From the IMG/VR virus record IMGVR_UViG_3300045988_131126: 64,000 bases of DNA, one strand, 5' to 3'. Positions 1 through 64,000 of this stretch are shown here, piece after piece. Made by a program: the position numbers and the translations under genes. Every line of letters starts with the position of its first letter. Within the stretch, counting starts at the first letter, position 1. The DNA is from a virus. The notes under the pieces were generated by a model. The model was not told the DNA's origin. It did no database searches and saw only the letters and a list, made by a program, of their open reading frames with translations.

Positions 1-780
1 AGCATCATCTTTAATTCTTTTAGCTGAAATTTTCTCAGCAATAGTCTTTTTAGGTTTAGTAACTACTGCATCTGTATTAGAAAGTAACACGTTTCTATAT
101 TCGTCCCATACTATAGCAATCTCTTCTAATGATAAATTACTAGTATCAACATTACGAGCTAACGGTTTCTTTTTTACAGGTTCGGTTAATACATCTACCG
201 ATTTATTTTCTGCCAGGTAATTACAGGCTTCTTTAAAAATTTTTAAGAAGTCATTACTACCTGATATGGATTCAGGTTTATCTATATAAATATTGTAAAA
301 CGTTCCGGAATTATAAGCATCTACAAAATCTCTTATATTTCTTGATCTCCATGGGTGCCTTATTTTTCGTAACGCCTTAGCTTCCACCTGGCGAATTCGT
401 TCTCTTGTAACATTAAATATCTTTTTTGTCTGATCTAATGTAAGATTTTCACCAAATCTATAATATAAAACTGAAGTTTCTCTTTTGGTTAGAGTTATTA
501 ATATATTATAAAGTCTCTCATATAAATCATCGGCATACGATATTGGATCAATATAATATACAGCATCTTTATTGTCTTCGGCAAATGGTACTAATTCTTT
601 TTCAAAATCTTCTTCAAGAGCTTTCTTTTTGGAATACCATTTTGGGACGTATTTACGTCCTCCATTTTCCAAGAATATAACGCATAAATCTTGGATCTCA
701 TCAGGATCGGTTCCTTTTTCAATTAATTCCTCAAAATATTTCTCGCATCTTTTGTTTAATTCTTCGTGTGTGTACTTCAT
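1..780 (-). CDS. sigma-70 region-4 (HTH) domain protein, putative phage sigma factor or transcription regulator; partial, C-terminus runs off the window start
   Basis: My own minus-strand translation from the ATG at 780..778 (MKYTHEELNKRCEKYFEELIEKG...) stays open to base 1. AAGGAG lies 7 nt upstream. The protein contains TKRETSVLYYRFGENLTLDQTKKIFNVTRERIRQVEAKALRKIRHP, the sigma-70 region 4.2 HTH pattern. No region 2 was recognised. It is missing from the ORF track because it is truncated. Confidence 0.7.
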   Translation of the reverse strand, partial: MKYTHEELNKRCEKYFEELIEKGTDPDEIQDLCVIFLENGGRKYVPKWYSKKKALEEDFEKELVPFAEDNKDAVYYIDPISYADDLYERLYNILITLTKRETSVLYYRFGENLTLDQTKKIFNVTRERIRQVEAKALRKIRHPWRSRNIRDFVDAYNSGTFYNIYIDKPESISGSNDFLKIFKEACNYLAENKSVDVLTEPVKKKPLARNVDTSNLSLEEIAIVWDEYRNVLLSNTDAVVTKPKKTIAEKISAKRIKDDA

Positions 781-816
781 AAGTTTTCTCCTTTTCTTAG
801 TGTATTCTTAATGTAC

Positions 817-898
817 TCTGAATAGTAAACAGCCCCTCCTGAATACTATTCATAGTAATAATATATCATTCAGAATATTTCTATTTACATTCTGAATG
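817..898. promoter_or_regulatory. cluster of four TCTGAAT-type motifs, including a perfect 10-bp inverted repeat, in a divergent intergenic region
   Basis: TCTGAAT at 817-823, CTGAAT at 839-844, and CATTCAGAAT (867-876) inverted against ATTCTGAATG (889-898) with a 12-bp spacer. The cluster lies between the minus-strand sigma-like gene and the plus-strand lysis genes. Confidence 0.4.
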
Positions 899-945
899 AT
901 TAAACATTAAATTAAAAATGATAAAGAGTAAGGAGGTGCACTAAG

Positions 946-1056
946 ATGGCAATGATTTATTATCGACTTGTATCAAAAGGTGTAAAAACTATTGATCAGG
1001 TCCCTGAAAAATTCAGAGCTGAGGTGCAGGCATTACTCGATGCCGATAATAAATGA
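946..1056 (+). CDS. small XkdX/CD1375-like phage protein (36 aa)
   Basis: My own translation gives MAMIYYRLVSKGVKTIDQVPEKFRAEVQALLDADNK. AAGGAGG lies 8 nt upstream. It is a paralogue of the next ORF (shared KG.KTIDQVP motif). It is too short for the ORF track. Confidence 0.5.
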   Translation: MAMIYYRLVSKGVKTIDQVPEKFRAEVQALLDADNK

Positions 1057-1121
1057 CGAGCAAAATTAAATTTGCTATAGATTTACTAAAACTTGTTTTT
1101 TCAAGAAAGGAGGAATCAATT

Positions 1122-1277
1122 ATGGATTCCATGGTTGCGATTTATGTAGCACTTATTATTAAAGGTAAAAAGACTATCGATCAGGTTCCGAAGAATCTGA
1201 AAGAAAAAGTTAAAAACATGCTGATCGATCTGGATCTGCCAGAACTTGCTGGTGTTTCCACTGAAGAGCAGAAATAA
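1122..1277 (+). CDS. small XkdX/CD1375-like phage protein (51 aa)
   Basis: Internal ATG of the track ORF 1053..1277, preceded by AAGGAGGAATCAATT. The protein MDSMVAIYVALIIKGKKTIDQVPKNLKEKVK resembles the small proteins usually found next to lysis genes in clostridial and Bacillus phages. Confidence 0.55.
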   Translation: MDSMVAIYVALIIKGKKTIDQVPKNLKEKVKNMLIDLDLPELAGVSTEEQK

Positions 1278-1288
1278 TTAATCTGTAT

Positions 1289-1312
1289 GGGAATACCGTG
1301 TTTGGTATTCCC
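1289..1312 (+). terminator. hairpin followed by a T-run
   Basis: GGGAATACC gtgttt GGTATTCCC followed by ATATTTTG. Confidence 0.5.
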
Positions 1313-1337
1313 ATATTTTGCTTAAGGAGGTTTTATT

Positions 1338-3116
1338 ATGGGTGCTATACTTGATAAATATATTAATCAGCTTCAGTCCTGGCTTGGTTATAATGAAGCC
1401 GATGGTACAGATGATATTATTATTAAAACATATAATAGTCAACGCCCATCTGGATCGTACAAAATGTCAATGGATGATCCTTGGTGCCATGCTACTATAT
1501 CAGCAGCTGCATATAAAGTAGGTATTTCTGGAACTATTATTCCTAATACTTGCTATTGTCCGGATGGTATAGATTGGTTTAAATCTAAAGGACAATGGGT
1601 AGGCAGAAACAGCTCTAAATACAACCCTATACGTGGAGATATTATCTACTATGATTGGGGCGGAGATGGAGAATCTGATCATGTAGGAGCAACAGTATCT
1701 AAAGATGGAAATACACTTCAAGTACTTGAAGGTAATAAATCTGATAAGTGCTGTTATAGATATATAGATCAATATGATAGTTGTATCATGGGATATGGTA
1801 GACCAGACTATGATGGTAACGGTGGTAATACAGGTTCTACTAAAGAAGATAGAAACTGGTTACAAGAAGGTGATTCTGGTAATGATGTACTAGAAATGCA
1901 GAAAAAATTAAAAGCTATAGGCTATAGTATAGATGTAGATGGAGAATGGGGTCCAGCCACAACTAAGGTAGTAAAACAATTCCAAAAAGATAACGATCTT
2001 AATGTAGATGGTGGATTCGGTGAGTTAAGTTCAGCTAGACTTAATGTATTATATAATAATAAGCAAACTACAGTTACTCCTACTACAGATTATATAGGCA
2101 AATATGTAAAAGAGTTTGAATCTGGAAATGCTGGTCCTACATCTATCGAACATTGCGGAGATGATGGTGGATTATCATATGGTACATATCAATTTATTTG
2201 GTCTTATGATAATGAGCCTGGATCTGCTCAGAGATTCTGGGATAAATACTATGCTAATACTTATGGTAAAGCTACCTCTTATGCAGATCTTAAAAATAAA
2301 TGGTTAAAAGCAGTAAAAGCTGATAAGAAAACATTTATTGATAATGAATGGGAATATGTATTAGATGGTGGAGAATATTATTCTCAAATGATTAGTACTT
2401 TAAAAGGATATTTTAATCCAAATACATTCTCTAGAGCAATGCAAGATTGTTGTTGGTCTTGGTCTGTTCATAGAGGTGGATATGGTGCTGCTACAGAGTT
2501 TAAGAAAGCTTGCGCTGCTGCTGGAATAGATGATCCACAGAAAGCAAAAGAAAAAGACTTATTAGCAGCTTGCTATGATTATAGATGGAAACATATTACT
2601 TATAACGGTAAGAGATTGACCAGATATTCACCAGATGGTGGAGAAGATAGCGAATATGTAACCATTCAAACTAAGATAGGACTTAAGCCTATAGATTATA
2701 TTACTCCTAGCGGTAAATTGATCAAGAAAGTTACTACCGGAAATAATACTAGTACAGATAAACCAAGTTCTTCTGATACTAAAAAAGAAAGTACTGCTGA
2801 TTTAGAAGCTTGGCAAAAGAAATGGTTAATGTCTGTACAGAAAATAGTAGGTGTAAAAGCTACTGGAATATACAATAAAGATATATTACACTATATTACT
2901 ATCTTAGATACAGGTTCTAAAGGATCATTAGTTAAAAAGCTTCAGGAGAAATTGATTCATCTTCAATATACCGAAGATCCTATAACAGGAACATATGATT
3001 CTAATACAAAGAAACTTGTAAAAGAATATCAAAAGTGGCATAGTATTACTGCTAATGGAGTTTGTAATATAGAAACTTGGGAGCAGTTATTATCAAAAAG
3101 AAAAGGTATAAAATAA
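1338..3116 (+). CDS. multidomain endolysin: CHAP/NlpC-P60-type amidase/peptidase, PG_binding_1, lysozyme-like domain, PG_binding_1
   Basis: Cys-His pair pattern DDPWCHATISAAAY ... GESDHVGATVS ... LEGN. Two peptidoglycan-binding repeats: GNDVLEMQKKLKAIGYSIDVDGEWGPATTKVVKQFQ, and a C-terminal GSLVKKLQEKL...TKKLVKEYQKWH. The central ESGNAGPTSIEHCGDDGGLSYGTYQF segment resembles phage tail-lysozyme or transglycosylase-like domains. RBS TAAGGAGG. Confidence 0.85.
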   Translation: MGAILDKYINQLQSWLGYNEADGTDDIIIKTYNSQRPSGSYKMSMDDPWCHATISAAAYKVGISGTIIPNTCYCPDGIDWFKSKGQWVGRNSSKYNPIRGDIIYYDWGGDGESDHVGATVSKDGNTLQVLEGNKSDKCCYRYIDQYDSCIMGYGRPDYDGNGGNTGSTKEDRNWLQEGDSGNDVLEMQKKLKAIGYSIDVDGEWGPATTKVVKQFQKDNDLNVDGGFGELSSARLNVLYNNKQTTVTPTTDYIGKYVKEFESGNAGPTSIEHCGDDGGLSYGTYQFIWSYDNEPGSAQRFWDKYYANTYGKATSYADLKNKWLKAVKADKKTFIDNEWEYVLDGGEYYSQMISTLKGYFNPNTFSRAMQDCCWSWSVHRGGYGAATEFKKACAAAGIDDPQKAKEKDLLAACYDYRWKHITYNGKRLTRYSPDGGEDSEYVTIQTKIGLKPIDYITPSGKLIKKVTTGNNTSTDKPSSSDTKKESTADLEAWQKKWLMSVQKIVGVKATGIYNKDILHYITILDTGSKGSLVKKLQEKLIHLQYTEDPITGTYDSNTKKLVKEYQKWHSITANGVCNIETWEQLLSKRKGIK

Positions 3117-3123
3117 AATATAT

Positions 3124-3150
3124 AAGGGATATCCATAATGGATATCCCTT
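3124..3150. terminator. bidirectional hairpin between convergent genes
   Basis: AAGGGATATCCA taa TGGATATCCCTT, flanked by A/T runs. Confidence 0.6.
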
Positions 3151-3154
3151 ATTA

Positions 3155-3676
3155 TTATTTAGTGGTATTACTATCTTTAGTAGCGTCTGTTGTTGTATCA
3201 GTATCTGTATCAGGAGTTAATGTAGATACTAATTCGTAAATATCGCATACAGCTGTCTGAACTTCTGTAATCTGATCAGTATTAGAAGCCTGTTGTTCGT
3301 AAACATCGACAAGAGCAGTCTGAGCCTCAGTGATCTGATCTGTATTAGATGTCTGCTGCTCATATACATCTGCTAATGCTGTCTGAGTTTCTGTTACCTG
3401 ATCATTAGTAGATGTCATATTATCAGAAGTCTCTTTGATATATGTATTCATATCAATTTCATACATATCTACATTAGTATAGTTTGTATCTTCTCCTAAT
3501 GCTTTACCAGCAAAAGAATAAATTACAGAGCCATCAGCAGATAAAATACCGTCTGCTTTGGAAGCATCATCTGTAGTGATGATAACTCCATTTGTCTGTT
3601 TGAATATATATCTAGGTGTTTCAAAGTATTCAACTTTTTTGGTTATTTTATTAACCGGAATAATAACTTTAAACAT
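3155..3676 (-). CDS. hypothetical protein with three tandem 21-aa repeats and a T/D-rich tail
   Basis: Track ORF. The repeats are DQVTETQTALADVYEQQTSNT / DQITEAQTALVDVYEQQASNT / DQITEVQTAVCDIYELVS. Confidence 0.6.
   Translation of the reverse strand: MFKVIIPVNKITKKVEYFETPRYIFKQTNGVIITTDDASKADGILSADGSVIYSFAGKALGEDTNYTNVDMYEIDMNTYIKETSDNMTSTNDQVTETQTALADVYEQQTSNTDQITEAQTALVDVYEQQASNTDQITEVQTAVCDIYELVSTLTPDTDTDTTTDATKDSNTTK
3230..3403 (-). repeat. about three tandem 63-bp coding repeats
   Basis: The DNA and protein repeats are visible directly (ctgatc(a/t)gtattaga(a/t)g(c/t)ctg(t/c)tg(t/c)tc...). Confidence 0.7.
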
Positions 3677-3806
3677 TTTTATACATCCTTTCTTAATAAC
3701 GTTATTAATTATTTAATTGTTTGGGCTAGGCAAAATTTAAAAATAAAATACACTATACATATAAGTAATTGAGGACGTTTAAGTCTATTAATTTATTTCC
3801 TTTTTT

Positions 3807-3878
3807 GGACATTTAGCTAAGGGGTACAGCATTCGGCTCATAACCGAAAGATCCGGGGTTCGAATCCCTGAATGTCCA
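3807..3878 (+). tRNA. tRNA with anticodon CAT (Met, or Ile if lysidine-modified)
   Basis: Hand-folded cloverleaf. Acceptor GGACATT/AATGTCC; D arm GCT-AAGGGGTAC-AGC; anticodon arm TTCGG-CTCATAA-CCGAA; T arm CGGGG-TTCGAAT-CCCTG; discriminator A. It lacks the three G-C pairs of an initiator anticodon stem. Confidence 0.85.
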
Positions 3879-3942
3879 TTTAAATAATAGCATAGCTTTT
3901 TAAAGCTATGCTATATCTTTTTTGGAAAGGAAATGAAAAATT

Positions 3943-4446
3943 ATGAAAAGAGTAATTGCAGAGTGCCCCTATAATGATTATTATCTATATGTGGTCTTCC
4001 ATAAAAATGAAGGAAGACGATACGCTAATTTGATACCTATAGATGGATCTTCAGGGCTAAAAAGAAAAACAATAAGTTATGCAAGATATTTAATGTCTGT
4101 GAAAGAAGGGCGTATTCTTAACGAAAATGAACATGTTGATCATAAAGACAATAATAAAATTCACGATGATATAAGCAATCTTCAGATATTATCTCCGAGG
4201 GAAAATAAAATTAAAGAAGCAAAACGAAGAGGTACAAAAATGGTCGTTTTAAAATGTCCATACTGCGGTGTTATATTTGAAAAACCTAGAGGAAAAACAT
4301 TTTTAGTAAAAGGTGGTCGTTTTGCTGCATGTAGTAAAAGTTGTTCAGCCGGATTTGGTTCATTGCTACAATTTCATCCTAATGATCCAAAACTTTTACA
4401 AGCACTAAAAGAAAATGTTATAAATGAATACATAAAACATGAATAG
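3943..4446 (+). CDS. HNH homing endonuclease
   Basis: HNH core EHVDHKDNNKIHDDISNLQILSPRENKIKE plus a Cys-rich C-terminal segment (CPYCG...ACSKSC). It stands alone between a tRNA and a tRNA fragment, after the hairpin ATAGCATAGCTTTTTAAAGCTATGCTAT. Confidence 0.8.
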   Translation: MKRVIAECPYNDYYLYVVFHKNEGRRYANLIPIDGSSGLKRKTISYARYLMSVKEGRILNENEHVDHKDNNKIHDDISNLQILSPRENKIKEAKRRGTKMVVLKCPYCGVIFEKPRGKTFLVKGGRFAACSKSCSAGFGSLLQFHPNDPKLLQALKENVINEYIKHE

Positions 4447-4487
4447 TCATAAACCGTAAGTCATTGGTTCGAATCCAATATGGTCCA
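4446..4487 (+). pseudogene. 3' portion of a second tRNA(CAT): anticodon loop to acceptor 3' strand, with no 5' half
   Basis: gTCATAA-ACCGT-AAGTC-ATTGG-TTCGAAT-CCAAT-ATGGTCC-A. The T arm and acceptor 3' strand are well formed. The matching 5' strand GGACCAT and the anticodon-stem 5' strand ACGGT were not found upstream. Confidence 0.5.
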
Positions 4488-4489
4488 CT

Positions 4490-4523
4490 ATATCTCGTAT
4501 ACTTATATAAGTATACGAGATAT
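4490..4523 (+). terminator. 15-bp perfect hairpin
   Basis: ATATCTCGTATACTT atat AAGTATACGAGATAT, directly after the tRNA fragment. Confidence 0.6.
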
Positions 4524-4992
4524 AACTTCTTAATAATAAATGTTTAGCTTTATGTATTTCGTTTTTTTGTATCAGATTTGTTACGTTTCTATATAAACGT
4601 ACGTTTACAATTGCATTCATTGCTACAAAAGTAAATAATAAATGTTTTGAAACTATATTCTACTTTCACTATTTAATGTATTATTTTCTTATATGTAGTG
4701 CGTAAATTTATCTCTATACACTATATAGTGTATAGAGATATTTTTATGCCAAAGTATTTAATTTTATTTTTATAACTCTATATAACCCACTACTCTGATA
4801 AATAGCAAGTTATATAGAGGTCTTATAATACATCCTTTATTTTTGTCCCCACATTATAAATTTTGTATTATTACGAATATGTTGTATTTAATATTATTTC
4901 ACAAAAAATAAAATCAAGTAATGTTTAAAATACGTATCTCTAGGTGGTCGCTAGAGATACGTAAGTCACGTACTTATGAATACATTACTTTA

Positions 4993-5151
4993 CTACCAAG
5001 TCTGCAATCCCTTGGTAGTCTCACACACACATTTAAACACACTTTTCACACGCTCTGATATAGGGAGACCTCTCAGAGTAAAGGTTTGTTACTCGTTTGA
5101 ACACATTGCAATAGAAAGGATAGAGAGGACCCTTTCTATTGTTTTTCTTTT
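4993..5151 (+). ncRNA. candidate small RNA: two hairpins, a CA-rich linker and an intrinsic terminator
   Basis: CTACCAAG(4993-5000)/CTTGGTAG(5011-5018). Linker tctcacacacacatttaaacacacttttcacacg. CTCTGA(5053-58)/TCAGAG(5073-78). Terminator ATAGAAAGG(5111-19)/CCTTTCTAT(5131-39) followed by TGTTTTTCTTTT. No plus-strand gene precedes this terminator. The overlapping track ORF 4976..5182 has no SD. Confidence 0.35.
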
Positions 5152-5329
5152 GACTGTAATTGAAATATTATTCTTTATATGACCACTTATTATAAAGAAT
5201 ATGTAGAACTGCTAGATAACAATGATTTATATAATCACCATTATCACTATAATAATATATAACTGAGATTCTGAACTTATTCAAAACGATTAAGAACCCC
5301 ATATACTATATAGTATATGGGGTTTAATT

Positions 5330-5830
5330 TTAATCACAATGTAAAACAATATTTCCGGTATCGATAGTTTTTCTTACATTAATAACTCTTTGGTTAGATG
5401 ATCCTCTCCATTTTAAAGATGTATCTCTAAACTTTTCTATATATGGACCATCTATAATTACATCTATTTTATTTAAAATTCCGATAGGCACAAACTTCTT
5501 AAGATCATTAAAAGTATATCCTGTATATAACCATACAGTTTTATTAGGATAAACAGATTTAATGTATTCTATAAGTTCGTACACTTCTTCTCTATTACTT
5601 TCAAATAACGGATCACCGCCAGAGAAAGTAATACCAGAAATATAATCTTGAGATACGATATCTAATAATTCTTTTCTAGCATTTTCATCAAATAAAATAC
5701 CATCATCAGGATCCCATGTTACAGGATTTTGACAGTTAGGACAATGATGAGAGCATCCAGCTACCCATAACACAACTCTTAATCCATCTCCGTTTTTCAT
5801 GTCATCCTTTGTAATATTATGATAATTCAT
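5330..5830 (-). CDS. nrdG: anaerobic ribonucleoside-triphosphate reductase activating protein (radical SAM)
   Basis: GDGLRVVLWVAGCSHHCPNCQNPVTWD (the NrdG-type CxxxCxxC cluster context) and FSGGDPL. The size (166 aa) is typical. Confidence 0.85.
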   Translation of the reverse strand: MNYHNITKDDMKNGDGLRVVLWVAGCSHHCPNCQNPVTWDPDDGILFDENARKELLDIVSQDYISGITFSGGDPLFESNREEVYELIEYIKSVYPNKTVWLYTGYTFNDLKKFVPIGILNKIDVIIDGPYIEKFRDTSLKWRGSSNQRVINVRKTIDTGNIVLHCD

Positions 5831-5846
5831 AGCTATGGTTCTCCTT

Positions 5847-6713
5847 TTATCTTAATTTAATACATAGCCCCTGTACAGATGTAACTATTCCTACATGTAC
5901 TGTCATTTTTCCTGTTTCTGATACATATGTATCTCCAGCATTATATGCAGTAGCTTTCCCGTCCAAGGTTTTAATTCTTGATTTATCATCTGTATAAATA
6001 TCAGAATCTAAAGCATCGTTATATTGGTTTAATACACATTTCATATCATCAGGCATAGCTTCTACTAAGTCTTCTGGTAATGTATTTTGTATATTAACTA
6101 CGTTATCATTAATAAGATCCATAGATTGTAATGTAAGTTCGCATCTGTAAAAGTCTTTATCACATTCAAATCTATTAAGTTTATTTTTCTTAATATTGGT
6201 TATCACAAGAGATAATGTTTTATTTATGGTTCCACCAAGAGTAATATTCTTAGTATCTCCTACTAACCATTTCTTTTCAGCGCATCCATTTTCTATAGTA
6301 GTGATAATGGCTTCCCAAGTATTATTCTTAAATACAGGATCTACATCTATAGTCTGTATCTTAATAATATCCACTTTATCCCATGAATGTTTTCCTAAAT
6401 CAGAGCACGGAATAATAGCGTAATAATATGTAGTATTAGGTTCTACAGAGTCATCTACAAAGTATTTATCTTTGTATTCATTACGATCATATATCTCTGT
6501 AATGATCTCCCCATCCCAAGTATCTTTAGGAGGTTCATCTTTCTTTCTAATAATTCTTGTAAATTCCCATTTAGAGAAATAAATTTTATCAAGTATCGGA
6601 TCAACCGGATCGGTCCATTTTAAAGAAACAGAATTTGCAGTAACATCTATGTCGATATTCGTAGCAGGACCAATCGGATATTGTTTTGTATATCGTTTAA
6701 TAGAATCATCCAT
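5847..6713 (-). CDS. FN3-domain protein, distant paralogue of the DGR target family
   Basis: Start moved to MDDSIKRY (ATG at 6713, SD GGAGATTTTCAAA). It shares with the target family VSLKWTDPVDP, YYYAIIP and NNTWEAI...WLVGDTKNITLGG. It lacks the C-terminal GVCFCF end. Confidence 0.6.
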   Translation of the reverse strand: MDDSIKRYTKQYPIGPATNIDIDVTANSVSLKWTDPVDPILDKIYFSKWEFTRIIRKKDEPPKDTWDGEIITEIYDRNEYKDKYFVDDSVEPNTTYYYAIIPCSDLGKHSWDKVDIIKIQTIDVDPVFKNNTWEAIITTIENGCAEKKWLVGDTKNITLGGTINKTLSLVITNIKKNKLNRFECDKDFYRCELTLQSMDLINDNVVNIQNTLPEDLVEAMPDDMKCVLNQYNDALDSDIYTDDKSRIKTLDGKATAYNAGDTYVSETGKMTVHVGIVTSVQGLCIKLR

Positions 6714-6802
6714 TTTGAAAATCTCCTTTTCGATTATAAGTATTATATTAAAGTTCAAAATATAATAAAAATAGAGGAAGAGCCAAAACTCTTCCTCTAG
6801 AA

Positions 6803-7087
6803 TTATCCAAAAATACTCTCTATAATTCCAACAACAACGCCAATCAATACAATGACAAATATTGCCATCCATACAATAAATGATACACCTATCGCTATTT
6901 TCATTGAATATATACATATGACATATAGAACACCGTTTAAGCATTTATCTGCATAATTCATCATATATGGTATAGTATATTTATATAGGTATGGAATAAG
7001 CAATCCAAATACTGGTATTGATAATGGAACGAATAAAATACATAATAATCCTAATACAGAATTATTGCTCAGAAGCTTCTTCATCAT
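6803..7087 (-). CDS. small integral membrane protein (holin-like by composition only)
   Basis: 94 aa with about three hydrophobic segments. SD AAGGAGAATACC precedes ATGATG. Confidence 0.5.
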   Translation of the reverse strand: MMKKLLSNNSVLGLLCILFVPLSIPVFGLLIPYLYKYTIPYMMNYADKCLNGVLYVICIYSMKIAIGVSFIVWMAIFVIVLIGVVVGIIESIFG

Positions 7088-7202
7088 GGTATTCTCCTTT
7101 TTCTTCCTGCTCTTTGTTATCTGGTAATAACTCTGTAATGATAAATCCTACACCTACAAGTGTTAATAATGTTGCAACTCCTAAAATAATATCTTTCTTC
7201 AT
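7062..7202 (-). CDS. small single-pass membrane protein with an acidic tail
   Basis: Internal start MKKDIILGVATLLTLVGVGFIITELL, immediately after the stop of the upstream kinase-like gene. The longer track ORF would overlap that gene. Confidence 0.4.
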   Translation of the reverse strand: MKKDIILGVATLLTLVGVGFIITELLPDNKEQEEKGEYHDEEASEQ

Positions 7203-7203
7203 T

Positions 7204-8022
7204 TTAATAAGCCTCCTTAATAATTTCTTTAAGTAAATTTGCTGGATATGATGAAATCTTTGCACATGTTGATGCATCTACACTGTTTCTATCACGAATT
7301 AATTCTGCTGTATCGTCTTTGAATTTTAATAAGATAGATTCGATAGCTTTTAATGTCTCACTCTTATTCATTTTATTCATCATAACGTGCTTCACGTATG
7401 TTGTTACTACTGAAAGATTTCTGCCTCCGTCTATTGACCATACAGCAATATTTTTTAACTGTTTACAAATTTCAGAATATTTTTCTTTTGAAAAATCTTC
7501 TCTGTCTTTATCTATTCTTCTTAATATTTCTTTTACTGCATCGTAAGATACAGATTTTTTATCTATAGAAACTCTATTTATATATCGTTTTATTCTTATT
7601 CCTTCATCTACTGCAATATTTATAGCAATTATATTAAAATGCTCTACAAGTAATTTATTATTATCAAATTGCAATAAACCGTCTAATGTAGTGATTCCGA
7701 TATATGTATTTTCACAACGTTTTTCTACACCTAATAACTCTGGCGGTACAAGGTTAGTATAGAATACTGTTGTTAATTCTCCTTTATTATTATACATTTC
7801 ATAGGATCTCGGATCTATTTTTTCATATGACGGTATAGCACTATACTGATCAAATGTATTAAAGACAATATCAGGATCCCCGGTTTCATCTTCTCTAGAC
7901 TCTCTGGTTGTGCATAATCGAAGTTTCTTAATTGATGGGATCGAGTGTACAATTTGGTTTAAAATACTGTCCTTCCCTGAACAGGAAGGACCGATTAATA
8001 ATATTAATGTGTTCTTTTGCAT
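7204..8022 (-). CDS. P-loop kinase, guanylate-kinase/dNMP-kinase-like
   Basis: N-terminal Walker A LLIGPSCSGKDSILNQI, typical of the guanylate kinase fold. The substrate is not inferable. Confidence 0.55.
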   Translation of the reverse strand: MQKNTLILLIGPSCSGKDSILNQIVHSIPSIKKLRLCTTRESREDETGDPDIVFNTFDQYSAIPSYEKIDPRSYEMYNNKGELTTVFYTNLVPPELLGVEKRCENTYIGITTLDGLLQFDNNKLLVEHFNIIAINIAVDEGIRIKRYINRVSIDKKSVSYDAVKEILRRIDKDREDFSKEKYSEICKQLKNIAVWSIDGGRNLSVVTTYVKHVMMNKMNKSETLKAIESILLKFKDDTAELIRDRNSVDASTCAKISSYPANLLKEIIKEAY

Positions 8023-8122
8023 ATTAATTTCCTCCTTATTTTTCTATTAATGTAAAGTTTTGACAATTATAAAAATAAAACAAAGACACCCATGTATGTC
8101 AGGATCATACATGGGTAAAAAA

Positions 8123-8389
8123 TCATCTATTGGAATTGGTTAAACCTAAAGGACCAGATTGAAACGGTGTTCTTATATTAACTACAGGATCTGTTCCGTC
8201 TATACGTACAGATAAATTATTATTTTCGTCTATTTCCATAATAAGAAGATATACCTCCCCTGTACATTGATCTTTAAATTTTTTCTTATTTTCTCCGGGC
8301 CACAATTTATAAGCTATCCCTAATTCACAAGCCTCTCTTATACTATACCATGTGTTTTTATCAAATTCTTTGTGAAATACATTTTCCAT
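8123..8389 (-). CDS. hypothetical protein
   Basis: Track ORF downstream of the RT, followed by the hairpin ACCCATGTATG/CATACATGGGT (8088-8116) and a T-run on the minus strand. Confidence 0.5.
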   Translation of the reverse strand: MENVFHKEFDKNTWYSIREACELGIAYKLWPGENKKKFKDQCTGEVYLLIMEIDENNNLSVRIDGTDPVVNIRTPFQSGPLGLTNSNR

Positions 8390-8431
8390 ATTATTTTCTC
8401 CTTTTATCTATAATATTTTTAATATAAGGTT

Positions 8432-9646
8432 TTAGGGCAAATAAAAACATATACTGTGTGGGGACAGTATATGTGTGAAATTATAGTATGGTGTGTTAGT
8501 GTTATAATAATCATATCCATTTATAAATGGATCAATAAATAATTCGTTAAATAGTTTATCAAGGCTCATAATAGAAGTATAACACATACCTCTACGCTTT
8601 ATAGAACCTTTCCAAGACTTATATGCATTTAGAATTTGATCGAAAGTCATTTTACCAATATCCATTAAATGTCTAAACTTTTTAAGTCTTCTTCTTTCTC
8701 TTGTAATAGTTTTATTCACAACCCTTTTAACAACTTTACCAGTTTCGGTAAGTCTAAATCGAGTTTTTAAGAATGTAAATTGTTTAGATATTTTCTGTAA
8801 TCTACATTTCTTTTCACTGAAAGATAATCCAAGTTTAGTGGCAATTTGTTTTACACCTTGTATTACTTTCATTAAGTATTTCTTAGAATGATGTATAATA
8901 ATACCATCATCCATATATCTATCATATCCATGCACTCTCATTTGATCTTTTACATAATGATCTATTGGATTTGGATAATATACAGCGCTTATTTGTGATA
9001 TTTCACTTCCTAATCCTAAACCAATTTTACCAAATGCATAAATAAAAGTTTCTACATACTTCATTACATGATCAAATATAAGCTTACTCCTTTCAGCTTC
9101 TACTAGAGCATGTAATGGAATACTTCCAAAATAATCATGAAAATCAAACGTATAAATCCATCCTTTAAGACCATATTTCTTATAATGATCTTGTAAATGC
9201 TTAACTACACGTTTAATTTGATGATGCGGACCTCTACCTTTTAAAGTAGCTCCATTATCATAAATTAAGTAAGGTCTCAATACAGGAGTGATGCAATTTT
9301 TCACAAAAGATTTTTGCACTACACGTTCTTCTATAGTAATACTCTTTATATGTCTTAATTTACCTCTCTCCTTAATATCAAAACAATGGAATCCTCTTGG
9401 AGTAAATGATCCAGTATAACATTCTACGATTAAGTCTGGAAGATTAGTCGAAATAAATATACCGTAGCGTTGTACTATGGCTTTCCAATCAGTTCCTGCT
9501 TTACAAAATTTATACGATTCATATAATGCAGATTCAGAGAATACATCATTAAGATTGGAATGCTTTCTAGCAAGTTCCATTCTCTTTGCCAATCTCTTAG
9601 CTTTTCTTCTCTGATATCTAGCTTCGTGTCTTTCTTTGCTATTCAT
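8432..9646 (-). CDS. DGR reverse transcriptase
   Basis: RT motifs: catalytic YMDDGIIIH and the DGR-typical IGLGLGSEISQISAVYY (I/LGxxxSQ). A TR lies immediately upstream. Confidence 0.9.
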   Translation of the reverse strand: MNSKERHEARYQRRKAKRLAKRMELARKHSNLNDVFSESALYESYKFCKAGTDWKAIVQRYGIFISTNLPDLIVECYTGSFTPRGFHCFDIKERGKLRHIKSITIEERVVQKSFVKNCITPVLRPYLIYDNGATLKGRGPHHQIKRVVKHLQDHYKKYGLKGWIYTFDFHDYFGSIPLHALVEAERSKLIFDHVMKYVETFIYAFGKIGLGLGSEISQISAVYYPNPIDHYVKDQMRVHGYDRYMDDGIIIHHSKKYLMKVIQGVKQIATKLGLSFSEKKCRLQKISKQFTFLKTRFRLTETGKVVKRVVNKTITRERRRLKKFRHLMDIGKMTFDQILNAYKSWKGSIKRRGMCYTSIMSLDKLFNELFIDPFINGYDYYNTNTPYYNFTHILSPHSICFYLP

Positions 9647-9911
9647 AATTTATTTTTAACTAGAAAATTTAGGTGCTGTGAACAGAGAGATCTACCATGA
9701 AATACATAAAGTACCATGCAAGAAGCGTCCGGTAGCTCCCATCAGCTAATTTAGAAGTTCTAGTTATATTGACCTCCTAAACACATCTATTTATTTAATA
9801 CTCTAAACGAATATTAAAATGGGTAAATAATCTCCTTCTGCAAGGAAATTTTGTTAATCTAAAGATTTCGCACTATAGATAGTGTTACTGTGTCGCTCAT
9901 AACAACTCTTA

Positions 9912-10019
9912 CAGAATCAGAAGCACACGCCATTGCTGTTGCTGGCATTGTTGTTGTTGTTGCTACCGTCCGAGTTGACATTACAGAAGTTGTTGGTGTT
10001 GTTGTAATTAGGCGAACGA
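9912..10019 (-). repeat. DGR template repeat (TR)
   Basis: The coding-strand reading is CGT TCG CCT AAT TAC AAC AAC ACC AAC AAC TTC TGT AAT GTC AAC TCG GAC GGT AGC AAC AAC AAC AAC AAT GCC AGC AAC AGC AAT GGC GTG TGC TTC TGA TTC TG. It is AAC/AAT-rich and has a 108-bp colinear match to 10705-10812. Confidence 0.85.
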
Positions 10020-10061
10020 AAAAGGTTTACAGATTATTCCCCTTGTAAAACATAATATTTA

Positions 10062-10562
10062 TTAAGCTACAAATTTAACGATTTTACTATTTTGAACTTG
10101 TGTTTGTGTATTACAAATAGCTCGAGTATCTTTAAATCTCTTTTCATCACTACGAATAATCTTTTCTAAAGTATTAATTTCTTTATTTAACAAACTTAAC
10201 CATGTGTTTAAATCGGAATCTCTGACAGAAACTAATGGTGAATTTTCACCATTATCAACTTCATGCTTTATATAAAGCAATGCTGATATATCTGCAGAGA
10301 TTGAACAAGCTACTCCTTTAGCTTGTAAAAGGAATTGTCTCCTCATTGCAAAATCTTCTTTATATTTAATAGGAAATATAGAATTTCCCTGTATACATAA
10401 ATTATTTAAACATCTAGCTTTCTCCAATAATGGATGAGCTATCATGTAAGTATATCTTTTAGGCATTGATAGACATATACGAAGCGCCAACTTATACAGT
10501 TTAAAAGCATCGTATACGAATTGTGCACTAGATAGGTTTCTTTCACCTGCTGGCACACTCAT
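10062..10562 (-). CDS. avd: DGR accessory variability determinant (Avd-like four-helix-bundle protein)
   Basis: It sits between VR and TR. The LSMPKRYTYMIAHPLLEKARCLNNLCIQGNS pattern matches the four-helix-bundle (Avd / 23S rRNA-IVS protein) motif P-K-x-x-x-Y-x-hydrophobic...N-I-x-E-G. Confidence 0.7.
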   Translation of the reverse strand: MSVPAGERNLSSAQFVYDAFKLYKLALRICLSMPKRYTYMIAHPLLEKARCLNNLCIQGNSIFPIKYKEDFAMRRQFLLQAKGVACSISADISALLYIKHEVDNGENSPLVSVRDSDLNTWLSLLNKEINTLEKIIRSDEKRFKDTRAICNTQTQVQNSKIVKFVA

Positions 10563-10637
10563 ATCAAATCTCTCCTTTCTTTTGTATACTTTAATAAAAA
10601 GTTAGGGTTATCAAACCTTACAAGAAAAAATAAAAGG

Positions 10638-10665
10638 GTTGGTGGATCTGTACAGATCCACCAAC
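10638..10665 (-). terminator. GC-rich perfect hairpin 33 nt downstream of the VR-bearing gene
   Basis: GTTGGTGGATCTG ta CAGATCCACCAAC, followed on the minus strand by CCTTTTATTTTTTC. Besides terminating, a stem-loop just 3' of the VR is a known DGR accessory feature. Confidence 0.65.
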
Positions 10666-10697
10666 GATGGATTTGCTCGACAAGCTCGCAAATCTGA

Positions 10698-11771
10698 TTA
10701 TACGCAGAAGCAGAAGCACACGCCACCGCTGAAGCTGGCATAGTTGTAGTTGTATCTACCGTCCGAGTAGACACTACAGAAGTCGTAGGTGCTGCCGTAA
10801 TAAGGCGAACGAGTCCACCACCAATAAGCATCTCCACTACCATTATTCAGTTTCTTTATTCTAGAATTATTATCTGTAAATATAGGAAACTTTTTCTGAT
10901 TAGACTCAGTATTAGACTGGTATGTAAAACCAACTTCTGTACAACCAGGCAAAAATACTTTATCTTTAGAAGGTCTACCAGCGTTGGACGATGAAGTACC
11001 ACCACCTAAATTGGCATATGTGTTTACTTCTTTAATATAAGACTGTAAATTGGAAGGCATACTTTTGAAAATATTCTGCATAACAGTTTTCTTCATATCT
11101 GTATCATTCCAACCGCCAGAGTTAGTATCAGAACTATTCATTTGTCGAGTATTCTTCATTAAATGCTTCATTCCAAATACTATACCAGCTTTACCAGATC
11201 CATCAGATTTATCAAAGTGTTTGAAATCCCAAATCTGTAAAGTAACAGTCTCATTAAAAGTTCCTGATAAGGTGATATTAATTTCATCTCCAACTTTCCA
11301 TGTGGATGGAATAGCATCACCTTCACTAGCAGCTTTTATTTGTTCCCATGTGTTATCTTTCAATGTGGGGGCAAAGGACAATGGTATGGCAGCAAAAATC
11401 AAGTTGCTAGAATCGTTGTATACTTTGGCAGTATTATATGGGAAGAATCTATAATAATACTTATGGTTATTCGTTAAGCCCGAATCTGTATACCAAGTAT
11501 TCTTATATTTATCCCTTGTAGTGTTGTCTAGTACTACATCGCCATCCTTAATAGATTCAGGATAGTGATCAGCATTACGTATTAATAAAGTTCCTTTCCA
11601 AGCAGATATAGTAGTCCCGTCAACTACTGTATCTTTTGGATCGGACCATTTGATTAATACTCTACCGTTATTTACGGTTGATGAGATAGAGGTTACATCG
11701 CCCGGGGGAAATCCCTTGGAAGAAGATCCAGAGATCGTGGCAGATGCTCCACCTCTTACAATAACACTCAC
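10698..11771 (-). CDS. DGR target (variable) protein: FN3-like N-domain, conserved central domain, C-terminal VR
   Basis: Track ORF. The C-terminus WWWTRSPYYGSTYDFCSVYSDGRYNYNYASFSGGVCFCFCV is encoded by the VR. The variable residues sit exactly where the TR has AAC/AAT codons. Confidence 0.85.
   Translation of the reverse strand: MSVIVRGGASATISGSSSKGFPPGDVTSISSTVNNGRVLIKWSDPKDTVVDGTTISAWKGTLLIRNADHYPESIKDGDVVLDNTTRDKYKNTWYTDSGLTNNHKYYYRFFPYNTAKVYNDSSNLIFAAIPLSFAPTLKDNTWEQIKAASEGDAIPSTWKVGDEINITLSGTFNETVTLQIWDFKHFDKSDGSGKAGIVFGMKHLMKNTRQMNSSDTNSGGWNDTDMKKTVMQNIFKSMPSNLQSYIKEVNTYANLGGGTSSSNAGRPSKDKVFLPGCTEVGFTYQSNTESNQKKFPIFTDNNSRIKKLNNGSGDAYWWWTRSPYYGSTYDFCSVYSDGRYNYNYASFSGGVCFCFCV
10705..10812 (-). 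repeat. DGR variable repeat (VR) at the 3' end of the target gene
   Basis: 108 bp colinear with the TR. I count 17 differences. Sixteen fall at TR adenines (for example AAC to TAC, GGC, AGC, GAC, TTC; AAT to TAT, AGT, GGT). One is not at an adenine (AGC to AGA). Confidence 0.85.
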
Positions 11772-12072
11772 TATATAAAACCTCCTTTATTTTTATTAAT
11801 TACATATCTCAAACCTATTTACCAAAATTTTCCAATTAATTACCAAATATTTTTCCAAAAAAATGGAAAAATTTACTAATTAATTAAAATATTTATTTAC
11901 ATAAAGATAAAGGGGCTGAAGAACTATGTAATTTATTACATAGTTCTTCAGGTAATTTTATAAAAAATAAAAAAGATTTTTTAAAATTTTATATAGAAGA
12001 AGATGGATATACCATATGGTATATCCATCTTTATTTTTATATAGTTTACAATGAATACTTATGATATCTATA

Positions 12073-12594
12073 TTATTCTCGCTTATCTTCTATGGACATT
12101 GCTTTTACTTTCTTATCTATATCTTCATATGTCATACCTGTTAATTCTGAATACTTATCTTTTAATTTATTATAGTTATTCATATATTCATCTGCTTTTT
12201 CGGAATGATATTTGCTTGATTCATAAGCATTTACTATACCTTTGAATAAACATAATTCTTTATTATATAAGTATTTTGATGGAATATAAGCAAATGTCAT
12301 AAGTGTTGGAGATTCAATCTGTACATCTTTTCCTTCTATGAATATTTCTTCTCTGGGAATACCAGCTATATTAGATTGGTTATATGGAACTTTGGTATAT
12401 AAATTTAAAGAGAATAAAGGAACAAAATCTTTTTCTGTCTCTTCGTTATATTCCAATGTAATTAGACTTTCTGTACTCTGCATTAAATTGTCTGTAATAA
12501 GTTTAAAGTTCCATTTACAATTATTAATTATTGGTTTTCCATTAAAACAAATAGGTTCGTGTTTAAATATCATTCTATCTTTGTAATTATACAT
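12073..12594 (-). CDS. hypothetical protein
   Basis: Track ORF, followed by the hairpin AGATGGATATACCATATGGTATATCCATCT (12001-12030). Confidence 0.55.
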   Translation of the reverse strand: MYNYKDRMIFKHEPICFNGKPIINNCKWNFKLITDNLMQSTESLITLEYNEETEKDFVPLFSLNLYTKVPYNQSNIAGIPREEIFIEGKDVQIESPTLMTFAYIPSKYLYNKELCLFKGIVNAYESSKYHSEKADEYMNNYNKLKDKYSELTGMTYEDIDKKVKAMSIEDKRE

Positions 12595-12624
12595 TATATT
12601 ATTTCTCCTTATCTTTTTAGTATA

Positions 12625-12954
12625 TCAATTTTCAGAAAAGCCAAGTAAATCATATCCTAACTGACAGAAATAATTCTTTCCTATAACTGAAACAAATTCT
12701 TCTAAAGATGTAATATATGCAGTTGGTTCAGAATACTCTACTGGTACATAAAATCTTTTGGCACACTTCGCATTATCCCATAATATATCATCAATATATG
12801 AAACAGATAACTTTTTGGCTTTGTCTATAATTTTACATGATAATGTATTCATTCTGGTTAAAGATAACTTCTTATCATTTTTCGAAATGATTATATTCTC
12901 TCCGTAGTCTCTATCAGTTATGATAATAAAGTCGTCAGGTATACTATAATGCAT
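12625..12954 (-). CDS. hypothetical protein, DYG-motif family member 1
   Basis: Shares DFIIITDRDYGENIIIS with the next two ORFs. Confidence 0.55.
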   Translation of the reverse strand: MHYSIPDDFIIITDRDYGENIIISKNDKKLSLTRMNTLSCKIIDKAKKLSVSYIDDILWDNAKCAKRFYVPVEYSEPTAYITSLEEFVSVIGKNYFCQLGYDLLGFSEN

Positions 12955-12988
12955 TTGTACTTTGACTAATGGCTCCTTATGAGCTAAT

Positions 12989-13453
12989 TTACTTACTAAT
13001 TGTAAAATTTGATGGTTTTATCATTATCGTTATCGTGCTTACATTACAAGAACTTTCGGTCAATTTTATTGTTCCAAAGTCTAAGTAAGTTAAATTATCA
13101 TCTCCGATAGCGTCGGATAATGCAAGTGTATCTACTACGTAAACTGCGGCTTTTGAAAAATAAGTCGTATCGTCTTTAATATGAAATAATATTGTAATTT
13201 CATTACAAATGCTTGATGTAAGAGTATCACACGATATAGTCACTTGTCTCATATTATTTAAAATGATATTGGATTTTATATCAATTTTAGATAGTATAAC
13301 ATCAGATTTTTCGCCATGAATTTTTATTTTATCTCCATAATCTTTATCTATTATTACAAGTACGTATTCTCCCACAAGTTTAACAAATGATTTCGTTGGT
13401 AAGGTTTCTCTTTCTGTCAGATTGGCTGGTTTAAATAATTTGAAAGTTGTCAT
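12989..13453 (-). CDS. hypothetical protein, DYG-motif family member 2
   Basis: YVLVIIDKDYGDKIKIHG ... NIILNNMRQVTIS, parallel to member 3. Confidence 0.55.
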   Translation of the reverse strand: MTTFKLFKPANLTERETLPTKSFVKLVGEYVLVIIDKDYGDKIKIHGEKSDVILSKIDIKSNIILNNMRQVTISCDTLTSSICNEITILFHIKDDTTYFSKAAVYVVDTLALSDAIGDDNLTYLDFGTIKLTESSCNVSTITIMIKPSNFTISK

Positions 13454-14196
13454 GATTTATTTTCCTCCTCTTCATCTGAAGTTGACATAAGTTTTATATT
13501 AAATTTATTTAATAAATCAATAAACAGTGGAATGTGGTTGTGCCTAAAAGCTCTTAATAAGATACAGATATCTGCATTGCTTTCTGGTAACTCTTCTCCA
13601 ATGATGTATTTATTCATTAATCTACCTAAGAATACTCTTGCATCTTCAGTATTATCAAAAGTTAAAGCATTCTTTATTTGCTCTTTTTCTAATGGTAACT
13701 TTGCAAATGAGATTCCTGGTAATTTGCTAGGATCTTTATAGTTCTCATCAACTAAAATTACATATCTATCATTATCAAAAGTTATACAGTACTTTTGATC
13801 GTTATCTATAACCAAGTAATAGAATCCATTTATGAAAAACATACTATCATCAGCAGTAAGAATTTCGAATATATTCGATATTGAAGTACAATATACTGTA
13901 GCGTTTTTATATTCTTCTTTTGGAGTACAAATAATATCAAGTTCTCTTGGCGGATTCACATCAAGTGGTTTAAATTTAATATGTCTTTTATTATTTAAAA
14001 TAAAATTGTCGGCATCGTTTACTCTGCGAAAATCTACAGATGTCATATAACCTATCATTTTTAATGATATAGTATCGCCGTAATCATGATTTAATATTAA
14101 GAAGATATAATTTCCTTCATAGAAAAACCGTGATTTAATAATATCTTCCTTTTTGTAACCTAATTTGGATCTAACTGCGCTAAATTGAATTTTCAT
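13450..14196 (-). CDS. hypothetical protein, DYG-motif family member 3
   Basis: YIFLILNHDYGDTISLK ... NFILNNKRHIKF. A 4-nt overlap with member 2 suggests translational coupling. Confidence 0.55.
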   Translation of the reverse strand: MKIQFSAVRSKLGYKKEDIIKSRFFYEGNYIFLILNHDYGDTISLKMIGYMTSVDFRRVNDADNFILNNKRHIKFKPLDVNPPRELDIICTPKEEYKNATVYCTSISNIFEILTADDSMFFINGFYYLVIDNDQKYCITFDNDRYVILVDENYKDPSKLPGISFAKLPLEKEQIKNALTFDNTEDARVFLGRLMNKYIIGEELPESNADICILLRAFRHNHIPLFIDLLNKFNIKLMSTSDEEEENKS

Positions 14197-14307
14197 AATT
14201 TAATTTCTCCTTTATTAAATATATTTATATGTGTAAATCACAATTATAATATACAATAAAAGCAAAAATTACCCAAGATACTATATATAGTATCTTGGGT
14301 TTTTATA

Positions 14308-15369
14308 TTATACATTGAAACAAAAGCACACACCATAGCCATAGCCGGCGCCGGTGTAATCGTGGGTACCGTATATAGTGACATCACAGAAACAGTCGGG
14401 GTTGTTTCCGCAAATAGGCGAACGAAGCCACCATTGATAAGCATCTCCACTACCATTATTCATTTTCTTTATTCTAGAATTATCATTTGTGAATATAGGA
14501 AATTTTTTCTGGTTTTTCTCAGTTTCAGATTGATCTGGTTTATAATTTTTACCAAACATTTCTGTCATACCAGGTAAAAATACTTTATCTTTAGATAATA
14601 ACCCTGTACTAGAAGATGAACTGCCCAAACCTTGATTGGCATATGTGTTTACTTCTTTAATATAAGACTGTAAATCAGAAGGTATACTATTATAAATATT
14701 AACCATAACAGTTTTCTTCATAGCTGTATTATTCCAACCTCCAGAGTTAGTATGAGAACTATTCATGTATTGTCCATCTTTCATTAAATTTTTCATTCCA
14801 AATACTATACCTGCTTTACCACCACCATCGGATTTATCAAAATGATTAAAATCCCATATTTGTAATGTAATAGTTTCATTAAAAGTACCACTAAGCGTTA
14901 AATCTATTTCATCTCCAACTTTCCATATAGAAGAAGCTATACCAGCTTCAGAAGCAGTATTTATTTGTTCCCATGTATTATTCTTTAATATAGAGTCTAT
15001 GCCATAAAATGTATTTTCAACAATCATATTTATATTATTATTACATAATTTATTAGTATCGTATGCAAAAAATCTATAATAATATTTTTTGTTTTTAATT
15101 ACATCACTATCTGAGCATGTGGTTCCATTTCCACTATATATAGTATTCCCATCTTTAATACTCGTCGGATAACGGCTTTCATTTCTTACTATTATTACAT
15201 GATCAAATGTAGATAGCGTAGTTCCGTCTATAACTACATTAGATGGATTAGTCCATGATAATATAATAGAAGAAGCATTTTGAGAAGCTTTTATATTAGT
15301 AACTTCTCCCGGCCCTATTCCTTTATTATTAGAAGAACTAATATTATTTCCTTTTAATATAATACTCAT
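14308..15369 (-). CDS. paralogue of the DGR target protein; C-terminal VR-like region does not match the local TR
   Basis: Shares the FN3-like N-domain, TLQIWDFNHFDKSDGGGKAGIVFGMKNLM, FPIFT.D.NSRIKK and the ...GVCFCFNV end. The VR-like segment keeps the CGTTCGCCT and GTGTGCTT flanks, but has one extra codon and many non-adenine differences relative to the TR. Confidence 0.8.
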   Translation of the reverse strand: MSIILKGNNISSSNNKGIGPGEVTNIKASQNASSIILSWTNPSNVVIDGTTLSTFDHVIIVRNESRYPTSIKDGNTIYSGNGTTCSDSDVIKNKKYYYRFFAYDTNKLCNNNINMIVENTFYGIDSILKNNTWEQINTASEAGIASSIWKVGDEIDLTLSGTFNETITLQIWDFNHFDKSDGGGKAGIVFGMKNLMKDGQYMNSSHTNSGGWNNTAMKKTVMVNIYNSIPSDLQSYIKEVNTYANQGLGSSSSSTGLLSKDKVFLPGMTEMFGKNYKPDQSETEKNQKKFPIFTNDNSRIKKMNNGSGDAYQWWLRSPICGNNPDCFCDVTIYGTHDYTGAGYGYGVCFCFNV

Positions 15370-15417
15370 AATATATCCTCCTTTGTGTGAGGACTATAAA
15401 AGATATATTATGAGAAA

Positions 15418-16497
15418 TTATACATTAAAACAAAAACATACACCACCAGAAACGTCTGCATTATAACCATGCACATACCCTGCGCCATTATAAAACATAT
15501 TTCCATCATAGTCTACAAATATAACTATATTTGTCTCGTTTTCTTCCGTAGATCTTAAAAACCAATCGTTATTGACACCAGATCGTTTTTTTATTCTAGA
15601 ATTTTTATCTGTGAATATAGGAAATTGGGTCTGTCCAGCTTCTGTGTTATATTGTTCAGAAGACCATTTTCCGAATACTTCTATAGATCCTGGTATAAAT
15701 ACTTTATCTTTTGATAAAGTTCCTTTTTCAACTTTACCTACATAGGTATAATTTTCATTAGCATATGTATTGACTTTTTTTAATACATTTTGCAAATCTA
15801 TAGGCATACTGGAGATTATTTTAGGTATATAAGTTGTTCTCATCGTACACGAACTCCAATAAGGATATTCTAAGCAATTCTCTTCTTTCATTAAGTTCTT
15901 CATACCAAATACTATACCTGCTTTTCCACTACCATCAGATTTATCAAAATGATTAAAATCCCATATCTGTAAAGTAATAGTTTCATTATATGTACCAGAT
16001 AAAGTAATATCTATTTCATCCCCTATATTCCATATAGAAGAAGCTATACCTGACTCACTAGCAGCTGCTATTTGTTCCCATGTATTATTCTTTAATATAG
16101 GATCAAATTCTACTACAGCAGCGCTATATATCATACCACTATCATTATTATATATTTTATCAGTATTACAAACAAAAAATCTATAATAATAAGTATCTAT
16201 CTCTAAATTATTATCAGTATATTCAGTATTTTTATATTTATTTTTCTCTGTAGTTTCTAATACTATATCTCCATCTTTAATACTTGTAGGAATTGATCCT
16301 TTTTTACGTACTAATGTAGTAGATTGCCATGTAGATAATGTTTTATCTCCAATTACTACATCATCAGGATCTGTCCATTTAATGGTTACTTTTTTATTTC
16401 CGCCTTTGATAGTTACATTAGTTACATTTCCCGGAGGATATCCTTTGGATGATCCTCCTCCACTTGAACTATCTATTCTTTTTATTAAAACGCTCAT
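15418..16497 (-). CDS. paralogue of the DGR target protein (more diverged C-terminus)
   Basis: Same domain order. Ends ...YNADVSGGVCFCFNV. Confidence 0.8.
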   Translation of the reverse strand: MSVLIKRIDSSSGGGSSKGYPPGNVTNVTIKGGNKKVTIKWTDPDDVVIGDKTLSTWQSTTLVRKKGSIPTSIKDGDIVLETTEKNKYKNTEYTDNNLEIDTYYYRFFVCNTDKIYNNDSGMIYSAAVVEFDPILKNNTWEQIAAASESGIASSIWNIGDEIDITLSGTYNETITLQIWDFNHFDKSDGSGKAGIVFGMKNLMKEENCLEYPYWSSCTMRTTYIPKIISSMPIDLQNVLKKVNTYANENYTYVGKVEKGTLSKDKVFIPGSIEVFGKWSSEQYNTEAGQTQFPIFTDKNSRIKKRSGVNNDWFLRSTEENETNIVIFVDYDGNMFYNGAGYVHGYNADVSGGVCFCFNV

Positions 16498-16662
16498 AGA
16501 GTAATTTACTTCCTTTCCAATGTGGGGAGCACAAACAAAATCAGTAATTACCCTCTATATAACAAGTTTATTTATAAACTTGTTATATAGAGGTCTTTTT
16601 AACGTATATGAACGTATTACTATAAAATTATATAACTTTTGTCCCCGGAACAGGAGTATATA

Positions 16663-17757
16663 ATGAGTATTTTAATAAAAGGAATAAGCAACTCAAGTGG
16701 ATCATCTAAAGGGTTTCCTGTAGGAAATGTAACCAATGTATCTATATATTATTTAAATAGTAAAGTATATATTAAGTTTTCTGATCCGAATAATACCGTA
16801 GAAAATAATATTACTTTATCCACTTGGTATAGTACTATTATAGTAAGAAAAGAAAATAGTATTCCTACTAATATTAAAGATGGAGATATAATATTAGAAA
16901 ATATTATTAAAGATAAATACAAAGAAACTGATTTTATCGATACAAATATAGAGATCAATCGTACTTATTATTATAGATTTTTTGTTTGCAATACTGATAA
17001 AATATATAATAATAGTAGCGATATGATATATAAAGTAGAAACAAAAAATATAGATAGTAATATAAAAAACAATACATGGGATCAGATAAGCAAAGTTTCA
17101 GAATTAGGCTTAGCTTCTTCTATATGGAAAGTTGGGGATGAAATTAATATTAAATTATCTGGTACATATAATGAAACTATTACTTTACAAATATGGGATT
17201 TTAATCATTTTGATAAAAGTGACGGTAGCGGTAAAGCAGGTATAGTATTCGGAATGAAAAACTTAATGAAAAATACAGATTATATGTCTAAAACTGCAGG
17301 ATATGGAAATGAGGACGGATGGGGAAGCTCATATATGAGAAAAACTGTAATGAATAAAATATATCAATCTATGCCAGATGAAATAAAACCCAAAATTAAA
17401 CAAGTCCATATAGAATCAACAAGAGGCGGCAGTACAGGGGAAGGCGCAGGTATTGGTGTACCTACAGATGACTATATATTTTTACCGGGAAAATGTGAAG
17501 CTTGCTATAGTAAGTCTGAATCGCAGTCAAATTTCCAAAAACGATTCCCTATATTTACAGATGATAGTTCTAGAATAAAGAAATTATCCAATGGTAGCAA
17601 AGCCGTTGAAAGCTGGTGGGTGAGGGATGCTGATGATAGTTATTACACGGCCTATAATTGCATAACAACTGCGGGAAGTACGTCTACAATGTATGGAAAT
17701 CCAAATGGATCTTTTACTGCGTATAAAGCAGGTGTTTGTTTTTGCTTTAATATATAA
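16663..17757 (+). CDS. paralogue of the DGR target protein, on the opposite strand
   Basis: Start moved to MSILIKG (ATG at 16663 after GGAACAGGAGTATATA). Same family motifs. Ends ...AYKAGVCFCFNI. Confidence 0.8.
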   Translation: MSILIKGISNSSGSSKGFPVGNVTNVSIYYLNSKVYIKFSDPNNTVENNITLSTWYSTIIVRKENSIPTNIKDGDIILENIIKDKYKETDFIDTNIEINRTYYYRFFVCNTDKIYNNSSDMIYKVETKNIDSNIKNNTWDQISKVSELGLASSIWKVGDEINIKLSGTYNETITLQIWDFNHFDKSDGSGKAGIVFGMKNLMKNTDYMSKTAGYGNEDGWGSSYMRKTVMNKIYQSMPDEIKPKIKQVHIESTRGGSTGEGAGIGVPTDDYIFLPGKCEACYSKSESQSNFQKRFPIFTDDSSRIKKLSNGSKAVESWWVRDADDSYYTAYNCITTAGSTSTMYGNPNGSFTAYKAGVCFCFNI

Positions 17758-17765
17758 TTTTATAT

Positions 17766-17793
17766 CACAGGTATCTAATGTTAGATACCTGTG
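17766..17793 (+). terminator. rho-independent terminator
   Basis: CACAGGTATCTA atgt TAGATACCTGTG followed by GTTTTCTTTTC. Confidence 0.7.
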
Positions 17794-17857
17794 GTTTTCT
17801 TTTCTTAAACATTATAGTAAGATTTAAAATTTTATTTAAGAAAGGAAATAGATAATC

Positions 17858-19075
17858 ATGGCAATGGAAAATAGATTTGCTTATAGAAACGCCGGTACTG
17901 AAAAAGCTCCAGTATGGCAAGAGTGGCTCGCCGCTACAGTTGCTGACTATGTATTTATGGATGCAACCGGTGATAAAAATATTAAAACATATGTAGACGA
18001 GAAGATTGCTGCACTTATCGGTGGAGCTACACCTGAAACTCTCGATACACTTTCTGAGATTGCTACATGGATTGAATCTCATAAAGAAGTTTCTGATGCT
18101 CTTAATGAAGCAATTACAAAGAAAGCTGATAAAGATCATAGACATGATAATGCTACTGCTTCTGCAGATGGATTTATGTCTAAAGAAGATAAAACTAAGT
18201 TAGATGGTATTGAAGAGGGTGCTAATAAATATACTCATCCAGCAACTCATGCTGCAACAATGATCGTTGAAGATGATAACCATCAGTTTATTACCAAAGC
18301 TCAGAAAGAACAGCTTACAGGTAATATTACTTATACAAATGCTACGCCTATCGTATCTGCTCATGGCGGAGTAGCTGTAGGTGATACATTTGATAATGTA
18401 CCTATCTCTAAAGTACTTGATAAAATCTTATATCCGTATGTAGCACCAGTAGTATCTGCATCTGCAGCTCCTGCTAATGGTGGTACATATGAAATTGGTG
18501 TTGGAACAACTGTTACTTCTGTAACTGCTAACGTTACAAAGAAAGCTAGAACCATCACTAAGGTAGAAGTATTTGGTTCTGACAGTGCTACTGCTCTTGC
18601 TACTAAGACAGATAGTGTTGCTAATGGCGGTGCATTTAAACTTGAGTTTACTAAAGAACTTAAAGCTGCAGCTGCTAACGGAACTAGATTTACTGTAAAA
18701 GTAACTGATTCTGATAATAAAGTAACTTCTGCTAATACAGGTACATTTAGTCTTGTATATCCATTCTATCAGGGTGTTGTTGCTGCTGGCGCTACTGTTG
18801 ATGCAGCTGCAGTTAAAGCTCTGACTAAGAAAGTTGAAGTTAAGGGCAATAAGAAATGGGCTTATACAGCAGCTAACCAGAAAATGGTATTTGCTTATCC
18901 TGCATCTTATGGTAACCTTACAAAGATCTTTGATGCAAATAACTTCGATGTAACTGGTACATTTACTAAGTCTACAGTAAACGTTTCCTGTGCTGATGGA
19001 ACTTCTGTAGCTTATAATGTATATGTAAATAGTGCATCTACAGTATCTGGATTTAATATGGATTTCAGATTCTAA
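17858..19075 (+). CDS. tail fibre / receptor-binding protein (type-A C-terminal module)
   Basis: Contains DK.KLDGIEEGANKYTHPATHAATMIVED..H.F fibre motifs. The C-terminal half is colinear with that of 22776..24428 (AHGG...LDKILYPYVAPVVS...APANGGTYE.G). Confidence 0.75.
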   Translation: MAMENRFAYRNAGTEKAPVWQEWLAATVADYVFMDATGDKNIKTYVDEKIAALIGGATPETLDTLSEIATWIESHKEVSDALNEAITKKADKDHRHDNATASADGFMSKEDKTKLDGIEEGANKYTHPATHAATMIVEDDNHQFITKAQKEQLTGNITYTNATPIVSAHGGVAVGDTFDNVPISKVLDKILYPYVAPVVSASAAPANGGTYEIGVGTTVTSVTANVTKKARTITKVEVFGSDSATALATKTDSVANGGAFKLEFTKELKAAAANGTRFTVKVTDSDNKVTSANTGTFSLVYPFYQGVVAAGATVDAAAVKALTKKVEVKGNKKWAYTAANQKMVFAYPASYGNLTKIFDANNFDVTGTFTKSTVNVSCADGTSVAYNVYVNSASTVSGFNMDFRF

Positions 19076-19130
19076 TTAATCCTATTTATGAAGATTTATA
19101 ACAATAAATTTTGAAAGTGAGGAAAATAAC

Positions 19131-20180
19131 ATGGCTTTTGCTGATAAAAAAGGTATTGCTTTAGCTGGTGGTTTTAAACTTCAGGCGGAATCTCCACTTG
19201 ATGCCAGACAGCAGGTAGATACTATTGAAGAAAGAGACGAACTTGTTACATTACATGCTGCCTGGGAAGGTATGCAGGTTTATGTAAAAGCTGATAAGAA
19301 AACTTATGAATACCATGGAGCAGATGGTTGGTCTGCAACAGTAACTGGTGTTGCATATGTTCATCCTACAACTGCTGGTAATAAACATATTCCAGCTGGT
19401 GGTGCTACAGGAAATATCCTTGGGTATGCTGCTGATGGTACTGCTAAATGGTTAGCTCCAGACAAGACTACTGTAGGTCTTGATAAAGTAGACAATACAT
19501 CCGATAAGGATAAACCTGTATCCACAGCTCAGAAAGCTGCTCTCGATAAGAAAGTAGATAAAGTTGAGGGTAAAGGATTATCTGCAAATGATTACACAGA
19601 TGAGGAAAAAGCTAAATTAGCAGGTATCGAAGATAATGCTAATAATTACGTTCATCCGGAAAATCATCCAGCATCTATGATTACTGAGACTGAGACTCTT
19701 AAAGTAATGACAGCTGCTGAGAGAACTAAACTTAAAGGCATCGAAGAGGGTGCTAATAAGTATACACATCCAGCTAGTCATCCAGCAACAATGATCACAG
19801 AAGATGCTACTCATAGATTCTTAACAGATGATGAGAGAACAAAACTTGAGGGCATTGAAGCTGGTGCTAATAAATATACTCATCCAGCAACTCATTCTAT
19901 CGATATGATTACTGAGACTGAGACTCTTAAAGTAATGACAGCTGCTGAGAGAACTAAACTTAAAGGCATCGAAGAGGGTGCTAATAAGTATACACATCCA
20001 GCTAGTCATCCAGCAACAATGATCACAGAAGATGCTACTCATAGATTTGCTACAGATACAGAAAAGACTGCATGGAATGCTAAAGCAGATGTATTATTTG
20101 CTGATGAAGCTCCTGCTACAGCTCCTGCTGGTGCTATTCTGTATTGTACAAAACGTCTTGCAGCTGCTGCTAAATCTTGA
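19131..20180 (+). CDS. tail fibre protein (type-B N-terminal module) with repeated H-P-x-x-H motifs
   Basis: The N-terminus MAFADKKGIALAGGFKLQAESPLDARQQVDTIEERDELVTLHAAWEGMQVYV is shared with 21611..22756 and 24529..26109. There are five GANxY.HP..H...MI motifs. Confidence 0.75.
   Translation: MAFADKKGIALAGGFKLQAESPLDARQQVDTIEERDELVTLHAAWEGMQVYVKADKKTYEYHGADGWSATVTGVAYVHPTTAGNKHIPAGGATGNILGYAADGTAKWLAPDKTTVGLDKVDNTSDKDKPVSTAQKAALDKKVDKVEGKGLSANDYTDEEKAKLAGIEDNANNYVHPENHPASMITETETLKVMTAAERTKLKGIEEGANKYTHPASHPATMITEDATHRFLTDDERTKLEGIEAGANKYTHPATHSIDMITETETLKVMTAAERTKLKGIEEGANKYTHPASHPATMITEDATHRFATDTEKTAWNAKADVLFADEAPATAPAGAILYCTKRLAAAAKS
19676..20047 (+). repeat. perfect 144-bp direct repeat (19676-19819 and 19904-20047), period 228 bp, inside the fibre gene
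   Basis: Both copies read TATGATTACTGAGACTGAGACTCTTAAAGTAATGACAGCTGCTGAGAG...GATGCTACTCATAGATT with no mismatch that I could see. Confidence 0.8.
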
Positions 20181-20215
20181 GAAGCATTTCGTAGTTACAG
20201 ATTAAAATAAATATT

Positions 20216-20240
20216 CCCGTATAGCATAATGCTATACGGG
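20216..20240. terminator. bidirectional terminator between convergent fibre genes
   Basis: CCCGTATAGCAT a ATGCTATACGGG followed by ATTCTTTTT. Confidence 0.65.
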
Positions 20241-20251
20241 ATTCTTTTTGT

Positions 20252-21187
20252 TTATAGCGGCTTCCATGAATCATTTACTTTTGTATAAGCAGAAGTGATT
20301 TGTTTCCATGAACCATTTACTTTTATATACATAGCTGAAGCAGTTTTAATAGATCCACCAACTTTTATCTTTAGGTTTGGACACACTTGGCAATCTATAA
20401 CTGTTATACGGCAATATCCATTCCCAGCATGACCTGTTTCCGAGCTTCCTGTAGGGCTTGTAAATGAAGTCCCTCCATTTTTCATAGATGCACTAGCTAA
20501 ATAATCATCTGCTGTTAAAAGACATCCAGAAGGATAATTTCCTTTGGTACTACTTGTGTAGATATATCCAGAACCACCAGCTCCACCTTTATCATCGTCA
20601 CCTGAACCGTCTGGATATGATCCACCACCGCCATACCATCCGCCACCTCCGGCTCCAGCGTAACCAGAAGCGTAATAAGTTCCTTTACCACCAGCTCCAA
20701 ATGATCCTGGATTTCCAGAACCACCTGAGCCACCAGCCTTTTGTGTACCTCCGCCTCCGGCAGTACCATATCCATTACTTGGTGATTGTCCAGTGTCACC
20801 ACCGCCATATCCACCTTGGCTAGATGATGCTCCATCGGATCCACCACCACCAGCTACAATTACTCTTGCATATAACGAATCTTTTCTTAAGCGGATATCG
20901 GATCCACCACCTCCACCATTATATGTCTCTCTAGATCCACCACCATTGAATCCACCACTGGTTTTACCAGTATTACCTGCGCCACCAGCGTATACATATA
21001 CAGTAGTTTTAGATTTTAAAGTTAGAGTACCAACAGAATATCCACCCATTCCACCATATGATGATGAAGATCTATATCCACCTTGAGCACCCCATACTTC
21101 TAATTTATAAGTACCCTTCGGCAAAGTTACTGTTTGAACTTTACCTGTATATGCAAAATTTAGTTTATCGCCTTTTTTAATAGCCAT
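20252..21187 (-). CDS. glycine-rich domain protein (Gly_rich family-like), probable fibre or tail accessory protein
   Basis: TVTLPKGTYKLEVWGAQGG ... GGYSVGTLTL ... VYVYAGGAGN ... GGGGSDIRL ... VIVAGGGGSDG, the pattern of the glycine-rich beta-sandwich family common in phage tail loci. Confidence 0.65.
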   Translation of the reverse strand: MAIKKGDKLNFAYTGKVQTVTLPKGTYKLEVWGAQGGYRSSSSYGGMGGYSVGTLTLKSKTTVYVYAGGAGNTGKTSGGFNGGGSRETYNGGGGGSDIRLRKDSLYARVIVAGGGGSDGASSSQGGYGGGDTGQSPSNGYGTAGGGGTQKAGGSGGSGNPGSFGAGGKGTYYASGYAGAGGGGWYGGGGSYPDGSGDDDKGGAGGSGYIYTSSTKGNYPSGCLLTADDYLASASMKNGGTSFTSPTGSSETGHAGNGYCRITVIDCQVCPNLKIKVGGSIKTASAMYIKVNGSWKQITSAYTKVNDSWKPL

Positions 21188-21546
21188 TATTCATACACCA
21201 CCCATATATCTCCATTTACCCCATCTGAAGATGATGGAGCTGATGTAGAGACAGTAATATTTCTAATTTGACTAGAATTTGTATTACTTTGATAAGATGA
21301 AACTTTTCCACTTACAATAGGTCTATTTGATAAATTATTATAATCAGATACAACTTTTATTGTCGTTGCAGTACCATTTACAGTTATATATCCACTTGTA
21401 TTAAGTCCAAGTGTAGGAGTTTTTCCTTCTGCTACTATACCTGTGTCTGTTCCATTAATGATCCAATGTTTTGTATTGTCATCTATCGATATACTAGGAG
21501 TAGTACCTGCTCCTGCTATCATTTCAGCTCCTTGATAAAGTCCCAT
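21187..21546 (-). CDS. hypothetical tail-locus protein
   Basis: Track ORF. The stop/start overlap with the glycine-rich gene suggests translational coupling. Confidence 0.55.
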   Translation of the reverse strand: MGLYQGAEMIAGAGTTPSISIDDNTKHWIINGTDTGIVAEGKTPTLGLNTSGYITVNGTATTIKVVSDYNNLSNRPIVSGKVSSYQSNTNSSQIRNITVSTSAPSSSDGVNGDIWVVYE

Positions 21547-21610
21547 GTTATTTTACCTCCTTTAAATTACACCTGGAATATATCATTATTATATTCCAGG
21601 TATTTTATTT

Positions 21611-22756
21611 TTAATCATTTCTCACAATTGCTTCTATAGGTATATTAATACTTGGTTTATCTCCATATGCTTTAAGTGTAACGCTATTTGCAGCTTGTGT
21701 ACCATTTACGATACCAGCAGCCATCCAAGCTTCTACTTGAGCATTTGTGGCAGAACCTGGTATTAATATTTCTACATTATTAGATGTAGTTACGCCGTTA
21801 ATACTTAACGTGATAGTGTATGGTGCACTAGACCCAGACCAAGAACTTGCATTCATAGTAGCAGAAACTTTAGAAGATTTATTGACTTTTGCACCCAATA
21901 AAGCATTAGTTTTACTACTAGAATATGCAGTACTTGTACTTGATATAGAATCGTTTATAATTGTAGCAGAATCGAAATCGTCTGTTACATAATAATATTT
22001 ATTAGGATCGTAAGTGTTATTGGCTAATAACTTATTATATTCTACTCTTGTAATTGATATAGCATCGGATGGAACATCACCCCATACAGCTGTACCATCA
22101 GCACTCCATCTAAGAACTTTTCCTGAGGAACCACCAGATGGAATATGCTTATTGCCAGAAGATGTAGGATGAGTATATTTATTAGCACCACTTGCTATAC
22201 CATCTAATTTGGTTTTATCTGCGGCTGTCATAAGACCATGCGCTGATGTAGTGGCGTCGTTATAAGTAGTGTCTGTTGGTTTAGCCCAAACATTATCTCC
22301 TCTTAAGAATAACCCTTGTGCTCCTTTAGCAGGTGCTGGTACTAAACCTGTACCACCAGCAGCATCAGCAGTAGCTGCTTTAAATACTCCATATTTAGTA
22401 TCAGAACCAGGTATACCTAATGCTGTAATATCTGCTTTTGTAACTGCAGTAGCAGCACTTACATGTCCTGTACCATCTACTGTTACTTTATATAATCCTG
22501 ATGCTCTAGCTGTATAAGTAGGGTGAGTATACATCGAACCAGCCAATACTGGAGTCCATGTAGTTCCCCCTCTATATTCATAAGTTTTCTTATCAGTTTT
22601 TACATATACATGCATACCTTCCCAGGCGGCATTAATAGTAACAAGCTCGTCTCTTTCTGTTATAGTATCTACAACTCTTCTTAAATCAAGCGGACTCTGA
22701 GCTTGATACTTGAATCCGCTTGCGAGAGAGATACCGGTTTTACTAGAAAATCCCAT
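21611..22756 (-). CDS. tail fibre protein (type-B N-terminal module)
   Basis: N-terminus MGFSSKTGISLASGFKYQAQSPLDLRRVVDTITERDELVTINAAWEGMHVYV. One YKVTVDGTGHVSAATAVTKADITALGIPG module. The C-terminal ...SGWSGS.APYT..I.V.GVT..NNVEILIP is shared with 24529..26109. Confidence 0.75.
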   Translation of the reverse strand: MGFSSKTGISLASGFKYQAQSPLDLRRVVDTITERDELVTINAAWEGMHVYVKTDKKTYEYRGGTTWTPVLAGSMYTHPTYTARASGLYKVTVDGTGHVSAATAVTKADITALGIPGSDTKYGVFKAATADAAGGTGLVPAPAKGAQGLFLRGDNVWAKPTDTTYNDATTSAHGLMTAADKTKLDGIASGANKYTHPTSSGNKHIPSGGSSGKVLRWSADGTAVWGDVPSDAISITRVEYNKLLANNTYDPNKYYYVTDDFDSATIINDSISSTSTAYSSSKTNALLGAKVNKSSKVSATMNASSWSGSSAPYTITLSINGVTTSNNVEILIPGSATNAQVEAWMAAGIVNGTQAANSVTLKAYGDKPSINIPIEAIVRND

Positions 22757-22775
22757 ATCTACAATTCTCCTTTAT

Positions 22776-24428
22776 TTAATATTTGACGCTTACTGTAAAA
22801 TTATTTACTGTTGAAGCTTCATTTACATATACGAAGTATTGTATATCGTCATCTCCAAATCTCATAGAAACCATATATCTAGTAAATGTATCCGTAATAT
22901 TAAAACCATTTGGATCCATAATACTTGATATCTGACCATAAGACGCAGGATATGCTATCATTAATCTTTGATTATCAGAATTAAATGTCAAAGATCTATT
23001 CGCTTTCGTTTGTACTAATTTAGTAGTATTTTTTACAGCAGCTTCATCTATAGCAGCATCTTTGTCAATAGCTCCATACCACATAGGATATATTACATAA
23101 AATGCTCCAGAATCAGCTGTAACTGTTTTGCCACTAGAATCAGTAATTCTAGCTCGAATTCTAAGATTGCTTGTTAATTTATCTAATACTTTAGATATAG
23201 TATAATTGAACGTACCACCATCTTTAACCCCATCAGTCTGAGTTGCAAGTGGTCCACTAATGTCTTCAGTATTAAATATTTCAATTTTAGTAATATCTTT
23301 AGATTTCTTCGTAACTCCAACTCTTACACTAGTAATTGTCGGATTTGTTCCAAATTCATAGGTACCACCATTAGCAGGAGCTGTAACTGTACAACTTACT
23401 ACAGGAGGTACATAAGGATATAAAATATCTCCAAGAATTTCTGCTAATGCTTTATTATTAAAAGTTGTACCAGCAGGAATTCCTCCATGCGCAGTTAAAG
23501 TAGGCTGATCATTTGTATATCTTAATAATCCTTTATCAGCCTTACTTATAAACTGCTTTTCGTCAGTCTCTAATATCATATCGGCAGAATGAGTATTTGG
23601 ATGAGTATAATTATTTGCTCCTTCCTCAATACCATTAAGCTTCCTAAACATTTCAGGACTCATAAGACCTGATTTTGTACTGTCAACGACACTTGTGGTT
23701 ACATCGCTCTTATTAGCTGGTGTATACCCTAAAGCATTCGTAATATCATCTTTTTCTAAATGTCTCCAATCCACTTCCCCAGGCATAGAACCAGCACTTA
23801 AAAACTTACCTTTATTGGTAGTCCCAGTAGCAGGTATATGCATATTTCCATCTCCTGTAGGATGGATATAATGATTAGCATTATCATCAATATTATTTAA
23901 TTTATCCAATTGAGATTGAGTAATAAATTGATGACTAGCATCAGTAATAATATTAGAAATGTCTACTTGTAATCTCAGATCTGTTTTTGTAACAGATCCA
24001 TCCTCATTGTGTTTAAAAGTACGAATTTTTTCTATACTATTACCATCTTTGCTCAGTAAAAACATTACGTCATTATCATTAGGAGAAGCTTCGTTGTCCT
24101 CTCCTACATATATTTTACTGAAAAGCTTTACAAATTCTTCTTTACTGTTATTCAGTATAGTTTTCATATCTGCACTAGACAGATTAGTTCTTGGCAATAT
24201 AAAATCCATAGTAATATTGTCTTGATTATAAGTAACAGTAATGCTAGGATTCTCTGTATTTTCTGCGACTTTTATAGTACCGATTTCGATACGTCTATTC
24301 GCATCATAGATACCTTGCTCCATGTGATTTGCTTTCTCTAAAGTGAGAATAGCATCATTTTCTAAGTTTTCTGAGAAGGTCTTTGAATCATCATAGTTAT
24401 TCCATCTATTTTTCGTATAGTTAACCAT
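22776..24428 (-). CDS. tail fibre / receptor-binding protein (type-A C-terminal module)
   Basis: Fibre motifs (NNIDDNANHYIHPTGDGNMHIP, GIEEGANNYTHPNTHSADMI) and a C-terminal half colinear with 17858..19075. Confidence 0.75.
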   Translation of the reverse strand: MVNYTKNRWNNYDDSKTFSENLENDAILTLEKANHMEQGIYDANRRIEIGTIKVAENTENPSITVTYNQDNITMDFILPRTNLSSADMKTILNNSKEEFVKLFSKIYVGEDNEASPNDNDVMFLLSKDGNSIEKIRTFKHNEDGSVTKTDLRLQVDISNIITDASHQFITQSQLDKLNNIDDNANHYIHPTGDGNMHIPATGTTNKGKFLSAGSMPGEVDWRHLEKDDITNALGYTPANKSDVTTSVVDSTKSGLMSPEMFRKLNGIEEGANNYTHPNTHSADMILETDEKQFISKADKGLLRYTNDQPTLTAHGGIPAGTTFNNKALAEILGDILYPYVPPVVSCTVTAPANGGTYEFGTNPTITSVRVGVTKKSKDITKIEIFNTEDISGPLATQTDGVKDGGTFNYTISKVLDKLTSNLRIRARITDSSGKTVTADSGAFYVIYPMWYGAIDKDAAIDEAAVKNTTKLVQTKANRSLTFNSDNQRLMIAYPASYGQISSIMDPNGFNITDTFTRYMVSMRFGDDDIQYFVYVNEASTVNNFTVSVKY

Positions 24429-24528
24429 TTCGGAACCTCCATATTATTTAATATTACTTAGATGTGCACAAAAGTCCATGTTAAATAAAAACCATCTTAC
24501 TCTAAAAAATGAGTAAGATGGTTTATTC

Positions 24529-26109
24529 CTAAATATCTTTTCTTATAATACATTCTATAGGTATATCAATTGATGGTTTGTCACCATATGCTTTTAAAGT
24601 AATACTATTAGTCGCCTGTGATCCGCATAATATACCAGCAGACATCCAAGATTCTGCTTGTGCCGCTGTAACTGTACTCGGAATCAAAATCTCAACATTA
24701 TTAGTTGCAGTAACTCCAGATACAGCTATAGTATTAGTATAAGGAGAAGCTGTTCCACTCCATCCAGAAGCTGATAATGTAACACTAGCCTTTGCCGATT
24801 TACCGGTATAATTAGCATCTATAGCTTTCTGAGTTAATGTGCCATCTGTAGCAGATCCAGTTCCTGCGTATAATTTAGTTGTACCAGAATAAGATGCGGT
24901 ACCTACAGTATAAGTAGTATTAGTATCTTGTCCTGGTATTCCTAATGCTGTAATATCAGATTTACTGATAGCTGTAGCAGATTTAATATGACCATTTACA
25001 TCAATTTGTATTTTATATAATCCTAATCCTTTTTCAGGATATGTAGGATGTACATATTTATTTGCTCCTTCGGCTATACCATTTAATTTGACTTTATCCG
25101 TTGCAGTCATAAGACCATTAGCAGTCGTTGTTGCTGCACCATAAGTTACAACTGTATCTTGTCCTGGTATTCCTAATGCTGTAATATCTGCTTTTGTAAC
25201 TGCTGTAGCTGCTGATACGTGACCTGTACCATCTACTGTTACTTTATATAATCCTGATGTTTTAGCTGTATATCCAGGATGTACATATTTATTTGCTCCG
25301 GCTGTAATACCATCTAACTTAGATTTATCTGTAGTGCTCATTAAACCGTCTTTAGATGCAGTAGCAACGCCATACGTAGTATCAGGTGGAGTTGCCCAAG
25401 TAGCATCTCCTCTTAAAAATTGTGATTGATTTTCTGAATATGGAGCAGGCACTAACCCATTAGTACCATTAGCACTTGACGTAGCTCCTCTAAAATTACT
25501 GTAAGTAGTATCAGTATTAGCTCCTGGTATTCCTAATGCTGTAATATCCGATTTAGTTACAGCAGCCGTATCACTTACATGACCAGTATCGTCTACTACT
25601 ATTTTATATAACCCAGAAGTTTTAGGTGCATATGATGGATGTGTATAGGTAAAATTATTAGCATTTTTAGCTATACCATCCAATTTAACCTTATCAGCAG
25701 AACTCATTAAACCAGGGTCTGTTGCGCTTACTAAAGTATACGTAGTATCAGTATTAGCTCCTGGTATTCCTAATGCAGTAATGTCAGATTTAGTAACAGA
25801 TGATACATCGCTTACATGTCCTGTGTCGTCTACTGTTATTTTATATAGACCATTGCTTCTTTTAGTATATTTAGGATGTATATATTTGCTTCCAGTAATG
25901 ACTTCTTCCCATGTTTTGTTTCCTTTATATTCATATGTCTTTTTGGTATTGGTTACATAAACATGCATACCTTCCCAAGCAGCGTTAATAGTAACAAGCT
26001 CGTCTCTTTCCGCTATAGTATCTACTCTATTTCTAACGTCAAGTGGGACTTCCGCTTGTAATTTAAAGCCGCCTGCCATAGCAATTCCTTTTCTATTAGA
26101 AAATCCCAT
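24529..26109 (-). CDS. tail fibre protein (type-B N-terminus) with four tandem YK.TVD.TGHVS....VTK.DITALGIPG modules
   Basis: Track ORF. The ITALGIPG module occurs four times. The corresponding DNA core cctggtattcctaatgc(t/a)gtaat(a/g)tc recurs at about 24930, 25160, 25520 and 25760. Confidence 0.75.
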   Translation of the reverse strand: MGFSNRKGIAMAGGFKLQAEVPLDVRNRVDTIAERDELVTINAAWEGMHVYVTNTKKTYEYKGNKTWEEVITGSKYIHPKYTKRSNGLYKITVDDTGHVSDVSSVTKSDITALGIPGANTDTTYTLVSATDPGLMSSADKVKLDGIAKNANNFTYTHPSYAPKTSGLYKIVVDDTGHVSDTAAVTKSDITALGIPGANTDTTYSNFRGATSSANGTNGLVPAPYSENQSQFLRGDATWATPPDTTYGVATASKDGLMSTTDKSKLDGITAGANKYVHPGYTAKTSGLYKVTVDGTGHVSAATAVTKADITALGIPGQDTVVTYGAATTTANGLMTATDKVKLNGIAEGANKYVHPTYPEKGLGLYKIQIDVNGHIKSATAISKSDITALGIPGQDTNTTYTVGTASYSGTTKLYAGTGSATDGTLTQKAIDANYTGKSAKASVTLSASGWSGTASPYTNTIAVSGVTATNNVEILIPSTVTAAQAESWMSAGILCGSQATNSITLKAYGDKPSIDIPIECIIRKDI

Positions 26110-26241
26110 ATTAGCAAAGCTCCTTTTATTTTTATTAATATAAAAATTTATATTATTTATAAGTTTACCATACTTAATACCTCAGCTTTTGTATTATATA
26201 GTATCCCGAAACAATTAAATAATTCGAAAGGAGGTACAGAT

Positions 26242-27537
26242 ATGGGTAGATTTCAAAATACTCAATATGTAGACACTGTAAATAATATCACAGATGCTAT
26301 GGTTTCTTTTTTAGATAACCCGTATTATAATAATATAGATAAGCATCCATGGACCTGTGATTATCTTCATATAAATAAAAATTTTACTACTCTTGATGAA
26401 GGTTCTCAGCAAGAATATGCTTTTAAAGGGCAAAATTCTCCAATAAGATACGATCTAATAAAGAATTTTGTATTATTTGGTCCTGGAAATAGAATAGAAG
26501 TAAACTTAAATAAAGAAGAGTTTGGTGTATCAGGAGATATAATAGAAGGAGAATTCTATGTATTACCAGATACTATTATACCATATCCTGGTGATGTATT
26601 TAGATTATATAATATTAAGCAAGATTATTGTTTATTTAAAGTAACTGCAGTAAATAGAGATACTTTAAAAAATAATAAAAACTTTTATAGAATAAACTAT
26701 AAACTTGAAACTACTCAAGAATCTAGGTATCAAGAAATAAGAACTCGTATAGTAAATAACTATACGTTTATTCTAGATAATCTTGATACTGAATATAGTA
26801 TGATAATGCAAGACGATGCTTATAATGCTATAAATGAATTAGATAATCTTTCTATTAAATTAAAAGATTATTTTCAAGCATTATTCTATTCATCTAGAGT
26901 ACAAACTTTCATTTATAAATATATAAATGATAATCCTTTATATGATTTCTTTATGATAGAATTTATAAAGAAAAATAATATATTAAAATATGCTTCAGAT
27001 TATATTCACGTATGCCATCAAATGAGGCCACCATCTAAATTTCCTATAGTATATAATAATACTTTCTTTAGATGCTTAGAATTAAAAGATTTAGAGCATA
27101 TAAGAAAATATACTTATAGAGGTTTTCCTATTCATATAGATGATAGTAGGTCTATCTTTGTAACTAGACAGGAAGAATATTATTATGTCTGCTACGATTG
27201 TTACGAAGCTCAGAAGTGTACTATCCCATCATTTAGAGATGACTTAATTTATAATATTGAAAATAATATTAAATATACTGAATGTAAATATACTATATTT
27301 AATATAGTAATTAAATATTTTAATAATGAAGAAATTACTAAAGAAGATATAGAAGCTTTTGACTGTATAGGATGGGACGCTTGTATAGAATTATTCTATG
27401 GTATTCCAATTATAATATTCTGTATAGAAAAATATATAGATGATAAAGCAAAAAATAAAGAAGAATGTAAGTGTATGAACTTTGATCTATCCAAAAAGTG
27501 TATAAAGGATCAAGACCAGTATACAATCAAAGCCTGA
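26242..27537 (+). CDS. hypothetical protein (431 aa)
   Basis: Track ORF with SD GAAAGGAGGTACAGAT. No motif recognised. Confidence 0.6.
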   Translation: MGRFQNTQYVDTVNNITDAMVSFLDNPYYNNIDKHPWTCDYLHINKNFTTLDEGSQQEYAFKGQNSPIRYDLIKNFVLFGPGNRIEVNLNKEEFGVSGDIIEGEFYVLPDTIIPYPGDVFRLYNIKQDYCLFKVTAVNRDTLKNNKNFYRINYKLETTQESRYQEIRTRIVNNYTFILDNLDTEYSMIMQDDAYNAINELDNLSIKLKDYFQALFYSSRVQTFIYKYINDNPLYDFFMIEFIKKNNILKYASDYIHVCHQMRPPSKFPIVYNNTFFRCLELKDLEHIRKYTYRGFPIHIDDSRSIFVTRQEEYYYVCYDCYEAQKCTIPSFRDDLIYNIENNIKYTECKYTIFNIVIKYFNNEEITKEDIEAFDCIGWDACIELFYGIPIIIFCIEKYIDDKAKNKEECKCMNFDLSKKCIKDQDQYTIKA

Positions 27538-27574
27538 ACATATAGTTAATTTAAGGATTAAGGAGATATTTGAT

Positions 27575-27733
27575 ATGAGTAACCTTAATAAATTACTAGC
27601 ATATTCTATATGCGAAGAGATGGAGCATAATCTCTTTAATGATGAAGAATGCGTAGCAACAGACATTATCGGTGATATAGAAGATGAACCGGATGGTGAT
27701 AAATCTATATTGTACGATAATGATAACGAATAA
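27575..27733 (+). CDS. small acidic protein (52 aa)
   Basis: My own translation gives MSNLNKLLAYSICEEMEHNLFNDEECVATDIIGDIEDEPDGDKSILYDNDNE. SD TAAGGAGATATTTGAT. Below the track length cut-off. Confidence 0.45.
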   Translation: MSNLNKLLAYSICEEMEHNLFNDEECVATDIIGDIEDEPDGDKSILYDNDNE

Positions 27734-27754
27734 TATCCAAGGAGGTATTTTGAA

Positions 27755-28234
27755 ATGACAACTAAAGAATTTGAAGAGATGTTCGGACAGAGTTTCTCAA
27801 TAGATGTAGATAATACATTTGATAAAGCAATTGCTGCAGAAGAAGTAGACGATGATGAAGATGGTGAATGTATCGATACAGTACAGAAAGAATCTTCATT
27901 AGGTTTATCTTTCGGATCAGTACCAGAAGATTCTGGAGATACAGAATTTAACATGTTTGATGAATCTTCAAATGATTTTAATTTATCATTTGGCAGAAAA
28001 AATCAGTCTAAATCATTAGAAGAATCTAGTGATTTTAATTTATCTTTTATGAACGAATCTTCTGATGAAGTAGAAGATGATCTCTATGTAGGTAACGAAG
28101 ATTTTGATTCTCAGTTTGATCTTATGACAGACGAAGATGATGGATTAGATGTTGCTAGTGACTGTGGAGATGCAGAATACATTGACGATGATGACGAAGA
28201 TGGTGAATGTATCGACTTAGTAGAAGAAAAATAA
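27755..28234 (+). CDS. highly acidic repeat protein
   Basis: SD CCAAGGAGG. DDDEDGECID(T/L)V occurs near both ends, and SS.DFNLSF occurs twice. It is very rich in D and E. Confidence 0.6.
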   Translation: MTTKEFEEMFGQSFSIDVDNTFDKAIAAEEVDDDEDGECIDTVQKESSLGLSFGSVPEDSGDTEFNMFDESSNDFNLSFGRKNQSKSLEESSDFNLSFMNESSDEVEDDLYVGNEDFDSQFDLMTDEDDGLDVASDCGDAEYIDDDDEDGECIDLVEEK

Positions 28235-28258
28235 ATATAAGGAGAAGAGTGTTTAAAC

Positions 28259-28813
28259 ATGGACAGATTAACTTGTAATTTAAGAAACGTAAAAAGACCT
28301 ATCAGAGGATTATTTGTAGGTAAAACAATAGTAAGAGATGAATTAGGAGTAGAAATTCCTCTTCGTATCTATTCAAGAATTAAAAGAGACTGTAATGTAT
28401 TTGCAGTAATAGATGGAAAAGAATATATTATTCCTACAGAAGCAGAGTTCAAAAAGCTTCTTTTAAAAGCTGATACTAAAAAAGCTAGAGGTCTTACAAA
28501 GCCAATCATGTATGTAGCTGATTCTAAAGAAGAAAGAGAAATACTTAATGTTACAGAAGAACCTGTATCCAGTATTCCTCATGTATATTCAGCTCCTAAT
28601 GGTGTATGTCTTCCGCATCTTATGACAGAAGATGAAAATGGTACTCTTGTAGATACAGGAATACCTGTAGAAGGATCAGATGGAGTTATTACAACAGCAT
28701 CTGCAGAGGTTCCAGTAGAAGTAACAGAAGAAGAGACTGAAGCAGTCGAAGAAGAAACTGCTACAAATCATCAACAGAATAGTAGAAATAGAAAAAATAA
28801 AAATAGAAGATAA
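28259..28813 (+). CDS. hypothetical protein with an acidic segment and a basic C-terminal tail
   Basis: Track ORF with SD AAGGAGAAGAG. Ends NSRNRKNKNRR. Confidence 0.6.
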   Translation: MDRLTCNLRNVKRPIRGLFVGKTIVRDELGVEIPLRIYSRIKRDCNVFAVIDGKEYIIPTEAEFKKLLLKADTKKARGLTKPIMYVADSKEEREILNVTEEPVSSIPHVYSAPNGVCLPHLMTEDENGTLVDTGIPVEGSDGVITTASAEVPVEVTEEETEAVEEETATNHQQNSRNRKNKNRR

Positions 28814-28820
28814 ATAAAAA

Positions 28821-28848
28821 TCCCGTATATCTATATAGATATACGGGA
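28821..28848. terminator. bidirectional terminator between convergent genes
   Basis: TCCCGTATATCTA ta TAGATATACGGGA, flanked by A and T runs. Confidence 0.65.
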
Positions 28849-28854
28849 TATATT

Positions 28855-30546
28855 TTAATTGCAATTAATAATACAGATATAGGTTAAAATTTCTTCACCG
28901 ATATAATCTGATAATACAGATTTATCTAATAGAATGCCATCTACATTAGGTTCATCATATGAAATGATTCTAAAATCTGATGATAATACAGTGGCAATAA
29001 TTGACAGGATTTCATTGTCAATTTTGGTATCGTTTTCCATATAATTTGATTTAGCTAACGCATAAATCTTACTAGATTTAAGCTTTTCTAGTTCTTTCTT
29101 ATTGATACTTTTTCTTTCCACAATCTTTTCGATCTTACTGCTAATAATAAATGGCATTGCTATTAATCCATTTGCTTGCAACATTCTTTTTGCAGCAATG
29201 ATAAGTTTTACATAATCTCTCTTATTAATATTTGCAATTGTAATTGGATCTCCAAAATATTTATCAAATAAATTGAATACCAACTTCTTTTGGAATTGAT
29301 TAATTATATTTCCTTCAACATCAGATAATCTTGTAATATAATAATCAATTTCATTATCATCAAATGGACCAAACATTAAATCTATTTTTCTCATGCTTTC
29401 TTCCGCTGCTGTTTTATTGAGTAGATATAATTGGTCGTCTGATTTAATCATATAAGCTTCAAATTTATCAAATGCTGAATTATTCTCTGCATCTCTCTTA
29501 GCACTTGATAATGATACATAATCATATTCATATCCAATATCAATTACTTGGAATCCGTTTGATTGTTTGATTGATACATAATTGAATAAGATATTATTTT
29601 TATCATAAGTATACTTTGGAGCAATGTTTAATAAAATATTTTGCACGCTTACTAATGTTTGAGTTGTAGGGGATTTACCTCTAATAGGTTGCATATCCCA
29701 TAATACTTTTTCTCTGTGGAAACTCTGATTAACGTTAGATAAACATGTCTCATATAATTTATTATATATATCAATATGCTTATCTAGATGAATAATCTTA
29801 TCAAATATCTCTAACAGAAAATTATTCGCATCTGAAACAATTTTGTGTACGAAGATATAATGCGTAATTAATGGAATAATCATATTTTGTAATAATGAAT
29901 ACCACATTAATAACTTACTATGTCTATCCTTATAAGTTAAGGATGGATTTTTTACATTCTTATATTTCTTAGAATCCAAATCAAGTAGATAATTATCTTC
30001 ATTCATTAATTGAGCTTTATTCATTATTGATGGAGTAATTATGTACTTGAATAAATCGTTTATAAACATTTCTTTATTATAATCGATGAATCTATCTATA
30101 ACCAATTTTATCCTAAGCATTCCAGATAAAAGTTCATGATCTCGATCATAAAATTTCTCAAAATAATTGATATATTGCGGTAAATGATATACCATCTCTT
30201 TACCATTATAGCATCTTTTTGAAGTTAATATAAAACTATTTAATGCATTTTCTGCTTGTCCGTCATCTACACAAAGATTAAAGATCTTCGTCAATGGAAC
30301 GTACAAAAATCCTTTGCAAGACGTAACTAATACGTCTTCTGCATTAGGAATCCATAAATCTACATATTCCCAATCTGGTGGTAATGGTCTTTTATAAGTA
30401 GGATCGTCAGCATGATAAACTGCTGGATTGTATAACTCATCAGATGTCCCTTTATGTTTATCCAATGGATTATTTAAATATAACGGATTTTCTCTTTTCT
30501 TAGCTATCTCTTCTGCGAGTGTCAATGGTTCTTGATCTTTATTCAT
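28855..30546 (-). CDS. hypothetical protein (563 aa)
   Basis: Long track ORF with SD AGGAGGCAGGAC. No motif recognised. Confidence 0.65.
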   Translation of the reverse strand: MNKDQEPLTLAEEIAKKRENPLYLNNPLDKHKGTSDELYNPAVYHADDPTYKRPLPPDWEYVDLWIPNAEDVLVTSCKGFLYVPLTKIFNLCVDDGQAENALNSFILTSKRCYNGKEMVYHLPQYINYFEKFYDRDHELLSGMLRIKLVIDRFIDYNKEMFINDLFKYIITPSIMNKAQLMNEDNYLLDLDSKKYKNVKNPSLTYKDRHSKLLMWYSLLQNMIIPLITHYIFVHKIVSDANNFLLEIFDKIIHLDKHIDIYNKLYETCLSNVNQSFHREKVLWDMQPIRGKSPTTQTLVSVQNILLNIAPKYTYDKNNILFNYVSIKQSNGFQVIDIGYEYDYVSLSSAKRDAENNSAFDKFEAYMIKSDDQLYLLNKTAAEESMRKIDLMFGPFDDNEIDYYITRLSDVEGNIINQFQKKLVFNLFDKYFGDPITIANINKRDYVKLIIAAKRMLQANGLIAMPFIISSKIEKIVERKSINKKELEKLKSSKIYALAKSNYMENDTKIDNEILSIIATVLSSDFRIISYDEPNVDGILLDKSVLSDYIGEEILTYICIINCN

Positions 30547-30669
30547 TTTGTCCTGCCTCCTGCTTTTCGAAACTTTTAATACTTGTACGTACCACCTCCC
30601 TTAATATAATACATACAAGTAGTCATGTTAATAATATGTAATTGATTAAGTATTTTTCTATTCTTAATG

Positions 30670-30752
30670 GTTCTGAATGTCATTTTGTAAGTTCTGAATG
30701 TATGAATTGTATATTATCTTATTGATAGTATGGGTTCAGAGTGCTTCTGAAC
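30670..30752. promoter_or_regulatory. second cluster of TTCTGAA(T/C) motifs in a divergent intergenic region
   Basis: GTTCTGAATGT at 30670-30680 and again at 30691-30701. Palindrome GTTCAGA gtgct TCTGAAC at 30734-30752. Confidence 0.4.
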
Positions 30753-30849
30753 AAGAAAAGTCACTAGCATCATTTTATATATTTTCTATCTTCAGAGTAT
30801 TATGAGTTTAATACTATCTAAACTTTAGAGAAGATAAGGAGAATACAAA

Positions 30850-30927
30850 ATGATGAATTTCAAAGGTACAGTAATTAGAAGCTATGATGAGGACGACGAC
30901 GATATTATTCTGGTTTATTTAGATTGA
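30850..30927 (+). CDS. 25-codon micro-ORF (MMNFKGTVIRSYDEDDDDIILVYLD)
   Basis: Good SD (AAGGAGA, 9 nt upstream). It is the only plus-strand reading frame in a 640-bp intergenic gap, and the hairpin at 30954-30982 follows it. Whether it codes is unproven. Confidence 0.3.
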   Translation: MMNFKGTVIRSYDEDDDDIILVYLD

Positions 30928-30953
30928 TAATCATAGCACAAAATCACAAAGAA

Positions 30954-30982
30954 AGAGGAGTACGTAATATTGGTACTCCTCT
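30954..30982. terminator. hairpin terminator, better U-tract on the minus strand
   Basis: AGAGGAGTAC gtaatattg GTACTCCTCT. On the minus strand it is followed by TTCTTTGTGATTTT. Confidence 0.5.
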
Positions 30983-31185
30983 AATTTCCAGCAATTTATT
31001 CGTTTTAATGTACTTGATAAGAAATTCATGCGATGTATTACTCTAAAATCTTTTTAATATACATAAGATGAAGCCGAACTTAATCGGCGAATCTAAAATC
31101 ATCTTAATCTTCGATCTCAGTGCGTCAACGTGCTGGGGTCACCCCCACCTTATTTCTTGTAAATTTTTCTTATTTTTATATTCTA
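30983..31185 (-). ncRNA. candidate structured RNA or 3' UTR element downstream of 31186..31536
   Basis: On the minus strand: GGTGGGGGTGACCCCAGCAC, then CTGAGATCGA, then the nested hairpin AAGATGA...GCCGATTAAGTTCGGC...TCATCTT. It ends at the 30954-30982 terminator. It shares CTGAGATCGA and a TAAG..TTCGGC hairpin with 53260-53580. Confidence 0.3.
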
Positions 31186-31536
31186 TCATTTCCATCTCTC
31201 CGCATAATACATATTTGGATTAGATTGATATAAGGCTTCTTCTCTTAAAGATCGCATGCCAAGAAATCTATCTTTCATTTCAGTAATGCAATCGTATGAC
31301 ACTATTTGTCCATTTATAAAAAGTTTTCTACCATGTTCTTGATAAAAAGTATCATTCGGATTTGGTAACTCTATATGCCATCGGTCTGATTTTACTATAT
31401 AAAAAGGCTTTGGTTCATTATCTCGATATTCCCAGGATTCTTTATTTACAGATAAAAACCCTTTCATCGGTTCATGTTTACATGATAGTACTTTTAAAGC
31501 GCTACTTTTGTTTACTAATTTTGATAATTGTTTCAT
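31186..31536 (-). CDS. small basic protein, cluster A member 1
   Basis: MKQLSKL..., GRKLFINGQ, SLREEA. Paralogous to A2-A4. Confidence 0.6.
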   Translation of the reverse strand: MKQLSKLVNKSSALKVLSCKHEPMKGFLSVNKESWEYRDNEPKPFYIVKSDRWHIELPNPNDTFYQEHGRKLFINGQIVSYDCITEMKDRFLGMRSLREEALYQSNPNMYYAERWK

Positions 31537-31616
31537 TTTTCAAGACTCCTAAAGGTGATATTTAATATTTTCGATTTAATAGTTACTTATTTCTTGTCAA
31601 CTTTTTAAGAAAAATA

Positions 31617-31976
31617 TTATATTTTTCGAATTTCTGTGCTATTGCGTAATGAGTATCTTGTCCATTCTTGCTCATCGGCTTCTTCTTGTAAAGTAAATGC
31701 TCTATGATATCGATATCGAATTTTCATCGTGTTTGACATAGATTCGCTACTTTTCATAACACCGTTCACGAATATTTTTCTTGCGCATGTATACGTATTA
31801 TGAGCAGAACGTTGTATTTTTGGTAGACCTTTTAATTTGTCGATATAACATATAGATTTAAAACTTAAATGAATAATAGAAATCCTATCTATACACATTG
31901 ATTTATCACAACGTACTTTTTGCAAACTGCCTGGTTTCTGTGAGTTATTCATTAATATATCCAATTTACAATTCAC
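31617..31976 (-). CDS. small basic protein, cluster A member 2 (start uncertain)
   Basis: CARKIFVNG and FTLQEEADE motifs. The track start is a GTG abutting the SD; a TTG or ATG a few codons downstream is also possible. Confidence 0.5.
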   Translation of the reverse strand: MNCKLDILMNNSQKPGSLQKVRCDKSMCIDRISIIHLSFKSICYIDKLKGLPKIQRSAHNTYTCARKIFVNGVMKSSESMSNTMKIRYRYHRAFTLQEEADEQEWTRYSLRNSTEIRKI

Positions 31977-31982
31977 TCCTTT

Positions 31983-32333
31983 TTATATCATAACATAGTC
32001 TCCAGATTCTTGTATTTTTACTTCTTCTGCAAGAGTAAGCGGACAGAAAAAACTACGGTCTAAATGATACATATAATCGTAATGTACTAATTTACCATTA
32101 TTAAATATCTTTCTAGCGCCTGCAGCAAAATTTTTCACATCATCTTCATCTATAGCAGGCAATTTTATTTTCCATCTGTCATCATCTACTAGATAGAATG
32201 GTTTTATTCTACTATCGTCTAATTCATATGATTCTATATAATGAACCTTTGTACATTCGTATAGTGTTTTAATATCTGCTACCATAGCATATATTGGTTC
32301 ACATTTGAAGGCTAATTCGGTCAATGTTTTCAT
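31983..32333 (-). CDS. small protein, cluster A member 3
   Basis: MKTLTEL..., KPFYLVDDDRWKIKLP (compare A1 KPFYIVKSDRWHIELP), GARKIFNNG, LTLAEEV. Confidence 0.6.
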   Translation of the reverse strand: MKTLTELAFKCEPIYAMVADIKTLYECTKVHYIESYELDDSRIKPFYLVDDDRWKIKLPAIDEDDVKNFAAGARKIFNNGKLVHYDYMYHLDRSFFCPLTLAEEVKIQESGDYVMI

Positions 32334-32683
32334 GTATTATCACCTCTAAATTTTATAGTTTTTTGTTTATTAGATAATATGCTTATAGGTAATATAGTTT
32401 TATTGTCCTTCAAAAGTCCGCCTAAAAATACTTTATTAGCACAATATTCTCCCTTATTCCTAAATGAACACTTATAAGGTAATAAATGTATAGGTTGAAA
32501 TATTTTAAATTCAGAAATAGGCATAGGACGACCATATCCTATACCATCATCAAATGTAGTATAATAAGCTTCTTGTACGCTGCATTTATATCTAGATTTA
32601 TATATTAAAGGCCATAGTTTATAAGTTAGATTTTTTATAGTATCTGTATTGTTACATTCTGCTAACTTTTTTAGTGTTTTCAT
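32330..32683 (-). CDS. small basic protein, cluster A member 4
   Basis: MKTLKKL..., ANKVFLGG. A 4-nt overlap with A3. Confidence 0.55.
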   Translation of the reverse strand: MKTLKKLAECNNTDTIKNLTYKLWPLIYKSRYKCSVQEAYYTTFDDGIGYGRPMPISEFKIFQPIHLLPYKCSFRNKGEYCANKVFLGGLLKDNKTILPISILSNKQKTIKFRGDNT

Positions 32684-32686
32684 ATG

Positions 32687-32980
32687 TCAATACCTCCTTC
32701 CAAACACTTTACGCTTTAAAGGAATTTGATAATGAACAGCTTTATCTATCAGTCTCATATAGATTTTTGTAACTGCTTTTCTCTCTAATGAACGCTGCCG
32801 ATGTATTTTTCTTTTGGCAAACCGCATCCCGACAAGAAGCAAAAAGATGTCATCTGTACTATTGTATTTTTCAAACATAGCTAAAGTAAATAACGAATTC
32901 GGTTTCTCTGTTTCTTTTAATTTTTTCGGTTTAATACTCAATTTAAACATAGATGAGTAGTCCTTTAAATTTATTGACAT
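32687..32980 (-). CDS. small basic protein, cluster A member 5
   Basis: EKYNSTDD (compare C4 LKYNNTDD) and a basic helix RFAKRKIHRQRSLERKAV (compare C5 NHRRNIRAIARRIERTRL). Confidence 0.55.
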   Translation of the reverse strand: MSINLKDYSSMFKLSIKPKKLKETEKPNSLFTLAMFEKYNSTDDIFLLLVGMRFAKRKIHRQRSLERKAVTKIYMRLIDKAVHYQIPLKRKVFGRRY

Positions 32981-33030
32981 ATCTATCCTCCAAAATAAGA
33001 GAGTATCTTTAAAGATACTCTCTTATATAA

Positions 33031-33546
33031 TTATAACTCTTCATAAAGTTTACTAGTCTGTATACCAGAATTGTTTAAGTATTTACCTTCATAATTAATC
33101 GGATCTCCATCTATAGTATGATAATATAACTGCCCAATTTCTACATCCGGATAGATAACGAGTGGTTGAATTACATAGATTTCTAATGTCCAGAAACCTT
33201 TAAATCCACAATCTCCAAATCCAGCAGTTACATGTATACCCATGCCTAATCTTCCAATAGAAGATCTTCCTTCAAGCATTGGTACATAATTAAACGTTTC
33301 CGTATATTCATTAGTTCTACCAAGATATAATTTTCCAGGTTCTAATACTAATCCAGATTTAGGAATAATTATTTTCTTAGCAGTATTATGTGCTTTCATG
33401 TCCAATACGTAAGAATCATAAACCATTAATTCTTTATGTAAAGATACATTATAAGAATTAGGATTTAATCTATCTTCTTTAAAAGGAGTGATTACAATAT
33501 CTCCTTTTCTTATTGCTTCTTCTATTTTATTTTTACCTAAAATCAT
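33031..33546 (-). CDS. dcd: dCTP deaminase
   Basis: EGRSSIGRLGMGIHVTAGFGDCGFKGFWTLEI matches the Dcd signature (GRSS.aRLG..vH.TA..iDpGf.G..tLE). The size is right. Confidence 0.85.
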   Translation of the reverse strand: MILGKNKIEEAIRKGDIVITPFKEDRLNPNSYNVSLHKELMVYDSYVLDMKAHNTAKKIIIPKSGLVLEPGKLYLGRTNEYTETFNYVPMLEGRSSIGRLGMGIHVTAGFGDCGFKGFWTLEIYVIQPLVIYPDVEIGQLYYHTIDGDPINYEGKYLNNSGIQTSKLYEEL

Positions 33547-34577
33547 TTTATTACTGTATCCTTTCCTTTAATAAATATTGGTGTTATATCATGTACTTGG
33601 AAACCAGATGCTCCTGGATGTCCACCACCTCCCATAAATTCAGAAATTGGAAGTGTGTCAATCTTTGCAGAATATAATGAATTAATCCAAGTATCACCGA
33701 TAAAATACATCATAGCACAAATATCATATTTATTAATATTATCTCCAAATGTTATACTATTTCCTCTGCCATTAAATACTAAACAAGAGTATATTTTATT
33801 TTCAAATTTAATATTTACTTCAAAAGCCATCTCAATCATTTGCTGTTTATTTAATGATTCATTAAATTTCAAAATATTTTTACCGGCAGTTATGCATTTC
33901 TCAGTATAAGCAGTTATAAAAGACAAAGTAGCATCCATGAATGGATCAGCTAAATTACAAAATGCAGTATTTGTAGGGTCGTTAAGAAGTGCTATGCATC
34001 CTAAATTAAATTCTGTATCATATTCTTTATCATGCTTCCACGTATCCCAAGAATCTACATATTCGATAAACTCGTTTCTAATAGATTCCTTGTCGAATTT
34101 ATAAACACCATCATTTATAAGTTTTACTAAAGTAGATAATTTGTCATAATATTCTTCTAATGTATACACGTAACTCATTTTATAGAAAGCTTTACAGAAT
34201 AAATATGATATGGCTGCTCCGCAAATATCTGTATTAATAACCTTACTAATTTTATTTAATGGATATTGATCGATAAACTTATAAGAAGTTTTGTGATGGT
34301 CTAACCAAAATACATGTTTATCTTCTTCATCTTTCCATAAATCTAAGCATAATCCTCTAAGTCTAGCAATATTGTCTTTATTAGATAAAGAATAATCTAC
34401 TAAGAAGATAATGTCATCTTCTTCTACTTTATGAAAATCCAATGGAGTTTCATAATTATATAATCTGTAGCATAATCTAGTATGAAATAATAATGGAGCA
34501 CACAACCCATGAAATATACAAGCTCCTGCTGTGATACCGTCAGTATCTCCGTGATGATAGATGTGAATTGTTGGCAT
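33543..34577 (-). CDS. DHH/DHHA1-family phosphoesterase (NrnA/RecJ-like)
   Basis: N-terminal HHGDTDGITAG (DHH motifs I-II), DHH at WLDHHKT, and the C-terminal GGGHPGASGF (DHHA1 GGGH motif). Confidence 0.75.
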   Translation of the reverse strand: MPTIHIYHHGDTDGITAGACIFHGLCAPLLFHTRLCYRLYNYETPLDFHKVEEDDIIFLVDYSLSNKDNIARLRGLCLDLWKDEEDKHVFWLDHHKTSYKFIDQYPLNKISKVINTDICGAAISYLFCKAFYKMSYVYTLEEYYDKLSTLVKLINDGVYKFDKESIRNEFIEYVDSWDTWKHDKEYDTEFNLGCIALLNDPTNTAFCNLADPFMDATLSFITAYTEKCITAGKNILKFNESLNKQQMIEMAFEVNIKFENKIYSCLVFNGRGNSITFGDNINKYDICAMMYFIGDTWINSLYSAKIDTLPISEFMGGGGHPGASGFQVHDITPIFIKGKDTVIK

Positions 34578-34664
34578 ATAAAAGTCCTCCTTAAATATAT
34601 TATAATAAAGTATTAAATTAAATAAAAACGGATATACTTGATCAAGTATATCCGTTTTTATTTT

Positions 34665-34982
34665 TTAATGATAAACACACGTAGATTTATACTTATATAA
34701 GCTAGACATAGGGGTCACATGCTTTCCTAGTCTATAGCTTTCAGTACGCAAATCGTATGCATCGTTCAAATCACACAATTCAGGAATAGAAAGTTTTCTT
34801 TTCCCAAACATCTTTATATATTTGATGTCATGCGTTTTCCCATAGTATTTTACTTGAGGGTCAAATCCAGTAATATTACTTCTAGCTCTTTTTATATAAG
34901 AAAATACTGAATTATGATGAACTTTACATGACGCTAAAGTTTTCCTACTCTTTTTATATTTTAAAAGTTTAAGTCTAGGCAT
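34665..34982 (-). CDS. small basic protein, cluster B member 1
   Basis: Start moved to MPRLKLLKYKK (SD AAGAGGAGATATA). Confidence 0.5.
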   Translation of the reverse strand: MPRLKLLKYKKSRKTLASCKVHHNSVFSYIKRARSNITGFDPQVKYYGKTHDIKYIKMFGKRKLSIPELCDLNDAYDLRTESYRLGKHVTPMSSLYKYKSTCVYH

Positions 34983-35325
34983 TATATCTCCTCTTTGCGT
35001 TATGTACATAAATTCCTAAGTGTTTTATAAATTTCATGGGTGGTATTTTAGATCTACTTGCAACATATTTTAATTTGTATAAGTGAGCAAATGATGTAAG
35101 AGTAATATCATCATCATCTTTTCCGCAATCATTGCCTTTTCTACCGATTGGTGGAATAATACGCATGTATCCGTCTTGATATATTACTCTCTTGTGGTCT
35201 TCGTTCATATTAGTTAGATTCTTAGCCATTGCAAATACATGTAGCCGTTTACAATGATCAAAATATGACAAATCAAGTTTTCGTTTTCTTGATAATTCAG
35301 CATTATGCTTTAATGTATTTCTCAT
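34975..35325 (-). CDS. small basic protein, cluster B member 2
   Basis: Start moved to MRNTLKHNAELSRKRK, directly after the stop of the upstream gene. Confidence 0.5.
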   Translation of the reverse strand: MRNTLKHNAELSRKRKLDLSYFDHCKRLHVFAMAKNLTNMNEDHKRVIYQDGYMRIIPPIGRKGNDCGKDDDDITLTSFAHLYKLKYVASRSKIPPMKFIKHLGIYVHNAKRRYNA

Positions 35326-35326
35326 A

Positions 35327-35731
35327 TTATTCCCCGTATGTATGATCAGGATCCAATTCCTGATCTGGATCTGGTTTAGTAGCTTCATCAGACATAGATA
35401 TCTTTTCTATGTCTAATATATCCCTTAATAAAATGCTTATCACTTCACTATTAAAATCTTTAGACGAATCTAATATAATCATTCCAGTAGCAGTACAAGA
35501 ACTACAACTGCAGCATCCATATGTACAACTTCCATTAGTATCGTAAGCTTTTACAGGAAGAATGTCTTTGATAGTTCCATTCTTTGTAAGTTTCTCTCCA
35601 TTGCTTCTGTATGTAACTATTACATTATCATCTTTAGATAAAGTCATGTGTTTCTCTGATTTATCATCAAAATATAAATTTATTTCTGTGGTATAAATAA
35701 CTTTAGAATCGTTTTGAACTAATAAAGCCAT
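35327..35731 (-). CDS. acidic protein with a Cys-rich patch
   Basis: Contains the patch GSCTYGCCSCSSCTATG. Its composition differs from that of its neighbours. SD AAGGAGGTTATTAATT. Confidence 0.55.
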   Translation of the reverse strand: MALLVQNDSKVIYTTEINLYFDDKSEKHMTLSKDDNVIVTYRSNGEKLTKNGTIKDILPVKAYDTNGSCTYGCCSCSSCTATGMIILDSSKDFNSEVISILLRDILDIEKISMSDEATKPDPDQELDPDHTYGE

Positions 35732-35764
35732 AATTAATAACCTCCTTAAGATTTTATAATTTAG

Positions 35765-36115
35765 TTACCAAAACGTATTATTAGCACGCTTCGACAAATT
35801 AACTACTTTTTTTCTTCTACCTAGTTCAATTAAATTTGTTCGATTTCTCCTTTTCTTTGATTTAAGACTCGCAGCATTTACGGATATAAAAATATCATAT
35901 GGTATAACATAACAATCTGTTTTAATATTACCATTTTCATGCTTTGTACTTATACTTGTTTTAAATCTAGTCCTTCTATTTATTTGAAAAGATTTACCTT
36001 TCTCGAAATTTGTAATTAAAAGACGTACATAATTGAATTTAAAAATCGGTAAATTCCTGGATGGGATACTTTCCAAAGACATAGTATGTCTTGTTATATA
36101 TTTTAAACTTCTCAT
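35765..36115 (-). CDS. small basic protein, cluster B member 4
   Basis: Track ORF with K/R-rich content (KSKKRRNRTNLIELGRRKK). Confidence 0.5.
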   Translation of the reverse strand: MRSLKYITRHTMSLESIPSRNLPIFKFNYVRLLITNFEKGKSFQINRRTRFKTSISTKHENGNIKTDCYVIPYDIFISVNAASLKSKKRRNRTNLIELGRRKKVVNLSKRANNTFW

Positions 36116-36508
36116 TTATTTTACCTTCTGATTGGATATATGCTTTAAAGAGTGCATACATTTATGCCATCTACGCCTATTTTCACCTAATAAAGATATA
36201 CACTTCGCTTTTTTATTTTTATCACTGGTAATCAACCTTAAATTTTTTATTATAGTACAATTTATATCAACACAAGAAAATTCATGCCATCTTTTCCTTT
36301 TGCCATATTTGTCTTTATATTTAGATTGGTATCTATGGTATTCATTGTTTGGACTTATTGTAAAAGAATAGTGGATTGGATTTTTGGATTTCCAAAATCT
36401 TATCTCACTTTTAGGCACTAATCTCAAATAAGGTAATTGCTTAGTCTTATTTTTAAATACAATATACCTTAAAATATTTCTTTTTGAATTCCTATAAAAT
36501 TCTCTCAT
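36116..36508 (-). CDS. small basic protein, cluster B member 5
   Basis: Track ORF, very basic (KYKDKYGKRKRWHEF, GENRRRWHKCMH). Abuts B4 with no gap. Confidence 0.5.
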   Translation of the reverse strand: MREFYRNSKRNILRYIVFKNKTKQLPYLRLVPKSEIRFWKSKNPIHYSFTISPNNEYHRYQSKYKDKYGKRKRWHEFSCVDINCTIIKNLRLITSDKNKKAKCISLLGENRRRWHKCMHSLKHISNQKVK

Positions 36509-36574
36509 AGTTTCACCTCATTTCATAAAAATACTGATATACCAATTCGGTATATCAGTATTATAATATATAAA

Positions 36575-37111
36575 TTATTTTGAGGTTGAACCTATTCCAC
36601 CAATTCTTTCACCATCCGCTTTATCATCTTCTGTTGTTTCATATTTCATAAAGATACCTTGCGCTACAGCTTTATGAGATTCTGTTACATAATGATACAC
36701 CCCATTATTTGTTAAAGATATAATGATATCTCCTTCATTATTAGTATTATTATAATAGTCAGAATCTATAATTCCAGTAGTATTAGTTATGCATAAATCA
36801 TGTTTAATGCCTAAACTACTTCTAATATGTACTTGGAGTACAACTCCTTCTGGCATTTTAGCTTTAATACCTGTAGGGAATTTCACTTTCTTCTCTGGAT
36901 CAATATTAATTTCAAACGGACAATTAAAATCGTATCCAGCAGATCCTTTTGTTTTTCTTGTTGGTACTTCAATTCTATTATAAATATTTTTTAAATAATC
37001 ACTAAAACTAGGGTAATCAGTATCCCATACAACTCTCTGATCTATATCGCATGATAATGTGTCTTTTAAAAATGTCCCAAATGATACTTTCTCGAATTTA
37101 ATGTCTTTCAT
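36575..37111 (-). CDS. dut: dUTP diphosphatase (trimeric dUTPase) with an N-terminal extension
   Basis: dUTPase motifs GSAGYDF, IRSSLG, GIIDSDY and the C-terminal GGIGSTSK. Confidence 0.85.
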   Translation of the reverse strand: MKDIKFEKVSFGTFLKDTLSCDIDQRVVWDTDYPSFSDYLKNIYNRIEVPTRKTKGSAGYDFNCPFEINIDPEKKVKFPTGIKAKMPEGVVLQVHIRSSLGIKHDLCITNTTGIIDSDYYNNTNNEGDIIISLTNNGVYHYVTESHKAVAQGIFMKYETTEDDKADGERIGGIGSTSK

Positions 37112-37284
37112 AATTACTTTCTCCTTTTATTATTTTATCTAAATGTCTTACTAAAGATAAAAATATATCCCATATATCTTAAATGATATATGGGATATAT
37201 TTTGTGTTGACTAACAGGACTTAATAATATTTTTCGCAGAAATCAGTTTATCTTCTACTGATTATAAAAAAGTTATATAGTTTA

Positions 37285-37848
37285 TTATTTTTTACATAAA
37301 TATTGTAAATTATTGAATATATAATCGTTGCTACCAATATTTCCTTTTTCATCTAATATATAGGTTTTTATAAATCCTGATATATATTGTGCTTCACAAG
37401 CATTAGCGCACTTGGTTATATCATTAAAATCTGGATCCGTCTCAAGAGTACCGATCCATTTATCATAATTATCGTATATAGTTTTTATAAGTTTATTATC
37501 AGATCCTCTTTCATAATATCTTTCGATCATTATGGGCTTATTATCCATAGGAGGATATAATAAGAAAAAGTATATATTGTTTTCTATTAATGCTCTTAAT
37601 ACTGGTTCATGTGTAGATACAAAAATAAAATCTACTTTACCAATAAGACTTTTAATATGCTCTATGTAGTTATTTGGAAACTCTGGATTTCTAATCTTGT
37701 TTCCTTCTCCATCAATAGTCCAACTAAATTGACTACTATCCGAATCTGATACAGTAAATCCATTACAATTATTCTTGTAAAAGGTCTTTCCCATTCCTGG
37801 AAATGCTGCTATTACAATAGTTTTGTTTTTAAGTTTAACTTCTAACAT
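37285..37848 (-). CDS. P-loop NTPase / nucleotide kinase-like protein
   Basis: N-terminal Walker A IVIAAFPGMGKTFY. Specific function not inferable. Confidence 0.5.
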   Translation of the reverse strand: MLEVKLKNKTIVIAAFPGMGKTFYKNNCNGFTVSDSDSSQFSWTIDGEGNKIRNPEFPNNYIEHIKSLIGKVDFIFVSTHEPVLRALIENNIYFFLLYPPMDNKPIMIERYYERGSDNKLIKTIYDNYDKWIGTLETDPDFNDITKCANACEAQYISGFIKTYILDEKGNIGSNDYIFNNLQYLCKK

Positions 37849-37905
37849 TTTATTTTCCTCCTTTTATTAAAAAAATAAAGAGGGGGTTTAAATCCCCCTC
37901 TTTAT

Positions 37906-39432
37906 TTATTCTTTATCAGTAGTATCGGTAGCTTCAGATTCATTATTGAAAAGAGCATTTTCGATTCTTTCTAACCTATCTTCAATACCATTAGAAGTCT
38001 TTATTTTATTATGTGCATTATAAGCTCTCGCTTCAAATACAGCTTGCTGCATTTCATCTACTACTGAAACTGCATTATTGTATAATTTATTCAATACATT
38101 ACCTTCATCGTTATTGATAGCTTCAGATACTTCTACATCCTGTACAACTTCTTCTTTTGGTTCTTCTTCTTTAATTTGAGTCTCTTCTGGAATATCAGAT
38201 TTATTCTCAATTTTCTTAAGAATAAGATTCTGTAATCTAGACTGATTAATAGTCTGAAGACCAAGCTTATTTACTACTGTATCTCTGATATCTTCAATAT
38301 CTTTCTGATTTAAATCGAAAGATTTACACATAGCATCAATACGTTTTGCAGATAATTCTTTGACTTCTACTCTAAGATCGAATCTTCCGTCTCTCTTAAC
38401 AGCTTCATCGAGATTATCTACATAGTTTGTTGTAGCTACGAAGATAACGTTTGTTGGTGATGATGTAGAATCAAGGAACTGTAATAATTTATTGATAATT
38501 TTCTTATCTTCTTTATCACTATCCTTTCTATCTCTTGATTTAACTACAGCATCAATATCTTCCATAAGTACTACGTACTTTTCTTTATCTGCATTGATAG
38601 ATTCTACTAATGCATTTACGTCAAGCGTAGCAAATGATGCCATATCAATTGATACTACATCATAATTGTAATAAGTGGCAATCGCTGTTACTAATGACGA
38701 TTTGCCAGTTCCAGGTGCCCCATATAATAAGATACCTGTTTTATATAACAGAGATCTATCTTTATATACAGGCTCATTTGATAAGAATTTATCAAGATGA
38801 TTCGTAATCTGTTCTGCTACATTATCATCAAAGAATAAAGTTTCTAATGGTCTTATATGAAGATCAGATGACATTACATTGAAATACAACGCATCTTTAT
38901 CATCTCTACTATATCCACCACCTGTTCCAGAAACTTTGTAATTCGTTAAGTATTTTGACCCAGTATCATTGATTTCATGAGCCAATCTTCTTGCATATTT
39001 CAGCATATGTTTTCCAAAGACATAAATGTATAAGAATTTAGGCTGTTGTTCCTGATTTCTGCTATCTCCATTACCGGTCCCTTCATATCTTGATGGACCT
39101 GCGTTTACATAGAAGAATGTATCTTTCTCAATTTTGCATACAAATTTCTTATCAATGATATATCTCTGTGAAGGCATAGATTTATTATCCTTATTTCTGT
39201 CTAATAAGGACTGCGGATTGGAGACATGTTTATCAAACTTCTTATCATATTTCTCAATCCATTTAAACGCTTTATCAAATTCTGCAGAAGTGAGATTGAA
39301 TTCAATACCGAATTTGTTCTTCACCCATTCCATTCCACCACCAATAATATATTCACTGGCTAAGTTTCTCAGTGAATACGGATTGGTGAACTGTCTAAAT
39401 ATTCTTTCATATTCTTTCTTGCTGTTACTCAT
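37906..39432 (-). CDS. AAA+ ATPase, BCS1-like
   Basis: GILLYGAPGTGKSSLVTAIA (Walker A), VVLMEDIDA (Walker B), FVATTNYVDNLDEAVKRDGRFDLRVEV (sensor/arginine-finger region). A long N-domain as in BCS1-type AAA proteins. Confidence 0.8.
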   Translation of the reverse strand: MSNSKKEYERIFRQFTNPYSLRNLASEYIIGGGMEWVKNKFGIEFNLTSAEFDKAFKWIEKYDKKFDKHVSNPQSLLDRNKDNKSMPSQRYIIDKKFVCKIEKDTFFYVNAGPSRYEGTGNGDSRNQEQQPKFLYIYVFGKHMLKYARRLAHEINDTGSKYLTNYKVSGTGGGYSRDDKDALYFNVMSSDLHIRPLETLFFDDNVAEQITNHLDKFLSNEPVYKDRSLLYKTGILLYGAPGTGKSSLVTAIATYYNYDVVSIDMASFATLDVNALVESINADKEKYVVLMEDIDAVVKSRDRKDSDKEDKKIINKLLQFLDSTSSPTNVIFVATTNYVDNLDEAVKRDGRFDLRVEVKELSAKRIDAMCKSFDLNQKDIEDIRDTVVNKLGLQTINQSRLQNLILKKIENKSDIPEETQIKEEEPKEEVVQDVEVSEAINNDEGNVLNKLYNNAVSVVDEMQQAVFEARAYNAHNKIKTSNGIEDRLERIENALFNNESEATDTTDKE

Positions 39433-39509
39433 TTAAGTTTCCTCCTAAAATTTATATATTGTATTGTAACTTACACGTTAATAATATACCATTAAATGTA
39501 ATTTTATTC

Positions 39510-39830
39510 TTAATCATACGGATGATCATTTGAATAATCTATAAGAGCTTTTATTTTAGATATCGATGGCATATCAATATCTTTGCATTCTTCTTTCAAA
39601 GTATAACTTTTTAATTTCATTTTAAGACTAACCTCGTTTCCTACAATAGATCGTTCTTTAAGCGTGCGTGACGAATATCTATTTCCATAGGTCAATCTCG
39701 ATAGATTTCTTGTTCTAAATCCTTTGAAAAACGCTAAACAAGAATCAAACTTATCAAATATTTCACATTTCAATCTTATTCTAAATTCACTATTGTTCTG
39801 TCTTATTCCATATGACAATGCTTTTTTCAT
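39510..39830 (-). CDS. small basic protein, cluster C member 1
   Basis: MKKALSY..., C-terminal YTLKEECKD motif. Confidence 0.55.
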   Translation of the reverse strand: MKKALSYGIRQNNSEFRIRLKCEIFDKFDSCLAFFKGFRTRNLSRLTYGNRYSSRTLKERSIVGNEVSLKMKLKSYTLKEECKDIDMPSISKIKALIDYSNDHPYD

Positions 39831-39839
39831 TTTATCTCC

Positions 39840-40166
39840 TTATCTATAATCTTCGATACTAGCATTTTCTATTATTCTACGTATTCCAGATAGTCCTATT
39901 GATTTTTTATATAAAGATCTCCCCTTTAAAGAAATTGATCTTTTAATCGCTCTGTATCTTAGTGGACCAGCACATCTTCTAACATATCTCTTTCTAGCAA
40001 AATGATCAATGGTACGTATTCCAGAAGTATCGTGATCGTATATAGGATAATATTTTATGCATTCTTTATAATAACTAATTGGGAGTGCAATTTTTTCTAT
40101 CTCTATATGTTTTATAGTCAACTCGTGGTCTTTACGTTTAACTGAGGAACATAATCCTTTCTTCAT
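39840..40166 (-). CDS. small basic protein, cluster C member 2
   Basis: MKKGLCS..., very K/R-rich. Confidence 0.55.
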   Translation of the reverse strand: MKKGLCSSVKRKDHELTIKHIEIEKIALPISYYKECIKYYPIYDHDTSGIRTIDHFARKRYVRRCAGPLRYRAIKRSISLKGRSLYKKSIGLSGIRRIIENASIEDYR

Positions 40167-40178
40167 TTTATTTTCTCC

Positions 40179-40517
40179 TTAACAAAAATAATCAGGATTT
40201 ATTTTGGCTTCACGATCGACTTGCCTAATAAATTTAAAAGGCGGAACATCGTGAGCTTCTTCTTTTAATGAATATATTTTATATTGATCTTTAACGCATC
40301 TTTCTTGTTTTGATAACGGCCATGCCGTTATCGCATTCATTTTCTTTAAAGGACTTACAAATTTGCGGCTATTTTCTTTTATATTTATAGATAATTTATA
40401 AATATTTTTTCTTAAAGTTCTTTCATTCTGTTCAAAATCATCATCTACTGTAAATTTATACCTAACAATAACTCCCCCGTTTCTCTTTATAAATAATTGT
40501 GGTAATCCCTTGATCAT
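40179..40517 (-). CDS. small basic protein, cluster C member 3
   Basis: MIKGLPQ..., C-terminal YSLKEEAHD motif. Confidence 0.55.
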   Translation of the reverse strand: MIKGLPQLFIKRNGGVIVRYKFTVDDDFEQNERTLRKNIYKLSINIKENSRKFVSPLKKMNAITAWPLSKQERCVKDQYKIYSLKEEAHDVPPFKFIRQVDREAKINPDYFC

Positions 40518-40804
40518 TTATTGTACCTCCTATTATAATCTCTAGCAAGTTTAAAATATTTGGAATAATTTGATAAATTGAGTGATCCTGATTTAGAAAT
40601 CTTGCTAAATGGGCATATTTTTATTATTTCCGATAAGGATATTTTGATACCTTTAAAACTTTTAAATTGACGTATAATCGGTAACCCCATACATTGTCTT
40701 CGAATATCTGTTGAAAAACAACGCATTGTCTTAGCTTCTTCCAATATACAGATCATGATCAGCCTTTTATCATCTGTATTATTATATTTTAAATACTCTT
40801 TCAT
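40514..40804 (-). CDS. small basic protein, cluster C member 4
   Basis: LKYNNTDD motif shared with A5. Confidence 0.55.
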   Translation of the reverse strand: MKEYLKYNNTDDKRLIMICILEEAKTMRCFSTDIRRQCMGLPIIRQFKSFKGIKISLSEIIKICPFSKISKSGSLNLSNYSKYFKLARDYNRRYNK

Positions 40805-40811
40805 CTTATTT

Positions 40812-41105
40812 TCACCTCCTTTTATTCTGGACTATACTAATGCGAGTCATATGTATCATCTCGCGTAATGTCGGAATTTCAAAATCTTCATTAAAATAAG
40901 CTATTGCGGCTAATCTTGTACGTTCTATTCTTCTTGCTATAGCTCTAATATTACGGCGGTGATTGCATTTATATGCAATACTATTTACAATAGAACATTT
41001 CCATATATTATTGGATCTTGCTTTCAAAGTTTGTTTTTTCTTTTGGTACATGCGCATATTCTGATTAAATGATTTATGAGAACTCATTGATCTAACAGAC
41101 AGCAT
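40812..41105 (-). CDS. small basic protein, cluster C member 5
   Basis: Basic helix NHRRNIRAIARRIERTRLAAIAYF. Confidence 0.55.
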   Translation of the reverse strand: MLSVRSMSSHKSFNQNMRMYQKKKQTLKARSNNIWKCSIVNSIAYKCNHRRNIRAIARRIERTRLAAIAYFNEDFEIPTLREMIHMTRISIVQNKRR

Positions 41106-41176
41106 TATTAATTCCCTCCTTTCATCAATAGAATAATATACATCTATACGAAATATTTCGTATAGATGTATAAAAA

Positions 41177-42349
41177 TTATTTATTTGCTAAACTTATTGT
41201 CAATGCATAATATTTTAATATAGATTTAAAATAAGATATCTTAGTAGCTAATCTAGATTTTCTCTTTCTATAATTTGGAGAATTTTCATCTAGCCATTTC
41301 TCTATAATCTCTTTCTCTCTAATAATATTTGGGTTCTTAGTATTAGGCTTAGGAGTTATAGATTTGGCTATAAACTCAAGCCCAGTTACAGATTTATTCT
41401 CTGAATTAGCCATATACTCAGAAACCATAATTCTTAACAATTCTTTCACTTCCATTAAGTTCTGAGGATCATCTTGTATTCCTTCTATTATACTCTTTAT
41501 TTCATCTGTCTTTACATTAGCATCTTTGCATTTCTTACAAATGGACAAGTCTACTCCATGAGTAGTAATCTTATTCATAGCATTTTCTACATATCCTTCA
41601 GCCTTAATAGAATCATTCTCTGCTAATCTAAAATTATCCTGTTCGTAAGAATCACTATCATAAGATAAATAAGCATCACTATTCTGATATACATCTTTAA
41701 ATACTGCTACTATATTACCTAAGAATGATTTAATTCTTCCATGTAACTGCTGTACAATATCCGCTATATCTTCATCATCAGCGCCATCATTGCATAATTT
41801 CTTTTCATATGTATCTAACCATGTTCTACATATACTTTTTATAGCTCCGAATACAGTACCTTCTCTTTTTAAATCAAATTTTTGAGATAATACATTATTT
41901 ACTACATATTCAAGTATATGTCTTTTTGGCGGATAAATAAATTTTTGCGAATGAATAGACGGATAAAAGTTACCACTAAATGCTAAATATATAGAAGATA
42001 TTTCAGCACGTTTTCTATCGTTATGTTTTAAAAAATGTCTTATTACCATCATCTGTGTTGGTACTAATGGTACTTTCATACATCTTGGATTAAAGTTCAT
42101 ATCCCAATAATAAGTTTTACTTAATATACTTTCTACATCTTTAGGATTTATATTTAAAGTCAAAAAATAATTATTGGTGTCTTCTGCAGTAAATAATATC
42201 CTTGCTTGAGGAATTGTATCGTAAATATCTGCAGATCTTGTTTGAAAGAATTTAGACAAAAAATTAATATATTTGGTTTGATTTTTTGAAATAGCACTAG
42301 ATACTATTGGATATAGTTCTGGTACTATAATTGACGTAATTTTGGACAT
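41177..42349 (-). CDS. hypothetical protein (390 aa) immediately downstream of the repeat array
   Basis: Track ORF. SD AAAGGTGGT lies 10 nt upstream. Confidence 0.65.
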   Translation of the reverse strand: MSKITSIIVPELYPIVSSAISKNQTKYINFLSKFFQTRSADIYDTIPQARILFTAEDTNNYFLTLNINPKDVESILSKTYYWDMNFNPRCMKVPLVPTQMMVIRHFLKHNDRKRAEISSIYLAFSGNFYPSIHSQKFIYPPKRHILEYVVNNVLSQKFDLKREGTVFGAIKSICRTWLDTYEKKLCNDGADDEDIADIVQQLHGRIKSFLGNIVAVFKDVYQNSDAYLSYDSDSYEQDNFRLAENDSIKAEGYVENAMNKITTHGVDLSICKKCKDANVKTDEIKSIIEGIQDDPQNLMEVKELLRIMVSEYMANSENKSVTGLEFIAKSITPKPNTKNPNIIREKEIIEKWLDENSPNYRKRKSRLATKISYFKSILKYYALTISLANK

Positions 42350-42354
42350 AATGT

Positions 42355-42404
42355 CTCTACCACCTTTAATGAAGTTTATTACTCCATTGTTTTCGGTGGT
42401 AGAG
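42355..42404 (-). promoter_or_regulatory. 10-bp stem that would sequester the SD of 41177..42349
   Basis: On the minus-strand RNA: CTCTACCACC (42404-42395), a 30-nt loop, then GGTGGTAGAG (42364-42355), then ACATT and the ATG. The 3' arm contains the SD. Confidence 0.4.
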
Positions 42405-44150
42405 AATTTTTATTTTGAAATTATGATATTTTTATATTCTCGATTTTATTTAAACCTTGTGATATTTTTATAATTTCTGATTTTATTTTGCGACTATGAT
42501 ATTTAAATCAAAATGATTTTATTTAATTTTCCTGATGTTTTGCCCTTTTTAATTTTATTTAATCTTTATGATATATTTCCAAAAATAATTTTATTTAACT
42601 GCTACGATATTTTATAATTTCTGATTTTTATTTCTGCTTATTGATCTTTTACCAACTGTGAATCACTTAGCATATTATGATATTTATGTGTTTCTGGTTT
42701 ATTTAACTTGTTTGATGTTTTCAGTTGTCTGATTTTACTTTGATAATATGATATTTAATCTCTCTCGGTTTATTTTTAAACTATGATGTTTTTATCTATG
42801 TGATTTTATTTGAATAATATGATATATTTCGGAGATTAATTTATTCACGAAGCATGATATTTATATTAATTTGATTTATTGTTTCTACTTGATACTTTTG
42901 AGCCTTCGATTTATTCTTGTTTTATGATATTTTCAATATGATGATTTTACTTTCATCAAATGATATTTAAGTGTAATTGGTTTATTTGTATTACATGATA
43001 TTTTCGCTCAAATGAATTATTCTTTTGGAAATGATATTTTTCCGACTGTGAATCACTTTGTAAGTATGATATTTATGTGTTTCTGGTTTATTATTAAAGA
43101 ATGATGTTTATACTTTTTTAATTTTACTTCAGTAATATGATATATATACTTTGATGGTTTATTTGTATCATACGATATTTTCACCTATTTGATTTTATTT
43201 AAATCCTATGATATATTTTATTTGTTAATTTATTTTGTCGGTATGATATTTCGAGATTTCTAATTTTTTCACTATAATTGATGATTTTATAATTTATGAA
43301 TTGCTTACATTCTCTGATATTTTTATCAATATGGGTTACTCCATAAATATGATATTTAGGAATATATGGTTTATTATTGAATCGTGATGTTTAAGCTTTT
43401 TTGATTTTACTCTAACAATGTGATATTTATACGCTTTGGGTTTAATTATGTCCACTTGATATTTTGAGGTATTTAATTTGCTTAAGGACAATGATACTTT
43501 TTCGTTTTCGGCTTATTATTACCCTACGATATATCTATTTCAATAATTTATTAGCGTTAGATGATATATTAGATACGCTAATTTATTGGTGTTATATGAT
43601 ACTTTTTTAAGCATAATTTTACTTTTACGATTTGATATTTAAAATCACTTGGTTTATTAAATTCTTTTGATATTTTTGTCGAAATAATTTACTCACTCTT
43701 TTAGATATTTATTAATATTTGGTTTATTATTATATATTGATATTTTCACAGCGATAATTTTACTTTCTTGATATGATATTTAAAATTTTATGGTTTATTT
43801 ATCCTATATGATATTTTTTACATATTAATTTATTAGCGTTAGATGATATATTAGATACATTAATTTATTAGTGGAAAGTGATCCCTTTTTAAGCATAATT
43901 TTACTTTTTCGTTCTGATATTAAAAATTTCTTGGTTTTATTAAAACTATATAATATTTTATTGTAAATAATTTATTTGGTTTCATTGATAGCTTTATTTA
44001 TTTGATTTACTTACTCTTTTAGATATTTATTAATATTTGATTTATTATCATATTTTGATATTTTTAACATGAATAATTTTACTTTTTCATTCTGATATTT
44101 AATATCTTCTGGTTTATTTATATCATATGATATTTCTTCAAGTGTAATTT
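42404..44150 (+). repeat. array of about 49 head-to-tail units of 35-36 bp, each with two conserved cores and variable linkers; no ORF
   Basis: The TGATAT cores are at 42424, 42460, 42497, 42533, 42569, 42605, 42642, 42678, 42713, 42749, 42784, 42820, 42855, 42890, 42925, 42961, 42996, 43032, 43067, 43102, 43138 ... 44128. That is 48 intervals with a mean of 35.5 bp. Each unit is (a)TGATATTT, about 10 variable nt, (t)GATTTTAYTT or GGTTTATT, then about 8 variable nt. Confidence 0.9.
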
Positions 44151-44152
44151 AA

Positions 44153-44183
44153 ATCAGAGATAGGTAACTTACCTATCTCTGAT
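44153..44183. terminator. 14-bp perfect hairpin closing the array and following the stop of 44193..45923
   Basis: ATCAGAGATAGGTA act TACCTATCTCTGAT. The T-rich tract ATATTTTATTTAT follows on the plus strand, and GATTTAAATT follows on the minus strand. Confidence 0.65.
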
Positions 44184-44192
44184 ATATTTTAT

Positions 44193-45923
44193 TTATCCAT
44201 TATATTTTGGATATTCCGCTCTCTTATCTGGTTTAAATGTAAGTTCTGTTTCAAACGGTACTTCTGGTTTGATATAGTCTACATGACCGAGTCTAGAGAT
44301 TGGGAATACCATTGGCGGAAGTTCTCCATTTTCATAAATATACATTGCTTCAAATACATGCTCTACAAAAATCTTTACTGTCCATCTCTTCGCTCTTGCT
44401 GCAATCTGAGCCGGTGGAAGCATTCCTTTAATGTAGTAGCTATACGCAATGCTATTCTTGCTATAGTTTTTAGCTCTAAGAGCTTTTGCAGCCTGGTCTT
44501 TATATTCCAGGTTTTCGTTTTTACGTGTTTCATATTCCTTCCTTTCTTTATATAACTCTCCATACATAGAACCTCTATTAGATACTTTAACGAAAGACTC
44601 TCCAATCTTCCACATAAGAACTTTCAGTTTAATATTGTATGGAGGCTTAGATAAATAAGAAATTAAGGATTTCTTAGTAATAAATCCATCGTATTTATCT
44701 TCCTCTTTATTAATAGTAGCTGATTTAATCATATTATTGATCTTTCTTCTACCATTAAGTTTTGTGTACAGGTTGCTCATGATTACATGGGTGATAATAT
44801 TCTTATCGGATAAATTGATAATATAGTCAACAAAATGATCTATACTAAACGGTTCCTCCATATTAATTACACCGAGATATGTTTCGTATGTATCCATATG
44901 AAGAATTTCATCTTCAATAGATTCATATTCTACTTCTGTATCATCAATCTCTTCTCTCTGATTAAGCTGTTTATAGGAACGTAAATCTTCATCGACAATT
45001 TTTCTAGCTAATAATATAAGCTTAGATAATTCTTTATTAGGCATTTTACTGATTACATATTCCTTGATTGCATTTTCATTATATAATAGATTTTCTGCTA
45101 AAGATTTATCAATATCAATATCAAGTTCTTCGCAAGCTGCGGCGAATCCTTTGTTTCTAATATCTCTAATAGCCATTAAATCTTTAACAATATTGGTTGC
45201 TTTCTCTTTGCCTAACCATGGATTATTATTGTCATTTAATCCTGCATATGACCAGAAGTTACCTGCAGAATTAACTCCATCTACATTAAAATATGCATAT
45301 AAGCAAGAACTGATTACTGGCCCAATACCTTTGTTTCGTTTTAACCATCTAGTTACTGGATTAGTATCAGAATATGCTTCAAGCATAGCTTTGGTATTAT
45401 CTTCAATATTTCTAAGCTGTAATAAGTTCCATTTCATAATAGATACATTGTCAGGATTATCATTATTATCGTATCCCTGATTTAATGATCTTACCTGATT
45501 CTCTGTACCAATTCTGAAATCCTGAATCTGATAATAAAAATCTACTAATGATTTGACCTCGTTATAATTAAGTGTCACTACAGTTTTCTTAAGGTCTTTA
45601 GACATTTTTCCAAGACCTATAACATTCTGCTTAAGTACACCATCTTCCATTTCCGCATCAGGCTCAAACTCTTCGATATCTTCTTCTGTCGCTTTTTCAA
45701 ACTTTAACACTTTCTTTTCTTTCTTAGACTCTTCATTCTTTTCCTCTTTATCATTCTTTTTAGTAGTTCCGGAAGTCTTTGTATTCTTTTCGTTAATAAT
45801 TTCTTCAACAATTTTCAAAGATTCTAAATCTCCCATACCTATAAAATATGACCTAGCCTCCTCTAAAGTTTTCATTCTACTTCTTGTTGATAATTCTTTT
45901 CCTCTGAATAATAATTTTGTCAT
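44193..45923 (-). CDS. hypothetical protein with a helix-hairpin-helix segment resembling the IS110-family Transposase_20 domain
   Basis: NKGIGPVISSCLYAYFNVDGVNSAGNFWSYAGLND parallels the IS110 C-domain pattern GIGP...A..L.A.......F.s......yaGL. No DEDD/RuvC-like N-domain was recognised. The N-terminus is K/E-rich. Confidence 0.6.
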   Translation of the reverse strand: MTKLLFRGKELSTRSRMKTLEEARSYFIGMGDLESLKIVEEIINEKNTKTSGTTKKNDKEEKNEESKKEKKVLKFEKATEEDIEEFEPDAEMEDGVLKQNVIGLGKMSKDLKKTVVTLNYNEVKSLVDFYYQIQDFRIGTENQVRSLNQGYDNNDNPDNVSIMKWNLLQLRNIEDNTKAMLEAYSDTNPVTRWLKRNKGIGPVISSCLYAYFNVDGVNSAGNFWSYAGLNDNNNPWLGKEKATNIVKDLMAIRDIRNKGFAAACEELDIDIDKSLAENLLYNENAIKEYVISKMPNKELSKLILLARKIVDEDLRSYKQLNQREEIDDTEVEYESIEDEILHMDTYETYLGVINMEEPFSIDHFVDYIINLSDKNIITHVIMSNLYTKLNGRRKINNMIKSATINKEEDKYDGFITKKSLISYLSKPPYNIKLKVLMWKIGESFVKVSNRGSMYGELYKERKEYETRKNENLEYKDQAAKALRAKNYSKNSIAYSYYIKGMLPPAQIAARAKRWTVKIFVEHVFEAMYIYENGELPPMVFPISRLGHVDYIKPEVPFETELTFKPDKRAEYPKYNG

Positions 45924-45945
45924 AACTCTTTCTCCTTAAGTATTT

Positions 45946-46155
45946 TTATTTTTTATCGTATTCGTGATATATTGGATTATACATCTTTGATTTGTCTAAT
46001 ACTTCTTGAATTCTGTCTTCAAGGTATCCATAGTCTGTTCCGTAAATTATGGCGACATTGTCTTCATCTCCCTCCTTTTCTGGATTGTCAATATTTATTT
46101 CCTTTTCTTCTAAGAAGTCCTCAAATATATCGATTATTATTTGGGCTGTATTCAT
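45946..46155 (-). CDS. small acidic protein
   Basis: Start moved to MNTAQIIIDIFEDF (SD AAAGGAGAAAATAAA). Confidence 0.55.
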   Translation of the reverse strand: MNTAQIIIDIFEDFLEEKEINIDNPEKEGDEDNVAIIYGTDYGYLEDRIQEVLDKSKMYNPIYHEYDKK

Positions 46156-46310
46156 TTTATTTTCTCCTTTCTTCACATCTATAATATATATTTAAAAATG
46201 TATTTAACAATATCATAATCCGGTGTGGATCATGGTTTCTTTTTCATTTTTTGTCCTAATTCTTTTGTGAAGATACCCTGTATAGGATTTCCTATACAGG
46301 GTATTCTTTC

Positions 46311-48713
46311 TTACATTTTCTTAGTATAACAATTTAAAACTTTAGCACCTCTTGTAGGAATTATCTTCTGACCTCCAGATATACTAGAAGATACCTTTAT
46401 ATCCTTTACAGGTATATCTAAAGTCTGAACAGTTGTAATTACATGTAATATCTCATTATCATTTGATCCTAATACTTTAAGTATAGAATCTGTTTTTCCA
46501 AGATTAATTACATTATTACCAGCTTTTCCTCTTTCAGATTTTGGTATAGCAGATAAATCTATTTTATTTACTTTACCACCAGTGGTTACAGTAATAATAC
46601 AATCTGCATCTGAATATATAGGAGAAATACCATCTATAGGATTCTTTGTATTCATAGCCATAACGCCTATAGCATTTCTCTTATAATGATTGATACTCTT
46701 GCATGGAATTCTTAATGCTTTCTTTCCACTATAGATTAATACGTCACATTTCTGCGGAATTACATCTATAGCAGTTACAATATCTCCATCATTTAATTTA
46801 GTATATATGATACCTGATGGAGGTGTATTGACAATATCATCTAGATCTATATTCTTAATATAATTTCCTTTTGTAACAACTGTAAGGAAATACTTATTTG
46901 TTTTTCTAGATGCTTGTTTAGCAATAGATTCAAATACAACACCTACTACATTGGAAGTTAATCCTTTTACAATACTACTTAAATCATATCCTATACTATT
47001 CTTTGCAGTATTCGGTATCTTATACACTGGTAACTTATATACCCTTCCATGTTCTGTAAAGAGTAATAAGTTTTCGGTATTAGATACTTTAAATGCAAAC
47101 TTAGGTACGCTATTCTTATTAGTATCGTTATCTTCTGGATTAATCTTCTTAATATAATTATCCTCAGTAATAATAACCTTGAATGTACCTTCTGGAATAT
47201 CATTAATCTGAGATAATTTAACTATTTTACATTTTCTAGGAGCATTATATTTAGCTTTAAATTCTAATAGCTCCTGTTCGATTTCTGCTAATAAAAGTCT
47301 TTCATCAGTAATCATATCAATATAATGATTTGATAAAGCTTTTAATTCTTTAGCTTCTTTCTTATACTTATCAAGATAAGCTACAGATAAAGTTTTAAGA
47401 TTACTATTAATAATAAACTTAGCCTGTAAATCTGTAATTTTAACTTTCTTAACAAGATATTCGATGATCTCGGTATCATCGGTAGTTTTTTGTTTCTTCA
47501 TCATATCAATAACGTTATCAATCTCTCCAGATTCTAATAACTTGATATAAGTTTCTTTTTCATGAAGCTTAGTACTAGCATTCTGATACTTGATATTATA
47601 GTATCTGAACTTGACTAATTTTCTGAAATTGATGAAATATTCTAAATAAGATTTATAACTAAATCTCTTTAATTCTACCCCCTCTAATACGTGGAAGTTT
47701 ATATGGAAAGATTTCTGCATATCTGTATTCTTATAGATTACATCTCTTACATAAGATGGATTAGATCCTTTCTTTAAAAGGATAACTATATTCATATTAT
47801 CTCCTTGAGATTTATCTATAATATCTGCTATTTGCGGAAGCTTTCCTTCTTTAGCAAGATTTTCAATTTTTACTTGAACGCATGTATCATATTTATTAGA
47901 AAAGTTTACCCCATCTGGAGTAGACTTTATAACTAATGCATGCTGATCTACTACATTAGAATTCAAGCCATACTCTTTCTTTAATTCTTCTGGAGTTAAT
48001 TCTTCTTCTTTTATAACTCCTCTTGCTACATATTTACCATTACCAGAATTACAGATCTTTTTCCAATTTGTATCTATAATTTCACATGGCATACATTGAT
48101 CTGGTACTAATACTACATCAGCTTTTGGATCGTGTATAAGCTTAATTGTGGCATCTATAACTTCGCCAATATTGTGCGGTGGAATTCCAGCTTTAATTCC
48201 AAAGCCGATTCCTAATGTACCATTAATAAGTAAGATCGGAACTTTAGCAGGTAAGTATTCCGGTTCATCTCCAGAATAATCAAATGTTGGTAACCAATCT
48301 ACTATTTCTTTACTTTGTTTTAATTCTGAAACCATAGCATCATATCCAAAATTAGATAATGATACTTCTGTGTATCTTGTAGCAGCTGCACCATCACCTT
48401 GCATAGATCCAAAGTTTGATTTGGATGCTGCTAAAGGCATTTTAGTATCCCACCAATCTACAAGAATCTTTATAGAATCTGCTATACTGCTATCTCCATG
48501 TGGATGATATTTCATAACTTCACCAACTACACGAGCAGTTTTAACTCTACTTGTTGGACACATATATGACATTACATATATATCTCTTCGTTGTACTAAT
48601 TTCAAACCATCTCTAACGTCTGGAAGCATTCTACGTCTATTAACCTCGGTTCCATATACTAAACCATGGTCTTTGTATAACTCCATGACATTTCTTTGTA
48701 TTATATTCTCCAT
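46311..48713 (-). CDS. type II DNA topoisomerase, A subunit (GyrA/ParC/T4 gp52-like)
   Basis: RRMLPDVRDGLKLVQRRDIYVM (GyrA N-terminal signature), HPHGDSSIADS, and the catalytic-Tyr context GAAATRYTEVSL. Confidence 0.9.
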   Translation of the reverse strand: MENIIQRNVMELYKDHGLVYGTEVNRRRMLPDVRDGLKLVQRRDIYVMSYMCPTSRVKTARVVGEVMKYHPHGDSSIADSIKILVDWWDTKMPLAASKSNFGSMQGDGAAATRYTEVSLSNFGYDAMVSELKQSKEIVDWLPTFDYSGDEPEYLPAKVPILLINGTLGIGFGIKAGIPPHNIGEVIDATIKLIHDPKADVVLVPDQCMPCEIIDTNWKKICNSGNGKYVARGVIKEEELTPEELKKEYGLNSNVVDQHALVIKSTPDGVNFSNKYDTCVQVKIENLAKEGKLPQIADIIDKSQGDNMNIVILLKKGSNPSYVRDVIYKNTDMQKSFHINFHVLEGVELKRFSYKSYLEYFINFRKLVKFRYYNIKYQNASTKLHEKETYIKLLESGEIDNVIDMMKKQKTTDDTEIIEYLVKKVKITDLQAKFIINSNLKTLSVAYLDKYKKEAKELKALSNHYIDMITDERLLLAEIEQELLEFKAKYNAPRKCKIVKLSQINDIPEGTFKVIITEDNYIKKINPEDNDTNKNSVPKFAFKVSNTENLLLFTEHGRVYKLPVYKIPNTAKNSIGYDLSSIVKGLTSNVVGVVFESIAKQASRKTNKYFLTVVTKGNYIKNIDLDDIVNTPPSGIIYTKLNDGDIVTAIDVIPQKCDVLIYSGKKALRIPCKSINHYKRNAIGVMAMNTKNPIDGISPIYSDADCIITVTTGGKVNKIDLSAIPKSERGKAGNNVINLGKTDSILKVLGSNDNEILHVITTVQTLDIPVKDIKVSSSISGGQKIIPTRGAKVLNCYTKKM

Positions 48714-48779
48714 TTTACTTTATCCTCCAGAATAAGCTTGATTACAAAGAAGTTATAACAAGATTATTCTTCAATAGTA

Positions 48780-49424
48780 TTAAAACTCCAAGTATCTACT
48801 TCTATATGGATCATATGGATAAAATCCAGTACCCATACAATAATAATATTTAGCATTTAATTCAAATTTGTATTTGATTCCGATTATATCTCCAGGAGAT
48901 ATTGATCTCCCTTTATAATTTTTTGGAATATTCTTTGATATTCCGTGCTGAAACATATTGAATATAAATTCAGCTTCCGGAATATACACAAATTCTTCTA
49001 CGCAGATAGATGTAGATAGATTTATTTCTTTTAATTCATACATCACATCCCCATTATAAACTTTCTTATAATCTTTAAAGTGATTATAAGCTTCGATATC
49101 TGCATCGCCTGCTGTATGACAGCCAAAATTATTTTCTTTCTGAAATATTGATACATTCATAATTACAAGAGTAGAATCATAGTCTTCGGATCTATCATTA
49201 TAAGTGGCAACATATTTGATACCAGCTTCATCTAATATGTGCTGAAAATAATCTCCATAGCATGTATCTTCGTTTTCTTCATCAAACCAATCTTCTACAG
49301 CGTTTTCAAGTATTTTACAAGCTTTATTAAATTTTCTTTTTCCTCCTTTGATTTCAAATGTTACGTCTATGAAATCATTCGTAAGACTAAAAACATTAAT
49401 TTTATTACCTTCTGTAGTTATCAT
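48780..49424 (-). CDS. hypothetical protein
   Basis: Start moved to MITTEGNKINVF (SD AAGGAGGATATACTT). Confidence 0.55.
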   Translation of the reverse strand: MITTEGNKINVFSLTNDFIDVTFEIKGGKRKFNKACKILENAVEDWFDEENEDTCYGDYFQHILDEAGIKYVATYNDRSEDYDSTLVIMNVSIFQKENNFGCHTAGDADIEAYNHFKDYKKVYNGDVMYELKEINLSTSICVEEFVYIPEAEFIFNMFQHGISKNIPKNYKGRSISPGDIIGIKYKFELNAKYYYCMGTGFYPYDPYRSRYLEF

Positions 49425-49493
49425 AAGTATATCCTCCTTATATTTATTCATACTTATAATATATAAGCCAAGCAAAAAATAAAAGGAAGGGTT

Positions 49494-49877
49494 TTAATCT
49501 AACCCTTCCTTTTTATATGCACTTATACTATCAACTATATCTTTATTGTACTCGAAATATTTAAGAATTTCCGATAATTTTATAATGCATTTTCCTAAAG
49601 ATTTAGCATAAAGATACTCTTCATGCGTACTTTCTCCAACAGAATAATCTATTATAAGCACATAGTCAGATATTTTTATAAGATTTTTATGCCTATTATT
49701 CAGATTTTTTATTTCTATATCACCAATATCTGATTTGTTGCATCCTAAAGTACCGTTAACCATATCTGGTATATAAAACATACAATCCTCTATATTACTC
49801 ATAAATTCTTTTGATAATAGGCACATCAACTTTCTATGTTTCATGCTTCCTATACAAGTTATAATCATACTATCCAA
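49494..49877 (-). CDS. hypothetical protein
   Basis: Track ORF followed by the hairpin AAAGGAAGGGTT/AACCCTTCCTTT. Confidence 0.5.
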   Translation of the reverse strand: MDSMIITCIGSMKHRKLMCLLSKEFMSNIEDCMFYIPDMVNGTLGCNKSDIGDIEIKNLNNRHKNLIKISDYVLIIDYSVGESTHEEYLYAKSLGKCIIKLSEILKYFEYNKDIVDSISAYKKEGLD

Positions 49878-50092
49878 AATCCTTCCATTAAATCATATAC
49901 CTTTAATATAGCGACAACACGTAATAAAGTTAGAACCACAACGATTTCAATAAATACTGCTAATATTCTTATTATTACCGAATAAATCATGCATTTATCT
50001 TTTTTAGGTTTTAGAAGTGTATCTACTGCACAAAATATATTTTTAATCATAAATGCTATTACAGAGGCTATTATAAAAGTTAGCATAAACAT
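49865..50092 (-). CDS. small membrane protein
   Basis: Two hydrophobic segments in 75 aa. Confidence 0.45.
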   Translation of the reverse strand: MFMLTFIIASVIAFMIKNIFCAVDTLLKPKKDKCMIYSVIIRILAVFIEIVVVLTLLRVVAILKVYDLMEGFWIV

Positions 50093-50153
50093 GGTGACTT
50101 ATCCCCTTTCTATAAAAATTTTTAATTATATTATAGTAAAGAAGCTTATTGAT

Positions 50154-50474
50154 TTAATATTTGCATTCTCTTAATATAGGATTATAGTAATTGTATTTCT
50201 CTATAAGAGAATCACATAGCTGTTTAACTTCAGAATTAATAGGGTTTACTATCCATCTAGCACTTCCTTCATAATGTGCACACATTTGAAGGTCTGGAAA
50301 AGAATTGTTCATATCAATTACTTTTAGCATCCATATGAGACCATTATTAAGTGCGAAATCCATGCTATGATTATCGCCACCTCTTTGAATTTCGCAATGA
50401 TACCATTTATCCCCTATCATATAGTCTTCTACTATAAATTCAGATATTTTCACAATAAGGATACCTCCAATCAT
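50154..50474 (-). CDS. hypothetical protein (start uncertain), paralogue of the next ORF
   Basis: The C-terminal EKYNYYNPILRE parallels REHNYFNPIIHE in 50440..50739. A GTG at 50453 after GGAGGT is an alternative start. Confidence 0.5.
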   Translation of the reverse strand: MIGGILIVKISEFIVEDYMIGDKWYHCEIQRGGDNHSMDFALNNGLIWMLKVIDMNNSFPDLQMCAHYEGSARWIVNPINSEVKQLCDSLIEKYNYYNPILRECKY

Positions 50475-50739
50475 TTTCGTGAATAATAGGATTGAAATAA
50501 TTGTGCTCTCTTAATACATAATTATATGCTTCCATAAGATTTTTGTTTTTAGGATCTGGTTTTATATCCCATCCTCTATCATAATTTAATAAAAAAGATC
50601 CGTCAGATTCATCTATAATAGTTAACTTAGATATTCTTCCACCGTTAATACCATAATCACTTCCTGCAAATGGATAGAATTTCATTTCTATTCTAAGTTC
50701 TGTTCCATCTTCGCATATATAATATATCGTGTACCACAT
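50440..50739 (-). CDS. hypothetical protein, paralogue of the previous ORF
   Basis: Track ORF with SD AAAGGAGGATAAATTT. Confidence 0.55.
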   Translation of the reverse strand: MWYTIYYICEDGTELRIEMKFYPFAGSDYGINGGRISKLTIIDESDGSFLLNYDRGWDIKPDPKNKNLMEAYNYVLREHNYFNPIIHENDWRYPYCENI

Positions 50740-50798
50740 AAATTTATCCTCCTTTTTAAAATGGTAAGGATAGAGTTCTTAGAACTCTATCCTTTTTG

Positions 50799-53150
50799 TT
50801 AGTTAATAATATCAAATCTTGATAACTTAGCATGAGCTATAAGTTCATATTTATTAGACTCATAATATTTGATCTGCTCATACTCTTTCTTCCAGTCTTC
50901 TATAGTATACTGAAGTAAAGTTCTATTCTCAGGATCCAATGTAGATTCAAAGAATCTAGGTCCATCCATTTCACCAAGACCTTTATATCTCTCAATCTTA
51001 GATGGTTTACTAGCATCAAATGTACTCATTAATGAATATAATGATACCACTTCACCATTAAGTTTATATACTAATGAAGCATTCTTATTCATCATAGAAA
51101 TGATATTCTTAGAATCTTCAATAAGGCTATCGTTCATAAATACCGTATGAACTTTTCCGTTATAGGTTACCTCTAATACCGGAATACCCTTTTTTGTACT
51201 AGATTTTACAAATCTAAATAACTTTTTCAGATTCTTCTCGATTTCTTTTAACGGCTTATCTCTTAAAGTTATTACAGACTCTAATATCAACGGATCTATA
51301 CATAATCTATTTGCAATTCTATTGACTTCATACGTATAGTCATTATTATCATATAATAAGTGAGATAATTCATCTTTAGAAAGAACTTTTCCATTTATAT
51401 ATTCTACTTTATTAGTCTTACTAAATATACTCTGGACATATTTAATATAATCGATCTTGTACTTAAAATAATTATATTTCTTTCCAACCTGCATACCGTA
51501 TAATGGTGGTACAGCTTTATATACATATCCAGCTTTTATTAAATCTGGCATATACATCATAAAGAATCTTATAAATAATGAACTAATATGATCACCATCT
51601 GCATCAGCATCTGTTGCTAATACTATCTTTATAAATTTAACTTTTGAAACATCGAAGTTCTTTCCGTATCCAGCACCTATTAATGTAATAATACCAGATA
51701 TCTCTTCATTACTTAAGAACTTTGCTGGAGCTGTATTAAACGCATTCGGAATTTTACCTCTAATCGGAAAATATCCTTGATGTTTAGTATCTCTACTGTT
51801 TCTCATAACTCCAGCTGCAGAATCACCCTCGCATATCCATAATTCCAAATCATGTTTTAATGAAGGTTTTACATATTTAGCTGGTAAACCTTGTCCGAAT
51901 GCTGACGCCTTGAAGTTCTTAGAGATTTTGATTTTCTCCGTATCTGCTTTCATTCTAGCATCTGCAATATCTTTAAAGTACTTACAAAGCCTATTAAGAT
52001 CATTTGGATTAGCTTTGATCCATTCAGATAATCCATTATAAATTGTATCATTAACGAATTTATCCATTTCTCTTACTTCCAAGATCTCTTTGGCTTGACC
52101 ATTGAATACTGGTTCAAGATGAAAACCAGATATTACTGCTATTAATCCTGTTTTAATATCTGCATTAGTTACAGTTGTTTTGTTTCTAGGATTACTAGAC
52201 AAATATACTTTATTCATATAATTGGTAAAGAACTTACATATTCCTTTCATAAATCCATTTATATGATCTCCTTGACTTGTCGGACAAGTATTACAAAAAG
52301 ATATAATTCTTTCTCCAGATGTAGTATTATCCATATCATAAGTAAATGCTAAATCCACTTTCATAATACCAGTATCTGCTGTAATGAATACTGGAGTTAT
52401 CAGAGGATTGGTACAATTCTGATAAAAGTATGTCATAATACCGTCTTCATTTACAAGTGTTTCTGACACCTTTTCTCCATTAGCTCTAATACCATTAAAT
52501 ATAATCTTAGCTCCAATTTTATTTAATGGTAAAATAAGCTTAACCAAATTTAATACATTATCTACTGTAACATATCCATCACCAGATTTCTGAAACTCTA
52601 ATGCTTCTTCTGCAGGTTTAAATACTACAATAGTACCCTGTTTATTTGTTTTATTTTGGATTTTCTTTTCTCCTTGTTTCCAAGGCTCTCCATTATTAAA
52701 TTCTACTCTTCTTCCCTCACCCAATACATAAGAATCTACATAGAAGAATTCTGATAACGCATTTGTTACTTTTGCTCCACATCCATGTAGACCAGATGAA
52801 TACTCTCCTTTTTTCTTATTATAGTTTGAAGATGTATTCATATCCGTAAAAGCTCTAATGATAGATCCAAACGGAATACCTCTACCATTATCTTCTACAA
52901 TAATCGTTTTACTATTTTCATCATATGAAATAATTACAGTATCACACGGAGAACTGTCTTTCATTATTTCATCTAATGCGTTCTGGATAATTTCTCTGAT
53001 CATATTTAAATGACCTTTAAATCCTCTAGAACCAATCCACATACCAATATTCTGTCTGACCTGAGCTACCCAATTATCAATTGTAATAAGCTCATCACCA
53101 TAATTCTTGATATTGTCAATCATTTCTTGGGATAATTCTTTTTTAGCCAT
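50799..53150 (-). CDS. type II DNA topoisomerase, B (ATPase/Toprim) subunit (GyrB/ParE/T4 gp39-like)
   Basis: GHKL ATPase motifs (IIQNALDE, DNGRGIP, GLHGCGAKVTNALS). Toprim motifs (ELWICEGDSAAG, LATDADADGDHI). Confidence 0.9.
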   Translation of the reverse strand: MAKKELSQEMIDNIKNYGDELITIDNWVAQVRQNIGMWIGSRGFKGHLNMIREIIQNALDEIMKDSSPCDTVIISYDENSKTIIVEDNGRGIPFGSIIRAFTDMNTSSNYNKKKGEYSSGLHGCGAKVTNALSEFFYVDSYVLGEGRRVEFNNGEPWKQGEKKIQNKTNKQGTIVVFKPAEEALEFQKSGDGYVTVDNVLNLVKLILPLNKIGAKIIFNGIRANGEKVSETLVNEDGIMTYFYQNCTNPLITPVFITADTGIMKVDLAFTYDMDNTTSGERIISFCNTCPTSQGDHINGFMKGICKFFTNYMNKVYLSSNPRNKTTVTNADIKTGLIAVISGFHLEPVFNGQAKEILEVREMDKFVNDTIYNGLSEWIKANPNDLNRLCKYFKDIADARMKADTEKIKISKNFKASAFGQGLPAKYVKPSLKHDLELWICEGDSAAGVMRNSRDTKHQGYFPIRGKIPNAFNTAPAKFLSNEEISGIITLIGAGYGKNFDVSKVKFIKIVLATDADADGDHISSLFIRFFMMYMPDLIKAGYVYKAVPPLYGMQVGKKYNYFKYKIDYIKYVQSIFSKTNKVEYINGKVLSKDELSHLLYDNNDYTYEVNRIANRLCIDPLILESVITLRDKPLKEIEKNLKKLFRFVKSSTKKGIPVLEVTYNGKVHTVFMNDSLIEDSKNIISMMNKNASLVYKLNGEVVSLYSLMSTFDASKPSKIERYKGLGEMDGPRFFESTLDPENRTLLQYTIEDWKKEYEQIKYYESNKYELIAHAKLSRFDIIN

Positions 53151-53190
53151 TATGATTATTCCCCTTTACGTATATTTAAAAAATAAAAAA

Positions 53191-53216
53191 GTGTAGAAGA
53201 GAATTCTCTTCTACAC
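53191..53216 (-). terminator. strong intrinsic terminator 40 nt upstream of the topoisomerase B start codon
   Basis: GTGTAGAAGAGAA/TTCTCTTCTACAC palindrome. On the minus strand it is followed by TTTTTTATTTTTT. Confidence 0.7.
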
Positions 53217-53259
53217 TTTTGTTATTCTCTATTTTCAGCATAAATATATGAAATTAATT

Positions 53260-53580
53260 TTAATTGCGTTCTGAGATTGACCGAGTGCTCCGACTGAATG
53301 ATCTCCCTTAACGATTCAACCTTGCAGGGGCTTCTATACGCGCGCTTAAGCCCGTTGTAGCAAAGTAACCGCATTTCCATATTCATTCCCAATTGCCGAA
53401 GTCTTATCCTTCAAACAACGATCGATCTCAGAACTCACATATGTTAAAATAGACAGATGTTTGGCGTATCCTAATATCAACTTAGCTCGCAGCGGACTCT
53501 TGCATATTAAACGCATCATCATGTCCGACTACGACCACTCTCGTGACTACAAGGATAATGCAGAGATAATATCTCATCTT
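53260..53580 (-). ncRNA. candidate structured RNA (leader/riboswitch-like element or stand-alone ncRNA); class unknown, strand inferred from context
   Basis: No ORF of 60 aa or more in any frame. My hand count for 53281-53580 gives about 44% GC (131 of 300) in a roughly 30% GC window. Long-range pairing GTTCTGAGAT (53268-77) with ATCTCAGAAC (53425-34). Local stems include GGGCTT...AAGCCC and a CTTCGG loop. It lies between the terminator of 53643.. and the terminator at 53191-53216. Confidence 0.45.
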
Positions 53581-53642
53581 TTCTTGTCTACTTTAATAAT
53601 ATGTTTAGAGAGATTGTAAATTAATACAATCTCTCTTTAAAT

Positions 53643-54578
53643 TTATGCTTCAAGTGTTCCAGTTGCATTTACTCTTTCTACTGCTCCATTTGCAGGAACT
53701 GTTGTCTGCTGATCTGGAGTTGCTGGCTGAGCTGGTGCAGGAGCTGGCTGAGCCATCTGCTGATTCTGTGCTCCATATACCGGATAGTTCTGCTGAGGCT
53801 GTGTAGGCGCAGAATAAGTCTGCGGCATACCCATTGGCGGTACAGGCGCATTAACAATAGGAGCTGGTGCTACTCCATTAGCATAAAATGGATTTGCGTT
53901 CATATCTGGTGCTCCATATGTCATTCCACCCTGATTATTCATCATTGGTGATACAGGCTGCTGATATCCATATCCAGGATATGCTGGCTGCTGTGGCACA
54001 CCACCCATATTATACATTGGATATCCCATAGTACCACCATTTGTGATTTCTCTAAAGCTGTTGAATAATCCATTATTCTGCATATATACATCCTGTGTTG
54101 AACTTGCACTTGGAGCGAATCTGGAATAATTCTCTACAGCGATATCATAGAGTTTCGGAATCTTATCAACGAATGGTAAGATTGTGAATAACTGTCTTAC
54201 AACTGTTTCTGGAATATTTACATACATAAGTTTGCAGCATTCCATAACATTTTTAAAATCTTTTACAATCTGTTCTACTTTCTCATGAGTAAGATCATCT
54301 GGATTTAATCTTGCTCCACAGATTGTACACACCACGTCACCGGTGCCATCTTTAGTTTCTGCAATAGAGAACTTGTTTGTCCCAGGATATTTATGAGTAC
54401 AAAGACCTCTATTAATTTCCTGGCTAGTTACTTTCAGTGAGAACATAGCATCAGATTTAGTTAATTCTGCAGCTTCATCTTTTGTAAGCGGCTGAGTAAA
54501 TTTGATGTTCTGTGGCTGTACTCCATTGAAAGTCTGGCCTGCTACTGGGTTAACAAAAGTGTTGTAAAAATTAGACAT
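53643..54578 (-). CDS. protein with an N-terminal Cys/His cluster and a long Q/P/Y/M/G-rich low-complexity C-terminal half
   Basis: Start moved to MSNFYNTF (SD AAGGAGGACAAACTT). CTHKYPG...VVCTICGARL resembles a zinc ribbon. The C-terminal roughly 120 aa read GYPMYNMGGVPQQPAYPGYGYQQPVSPMMNNQGGMTYG...QPQQNYPVYGAQNQQMAQPAPAPAQP. Confidence 0.65.
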   Translation of the reverse strand: MSNFYNTFVNPVAGQTFNGVQPQNIKFTQPLTKDEAAELTKSDAMFSLKVTSQEINRGLCTHKYPGTNKFSIAETKDGTGDVVCTICGARLNPDDLTHEKVEQIVKDFKNVMECCKLMYVNIPETVVRQLFTILPFVDKIPKLYDIAVENYSRFAPSASSTQDVYMQNNGLFNSFREITNGGTMGYPMYNMGGVPQQPAYPGYGYQQPVSPMMNNQGGMTYGAPDMNANPFYANGVAPAPIVNAPVPPMGMPQTYSAPTQPQQNYPVYGAQNQQMAQPAPAPAQPATPDQQTTVPANGAVERVNATGTLEA

Positions 54579-54752
54579 AAGTTTGTCCTCCTTAAATTTA
54601 TTATTCTTTTTTGTGAAACTACAATTATGAATTAGTTTCATCTTTTTTATTTTATTACGTCTACTACCTTTGTAGTTGGCGTAATACGTACAAGCACTAA
54701 CTTGACTTATTAGTGCTTGTAAATATTCATTGATTTGTTTTAAATTTTTATT

Positions 54753-55148
54753 TTACTTTTTAGCGTATCCTAATCCTACTCCAGCGTAGGTTCTAGAATA
54801 TCTGGTCTTATAAGCTTCTTTAGATACTTCACGAGCATATTTATACTCGTCATCAGTCATCTTACTCCTAAGACTCTCAATATAATCTGTGTAGGTAGCT
54901 TTGTCTGGATATAATGTGATTTCTTGAATCGTATCATACTCAATAAACAAAACTTCTATTGGTGCCAAGTCTGCTCCATTTGGTTCTATATTTACTCTGT
55001 GAATCTCTAACAATTCTTCATCGTCATTCCAAATAAGAGTATTTCTTTCTCGACAACCACCATAGTATAACCTCTGATTATCAGCTGTTACCATTATCGG
55101 GAACCCTTTGAACTTCTCCCGAATCATTATAACGTGTTCTTTTGTCAT
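54753..55148 (-). CDS. hypothetical protein
   Basis: Start moved to MTKEHVIMIREKF (SD AGGAGGAATAATA). It overlaps the 3' end of the upstream ORF by 68 nt. Confidence 0.55.
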   Translation of the reverse strand: MTKEHVIMIREKFKGFPIMVTADNQRLYYGGCRERNTLIWNDDEELLEIHRVNIEPNGADLAPIEVLFIEYDTIQEITLYPDKATYTDYIESLRSKMTDDEYKYAREVSKEAYKTRYSRTYAGVGLGYAKK

Positions 55149-55698
55149 TATTATTCCTCCTGGCATTATCGACCACAATGAAGGTATAATTCATACCTTT
55201 ATTATATTGTAATACCTTTTGAGTCATAATAAACAAAGTATCAATAATAGGCTGTGCTATTATTTTACCAGGTTCACATCTATTGACATAATTAAATACA
55301 TTATATAATCCTTCATATAATATATTGTATGCAATCTGAGCCTGATTATGAATCTGATATACATTTAAATATTCAACTGGTGGAGCTTCTGTTAAAGTTG
55401 AGAAATAATTATTCAAGCCTACGGCTGTCATATTATTATATACCCAATTTTCATAACAAGCATTCATCAATTGAGATACAAACATTGGATCTGCATAATA
55501 TCGTAAATACTTAAGATTTGTATAATCGATATTAGCATATGCCATATCCTTGAGAATTCTTCCAGCTTCTTTTTTGATATCTTCAATCGTCATTTTACTC
55601 ATGAAGTCTTCTCCAAATTGCTGAAGTCTAAGATCAAACCAATTAGGTCTTTTCTTTTTGTTGTTTTTTGAGTTATTGTGTTTTCCCAATGACCTCAC
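55081..55698 (-). CDS. hypothetical protein (start uncertain)
   Basis: The track start is a GTG. An ATG at 55602 (MSKMTIEDIKK) has a better-spaced GGAGAAG. Confidence 0.5.
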   Translation of the reverse strand: MRSLGKHNNSKNNKKKRPNWFDLRLQQFGEDFMSKMTIEDIKKEAGRILKDMAYANIDYTNLKYLRYYADPMFVSQLMNACYENWVYNNMTAVGLNNYFSTLTEAPPVEYLNVYQIHNQAQIAYNILYEGLYNVFNYVNRCEPGKIIAQPIIDTLFIMTQKVLQYNKGMNYTFIVVDNARRNNNDKRTRYNDSGEVQRVPDNGNS

Positions 55699-55704
55699 CC
55701 TTTC

Positions 55705-56190
55705 TTACACTTCACCGCCATCTACAGCGTTTGTTTGATCATATGGAATATTCTGTTCACCCTGTCCATATCTTACTTCTTCGGAGTCTGATGTATTAGA
55801 TTCTGGAGATTCAATAGAGATATAATCATCAATATTAAATCCTGATTTATCTATAATCTGACCTCTTGCGATTACATCTTTCATAAACTTATGAATAGGT
55901 TTAGAATCTGTAATCTTCATTTTCATTGTATCTACAGCAATGAAACTTTCTTCAATGATCAATGGATGATTTGTTTCAAAAGAATCGATTATTAAATCTT
56001 TGATACGATTATATACTGCTTCTCTTCCTTTGATAAATTCCCATTTCTGATTGAAATCGCCATCGTCCTCTGACACATCATATGTGAGTAAGAGTAGATA
56101 GATTTTTGCTGCACCAGAGTCGGCTTCCTTAACACTGGTTCCTTCCGGTACATGATACATTGGTGATGATGAATTAATAGTTACATCCAT
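55705..56190 (-). CDS. hypothetical acidic protein
   Basis: Start moved to MDVTINSSSPMY (SD AAAGGAGGAACAAAAG). Confidence 0.55.
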   Translation of the reverse strand: MDVTINSSSPMYHVPEGTSVKEADSGAAKIYLLLLTYDVSEDDGDFNQKWEFIKGREAVYNRIKDLIIDSFETNHPLIIEESFIAVDTMKMKITDSKPIHKFMKDVIARGQIIDKSGFNIDDYISIESPESNTSDSEEVRYGQGEQNIPYDQTNAVDGGEV

Positions 56191-56276
56191 CTTTTGTTCC
56201 TCCTTTTTATTTTTTTTATATTTGTACATCCTTTCTACCTTGGATGCACAAATATAATATACAATAATACTAAATA

Positions 56277-57482
56277 TTAAAAGAAACTTTTTCTATTAGG
56301 AATGACAAATATTAACTGTTTAGAGAATCTAGTAGCCCCTGTATAATCGAGGTTTTTCTGTAATTGTCTATCAGGGAACATGTCTTGAATATAAATACCT
56401 ACTGGATATTGTGCCCCTTGAGCTAAATGTGAAGTTATAGCGTATGCATATTCAAACTTTTCTCCTCGACTATATTTAGAACTCTTTAAGAAGTTTCTTT
56501 GATCGTACGGAGCAGTAAAATATTCATAGTCGCATTTTAATCCGCCAAAATAAGCATCCAATAGATCTGGTTTAAAATCTATATCAAATGTTTTTCCATC
56601 AAATTGAGATGGATCTAATTTATTTATTACAGTACCGATTAATCCATTTGCTAAACTTATACCAGCAACTTCTGTGTACCAATTATTTTTTCTACATATA
56701 AGTTTTTCTCCAAGAAGCGGTAACCTCGAATGAATACCTAGAATATTATGTCTAACGTAATTATTATAATATTCTCTGGTTCTATTAGTACCACATACTA
56801 TTATATTAGAATATCTTATCATGTCATCTGTAAGATCTTTTCGTTCTACTACAATAGCATCTCCATAATACCCTGCAGACAATGGAAGACCTTCAGAAAC
56901 TAGATCAGCTATCTGTAAAATAGCTGATCCTTTTCCTTGCCTAACTATCTCTGTTAATAGGTCTATATTATTAATATCTTCGTCTCTTATATATGCTGGT
57001 TCATCTTTTACAGGTGGTAATTGTCTCCAATCTCCACATGCTATTATCTTTTTATTAGTTTTTTCTATATCAAATTTCATAGATAAAGGCGTAGTTCTAG
57101 CTTCATCTATAATAATAAGATCTATATCGGATAAGTCTCTTGGTATAAAAGTTATATCTACTTCTGGTACATTATATATAGGATTTATTACCGGTTTTCC
57201 ATCCAACCCAATTCTAGGTCTTTCTAGTCTTTCATACATAGTCGAATGTATAGTCCTAGCACTATACAACCCTCTTGTTCTTAATACAATAGCTGCTTGA
57301 CCTATATATGTCATTATAGCTATTCTACTTAAAGGTATATTAGATTCTCTAATAATCTCTTTTAAAACTTCAGTTTTGCCAGTACCTGCTTTACCAGCAA
57401 ATTGATAAACTTGATTGCTACTACCATGAATATGATAATAAGCATTATTTAATACATTTCTCTGCTGTCTATTAAAGTCCAT
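56277..57482 (-). CDS. SF1 DNA helicase, RecD/Dda-like
   Basis: FAGKAGTGKT (Walker A), LIIIDEARTT (Walker B), ACGDWRQLPPV, and the C-terminal YAITSHLAQGAQY...ATRFSKQLIFV. Confidence 0.8.
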   Translation of the reverse strand: MDFNRQQRNVLNNAYYHIHGSSNQVYQFAGKAGTGKTEVLKEIIRESNIPLSRIAIMTYIGQAAIVLRTRGLYSARTIHSTMYERLERPRIGLDGKPVINPIYNVPEVDITFIPRDLSDIDLIIIDEARTTPLSMKFDIEKTNKKIIACGDWRQLPPVKDEPAYIRDEDINNIDLLTEIVRQGKGSAILQIADLVSEGLPLSAGYYGDAIVVERKDLTDDMIRYSNIIVCGTNRTREYYNNYVRHNILGIHSRLPLLGEKLICRKNNWYTEVAGISLANGLIGTVINKLDPSQFDGKTFDIDFKPDLLDAYFGGLKCDYEYFTAPYDQRNFLKSSKYSRGEKFEYAYAITSHLAQGAQYPVGIYIQDMFPDRQLQKNLDYTGATRFSKQLIFVIPNRKSFF

Positions 57483-57494
57483 TGTTATTTCACC

Positions 57495-57992
57495 TTATCT
57501 TATATTTTTAAACTCAGGATAATCTAATCTTCTCAAAGCTTCAACTGATTGATCATTATTAGCAACTCTAAACATAGCTTCTATATATTTATATGAGTCA
57601 TTATTATAATAATCAGTTATAATATCAGCATTAGAATTTCCTATAGTTAAATTGCTCTTTATTAAATTAGTGGTTTTATCTATCACTTGTCTATCTTCGT
57701 GATATAATCTATAATAAATACCATCTTCTATAGTACTTCTATTTAATACAAAATTTAATAAATTTTGCATCAAACGAACGTTGAAGATATCAAATTCGAT
57801 ATCTCCGTGGTGGATCATTGGATTTCCATGTAGAGTACTTCTTATATATCTTCCATTAAATTCAAATCTATTACAGGTATCTCCATTAATTAAATATCCG
57901 TCTTTTTCGACAGAAAATCCGATCGCCAACAACAAAAGGTCGGTGATCTCTAATTTTGATTCTTTAAATAATTTTTCCATTTTTTTAGTCAT
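57495..57992 (-). CDS. hypothetical protein
   Basis: Track ORF, tightly spaced after the helicase gene. Confidence 0.55.
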   Translation of the reverse strand: MTKKMEKLFKESKLEITDLLLLAIGFSVEKDGYLINGDTCNRFEFNGRYIRSTLHGNPMIHHGDIEFDIFNVRLMQNLLNFVLNRSTIEDGIYYRLYHEDRQVIDKTTNLIKSNLTIGNSNADIITDYYNNDSYKYIEAMFRVANNDQSVEALRRLDYPEFKNIR

Positions 57993-58056
57993 AACTTATA
58001 ATTCCTCCCATTTATAACTTTACTATAATTACAATATAGTTAGAGGAGATGTAGAA

Positions 58057-58428
58057 ATGAACGAAGTATCTAACTTTTACGACCAAACAGATTATAGATA
58101 TACAGAAATCGCAGTATGCCTTGAAGAGACTAGTGGACCAACTGGGAAATTTGCGATACCGATTCTAACTCCTTTTATGAATACAGATTATGCGTCTAGT
58201 AATACAGAATATAATAGTTCTACAAAAAGTTTATTATCAGGTACACGTAAAGAATTAGAAATAAAAAACTGTAGTATATCTAATTACTTAGAATTAAGAT
58301 TACCTGATATAGTTTTACACGAGATAGAATATCATAATCCGAATATTACAGTTAAAAAAGGAGAAAAATTCATAGCAGTATTTGTTGGTGGAGATGTAAA
58401 CAAATGTAGACTGATATCGAGGTACTAA
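58057..58428 (+). CDS. hypothetical protein
   Basis: Track ORF with SD TAGAGGAGATGTAGAA. Confidence 0.55.
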   Translation: MNEVSNFYDQTDYRYTEIAVCLEETSGPTGKFAIPILTPFMNTDYASSNTEYNSSTKSLLSGTRKELEIKNCSISNYLELRLPDIVLHEIEYHNPNITVKKGEKFIAVFVGGDVNKCRLISRY

Positions 58429-58431
58429 ATT

Positions 58432-58884
58432 ATGTTTAATGGAATAGATAAGCCGGAACGTACATATACTCTAGAAGATTTTATTGGTTTTAAAGCACAA
58501 GATAATATGACTTATTATAATTTTTCTATATTATCTAAATCAATATTAAAAGATGGAATTATGTATAGTAAAGATAATGTGATATATAATTATATTGATA
58601 TACTCAGAGGAAAATCAAAAAAATTAAAATTAAGCGATAGTGAATATAATAAATATAGATTCAAACCAAAATTATTAGCATATGATTTATATGGATCTTC
58701 TGAATTATTTTTTGTAATAATGGCTATAAATGGAATATGTGATATAAAAGATTTTGATATGAAAAAATTTAGGATGCTTACCCCTAAGGACCTTAATTCG
58801 TTATTATCACAAATATATTCCGCTGAAATTAATTATATCGAATATAATAGACAAGAGGTAGGAGAAAAAAATATAGTTATATAA
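58432..58884 (+). CDS. hypothetical protein
   Basis: Track ORF, 3 nt after the previous stop. Confidence 0.55.
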   Translation: MFNGIDKPERTYTLEDFIGFKAQDNMTYYNFSILSKSILKDGIMYSKDNVIYNYIDILRGKSKKLKLSDSEYNKYRFKPKLLAYDLYGSSELFFVIMAINGICDIKDFDMKKFRMLTPKDLNSLLSQIYSAEINYIEYNRQEVGEKNIVI

Positions 58885-58904
58885 AAATAAAACCAGTAAG
58901 TGCA

Positions 58905-60635
58905 TTACGCACTTACTGGTACACTTTCATCATGATAAATCAATTGCTTCAATTCTGGTACAACATGTATTTCCTTTTTATACTCAGGATGCATTGCCAT
59001 ATAGAAACAGTTACTTGGATCTTCATCTGCTGGCTGAGCACCATATACCGTCTCAGATTCTTCTGCATATTGTTGTAACTCTTGTTGCCTATTCTTAGCT
59101 ACGTTCGTTCCAGGTATTATAGTAGGAGTTGCCTGTAAAGTTTCTTTATAAGCAGGAACTGGCGAATATAAATCTTCTACAAGTTTTATTCTACCCTGCA
59201 TATATGGTATGCATACATATTCTAATTCTGTATATACTCTTCGTTTAATAATTTTAAATACCATATGTTCTTGCTCTTGATTTAATATTATCCCTAAATC
59301 TACATTATCCAACATAAGCATTGATTCGCCTATATTAGATTTTCCTAATAATCTCGTTAAATCTGAATTTGTCGTTCCAGCTTTACTATCAATAATTCTT
59401 GCACCATCTCTGTTAAGATGAGAGTCTGTTATAACTGGAATATCTTTAATAATTGCAAATGTCTTCATTTCATTTGCTACGTTTCCTAATTCCAGACGTA
59501 CATCTGGCTGATTCTCTATTGATCTTAATCTCTTAATATGGTCTTGAAGTAATGCTATTACTTCATAACCCTCATCCTCTAAATCCTCAGTTAAAGTATA
59601 AAGATAAGATGTATCTTCTGATCTATTTGGTTTATACTTAACTATTATATCTATCGGAGAATCATCACTCAAATATAATTCTCCCTCTCTCTTTAACTTC
59701 TCTTCAACCTCTTCTACTGTGAAGTTCTTCATGGATTCTCCAGTACATAACTCAAACATACGCTGAATTGTTTCAGTTACACTGTTTTCCATTGTCAAAT
59801 ATACAATACACGGAATCTTGGTTGGATCCTTAGCTTTAAAATTTCTATTATATTTCTTCATCTGAATCGCTATATCCAACATAGACATGGATTTACCACC
59901 ACCGGTAATTCCTAATAATAAATATAATCTTGTATTCTCAAAACCTCCACCAATCAACTTATTAAAACCTTGCATTCCAGTACATAGATACCTATAACTG
60001 CTGGTTATCTCTTCATGTATTTCTCTGATGGAGTTATCAAATAAATCTGGTCTTAAACTAAAAGTCTTCTCTAAAGACGAATCTCTTCTAGCTTGTCTAA
60101 ACTTATTACAAAGATCAAAATTTTCAGCTTGTATCTGTGCTGATAATTCTGATATACGTGTAGAATCTGCTGTTAAAAATTGTGTATACAATTCTATCAT
60201 TCTTTGAGCTGAATCGTATATAAACGTAGACGATAATGTATTGGATATGGTTTCATTGATCCATTCCATCTCCGGATTAGACAAATCCGTAAAATTTTCC
60301 ATATCTATAATATCATCATCAATAATACCACCATTTATGTATTTTACTATTGCTATAGGATTAGATAGTCCTTTTACAATCTTTGCTTCCAATCCTCTCT
60401 TAATAAACGTAATCCTTTTTAACTTTTCTGGATCATTTGCATATTTAGACATGTCCAACATGTCCATTACATTTCTTAGATTTATATAATGTCCTCTTCT
60501 AATATTTCTATTTTCCGAAAGGACATAAGCACACATTAAATTTAAACTATGTATATCAAAAGATATAGGTAATTTTGTCTTGGTTTTGACATTTTTATGA
60601 CTACCATTATATCTAACTCTATTTTTTAACTCCAT
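58905..60635 (-). CDS. DnaB-like replicative helicase (RecA-fold ATPase)
   Basis: RLYLLLGITGGGKSMSMLDIA (Walker A in a DnaB-C context), VIALLQDHIKRL (Walker B/H2-like), VITDSHLNRDG. Its size and its position in the replication block fit. Confidence 0.7.
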   Translation of the reverse strand: MELKNRVRYNGSHKNVKTKTKLPISFDIHSLNLMCAYVLSENRNIRRGHYINLRNVMDMLDMSKYANDPEKLKRITFIKRGLEAKIVKGLSNPIAIVKYINGGIIDDDIIDMENFTDLSNPEMEWINETISNTLSSTFIYDSAQRMIELYTQFLTADSTRISELSAQIQAENFDLCNKFRQARRDSSLEKTFSLRPDLFDNSIREIHEEITSSYRYLCTGMQGFNKLIGGGFENTRLYLLLGITGGGKSMSMLDIAIQMKKYNRNFKAKDPTKIPCIVYLTMENSVTETIQRMFELCTGESMKNFTVEEVEEKLKREGELYLSDDSPIDIIVKYKPNRSEDTSYLYTLTEDLEDEGYEVIALLQDHIKRLRSIENQPDVRLELGNVANEMKTFAIIKDIPVITDSHLNRDGARIIDSKAGTTNSDLTRLLGKSNIGESMLMLDNVDLGIILNQEQEHMVFKIIKRRVYTELEYVCIPYMQGRIKLVEDLYSPVPAYKETLQATPTIIPGTNVAKNRQQELQQYAEESETVYGAQPADEDPSNCFYMAMHPEYKKEIHVVPELKQLIYHDESVPVSA

Positions 60636-60754
60636 ATTATCTCGACCTTTTCTTTCTCTTAGATTGATTAATATATAGTTATACTATCAATCTTTTTATA
60701 AAAGATAATGCTTCCCAGATACACGTAAAAGTGTGTATCTGGGATAAAATTCTA

Positions 60755-61489
60755 TCATCGACGAAAATATCTACGCCGTACATTCATCAAATAATTATTC
60801 AAGATTAATTCCGTTCGAGAATTTCTATATCTTGCAAAATTATAAACTTCTCCTGTATATTCAGGCTTAACTATTATGGTAGGACCATAATCTGCAATTA
60901 TATTCATGAATATATAGATATCATAATTTTTGTAAGTTAACTCAAAATATTTAGTCCCATGAGAACTATTGAAGAATTCATAAAGACTTCTTTTATCAGA
61001 TCCGATCAATACTAATTTTATATTATTATTTGAAGTAAAATCAAAAATATTGTTTATTGCTGCATGTACAAATGCATTTGTAATTACTTCATCATTTATA
61101 TAAGATAAATTGAATAATGACCTATCTTTTCTATCTATATTAGAGTACGATATATTGTGTTTCTTACTTGGTAAATGCGCACCAAGTAAATATACTGTCT
61201 TAAAATTAGTATGGCTAGAAAGATACGATTTTAATTTATCAAAATCAATATTGTTTACTGGAACTAACGAGTATAATGTATTACCAAATGATAAAAACTG
61301 GGATTTGCTATATCTAATAGTCAATGATTCTGGACATCTTTCATTAATGGCATTTTTCTTATATATATCCTCTTCTTCCATCTTCCACGAAAATCTATTA
61401 TACATAATACTCATAAATCGCGAAGGATCTGTTGCTTTAAGAGCAGTTTTTATTATGGTTTCCAAGCTTGCAACAAAATAATCTCCCAT
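60755..61489 (-). CDS. hypothetical protein
   Basis: Track ORF. Confidence 0.55.
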   Translation of the reverse strand: MGDYFVASLETIIKTALKATDPSRFMSIMYNRFSWKMEEEDIYKKNAINERCPESLTIRYSKSQFLSFGNTLYSLVPVNNIDFDKLKSYLSSHTNFKTVYLLGAHLPSKKHNISYSNIDRKDRSLFNLSYINDEVITNAFVHAAINNIFDFTSNNNIKLVLIGSDKRSLYEFFNSSHGTKYFELTYKNYDIYIFMNIIADYGPTIIVKPEYTGEVYNFARYRNSRTELILNNYLMNVRRRYFRR

Positions 61490-61507
61490 AAAATCACCCC
61501 TTATATA

Positions 61508-61969
61508 TTAATGAAAAAACTCTACAAAATTAACACAATCTTTCCTAAAGCGATACTGCTCTTCACCATTTACAAATTTAACTCCATCAGGATCAGACTG
61601 AAATTGAATAGCATCATATTTTCTTAATTCTGGATTATCTAATACTATTTTCTTTAATGAATTCTTTTGATTTGTATCTATATGAAGAATAAGTCTTTTA
61701 TTACAATGATTATAAATTATATTAGCATAAAAATTAAGGATTGGGATCAAGTCTACGATATCTACATGATACCCAATAACATGGACTTTCGTAATATTTG
61801 TCAACTTATTTAAACTATATAAATATTCTCCTAATTTTGAAACATTATTGTATTTCCAAATTAATTCAGTTTTAGAATTATCCTTGGTATATCTTCTCAC
61901 TACATATTTAAGAGGAAATACAAAATCGTTTTTTAAAAAATATCTTTCCATTTCGGCATGATGCATCAT
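61508..61969 (-). CDS. hypothetical protein
   Basis: Track ORF with SD GGAGAAAATAAATT. Confidence 0.55.
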   Translation of the reverse strand: MMHHAEMERYFLKNDFVFPLKYVVRRYTKDNSKTELIWKYNNVSKLGEYLYSLNKLTNITKVHVIGYHVDIVDLIPILNFYANIIYNHCNKRLILHIDTNQKNSLKKIVLDNPELRKYDAIQFQSDPDGVKFVNGEEQYRFRKDCVNFVEFFH

Positions 61970-61972
61970 AAT

Positions 61973-62425
61973 TTATTTTCTCCTTTTATTATTCTTTTTA
62001 TTCATACTGATTTTCTTTTTCACATGTCTGCTTCCATAATTGTCAGTAACGATATCATATGGATAGATTGTAACCTTTCCAGAATCATCAACTAATTCGT
62101 ACTGTTCTCTATTTTTATGAAAATCGTATCTGAAGTATACTTTAGGTGTATTAGTAGCAATAAAAGTATTTAAGCATTTACATAAAGTTTCTGTGCAGGT
62201 ATGTACAATAATCATAGCTTTAGATTTTACTGCTATTTCATTAAGCATGTCAAAAAGCTTAAATGTACATGTAGTAAAATCTAAGAATATATGGATCTTA
62301 TTAATATTACCACCATTTAAAACTGTCTTGTTTCCTTTCAGAAACAAAGACAGATAATCGTATCCCTTACTTACGAAAATTAAGTTATGTGCTGATGTAT
62401 AAATTCCTTCGTCTATTCTTTTCAT
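61973..62425 (-). CDS. hypothetical protein with a basic tail
   Basis: Track ORF. Confidence 0.55.
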   Translation of the reverse strand: MKRIDEGIYTSAHNLIFVSKGYDYLSLFLKGNKTVLNGGNINKIHIFLDFTTCTFKLFDMLNEIAVKSKAMIIVHTCTETLCKCLNTFIATNTPKVYFRYDFHKNREQYELVDDSGKVTIYPYDIVTDNYGSRHVKKKISMNKKNNKRRK

Positions 62426-62449
62426 TGCATTGATCTCCTTTTTATTGTA

Positions 62450-63118
62450 TTATAAATTAACTGATTTGATTGTATAGTCTCTTTTTAAGATATTATCAGA
62501 TCCTATAATTTCTGATGGATGCGTGTATGCAGTAATTGTAACTTTTTTGCTGCTATTGATAGAGAAATATCTATGTGTATCAAATCCGTTGGTTTCATGA
62601 ACAAGTTTGATGAGATGATCTTTATCAATCTCATCTACGCATTTTTCAAGTTTCCAATATTCTATATGATCATACACAACAATTGTTGGAATTGATGAAT
62701 AGATATTGGGATTGTGAAGTTTTTCAGATTCTTTATTTCTATATACAGCTTTTAAAGCTTCTTCAAAATCGTAAACATTTTCTTCTGATTTTACACGATT
62801 ATGTCTTACAATCCAATGAATCTTATTAAAATTGGATCTAAATTCTCTCATTGTAAATAGAGCTAACCATTCTTCTCTACTCGGATAATGATCATTAACG
62901 ATGATAGCATTACTTGTAAATAAATACGGTCTTTCTGTTATACTATCATCTTTCGTAATCTGAATATTGATCGGATATAATCTATCTCCATTTGCAGAAT
63001 ATTCTGCTTTAACTCTATTATCTTTATAGAAAACCACTGATTTGCTTTTGGTTTTCAATCTAGAATTAATAGTCTTTCCATAAATTAAATTGTGTTTTGG
63101 TACATCTGTTGTTCTCAT
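62450..63118 (-). CDS. hypothetical protein
   Basis: Track ORF. Confidence 0.55.
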   Translation of the reverse strand: MRTTDVPKHNLIYGKTINSRLKTKSKSVVFYKDNRVKAEYSANGDRLYPINIQITKDDSITERPYLFTSNAIIVNDHYPSREEWLALFTMREFRSNFNKIHWIVRHNRVKSEENVYDFEEALKAVYRNKESEKLHNPNIYSSIPTIVVYDHIEYWKLEKCVDEIDKDHLIKLVHETNGFDTHRYFSINSSKKVTITAYTHPSEIIGSDNILKRDYTIKSVNL

Positions 63119-63154
63119 AAATTTTCTCCTTTATTTTAAATTTATATAAAAATT

Positions 63155-63676
63155 TCATCTTTTTCTTTTTATCGCGTATTGTATCATTTGATCTGATATT
63201 ATATTGCTTCTGTTTCTTTCTAAAAAAGCACAATATATAGATATAAGTTCATGAGGTCTAATATAATAATTGAGTATTCTTTTATGATAATTATAATATC
63301 TTATATTATGATTTCTGATAAAATCCTCGCTTAAAGAACTAATATCAATATTATCAGGTTCGTCTATTATCATTCTAATTTTTCTGTTTATTGTAGCGAA
63401 AAAATTAGATTGCTCTAATTTAAACACAAATTGATTTATACTCCTTGGTAATATATATGGAAACAAAACTTTTGATATATGCGGATGGTCCGATATATAT
63501 AATGCCAACTCTACAAGATCCGGAATTGATATAGAATATATCGGGTTAGCAATTATAGCAGCATGTTTGTAGAGATATACTGTAGGCTCTTCGCGACGCA
63601 TTTTTATTTTTGCGTTATCATAATCTGCCAATGACAATGCTTTATCTGCTTCCTTTCTTAAACTTACGAATTTCAT
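63155..63676 (-). CDS. hypothetical protein
   Basis: Track ORF. Its ATG overlaps the TGA of the upstream gene (ATGA). Confidence 0.55.
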   Translation of the reverse strand: MKFVSLRKEADKALSLADYDNAKIKMRREEPTVYLYKHAAIIANPIYSISIPDLVELALYISDHPHISKVLFPYILPRSINQFVFKLEQSNFFATINRKIRMIIDEPDNIDISSLSEDFIRNHNIRYYNYHKRILNYYIRPHELISIYCAFLERNRSNIISDQMIQYAIKRKR

Positions 63677-64000
63677 AAATTATCCTCCTTTAATAAATCT
63701 ATAATATCTTTACCAGATATATAAATACAGTTCAATTCACTATTAATGAATTGAGCTAATTTATCGTACGGTGTAGAAGTATTATCCAATATAAAATCAT
63801 ACTTCTCTATCAGCTTTTCATTCTCTAAAGCTTTTTGTCTTTCTATAGATTTCTTAATATCTATAAGAAAAGTTATATTACTATTTCCTCTATAATAAGA
63901 TCTAATAACTTCTAGTTTAGTCTTATCTATATCATCTCTTATATCAACTCTAAGAAAATCTATATTTTCTTTTTCCTTTAATTCATTAATATAATTAATA
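63673..64000 (-). CDS. hypothetical protein; partial, N-terminus beyond the window end
   Basis: My own translation of the minus strand is open from base 64000 (...INYINELKEKENIDFLRVDIRDDIDKTKLEVIRSYYRGNSNITFLIDIKKSIERQKALENEKLIEKYDFILDNTSTPYDKLAQFINSELNCIYISGKDIIDLLKEDNL) and ends at TGA 63675..63673. Confidence 0.5.
   Translation of the reverse strand, partial: INYINELKEKENIDFLRVDIRDDIDKTKLEVIRSYYRGNSNITFLIDIKKSIERQKALENEKLIEKYDFILDNTSTPYDKLAQFINSELNCIYISGKDIIDLLKEDNL

Follow-up and report, generated by a model that had tools for sequence, protein, structure and literature searches.

The region between positions 8,432 and 11,771 of the window (the whole 64,000-nucleotide stretch analysed here, from IMG/VR record IMGVR_UViG_3300045988_131126) is very probably a functional diversity-generating retroelement (DGR) of a human-gut phage with a genome of ~274 kb. 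The case is built on direct observation of the anatomy of the element, its adenine specificity, its diversification in nature, the family membership of its reverse transcriptase (RT) and spacer RNA, and covariation in a template:primer duplex. The initial annotation had proposed a complete DGR with the BPP-1-like order target gene with VR, avd, TR, spacer and RT; this was supported on every testable point and all the coordinates given there hold (Table 1), the gap between TR and RT being exactly 265 nt.

Table 1. Features of the DGR region, in window coordinates.
Feature	Coordinates	Strand	Basis or remarks
DGR RT, 404 aa	8432..9646	(-)	LGSEISQ aa 212-218, YMDD aa 244-247
Structured spacer RNA, Rfam RT-2 family (RF03077)	9651..9902	(-)	cmscan and MAFFT; 5' limit near 9902 estimated
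Spacer strand of proposed duplex (CUUGCAGAA)	9836..9844	(-)	RNAduplex, covariation
TR strand of proposed duplex (UUCUGUAAG)	9908..9916	(-)	RNAduplex, covariation
TR, non-coding	9912..10019	(-)	35 A, mostly in AAC/AAT codons of VR frame
Avd-like gene, 166 aa	10062..10562	(-)	fold, transitive homology and position
Intrinsic-terminator-like hairpin and T-run	10628..10665	(-)	terminator scan, centroid fold
Candidate target-site hairpin/cruciform	10669..10693	(-)	GATTTGC-GA-G [CTTGT] C-GA-GCAAATC
Target gene, 357 aa	10698..11771	(-)	ORF; VR at C-terminus of DUF6273 domain
Target VR	10705..10812	(-)	108-nt ungapped match to TR

Computed alignment of TR and VR gave 108 nt without gaps and with 17 mismatches, 16 of them at TR adenines, and the pair was also the top direct repeat in an independent repeat search. 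The probability of at least 16 of 17 mismatches lying on A by chance is 1.1e-8 (hypergeometric), so that the mismatches are adenine-specific and not spread over all bases. The counts made by hand (17 differences, 16 on A, some 35 adenines available) were reproduced exactly, as were the quoted translations of both repeats and the single difference away from an adenine (AGC to AGA, C to A at TR position 58). The mutagenic origin of all 16 did not stand: TR position 103 (A, window 9917) is C in every VR examined and is therefore a fixed IMH*/IMH difference, leaving 15 true adenine-mutagenesis differences in the window VR. The mutagenised part of the VR covers ~10726-10802 and its 3' invariant, IMH-like part 10705-10725 (TGGCGTGTGCTTCTGCTTCTG). 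TR and VR share the invariant stretch GGCGTGTGCTTCTG, followed by C in all VRs and A in the TR, and their sequences part ways after TTCTG; the VR thus ends in an IMH and the TR in a differing IMH*, the pair already recognised at the 3' ends.

The RT appears to belong to the DGR clade, judging by its [LIV]GxxxSQ and YxDD motifs and its nearest relatives. The YMDD and GxxxSQ motifs first noticed are present as RYMDDG and LGSEISQ in an ORF that matches Pfam RVT_1 (E 2.6e-14) and PHROG 1423 (E 1e-62). In the PDB the protein comes closest to the Bordetella bRT 8ub7 (E 4e-11), whose IGSLTSQ aligns with LGSEISQ, and the nearest phage RTs are those of annotated DGRs in Shimadzu (45% identity), Faecalibacterium phages and nd4/nd12. 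Membership of the group II intron or retron RTs, the outcome named in advance as telling against a DGR, was not found, with scores far under the NCBIfam cut-offs (group_II_RT_mat 70 bits against 300; retron St85 24 bits against 235), and an Rfam search returned neither a group II intron RNA nor a retron RNA.

The initial avd-like call stands on fold, transitive homology and position, and lacks a direct Pfam or PDB sequence match. Avd is a four-helix bundle that forms a pentameric barrel in BPP-1. The AF2 model of the accessory protein is likewise a four-helix bundle (pLDDT 91.4), which Foldseek matched to 2gsc (TMt 0.81-0.87) and, at TMt 0.77-0.80, to Avd of BPP-1 (chains 8ub7_B/E and 8ubb_D). 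Among 88 remote homologues, 8 match Pfam bAvd and 6 match 23S_rRNA_IVP, and the protein shares 28% identity over 87 aa with the Avd annotated in Roseburia phage Shimadzu (E 2e-8). An hhalign comparison with one sequence alone, the Avd of BPP-1, gave no match. Taken together, these comparisons suggest a remote relative of Avd.

The spacer can be assigned to the Rfam family RT-2, since cmscan scored 9651-9815 at 53.2 bits, above the gathering score of 40, with the 5' third misaligned at low posterior probability; MAFFT places GACACAGTAAC..GCGAAATC..GCAGAAGGAG of the window on the 5' part of the family. In Shimadzu (144.9 bits) and other relatives, too, RT-2 lies between avd and the RT gene, and BPP-1 has RF03022 (Phage_DGR) at the corresponding place. 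Among related IMG/VR RT loci an RT-2 core was detected in 68 of 80, and ~55 of those 68 have A-specific TR/VR pairs.

Covariation in a fixed register indicates that the TR 3' end probably pairs with this structured RNA. In an anchored comparison of 24 distinct DGRs, pairing at TR positions +1 to +6 is seen in 20-24 of the 24 lineages, with three to five pair types at positions 3-6. The duplex energy is -9.3 kcal/mol for own pairs versus -6.1 kcal/mol for cross pairs, and the own-pair value was reached in none of 5000 permutations. There are counter-cases in five related lineages (L049, L078, L079, L095/96), where the VR version makes a better partner for the spacer strand than the TR tail does. 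Directly 5' of the TR strand lies A9917, the proposed first template base, while the candidate priming adenosine, A9836, is followed by a conserved GGAG (9832-9835), AAGG (9834-9837) being invariant in 33 aligned spacers. This geometry agrees with that of BPP-1, where TR G117/U118 lie with Sp A56, and by analogy with that phage A9836 may prime in cis.

Two hairpins lie downstream of the VR. The 'GC-rich perfect hairpin' of the initial annotation, put there at 33 nt past the VR, is indeed a perfect 14+14 palindrome (10638-10665), but its G+C content is 50%, and it lies 39 nt past the VR end as defined here and 32 nt past the stop codon. It is followed by CCTTTTATTTTTT, is the centroid structure in a fold prediction, and was recovered in a terminator scan as a 12-bp stem with a 4-nt loop followed by CCTTTTATTT; it probably ends the target-gene transcript and is not kept as a DGR feature among related DGRs. 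The clade-conserved target-site element would instead be the imperfect, AT-rich hairpin with a CTTGT loop that begins 5 nt past the target stop codon. Homologous CTTGT-type loops on unrelated stems, 18-50 nt past the VR, occur in 21 of 52 distinct related DGRs, with ~0.5 expected by chance. A role in homing is suggested by the post-VR hairpins of Guo et al. 2011 (PMC3240598), which have a 7-10 bp GC-rich stem and a GRNA tetraloop and lie 4-34 bp away; the window hairpin differs from that form in its 5-nt loop and its imperfect, AT-rich stem.

The target protein has a disordered N-terminus, an FN3-like β-sandwich (~aa 25-128) and then the VR-bearing domain, which can be placed in Pfam DUF6273 (PF19789; aa 207-356; E 4.8e-20; 72.6 bits, cut-off 23.5). 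DUF6273 has been assigned a C-type-lectin-like fold (PMC10743442) and is already published as a DGR target domain (PMC10743442, PMC11792537). The AF2 model (pLDDT 91.5) matches DUF6273 proteins in BFVD. A Foldseek search of the PDB, in which FN3 domains dominate the results, gave no C-type-lectin fold for the C-terminal domain; 9qa6, which has a DUF6273 as its N-terminal domain, is the sole match over the whole domain.

Diversification in natural populations is evidently ongoing, as seen by comparing VRs between samples on assembled contigs. The same RT protein with an identical TR was found on at least eight metagenome contigs; in eight independent contigs the TR is identical at 108 of 108 positions and every VR differs. 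Against the TR, the eight distinct VRs show 126 substitutions at TR-A positions (64 to G, 40 to T and 22 to C) and two at other bases, the A-site polymorphism that had been anticipated, here in a between-contig comparison. Departures from the TR affect 33 of its 35 A positions: position 103 is C throughout, and the 32 positions that vary among VRs extend from TR position 11 to 87, each at codon position 1 or 2. Outside the VR, the four loci that could be compared without gaps share 99.7% or more of their DNA sequence, with 1-10 differences across the remaining 3232 nt (2273 nt in L008, a truncated locus).

It might be argued that this VR was diversified formerly and that the DGR is now inactive, the contig differences being inherited lineage markers. 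All the comparisons are between samples, the window VR carries one non-A change (TR C58 to A), and a related 250-kb contig has an RT split into two ORFs together with 3 non-A mismatches. We nevertheless regard such a relic as very improbable, because loci with 1-10 differences in ~3200 flanking positions differ at 16-20 of the 108 VR positions, the RT protein is intact and 100% conserved on at least 21 contigs, and an inactive element would gather non-A changes, of which 6 of the 8 loci have none. In addition, 14 distinct VR peptides occur among the 15 members of one 90% identity cluster. Less probable still, to the point of being barely credible, is that variation in the VR arises not through reverse transcription but through exchange with neighbouring paralogues (gene conversion or recombination), in the manner of cassette-type antigenic variation. 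Four paralogous DUF6273 genes, the target and three others, do lie within 7 kb, and the C-terminus of a database homologue (P0032) resembles that of the paralogue at 14308. However, the substitutions fall almost exclusively in TR-adenine columns and, the two exceptions above apart, every non-A base agrees with the TR and not with the paralogues, which match it at no more than 49 of 73 non-A positions and carry an indel; moreover, the nearest paralogue is unchanged in three samples whose VRs differ.

A further alternative accepts adenine-directed reverse transcription and concerns the target alone, which would be not a tail receptor-binding protein but an adhesin decorating the capsid or fibres (Hoc-like or tentaclin-like), with mucus, host glycans or other surfaces as its ligands. 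This is a real possibility, which we rate at somewhat less than even. The target matches PHROG 10993, annotated 'Hoc-like head decoration' (E 2.9e-11), it has no recognisable tail-fibre anchor domain, its FN3 plus lectin-like layout resembles that of Ig + C-lec decoration proteins (PMC10743442; bioRxiv 10.64898/2026.05.08.723808), and a protein 13 kb away gives a weak head-fibre match. On the other hand, a 'tail-collar fiber protein' (E 1.5e-17) and a 'receptor binding protein' are among the structural neighbours of the target in BFVD, there are fibre-like genes at a distance of ~6-15 kb, and the DGRs of characterised phages usually act on the tropism determinant. The initial annotation had argued for a receptor-binding protein from a position next to the tail-fibre locus; fibre-like proteins are indeed encoded from ~6 kb onwards, but what directly adjoins the target gene is a set of small unannotated ORFs (12073-14196), followed by the three paralogues, and the Hoc-like match also tells against that argument.

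Whichever surface it serves, the DGR would be expected to work as follows, the priming site, the roles of the Avd-like protein and hairpin and the ligand-binding function being modelled on BPP-1. The RT, together with the Avd-like protein, would bind an RNA that covers the avd end, the TR and the RT-2 spacer, and the TR 3' tail would pair with the spacer. Spacer adenosine 9836 would then prime the cDNA in cis, with synthesis beginning opposite TR A9917, and the TR would be copied faithfully except opposite adenines. The GC-rich IMH (GGCGTGTGC...), probably together with the CTTGT-loop hairpin past the stop codon, would steer the replacement of the VR over ~10726-10802. Up to ~22 codons could in this way be recoded in the C-terminal, lectin-like DUF6273 domain of an FN3-containing virion surface protein, altering what the phage binds.

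The prototype DGR of BPP-1 (mtd-avd-TR-brt) has the same order of target/VR, avd, TR, structured spacer and RT. In both elements a GC-rich IMH is paired with an IMH* of different sequence and a hairpin follows the VR, and the duplex proposed here shares with that of BPP-1 a U:A pair beside the first template base. The BPP-1 RT, the best match of known structure, is nevertheless distant, and the BPP-1 Avd has no direct sequence match to the window protein. The two elements also differ in spacer RNA family, in the first template base (G in BPP-1, proposed to be A here), in the hairpin loop (GRNA tetraloop versus CTTGT) and in the target (Mtd versus FN3 + DUF6273), and BPP-1 is a 42-kb temperate podovirus whereas the window derives from a jumbo phage. 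The closest characterised RT is that of Roseburia phage Shimadzu (LR596903), a 45-kb phage in which a tail-fibre-type target, Avd, TR, RT-2 RNA and RT follow in the same order. Shimadzu and many relatives show the same distinction between TCTG-A-TTC in the TR and TCTG-C-TTC in the VR, and the covarying TR:spacer duplex is common to Shimadzu and related IMG/VR gut-phage DGRs. Shimadzu RT-2 is compact (224 nt), whereas that of the window has an insertion of ~50-70 nt, and the Avd proteins are alike only at the low level given above. DUF6273-type DGR targets are also found in the Faecalibacterium phages Lelie, CP11, Roos and Pioen and in nd4/nd12 (tgt2), whose RTs are only 28-32% identical to that of the window; in the window the domain is preceded by FN3 and the gene belongs to a tandem set of four paralogues.

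TR-VR pairs occur in 85.7% of 25,620 RT-carrying high-quality gut phage genomes of the MGV survey (PMC8241571). Since DGRs are so common in gut phages and DUF6273 targets are already published, the element is a clean textbook case and not a discovery: a good but ordinary example of a well-known kind. Its wider interest lies partly in RT-2, an orphan Rfam motif now tied to DGRs, whose match in the window lies directly upstream of the RT gene; Weinberg et al. 2017 (PMC5737381) had tied only RT-10 to a DGR and speculated on other RT motifs. From the covariation, a template:primer duplex and a priming adenosine can be predicted throughout a large clade of DGRs in gut phages, and the clade-specific CTTGT-loop hairpin could aid DGR annotation and retargeting. 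With one RT and TR and another VR in each sample, the locus offers a natural experiment under unusually good control.

The four tandem FN3-DUF6273 genes invite a more tentative reading, which we think possible but unlikely: an archive built by a cycle of 'diversify, duplicate, freeze', in which the one copy with an IMH and a CTTGT hairpin is rewritten and former VRs without these marks are kept as fixed paralogues. None of the three non-diversified paralogues has the CTTGT-loop hairpin, and the nearest, which also lacks an IMH, departs from the TR mainly at TR-adenine columns (19/35 versus 14/73, P 3e-4). The nearest cultured relatives of the phage by topoisomerase are AR9/PBS1-like and Staphylococcus jumbo phages (~30% identity), for which no DGRs are reported. 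Were the archive real, an AR9/PBS1-like phage, large and probably lytic, would carry a fixed repertoire of binding specificities together with one copy that is still evolving.

The arrangement of three minus-strand genes proposed by the initial annotation, with a target, an accessory and a reverse transcriptase (RT) gene around a template region (TR) and a variable region (VR), was borne out at every coordinate (see table), as were the quoted translations of TR and VR, the 265-nt gap preceding the RT and the YMDD and LGSEISQ motifs of the latter. Computed alignment of TR and VR is ungapped over 108 nt and the pair forms the longest direct repeat found in a repeat search of the window. The 17 differences, 16 of them on TR adenines, were confirmed, the adenines available numbering exactly 35, and the probability of at least 16 of 17 mismatches falling on A is 1.1e-8 (hypergeometric). 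The sole non-A mismatch in the window is C to A at TR position 58. The count of 16 at A stands, but position 103 should be read differently: C is present there in all VRs examined, indicating a fixed difference between the homing sequence at the VR 3' end (IMH) and its TR counterpart (IMH*), not mutagenesis. Megablast of positions 8000-12000 against GenBank phages gave no match.

Features of the window discussed in the text
Feature	Position	Strand	Remarks
tRNA-Met (CAT)	3806-3879	+	
Small ORF, strain-variable	3943-4446	+	
RT ORF	8432-9646	-	404 aa
RT-2 (RF03077) match	9651-9815	-	53.2 bits
TR	9912-10019	-	
Accessory ORF	10062-10562	-	166 aa
Perfect hairpin	10638-10665		
CTTGT hairpin	10669-10693		7-bp stem
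Target ORF	10698-11771	-	357 aa; Pfam DUF6273 at aa 207-356
VR	10705-10812	-	
Palindrome	11916-11951		16-bp stem
Palindrome	11999-12032		15-bp stem
FN3-DUF6273 target paralogue	14308-15369	-	47-58% identical (all three)
FN3-DUF6273 target paralogue	15418-16497	-	
FN3-DUF6273 target paralogue	16639-17757	+	
Glycine-rich protein	20252-21187	-	311 aa; Pfam ALK_LTK_GRD, E 1e-45
Low-G+C region	42000-44200		22% G+C
Transposase-family ORF	44193-45923	-	576 aa; PHROG, E 2e-34
Topoisomerase II subunit	46311-48713	-	
Topoisomerase II, large subunit	50799-53150	-	

The activity of the element can be judged from its natural variation. At least 21 public metagenome contigs encode the exact RT protein, and several of them are around 274 kb long. 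Eight loci fetched from among these were compared. The TR is identical to that of the window at 108 of 108 positions in all eight. One locus, L002, equals the window across the whole 3.3 kb, and each of the other seven carries a different VR. Among the resulting eight distinct VRs there are 126 substitutions at TR adenines (64 to G, 40 to T and 22 to C) and two at other bases; 33 of the 35 adenines differ from the TR in these VRs and the 32 variable ones all lie at codon position 1 or 2. In the four loci comparable without gaps, 1-10 differences outside the VR compare with 16-20 within its 108 nt. The same picture emerges from the proteins: the 15 members listed for the target's 51-member cluster at 90% identity have 14 distinct VR peptides, and in 24 target homologues at 80-95% identity the variation falls mainly at the same C-terminal positions. 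This pattern is the product expected of an active diversity-generating retroelement (DGR), and chance, a long-dead relic and gene conversion from paralogues are ruled out as its source.

The paralogues themselves lie beyond four small unannotated ORFs (12073-14196), with fibre-like proteins following at 17.8-26 kb. Scanning the whole window for a second VR gave as sole match the nearest paralogue, at 49 of 73 non-A positions, and this was rejected as a current target. Compared with the TR, the paralogue differs at 19 of 35 TR-A columns against 14 of 73 others (P 3e-4), and its sequence is unchanged in three samples whose VRs differ; from this combination of A-biased divergence and constancy, it looks like a fossil VR. 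A related genome represented by a 250-kb contig (L009, 5115-6103; ENA ERZ28617396) has its RT called as two ORFs of 96 and 215 aa, one TR change and three non-adenine VR mismatches, which reflects a DGR in decay or else an assembly error. The VR-like end of its upstream paralogue matches the TR at 63 of 73 non-A positions, better than the window paralogue.

The RT matches RVT_1 and PHROG 1423, and among solved structures its best match is the Bordetella DGR RT (8ub7, E 4e-11), IGSLTSQ being aligned to LGSEISQ. Models of group II intron and retron RTs fell well short of their cut-offs. The nearest phage RTs by tblastn are DGR RTs, those of Roseburia phage Shimadzu (45%), the Faecalibacterium phages Pioen, Roos and Taranis, and phages nd4 and nd12; in Shimadzu the RT comes after a tail-fibre gene and an annotated Avd. 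The accessory protein had no meaningful match when compared directly with Pfam, NCBIfam and PDB sequences, an 88-sequence profile against the PDB produced weak S15 noise only, and hhalign against the single Avd sequence of the prototype Bordetella phage BPP-1 found nothing. The Avd assignment rests instead on fold and transitive matches. An exhaustive HMMER search recovered 141 remote relatives of 130-170 aa, and Pfam bAvd and 23S_rRNA_IVP are matched by 8 and 6, respectively, of 88 aligned relatives; the protein is 28% identical to Shimadzu Avd (E 2e-8). Its AF2 model (pLDDT 91.4) is a four-helix bundle, most similar to 2gsc (TM 0.81-0.87) and to the Avd chains of the BPP-1 RNP (TM 0.77-0.80).

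In the target model (AF2, pLDDT 91.5), an FN3-like sandwich makes up the N-terminal part and an alpha/beta domain the C-terminal part, the VR corresponding to the last strands of the latter. Neither the protein nor its 72-sequence profile matched PDB sequences. Foldseek returned FN3 domains and the T. ramosa IgA peptidase, the N-terminal domain of which is DUF6273, and many phage DUF6273, tail-collar-fibre and receptor-binding proteins in BFVD resemble the target. DUF6273 has already been published as a C-type-lectin-like DGR target (PMC10743442, PMC11792537, bioRxiv 10.64898/2026.05.08.723808); the lectin fold was not recovered in the whole-target Foldseek comparison with the PDB, which FN3 domains dominated. 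The target may be a receptor-binding protein, as the initial annotation proposed from the nearby tail-fibre locus. A UniRef fragment of the target bears the name Myoviridae sp. ctcyQ27.

The perfect hairpin noted downstream of the VR exists, but a T-run follows it and it is scored as an intrinsic terminator. In related DGRs, a hairpin occurs 18-50 nt after the VR, with stems unrelated in sequence and a loop of CTTGT or a close variant, and such hairpins are present in 21 of 52 distinct related loci against about 0.5 expected by chance. The window counterpart has a tandem G.A and a G-C pair beneath its CTTGT loop, whereas the consensus of Guo et al. 2011 has a GRNA tetraloop. Both this hairpin and the GC-rich IMH are absent from the three target paralogues. 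A weak Rfam match to atoC (10632-10717, 22 bits against 50) was attributed to a chance resemblance of two hairpins and dismissed. The sequence TAATC (stop codon plus TC) directly after the VR (10698-10704 in the window) recurs in many otherwise dissimilar DGRs of the clade and may be part of the target-site signal.

The gap between accessory gene and RT contains a match to the Rfam family RT-2, above the gathering score of 40. According to Weinberg et al. (PMC5737381), only RT-10 was tied to a DGR, that of BPP-1, links for the other RT motifs being speculation. In Shimadzu (144.9 bits) and in four further relatives RT-2 likewise lies in this gap; that of BPP-1 has RF03022 instead. Its core, GGACGCTKCTTGCATGG, lies upstream of the RT in 68 of 80 IMG/VR loci with related RTs, around 55 of the 68 having clear TR/VR pairs with A-specific mismatches. 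The first 70 or so model positions have cmscan posterior probabilities of 2-5 on the window, and the alignment of this 5' third is probably wrong: MAFFT alignments reveal an insertion in the RNA of the window lineage and place the family's 5' elements GACACAGTAAC, GCGAAATC and GCAGAAGGAG directly after the TR. With its real 5' part at about 9830-9902, the RNA is longer than the Rfam coordinates indicate. Minimum free energy folding of the whole 415-nt gap was no better than shuffles (z -1.0), and single-sequence folding was therefore not taken as evidence.

In BPP-1 a duplex joins the 3' end of the TR (117-129) to nucleotides 47-56 of the spacer, with A56 priming and G117 being the first template base, a geometry verified here. 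The proposed window counterpart is a duplex of TR UUCUGUAAG (9916-9908) with spacer CUUGCAGAA (9844-9836), which an invariant GG directly follows. By analogy with BPP-1, cDNA synthesis would be primed from A9836 and would start opposite A9917. Covariation was assessed in 24 distinct DGRs, anchored on the TR-specific A (C in the VR) and on the invariant AAGG of the spacer. TR positions +1 to +6 pair in 24, 23, 24, 21, 20 and 22 of these, respectively, with three to five pair types at each of positions 3-6; examples are UUCCAC:GUGGAA, UUCCGA:UCGGAA, UUUAAG:CUUAAA and UUAUUUA:UAAAUAA. Pairs of TR and spacer from the same element average -9.3 kcal/mol against -6.1 for cross pairs, and the own-pair mean was reached in none of 5000 permutations. 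A local 9-bp hairpin, AAUUUCCUU-GCAG-AAGGAGAUU (about 9829-9850), was weighed as a possible stem-loop for Avd binding and rejected: Shimadzu does not conserve it, and the covarying primer strand forms the 3' arm of the hairpin, which favours an intermolecular type of TR:spacer pairing. In the RT-2-type loci L049, L078, L079, L095 and L096, the primer strand of the spacer complements the VR (IMH) version better than it does the TR tail; in L049, for example, spacer TACAGAA matches VR TTCTGTA as against TR TTCAGTA.

The host phage carries replication genes of the jumbo-phage type. Its large topoisomerase II subunit shares around 30% identity with the counterparts in Bacillus phages AR9/PBS1 and in Staphylococcus jumbo phages, the latter reported without DGRs; the other subunit matches PHROG topoisomerase II families, and Dda-like and DnaB-like helicases are also encoded. 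Related contigs are around 274 kb with about 30% G+C. Elsewhere in the window, the low-G+C region, without ORFs of at least 120 aa and with strong negative AT skew, adjoins the transposase-family ORF, and the glycine-rich protein lies among the fibre-like genes. The two long, near-perfect palindromes upstream of the target sit between divergent or convergent units, the first scoring as terminator-like on the plus strand and the second on both. The locus adjoining tRNA-Met is a strain-variable islet: the window and L002 have a 167-aa ORF where L001 (11156-11662), L003 and L005 have an unrelated ORF with a weak HNH_3 endonuclease match.

The DGR call of the initial annotation holds, with its hairpin assignment and IMH count corrected. 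The element is a genuine DGR, complete and active in nature, of a kind already known; modest, testable additions are the connection of RT-2 with DGRs, the proposed priming duplex and the CTTGT hairpin.

Follow-up and report, generated by a model that had tools for sequence, protein, structure and literature searches.

The spacer at positions 53151-53642 of the window (the whole 64-kb stretch of DNA analysed here) is probably an independent gene for a structured noncoding RNA (ncRNA) of about 415 nt that folds into two domains. The RNA matches no Rfam family, and compensatory change very probably maintains its fold throughout a clade of gut jumbo phages that are uncultivated. A preliminary description of this DNA had proposed either a riboswitch or attenuator, its preferred reading, or an ncRNA standing alone, some 350-390 nt long and ending in a terminator of its own. 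The conserved, covarying structure argued for the stand-alone RNA; the terminator was recovered, and the RNA was predicted to be slightly longer than proposed, about 415 nt (53594 to ~53180). We favour the stand-alone RNA gene because no Rfam family matched, no conserved antiterminator was seen, the promoter-like motifs P1 and P2 were present, and the helices covaried. The features are listed in Table 1. The window covers part of a larger genome, whose size is at least 148 kb and probably about 265-285 kb.

Table 1. Features of the spacer and of the gyrB-like gene that follows it, in transcription order.
Feature	Position	Strand	Basis or remark
Hairpin 1, 12-bp stem, just past the stop codon that ends the 332-aa gene upstream	53607..53636	-	Terminator scan
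P1, promoter-like motif TAAACATATTATTA	53594..53607	-	AACA 53605-53602, N6, TA; predicted +1 = A53594
Predicted RNA of about 415 nt, +1 to end of terminator U-tract	53178..53594	-	Motif position and folds
Domain 1, long branched hairpin with hypervariable arm	53446..53594	-	MFE folds of eight members
Single-stranded linker AACAUAUGU	53437..53445	-	Read from sequences
Domain 2, closed by long-range helix	53266..53436	-	Folds
Apical hairpin of domain 2, GGGCUU/AAGCCC	53328..53353	-	Fold
Conserved GGAGCAC motif, 3' side of domain 2	53285..53291	-	
A/U-rich 3' tail, largely unstructured, domain 2 to terminator	53224..53265	-	
P2, second AACA-N6-TA (AACAAAAGTGTA)	53212..53223	-	Predicted +1 = 53212, inside terminator 5' arm
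Terminator T2, 15-bp stem (53220-53187) and U-tract (53186-53178)	53178..53220	-	Terminator scan; hairpin -20 kcal/mol
gyrB ribosome-binding site (RBS) AAAGGGG (53167-53161) and ATG (53150-53148)	53148..53167	-	
gyrB-like topoisomerase gene	50799..53150	-	Pfam DNA_gyraseB, Toprim, HATPase_c, DNA_gyraseB_C

Both genes flanking the spacer were on the minus strand, and the spacer sits within a block of replication genes. The GC content was 0.44 in the core of the element (53300-53499) and 0.303 in the window, in agreement with the earlier hand count of about 44% against about 30%. For the spacer as a whole it was 0.36, and no other gap of more than 150 nt in the window had a higher value. The spacer had been described as free of open reading frames (ORFs). 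This was true of conserved ORFs and of ORFs with a family match, but not of mechanical ones, which were present at lengths of 31-58 aa. None of these had a Pfam or PHROG match, and no protein homology was detectable in the frames. In close relatives, they were broken by frameshifting indels or early stops; among near-identical phages, the spacer had indels 1, 5 or 12 nt long and one premature stop. The 58-aa ORF was recorded once in a public collection, on a 577-nt fragment, and this was the only gene call there for this stretch. Frameshifts, early stops and the lack of family matches all speak for the absence of a conserved reading frame. Between phages 97% identical to each other, 21 substitutions were found in 259 nt of the core versus none in 262 nt of the flanks.

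We compared the spacer with homologous intergenic regions, as the preliminary description had advised. Protein-guided retrieval from metagenome contigs of the gut gave twelve distinct versions of the element, each flanked by the same pair of genes; the lineages lay beyond nhmmer detection and could not be aligned to each other by it. The layout was constant: all twelve had the hairpin, TAAACA-N6-TA, two domains, the tail and the terminator. The core varied in length from 241 to 395 nt and the whole RNA in relatives from 287 to 440 nt, with hardly any conserved sequence and only short motifs in common. Every relative with an identity of 80-100% in the N-terminus of the gyrB product carried the element, and it was lacking at 60% or 43% identity. 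Relatives at 60% identity or below had a 157-nt spacer instead, with a normal terminator in the position behind the upstream gene. This distribution shows a single origin of the cassette, in the ancestor of this gut jumbo-phage clade, and vertical inheritance since then; its sequence turns over fast under selection for the fold. A patchy, mobile distribution was rejected by the ranking of gyrB identity. A lineage-specific insertion confined to the 97%-identical phages was also rejected, because the protein-guided retrieval reached 80% gyrB identity.

Searches by nucleotide sequence found little more. No match to the element was obtained by blastn against GenBank phages. Exact-word scans of IMG/VR with four words from the core and promoter, filtered by nhmmer, gave only two near-identical contigs and chance matches. 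A scan of GTDB genomes for the terminator pattern gave three matches, seemingly by chance; in IMG/VR, the same pattern picked up unrelated jumbo phages in which the terminator stem follows a small ORF and the element is lacking. There was no second copy of the element within the 64-kb window. We also considered the core as the target of a diversity-generating retroelement (DGR) and rejected this, because the window had no repeat partner and the substitutions were mostly transitions. The real DGR of the window lies elsewhere.

The fold was computed for both strands. The minus strand had the lower energy (-124.3 versus -100.7 kcal/mol), and its helices were rich in G-U pairs, which become A-C mismatches on the plus strand. 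With the terminator included, the minus-strand fold had a z-score of -5.0. Without it, the core had a z-score of -2.1 in the window, a weak thermodynamic signal, and of -1.25 (L073) to -6.5 in seven other members. The decisive support for the structure is covariation in homologues, not thermodynamics.

Every helix named in the preliminary description was present. The closing helix of domain 1, AAAGUAGACA/UGUCUAUUUU, begins at the predicted +1, and the start of domain 1 coincided with the predicted +1 in all eight representatives when folded separately. At the linker, a motif resembling (C/U)AUAUG(U/A)GAG recurred in several lineages. Domain 2 is closed by GUUCUGAGAU (53434-53425) and AUCUCAGAAC (53277-53268), the 10-bp long-range helix described earlier from the DNA letters as GTTCTGAGAT at 53268-53277 and ATCTCAGAAC at 53425-53434. 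Its apical stem corresponds to the noted GGGCTT (53328-53333) and AAGCCC (53348-53353). The GGAG of the GGAGCAC motif pairs with G-N-CUYYGG (GACUUCGGC, 53404-53396). GGAGCAC was found in group A, L078 and L080, and L090 had GAAGCAC. A CTTCGG-type loop had also been noted; the sequence is there, but the consensus fold pairs it, as a 5' strand, with GUCGGAG in a helix and shows no tetraloop. The 3' tail was about 20-50 nt long and differed among lineages in length and sequence.

The closing helices of both domains covaried between lineages, the outcome for which the preliminary description had proposed a comparison of homologues. For the cross-lineage comparison, helix strands were taken from each sequence's own fold; self-pairing is thus partly built in, and the information lies in the comparison with foreign partners alone. 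For domain 1, whose closing helix had six versions, a strand of that helix paired with its own partner at 8 of 8 positions versus 5.6 of 8 with the partner of a foreign lineage, and 12 of 20000 permutations reached the observed total. The corresponding values for the closing helix of domain 2 were 9.8 of 10 versus 4.7 of 10, with 51 of 20000 permutations. For hairpin 1, with four lineage sequences that were all fully paired, they were 11 of 11 versus 7.3 of 11, with 750 of 20000 permutations reaching the observed pairing total.

Individual changes agreed with these totals. In the closing helix of domain 2, CUGAG/CUCAG was replaced by CUAAG/CUUAG in L078, U-A by C-G and C-G by U-A in L080, and the whole helix by unrelated, fully paired sequence in L083 and L090. 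Within group A, 98.4% of cells were paired, versus 38-49% with slid partners; three pairs had double changes, and there were 21 further pair types. Between L083 and L090, 22 of 65 pairs had double changes. The GGAG helix with G-N-CUYYGG was kept in five versions while the partners changed, and the apical stem had G-C to A-U and G-U changes. The secondary structure was thus held by compensatory change in the homologues.

In the 14-nt apical loop of domain 2, AAGCGCGCGUAUAG, positions 53340-53345 form the palindrome GCGCGC, which occurs once in the 64-kb window. A GC palindrome was present in the equivalent loop of 11 of the 12 members, as GCGCGC, GCGCGCGC, GAGCGCUC or CCCGGG, and was missing in L091. 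The loop thus varied while its palindrome was preserved, the pattern looked for in a symmetric kissing loop. In a shuffled core, a 6-mer palindrome made of G and C only would turn up at some position with a probability of 0.003-0.15, and GCGCGC in three of the lineages may simply be inherited. The self-duplex of the palindromes was predicted at -13.5 to -19.7 kcal/mol. We suggest, tentatively, that the loop might let two copies of the RNA pair through a symmetric kissing loop.

The predicted start of the RNA comes from P1. TAAACA-N6-TA was invariant in all twelve members, with variable sequence on both flanks, and in each of them it set +1 at the opening base of the first helix. The consensus for late promoters of AR9's non-virion RNA polymerase (nvRNAP) is A(-11)ACA-N6-U-A/G(+1) (PMC7598289, PMC9209446), and both P1 (53605-53594) and P2 (53223-53212) fit it on the non-template strand. 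The late units of AR9 and PBS1 likewise have AACA-N6-TA with +1 at the final A, as in P1. In the window, AACA-N6-TA was found 22-38 nt upstream of late-type genes, including a head-tail joining gene. It was enriched in intergenic DNA (17 of 82 versus 35 of 421; Fisher p = 0.002), modestly so given a TA background of 13.4% against 20.7%. A further match lay inside domain 1 (53461). A hairpin followed by TAAACAT also preceded a protein-coding gene at 860-914. The window had a second class of motif resembling the AR9 early promoter (ATATTAT); no RNA polymerase gene was found among its scanned ORFs. We infer that P1 acts as an AR9-type late promoter. A sigma-70 promoter for the RNA was rejected, since the candidate hexamers lay in the covarying hairpin 1 and were not conserved. 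Hairpin 1 itself probably marks the end of the upstream gene, outside the RNA. Because it had no U-tract on the minus strand, transcription of the upstream operon may continue into the element.

At the other end, the strong terminator noted earlier just upstream of the gyrB ATG was confirmed. Its stem, GTGTAGAAGAG..CTCTTCTACA, was conserved in sequence across all lineages and was followed on the minus strand by TTATTTTTT; the hairpin had energies of -16 to -22 kcal/mol across members. P2 was kept in every member as ATAACAA[AC][AT]GTGTA, and a relative without the element, L054, had ATAACAACAGTCTA about 55 nt upstream of the gyrB ATG. P2 is a candidate for gyrB's own promoter. The closest cultured relatives of the gyrB-like protein were those of AR9 and PBS1. 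gyrB is an early gene in AR9, transcribed from an early promoter, and no early-type promoter was found between T2 and the gyrB ATG. This leaves room for control of gyrB by read-through at T2.

Known RNA families did not account for the element. The core had no match in Rfam 15 at the gathering threshold or at E <= 10, and the only hits were chance matches on the terminator hairpin; seven homologous loci had no Rfam match at E <= 0.1. The search suggested in the preliminary description, including ROOL, GOLLD, riboswitches and T-boxes, thus returned no family. The covariance models of ROOL, GOLLD, OLE and raiA (raiA as far as it is in Rfam 15) matched neither the window nor the seven loci. ARAGORN found no tRNA or tmRNA in the element. 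A signal recognition particle (SRP)-like RNA, considered for the motifs GGAGCA and AGGUCAG, was rejected because Rfam gave no SRP match. A CsrA-type GGA sponge was rejected because a hand count gave seven GGA against about six expected.

The closest parallels are in architecture. ROOL, GOLLD and OLE are large bacterial and phage RNAs that form RNA-only homo-oligomers, and the symmetric kissing loops of OLE (L9.3) and GOLLD (L21a) were argued from loops that change yet stay self-complementary (PMC12286853). Like them, the element is predicted to be a phage-encoded multi-helix RNA of several hundred nucleotides with a unit of its own, and like OLE and GOLLD, its apical-loop palindrome changes yet stays self-complementary. 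Unlike them, it is smaller (287-440 nt), has only two domains, has no tRNA island beside it (3807-3878 holds the nearest tRNA) and is confined to one phage clade; oligomerisation is here a prediction. The pRNA of phi29 is also a phage-encoded two-domain RNA that acts in trans and assembles by loop-loop pairing, as is predicted for the element. However, it uses two different complementary loops instead of one palindrome, and it is a 174-nt RNA of small podoviruses, whereas the element is in jumbo phages and has no Rfam match. The palindromic kissing loop of the HIV-1 dimerisation initiation site (PMC7357161) offers a parallel of principle only, without homology, in another context and with no implied role in packaging. 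AR9 has a 222-nt spacer before gyrB with an annotated early promoter and no comparable annotated RNA.

For a stand-alone RNA gene, the following course of events is predicted. Transcription would start at A53594 from an AR9-type late promoter, past the hairpin ending the upstream gene, and would stop at the strong terminator (53220-53178). The RNA folds into two domains, as the covariation shows; the closing helix of domain 1 would seal its first nucleotides and the terminator hairpin its 3' end, which is what one expects of a stable RNA acting in trans. gyrB would be transcribed from P2, with a start inside the 5' arm of the terminator. Transcripts from P2 would carry no more than a truncated hairpin of 7 bp, set apart from the U-tract, and should therefore not terminate at T2.

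The element could instead be a cis-acting leader of gyrB, in which transcripts from P1 or the upstream operon meet T2 as an attenuator regulated by a protein, RNA or ligand. It shares the layout of riboswitch and attenuator leaders, a structured RNA followed by an intrinsic terminator and a gene. In every case it immediately precedes gyrB and shares its strand, T2 is about 28 nt from the RBS and unusually conserved in sequence while hairpin 1 covaries freely, and the early-type promoter that AR9 gyrB uses is missing between T2 and the ATG. Unlike such leaders, however, the element has no known aptamer and matches no riboswitch, T-box or leader family, and its core, 241-395 nt long with little conserved sequence, is not that of a conserved aptamer. 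In nascent-transcript folds of the members, no conserved pairing competed with T2; the 5' arm of T2 was unpaired in L080 and L091 and otherwise in weak tail pairing that differed among lineages. P2, common to an element-less relative, gives gyrB a probable start of its own, and relatives express gyrB without such a leader. We therefore consider the leader, the preference of the preliminary description, unlikely. The missing U-tract of hairpin 1 would also fit a structured 3' untranslated region or intercistronic segment, in which hairpin 1 does not terminate and the fold stabilises or processes a polycistronic mRNA; transcription of the entire block could come from an early-type motif at 56263. 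This would leave the invariant TAAACA-N6-TA and the coincidence of +1 with the first base pair unexplained. The arrangement of hairpin and TAAACAT before the protein-coding gene at 860-914 and the normal terminator in element-less relatives also speak against it, and we regard it as improbable.

Two further explanations dispense with a noncoding RNA of this kind. The palindromes, the location in the replication-gene block and the concentration in the core of the divergence between 97%-identical phages could be those of a DNA-level element (an origin, cruciform or protein-binding site) or of a neutral inserted remnant. This seems very improbable, since the compensatory changes and strand-specific G-U pairs point to pairing in RNA, the architecture was kept while the sequence was replaced, no protein homology was found in the frames, and an iteron-like array at 42350-44192 is a far better origin candidate. 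Least credible is a small protein or type I toxin-antitoxin locus, with a 31-aa hydrophobic ORF (53482..53577, beginning MRYYLCIILVV) on a folded mRNA and an antisense RNA ending at hairpin 1. A T-rich run past hairpin 1 on the plus strand and a weak sigma-70-like site at 53543-53570(+) would suit it. However, only 17-19 codons of the ORF were left in L051, after a deletion of 5 nt, and in L053, after an insertion of 1 nt. The ORF had no counterpart in L078, L080, L083, L090 and L091, and had neither a family match nor an AAGGAGG-like RBS as used elsewhere in the window. The frameshifts largely refute such a locus.

Within the favoured reading as a stand-alone RNA gene, a more specific proposal can be made, though we think it less likely than not. 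The RNA might found a new class of phage RNAs capable of self-assembly, late-expressed and two-domain, forming homodimers or larger assemblies through the symmetric GC kissing loop. It would then be a smaller jumbo-phage counterpart of OLE, ROOL and GOLLD, encoded in a promoter-terminator cassette with the promoter of the next gene hidden in the terminator.

Few large structured phage RNAs are recognised, and most are without a known function. A new family with a clear architecture gives a handle on how phages use RNA beyond tRNAs. The RNA is compact enough for structure probing or cryo-EM, its 5' and 3' ends are sharply predicted, and the dimerisation hypothesis is simple and testable. It comes from abundant, uncultivated jumbo phages of the human and pig gut. 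In a neat arrangement, the predicted promoter of the next gene has its start site within the terminator, and the locus suggests that the AR9-type grammar of early and late promoters extends to gut jumbo phages.

The spacer upstream of the gyrB-like topoisomerase gene (table) carries a genuine structured RNA that is conserved and whose family is absent from Rfam 15. The preliminary description had pointed to a GC-rich, ORF-free stretch with a long-range helix, local GC stems and a closing terminator. Each feature it listed was recovered in place, and the core had 44% GC against 30.3% for the window. The GC content of the spacer was the highest among all window gaps >150 nt. Because G-U pairs are numerous in its helices, the element was fixed to the minus strand; the folding energy of the spacer was −124.3 kcal/mol (z = −5.0) on this strand and −100.7 kcal/mol on the plus strand.

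Features of the spacer, its neighbours and other elements in the window
Feature	Coordinates	Strand	Remarks
332-aa ORF	53643..54641	−	upstream of spacer; no Pfam or PHROG match
Spacer	53151-53642		all neighbouring genes on − strand
Hairpin 1	53607-53636		12 bp; terminator scan; T-run on + strand only
Promoter-like motif P1	AACA 53605-53602, predicted +1 53594	−	matches AR9 late consensus
GGAGCAC motif	53291-53285		3′ side of domain 2; GGAG pairs with G-N-CUYYGG
Promoter-like motif P2 (AACA-N6-TA)	AACA 53223-53220, predicted +1 53212	−	overlaps 5′ arm of T2
Stem of terminator T2	53187-53220	−	15 bp; terminator scan; U-tract on − strand
gyrB-like type II topoisomerase subunit, 783 aa	50799..53150	−	Pfam DNA_gyraseB, Toprim, HATPase_c, DNA_gyraseB_C
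Reverse-transcriptase ORF (phrog_1423)	8432..9646	−	diversity-generating retroelement
Rfam RT-2 RNA	9651..9815	−	diversity-generating retroelement
108-nt repeat, template copy	9912-10019		diversity-generating retroelement
108-nt repeat, second copy	10705-10812		84% identical; 3′ end of DUF6273 gene 10698..11771
Further DUF6273 paralogues	15418..16497, 16639..17757	−, +
tRNA gene, single	3807-3878	+	Rfam tRNA, 69 bits

An ORF-free 1.8 kb of 21% GC lies at 42350-44192, with about 50 degenerate ~35-nt repeats (TGATATTT...GGTTTATTT / GATTTTACTT) spaced at multiples of ~35.3 nt. It adjoins a 576-aa ORF (44193..45923) that matched a PHROG 'transposase' family and no Pfam family, and could serve as an iteron-type origin of replication or be a repeat array of another kind. 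A complete diversity-generating retroelement occupies 8432-11771.

The preliminary description had recommended a comparison with Rfam. With Rfam 15, the core gave no match at the gathering threshold or even at E <= 10, all weak hits falling on the terminator hairpin, and ARAGORN found nothing in the locus; a catalogued RNA was therefore rejected. A gene remnant was rejected as well: mechanical ORFs of 31-58 aa in the spacer had no Pfam or PHROG match and were disrupted among phages 97% identical overall, by a CAA-to-TAA stop (locus L001), a deletion of 5 nt (L051) and an insertion of 1 nt (L053). In public gene calls the 58-aa ORF has a single record, from a 577-nt fragment. Novelty is judged here against Rfam 15; candidate phage and microbiome RNAs have also been catalogued computationally on a large scale (PMC10690425, PMC8040213).

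No match was found by blastn against GenBank phages, and word scans of IMG/VR gave only two near-identical contigs. Loci were retrieved from IMG/VR and JGI metagenomes under guidance of the gyrB protein, and homologues of the 332-aa protein were traced to their contigs for further spacers. This yielded 12 distinct spacer versions from human and pig gut assemblies, comprising group A (the window, L001, L050, L051, L053/L079, L073, L075 and L082) and five further lineages (L078, L080, L083, L090 and L091). The spacer was 367-525 nt in every phage with 80-100% identity over the first 300 gyrB residues, and ~157 nt with a single terminator in L054 (60% gyrB identity) and L003/L055 (43%). Ranked by gyrB identity, this pattern fits a single gain of the element followed by vertical descent and is at odds with a mobile element.

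All 21 substitutions between the window and L001 were within the 259-nt core, with none in 262 nt of flanks. One arm of domain 1 (alignment columns 121-180, window ~53470-53540) was hypervariable among phages otherwise 97% identical, with three haplotypes and indels of 1-5 nt that were only partly compensated.

The 332-aa protein (homologues P0001-P0022) has no Pfam or PHROG family. Its N-terminal half is conserved and Cys-containing; its C-terminus is Q/P/A-rich and of low complexity, raising local GC to ~50%. Its syntenic position is kept even in phages lacking the RNA. One contig, L081 (2698-2965), has a homologue whose aligned part, 73% of the query, is 90% identical. Another terminator and another gene take the place of the RNA and gyrB behind it, which indicates a local rearrangement in that phage.

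Core sequences were too diverged between lineages for detection by nhmmer. Read side by side, all lineages shared the same order: stop codon, hairpin 1, an invariant TAAACA-N6-TA, a first domain, a short AU-rich linker, a second domain with a long-range closing helix, an A/U-rich tail, the terminator GTGTAGAAGAG..CTCTTCTACA and U-tract, AAAGGGG and the gyrB ATG. Eight representatives, cut at the A of TA, were folded independently, and in six of them two domains appeared with the first nucleotides in the domain 1 closing helix. In L078 this helix was possible, but the lowest-energy fold left the first nine nucleotides unpaired; in L073 the outer part of domain 2 was not resolved. Core z-scores without the terminator were all negative but uneven (−1.25 to −6.5). 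Shared motifs were few: an AUAUG(U/A)GAG-like motif in the linker, GGAGCAC, and the apical loop of the long hairpin of domain 2. Outside the gyrB context, the terminator stem was also found in other jumbo-phage contigs (L084-L089; for example, L085 1969-1998). There it closes a small gene (~58 aa) that has a strong ribosome-binding site and is preceded by a structured region.

The helices covaried between lineages. The domain 1 closing helix occurred as AAAGUAGACA/UGUCUAUUUU, AAAAUAAACC/GGUUUAUUUU, AAAUAAACCA/UGGUUUGUUU, AAAUGGAU/AUCCAUUU, AAAUGAAUG/CAUUCAUUU and AAAUGAGAU/AUCUUAUUU. In the long-range helix of the preliminary description, which closes domain 2, CUGAG/CUCAG became CUAAG/CUUAG in L078, L080 had two pair swaps, and in L083 and L090 the sequence was unrelated yet fully paired. 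Hairpin 1 had four different stem sequences. The test strands were taken from the folds of the sequences themselves, so that the contrast with foreign partners alone is informative: own versus other-lineage partners paired at 8 versus 5.6 of 8 positions in the domain 1 helix, 9.8 versus 4.7 of 10 in the domain 2 helix and 11 versus 7.3 of 11 in hairpin 1, totals reached in 12, 51 and 750 of 20000 permutations, respectively. Within group A, whose alignment is shallow, 98.4% of cells were paired in the RNAalifold structure, against 38-49% with partners slid by 1-3 columns, with three double-change pairs and 21 additional pair types (for example, GGGCUU/AAGCCC to GGACUU/AAGUUC and ACUUUGC/GCAAGGU to ACUUUAC/GUAAGGU). 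Between L083 and L090, double changes affected 22 of 65 pairs (covariation term −14 kcal/mol).

The closest cultured relatives of the gyrB-like protein were those of phages AR9 and PBS1 (~30% identity). For the AR9 non-virion RNA polymerase, the published consensus of late promoters is 5′-A(−11)ACA-N6-U-A/G(+1) (PMC7598289, PMC9209446). P1 was invariant in 12/12 members, whereas the sequences on either side, hairpin 1 and the downstream helix, varied. AAACA-N6-TA also lies 22-38 nt ahead of the head-tail joining gene (start 26242), the gene at 17858, the small gene preceding the endolysin gene and others. In the window, AACA was followed by TA at that spacing in 17/82 intergenic cases versus 35/421 (p = 0.002), an enrichment only 1.5-fold above the intergenic TA frequency. 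A second class of motif, T[AG]TATATTAT[AT], stands 25-60 nt ahead of the start codons of several other genes (for example, 56263, 49465, 46190, 41142, 36572 and 14255, minus strand) and is similar to the promoters annotated as early in AR9, AAATTTATATTAT. By analogy, the two motifs suggest that this uncultivated gut phage has early and late promoter classes like those of AR9. They give reasonable but indirect evidence for AR9-like transcription; no RNA polymerase gene was seen in the window. A second hairpin directly abuts TAAACAT-N5-TA at 860-914 (+), arranged like hairpin 1 and P1; a small protein-coding gene starts ~33 nt further on and precedes the endolysin gene (1338..3116).

All lineages retain P2, in the form ATAACAA[AC][AT]GTGTA, and in L054, which lacks the element, ATAACAACAGTCTA lies ~55 nt before the gyrB ATG; this suggests that P2 may be the ancestral gyrB promoter. 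A transcript from 53212 would retain only AGAAGAG-AAUU-CUCUUCU, with ACAC before the U-tract. Because the truncated hairpin would be split from its U-tract, P2-started transcripts should not terminate at T2, and RNA arriving from P1 would form the full hairpin (−20 kcal/mol). The overlap with P2 would also account for the sequence conservation of the T2 stem, as against hairpin 1, which is free to covary.

The element is most likely a transcription unit of its own, probably expressed late, and less likely a leader of gyrB. Of the two readings offered in the preliminary description, the stand-alone RNA gained from the conserved structure and the promoter-like P1. A riboswitch or attenuator acting on gyrB would account for the constant position of the element in front of this gene, for which no early-type promoter is visible, and upstream transcription may enter the element because hairpin 1 has no U-tract. 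Such a leader is nevertheless the less likely reading, as no RNA family matches, the supposed aptamer would span 241-395 nt and no antiterminator is conserved: in nascent RNA folded up to the T2 5′ arm, this arm was unpaired (L080, L091) or weakly paired with differing tail segments.

The apical loop of domain 2 carries a palindrome: GCGCGC in group A and L080, GCGCGCGC in L083, GAGCGCUC in L090 and CCCGGG in L078; the L091 loop has none. GCGCGC occurs once in the whole window (53340-53345), and an all-GC 6-mer palindrome arose anywhere in shuffled cores with a probability of 0.003-0.15. Predicted self-duplexes had −13.5 to −19.7 kcal/mol. Self-complementary bases that lie next to each other are unable to pair inside a single chain; palindrome-preserving variation has therefore been used to argue for symmetric kissing loops between molecules of the large structured RNAs OLE and GOLLD (PMC12286853). 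The HIV-1 dimerisation site works in the same way. As three lineages may share an ancestral GCGCGC, the independent changes supporting kissing number only two or three, and we hold dimerisation of the RNA through this loop as a tentative possibility. Possible self-association through the loop palindrome is the best mechanistic lead on the element.
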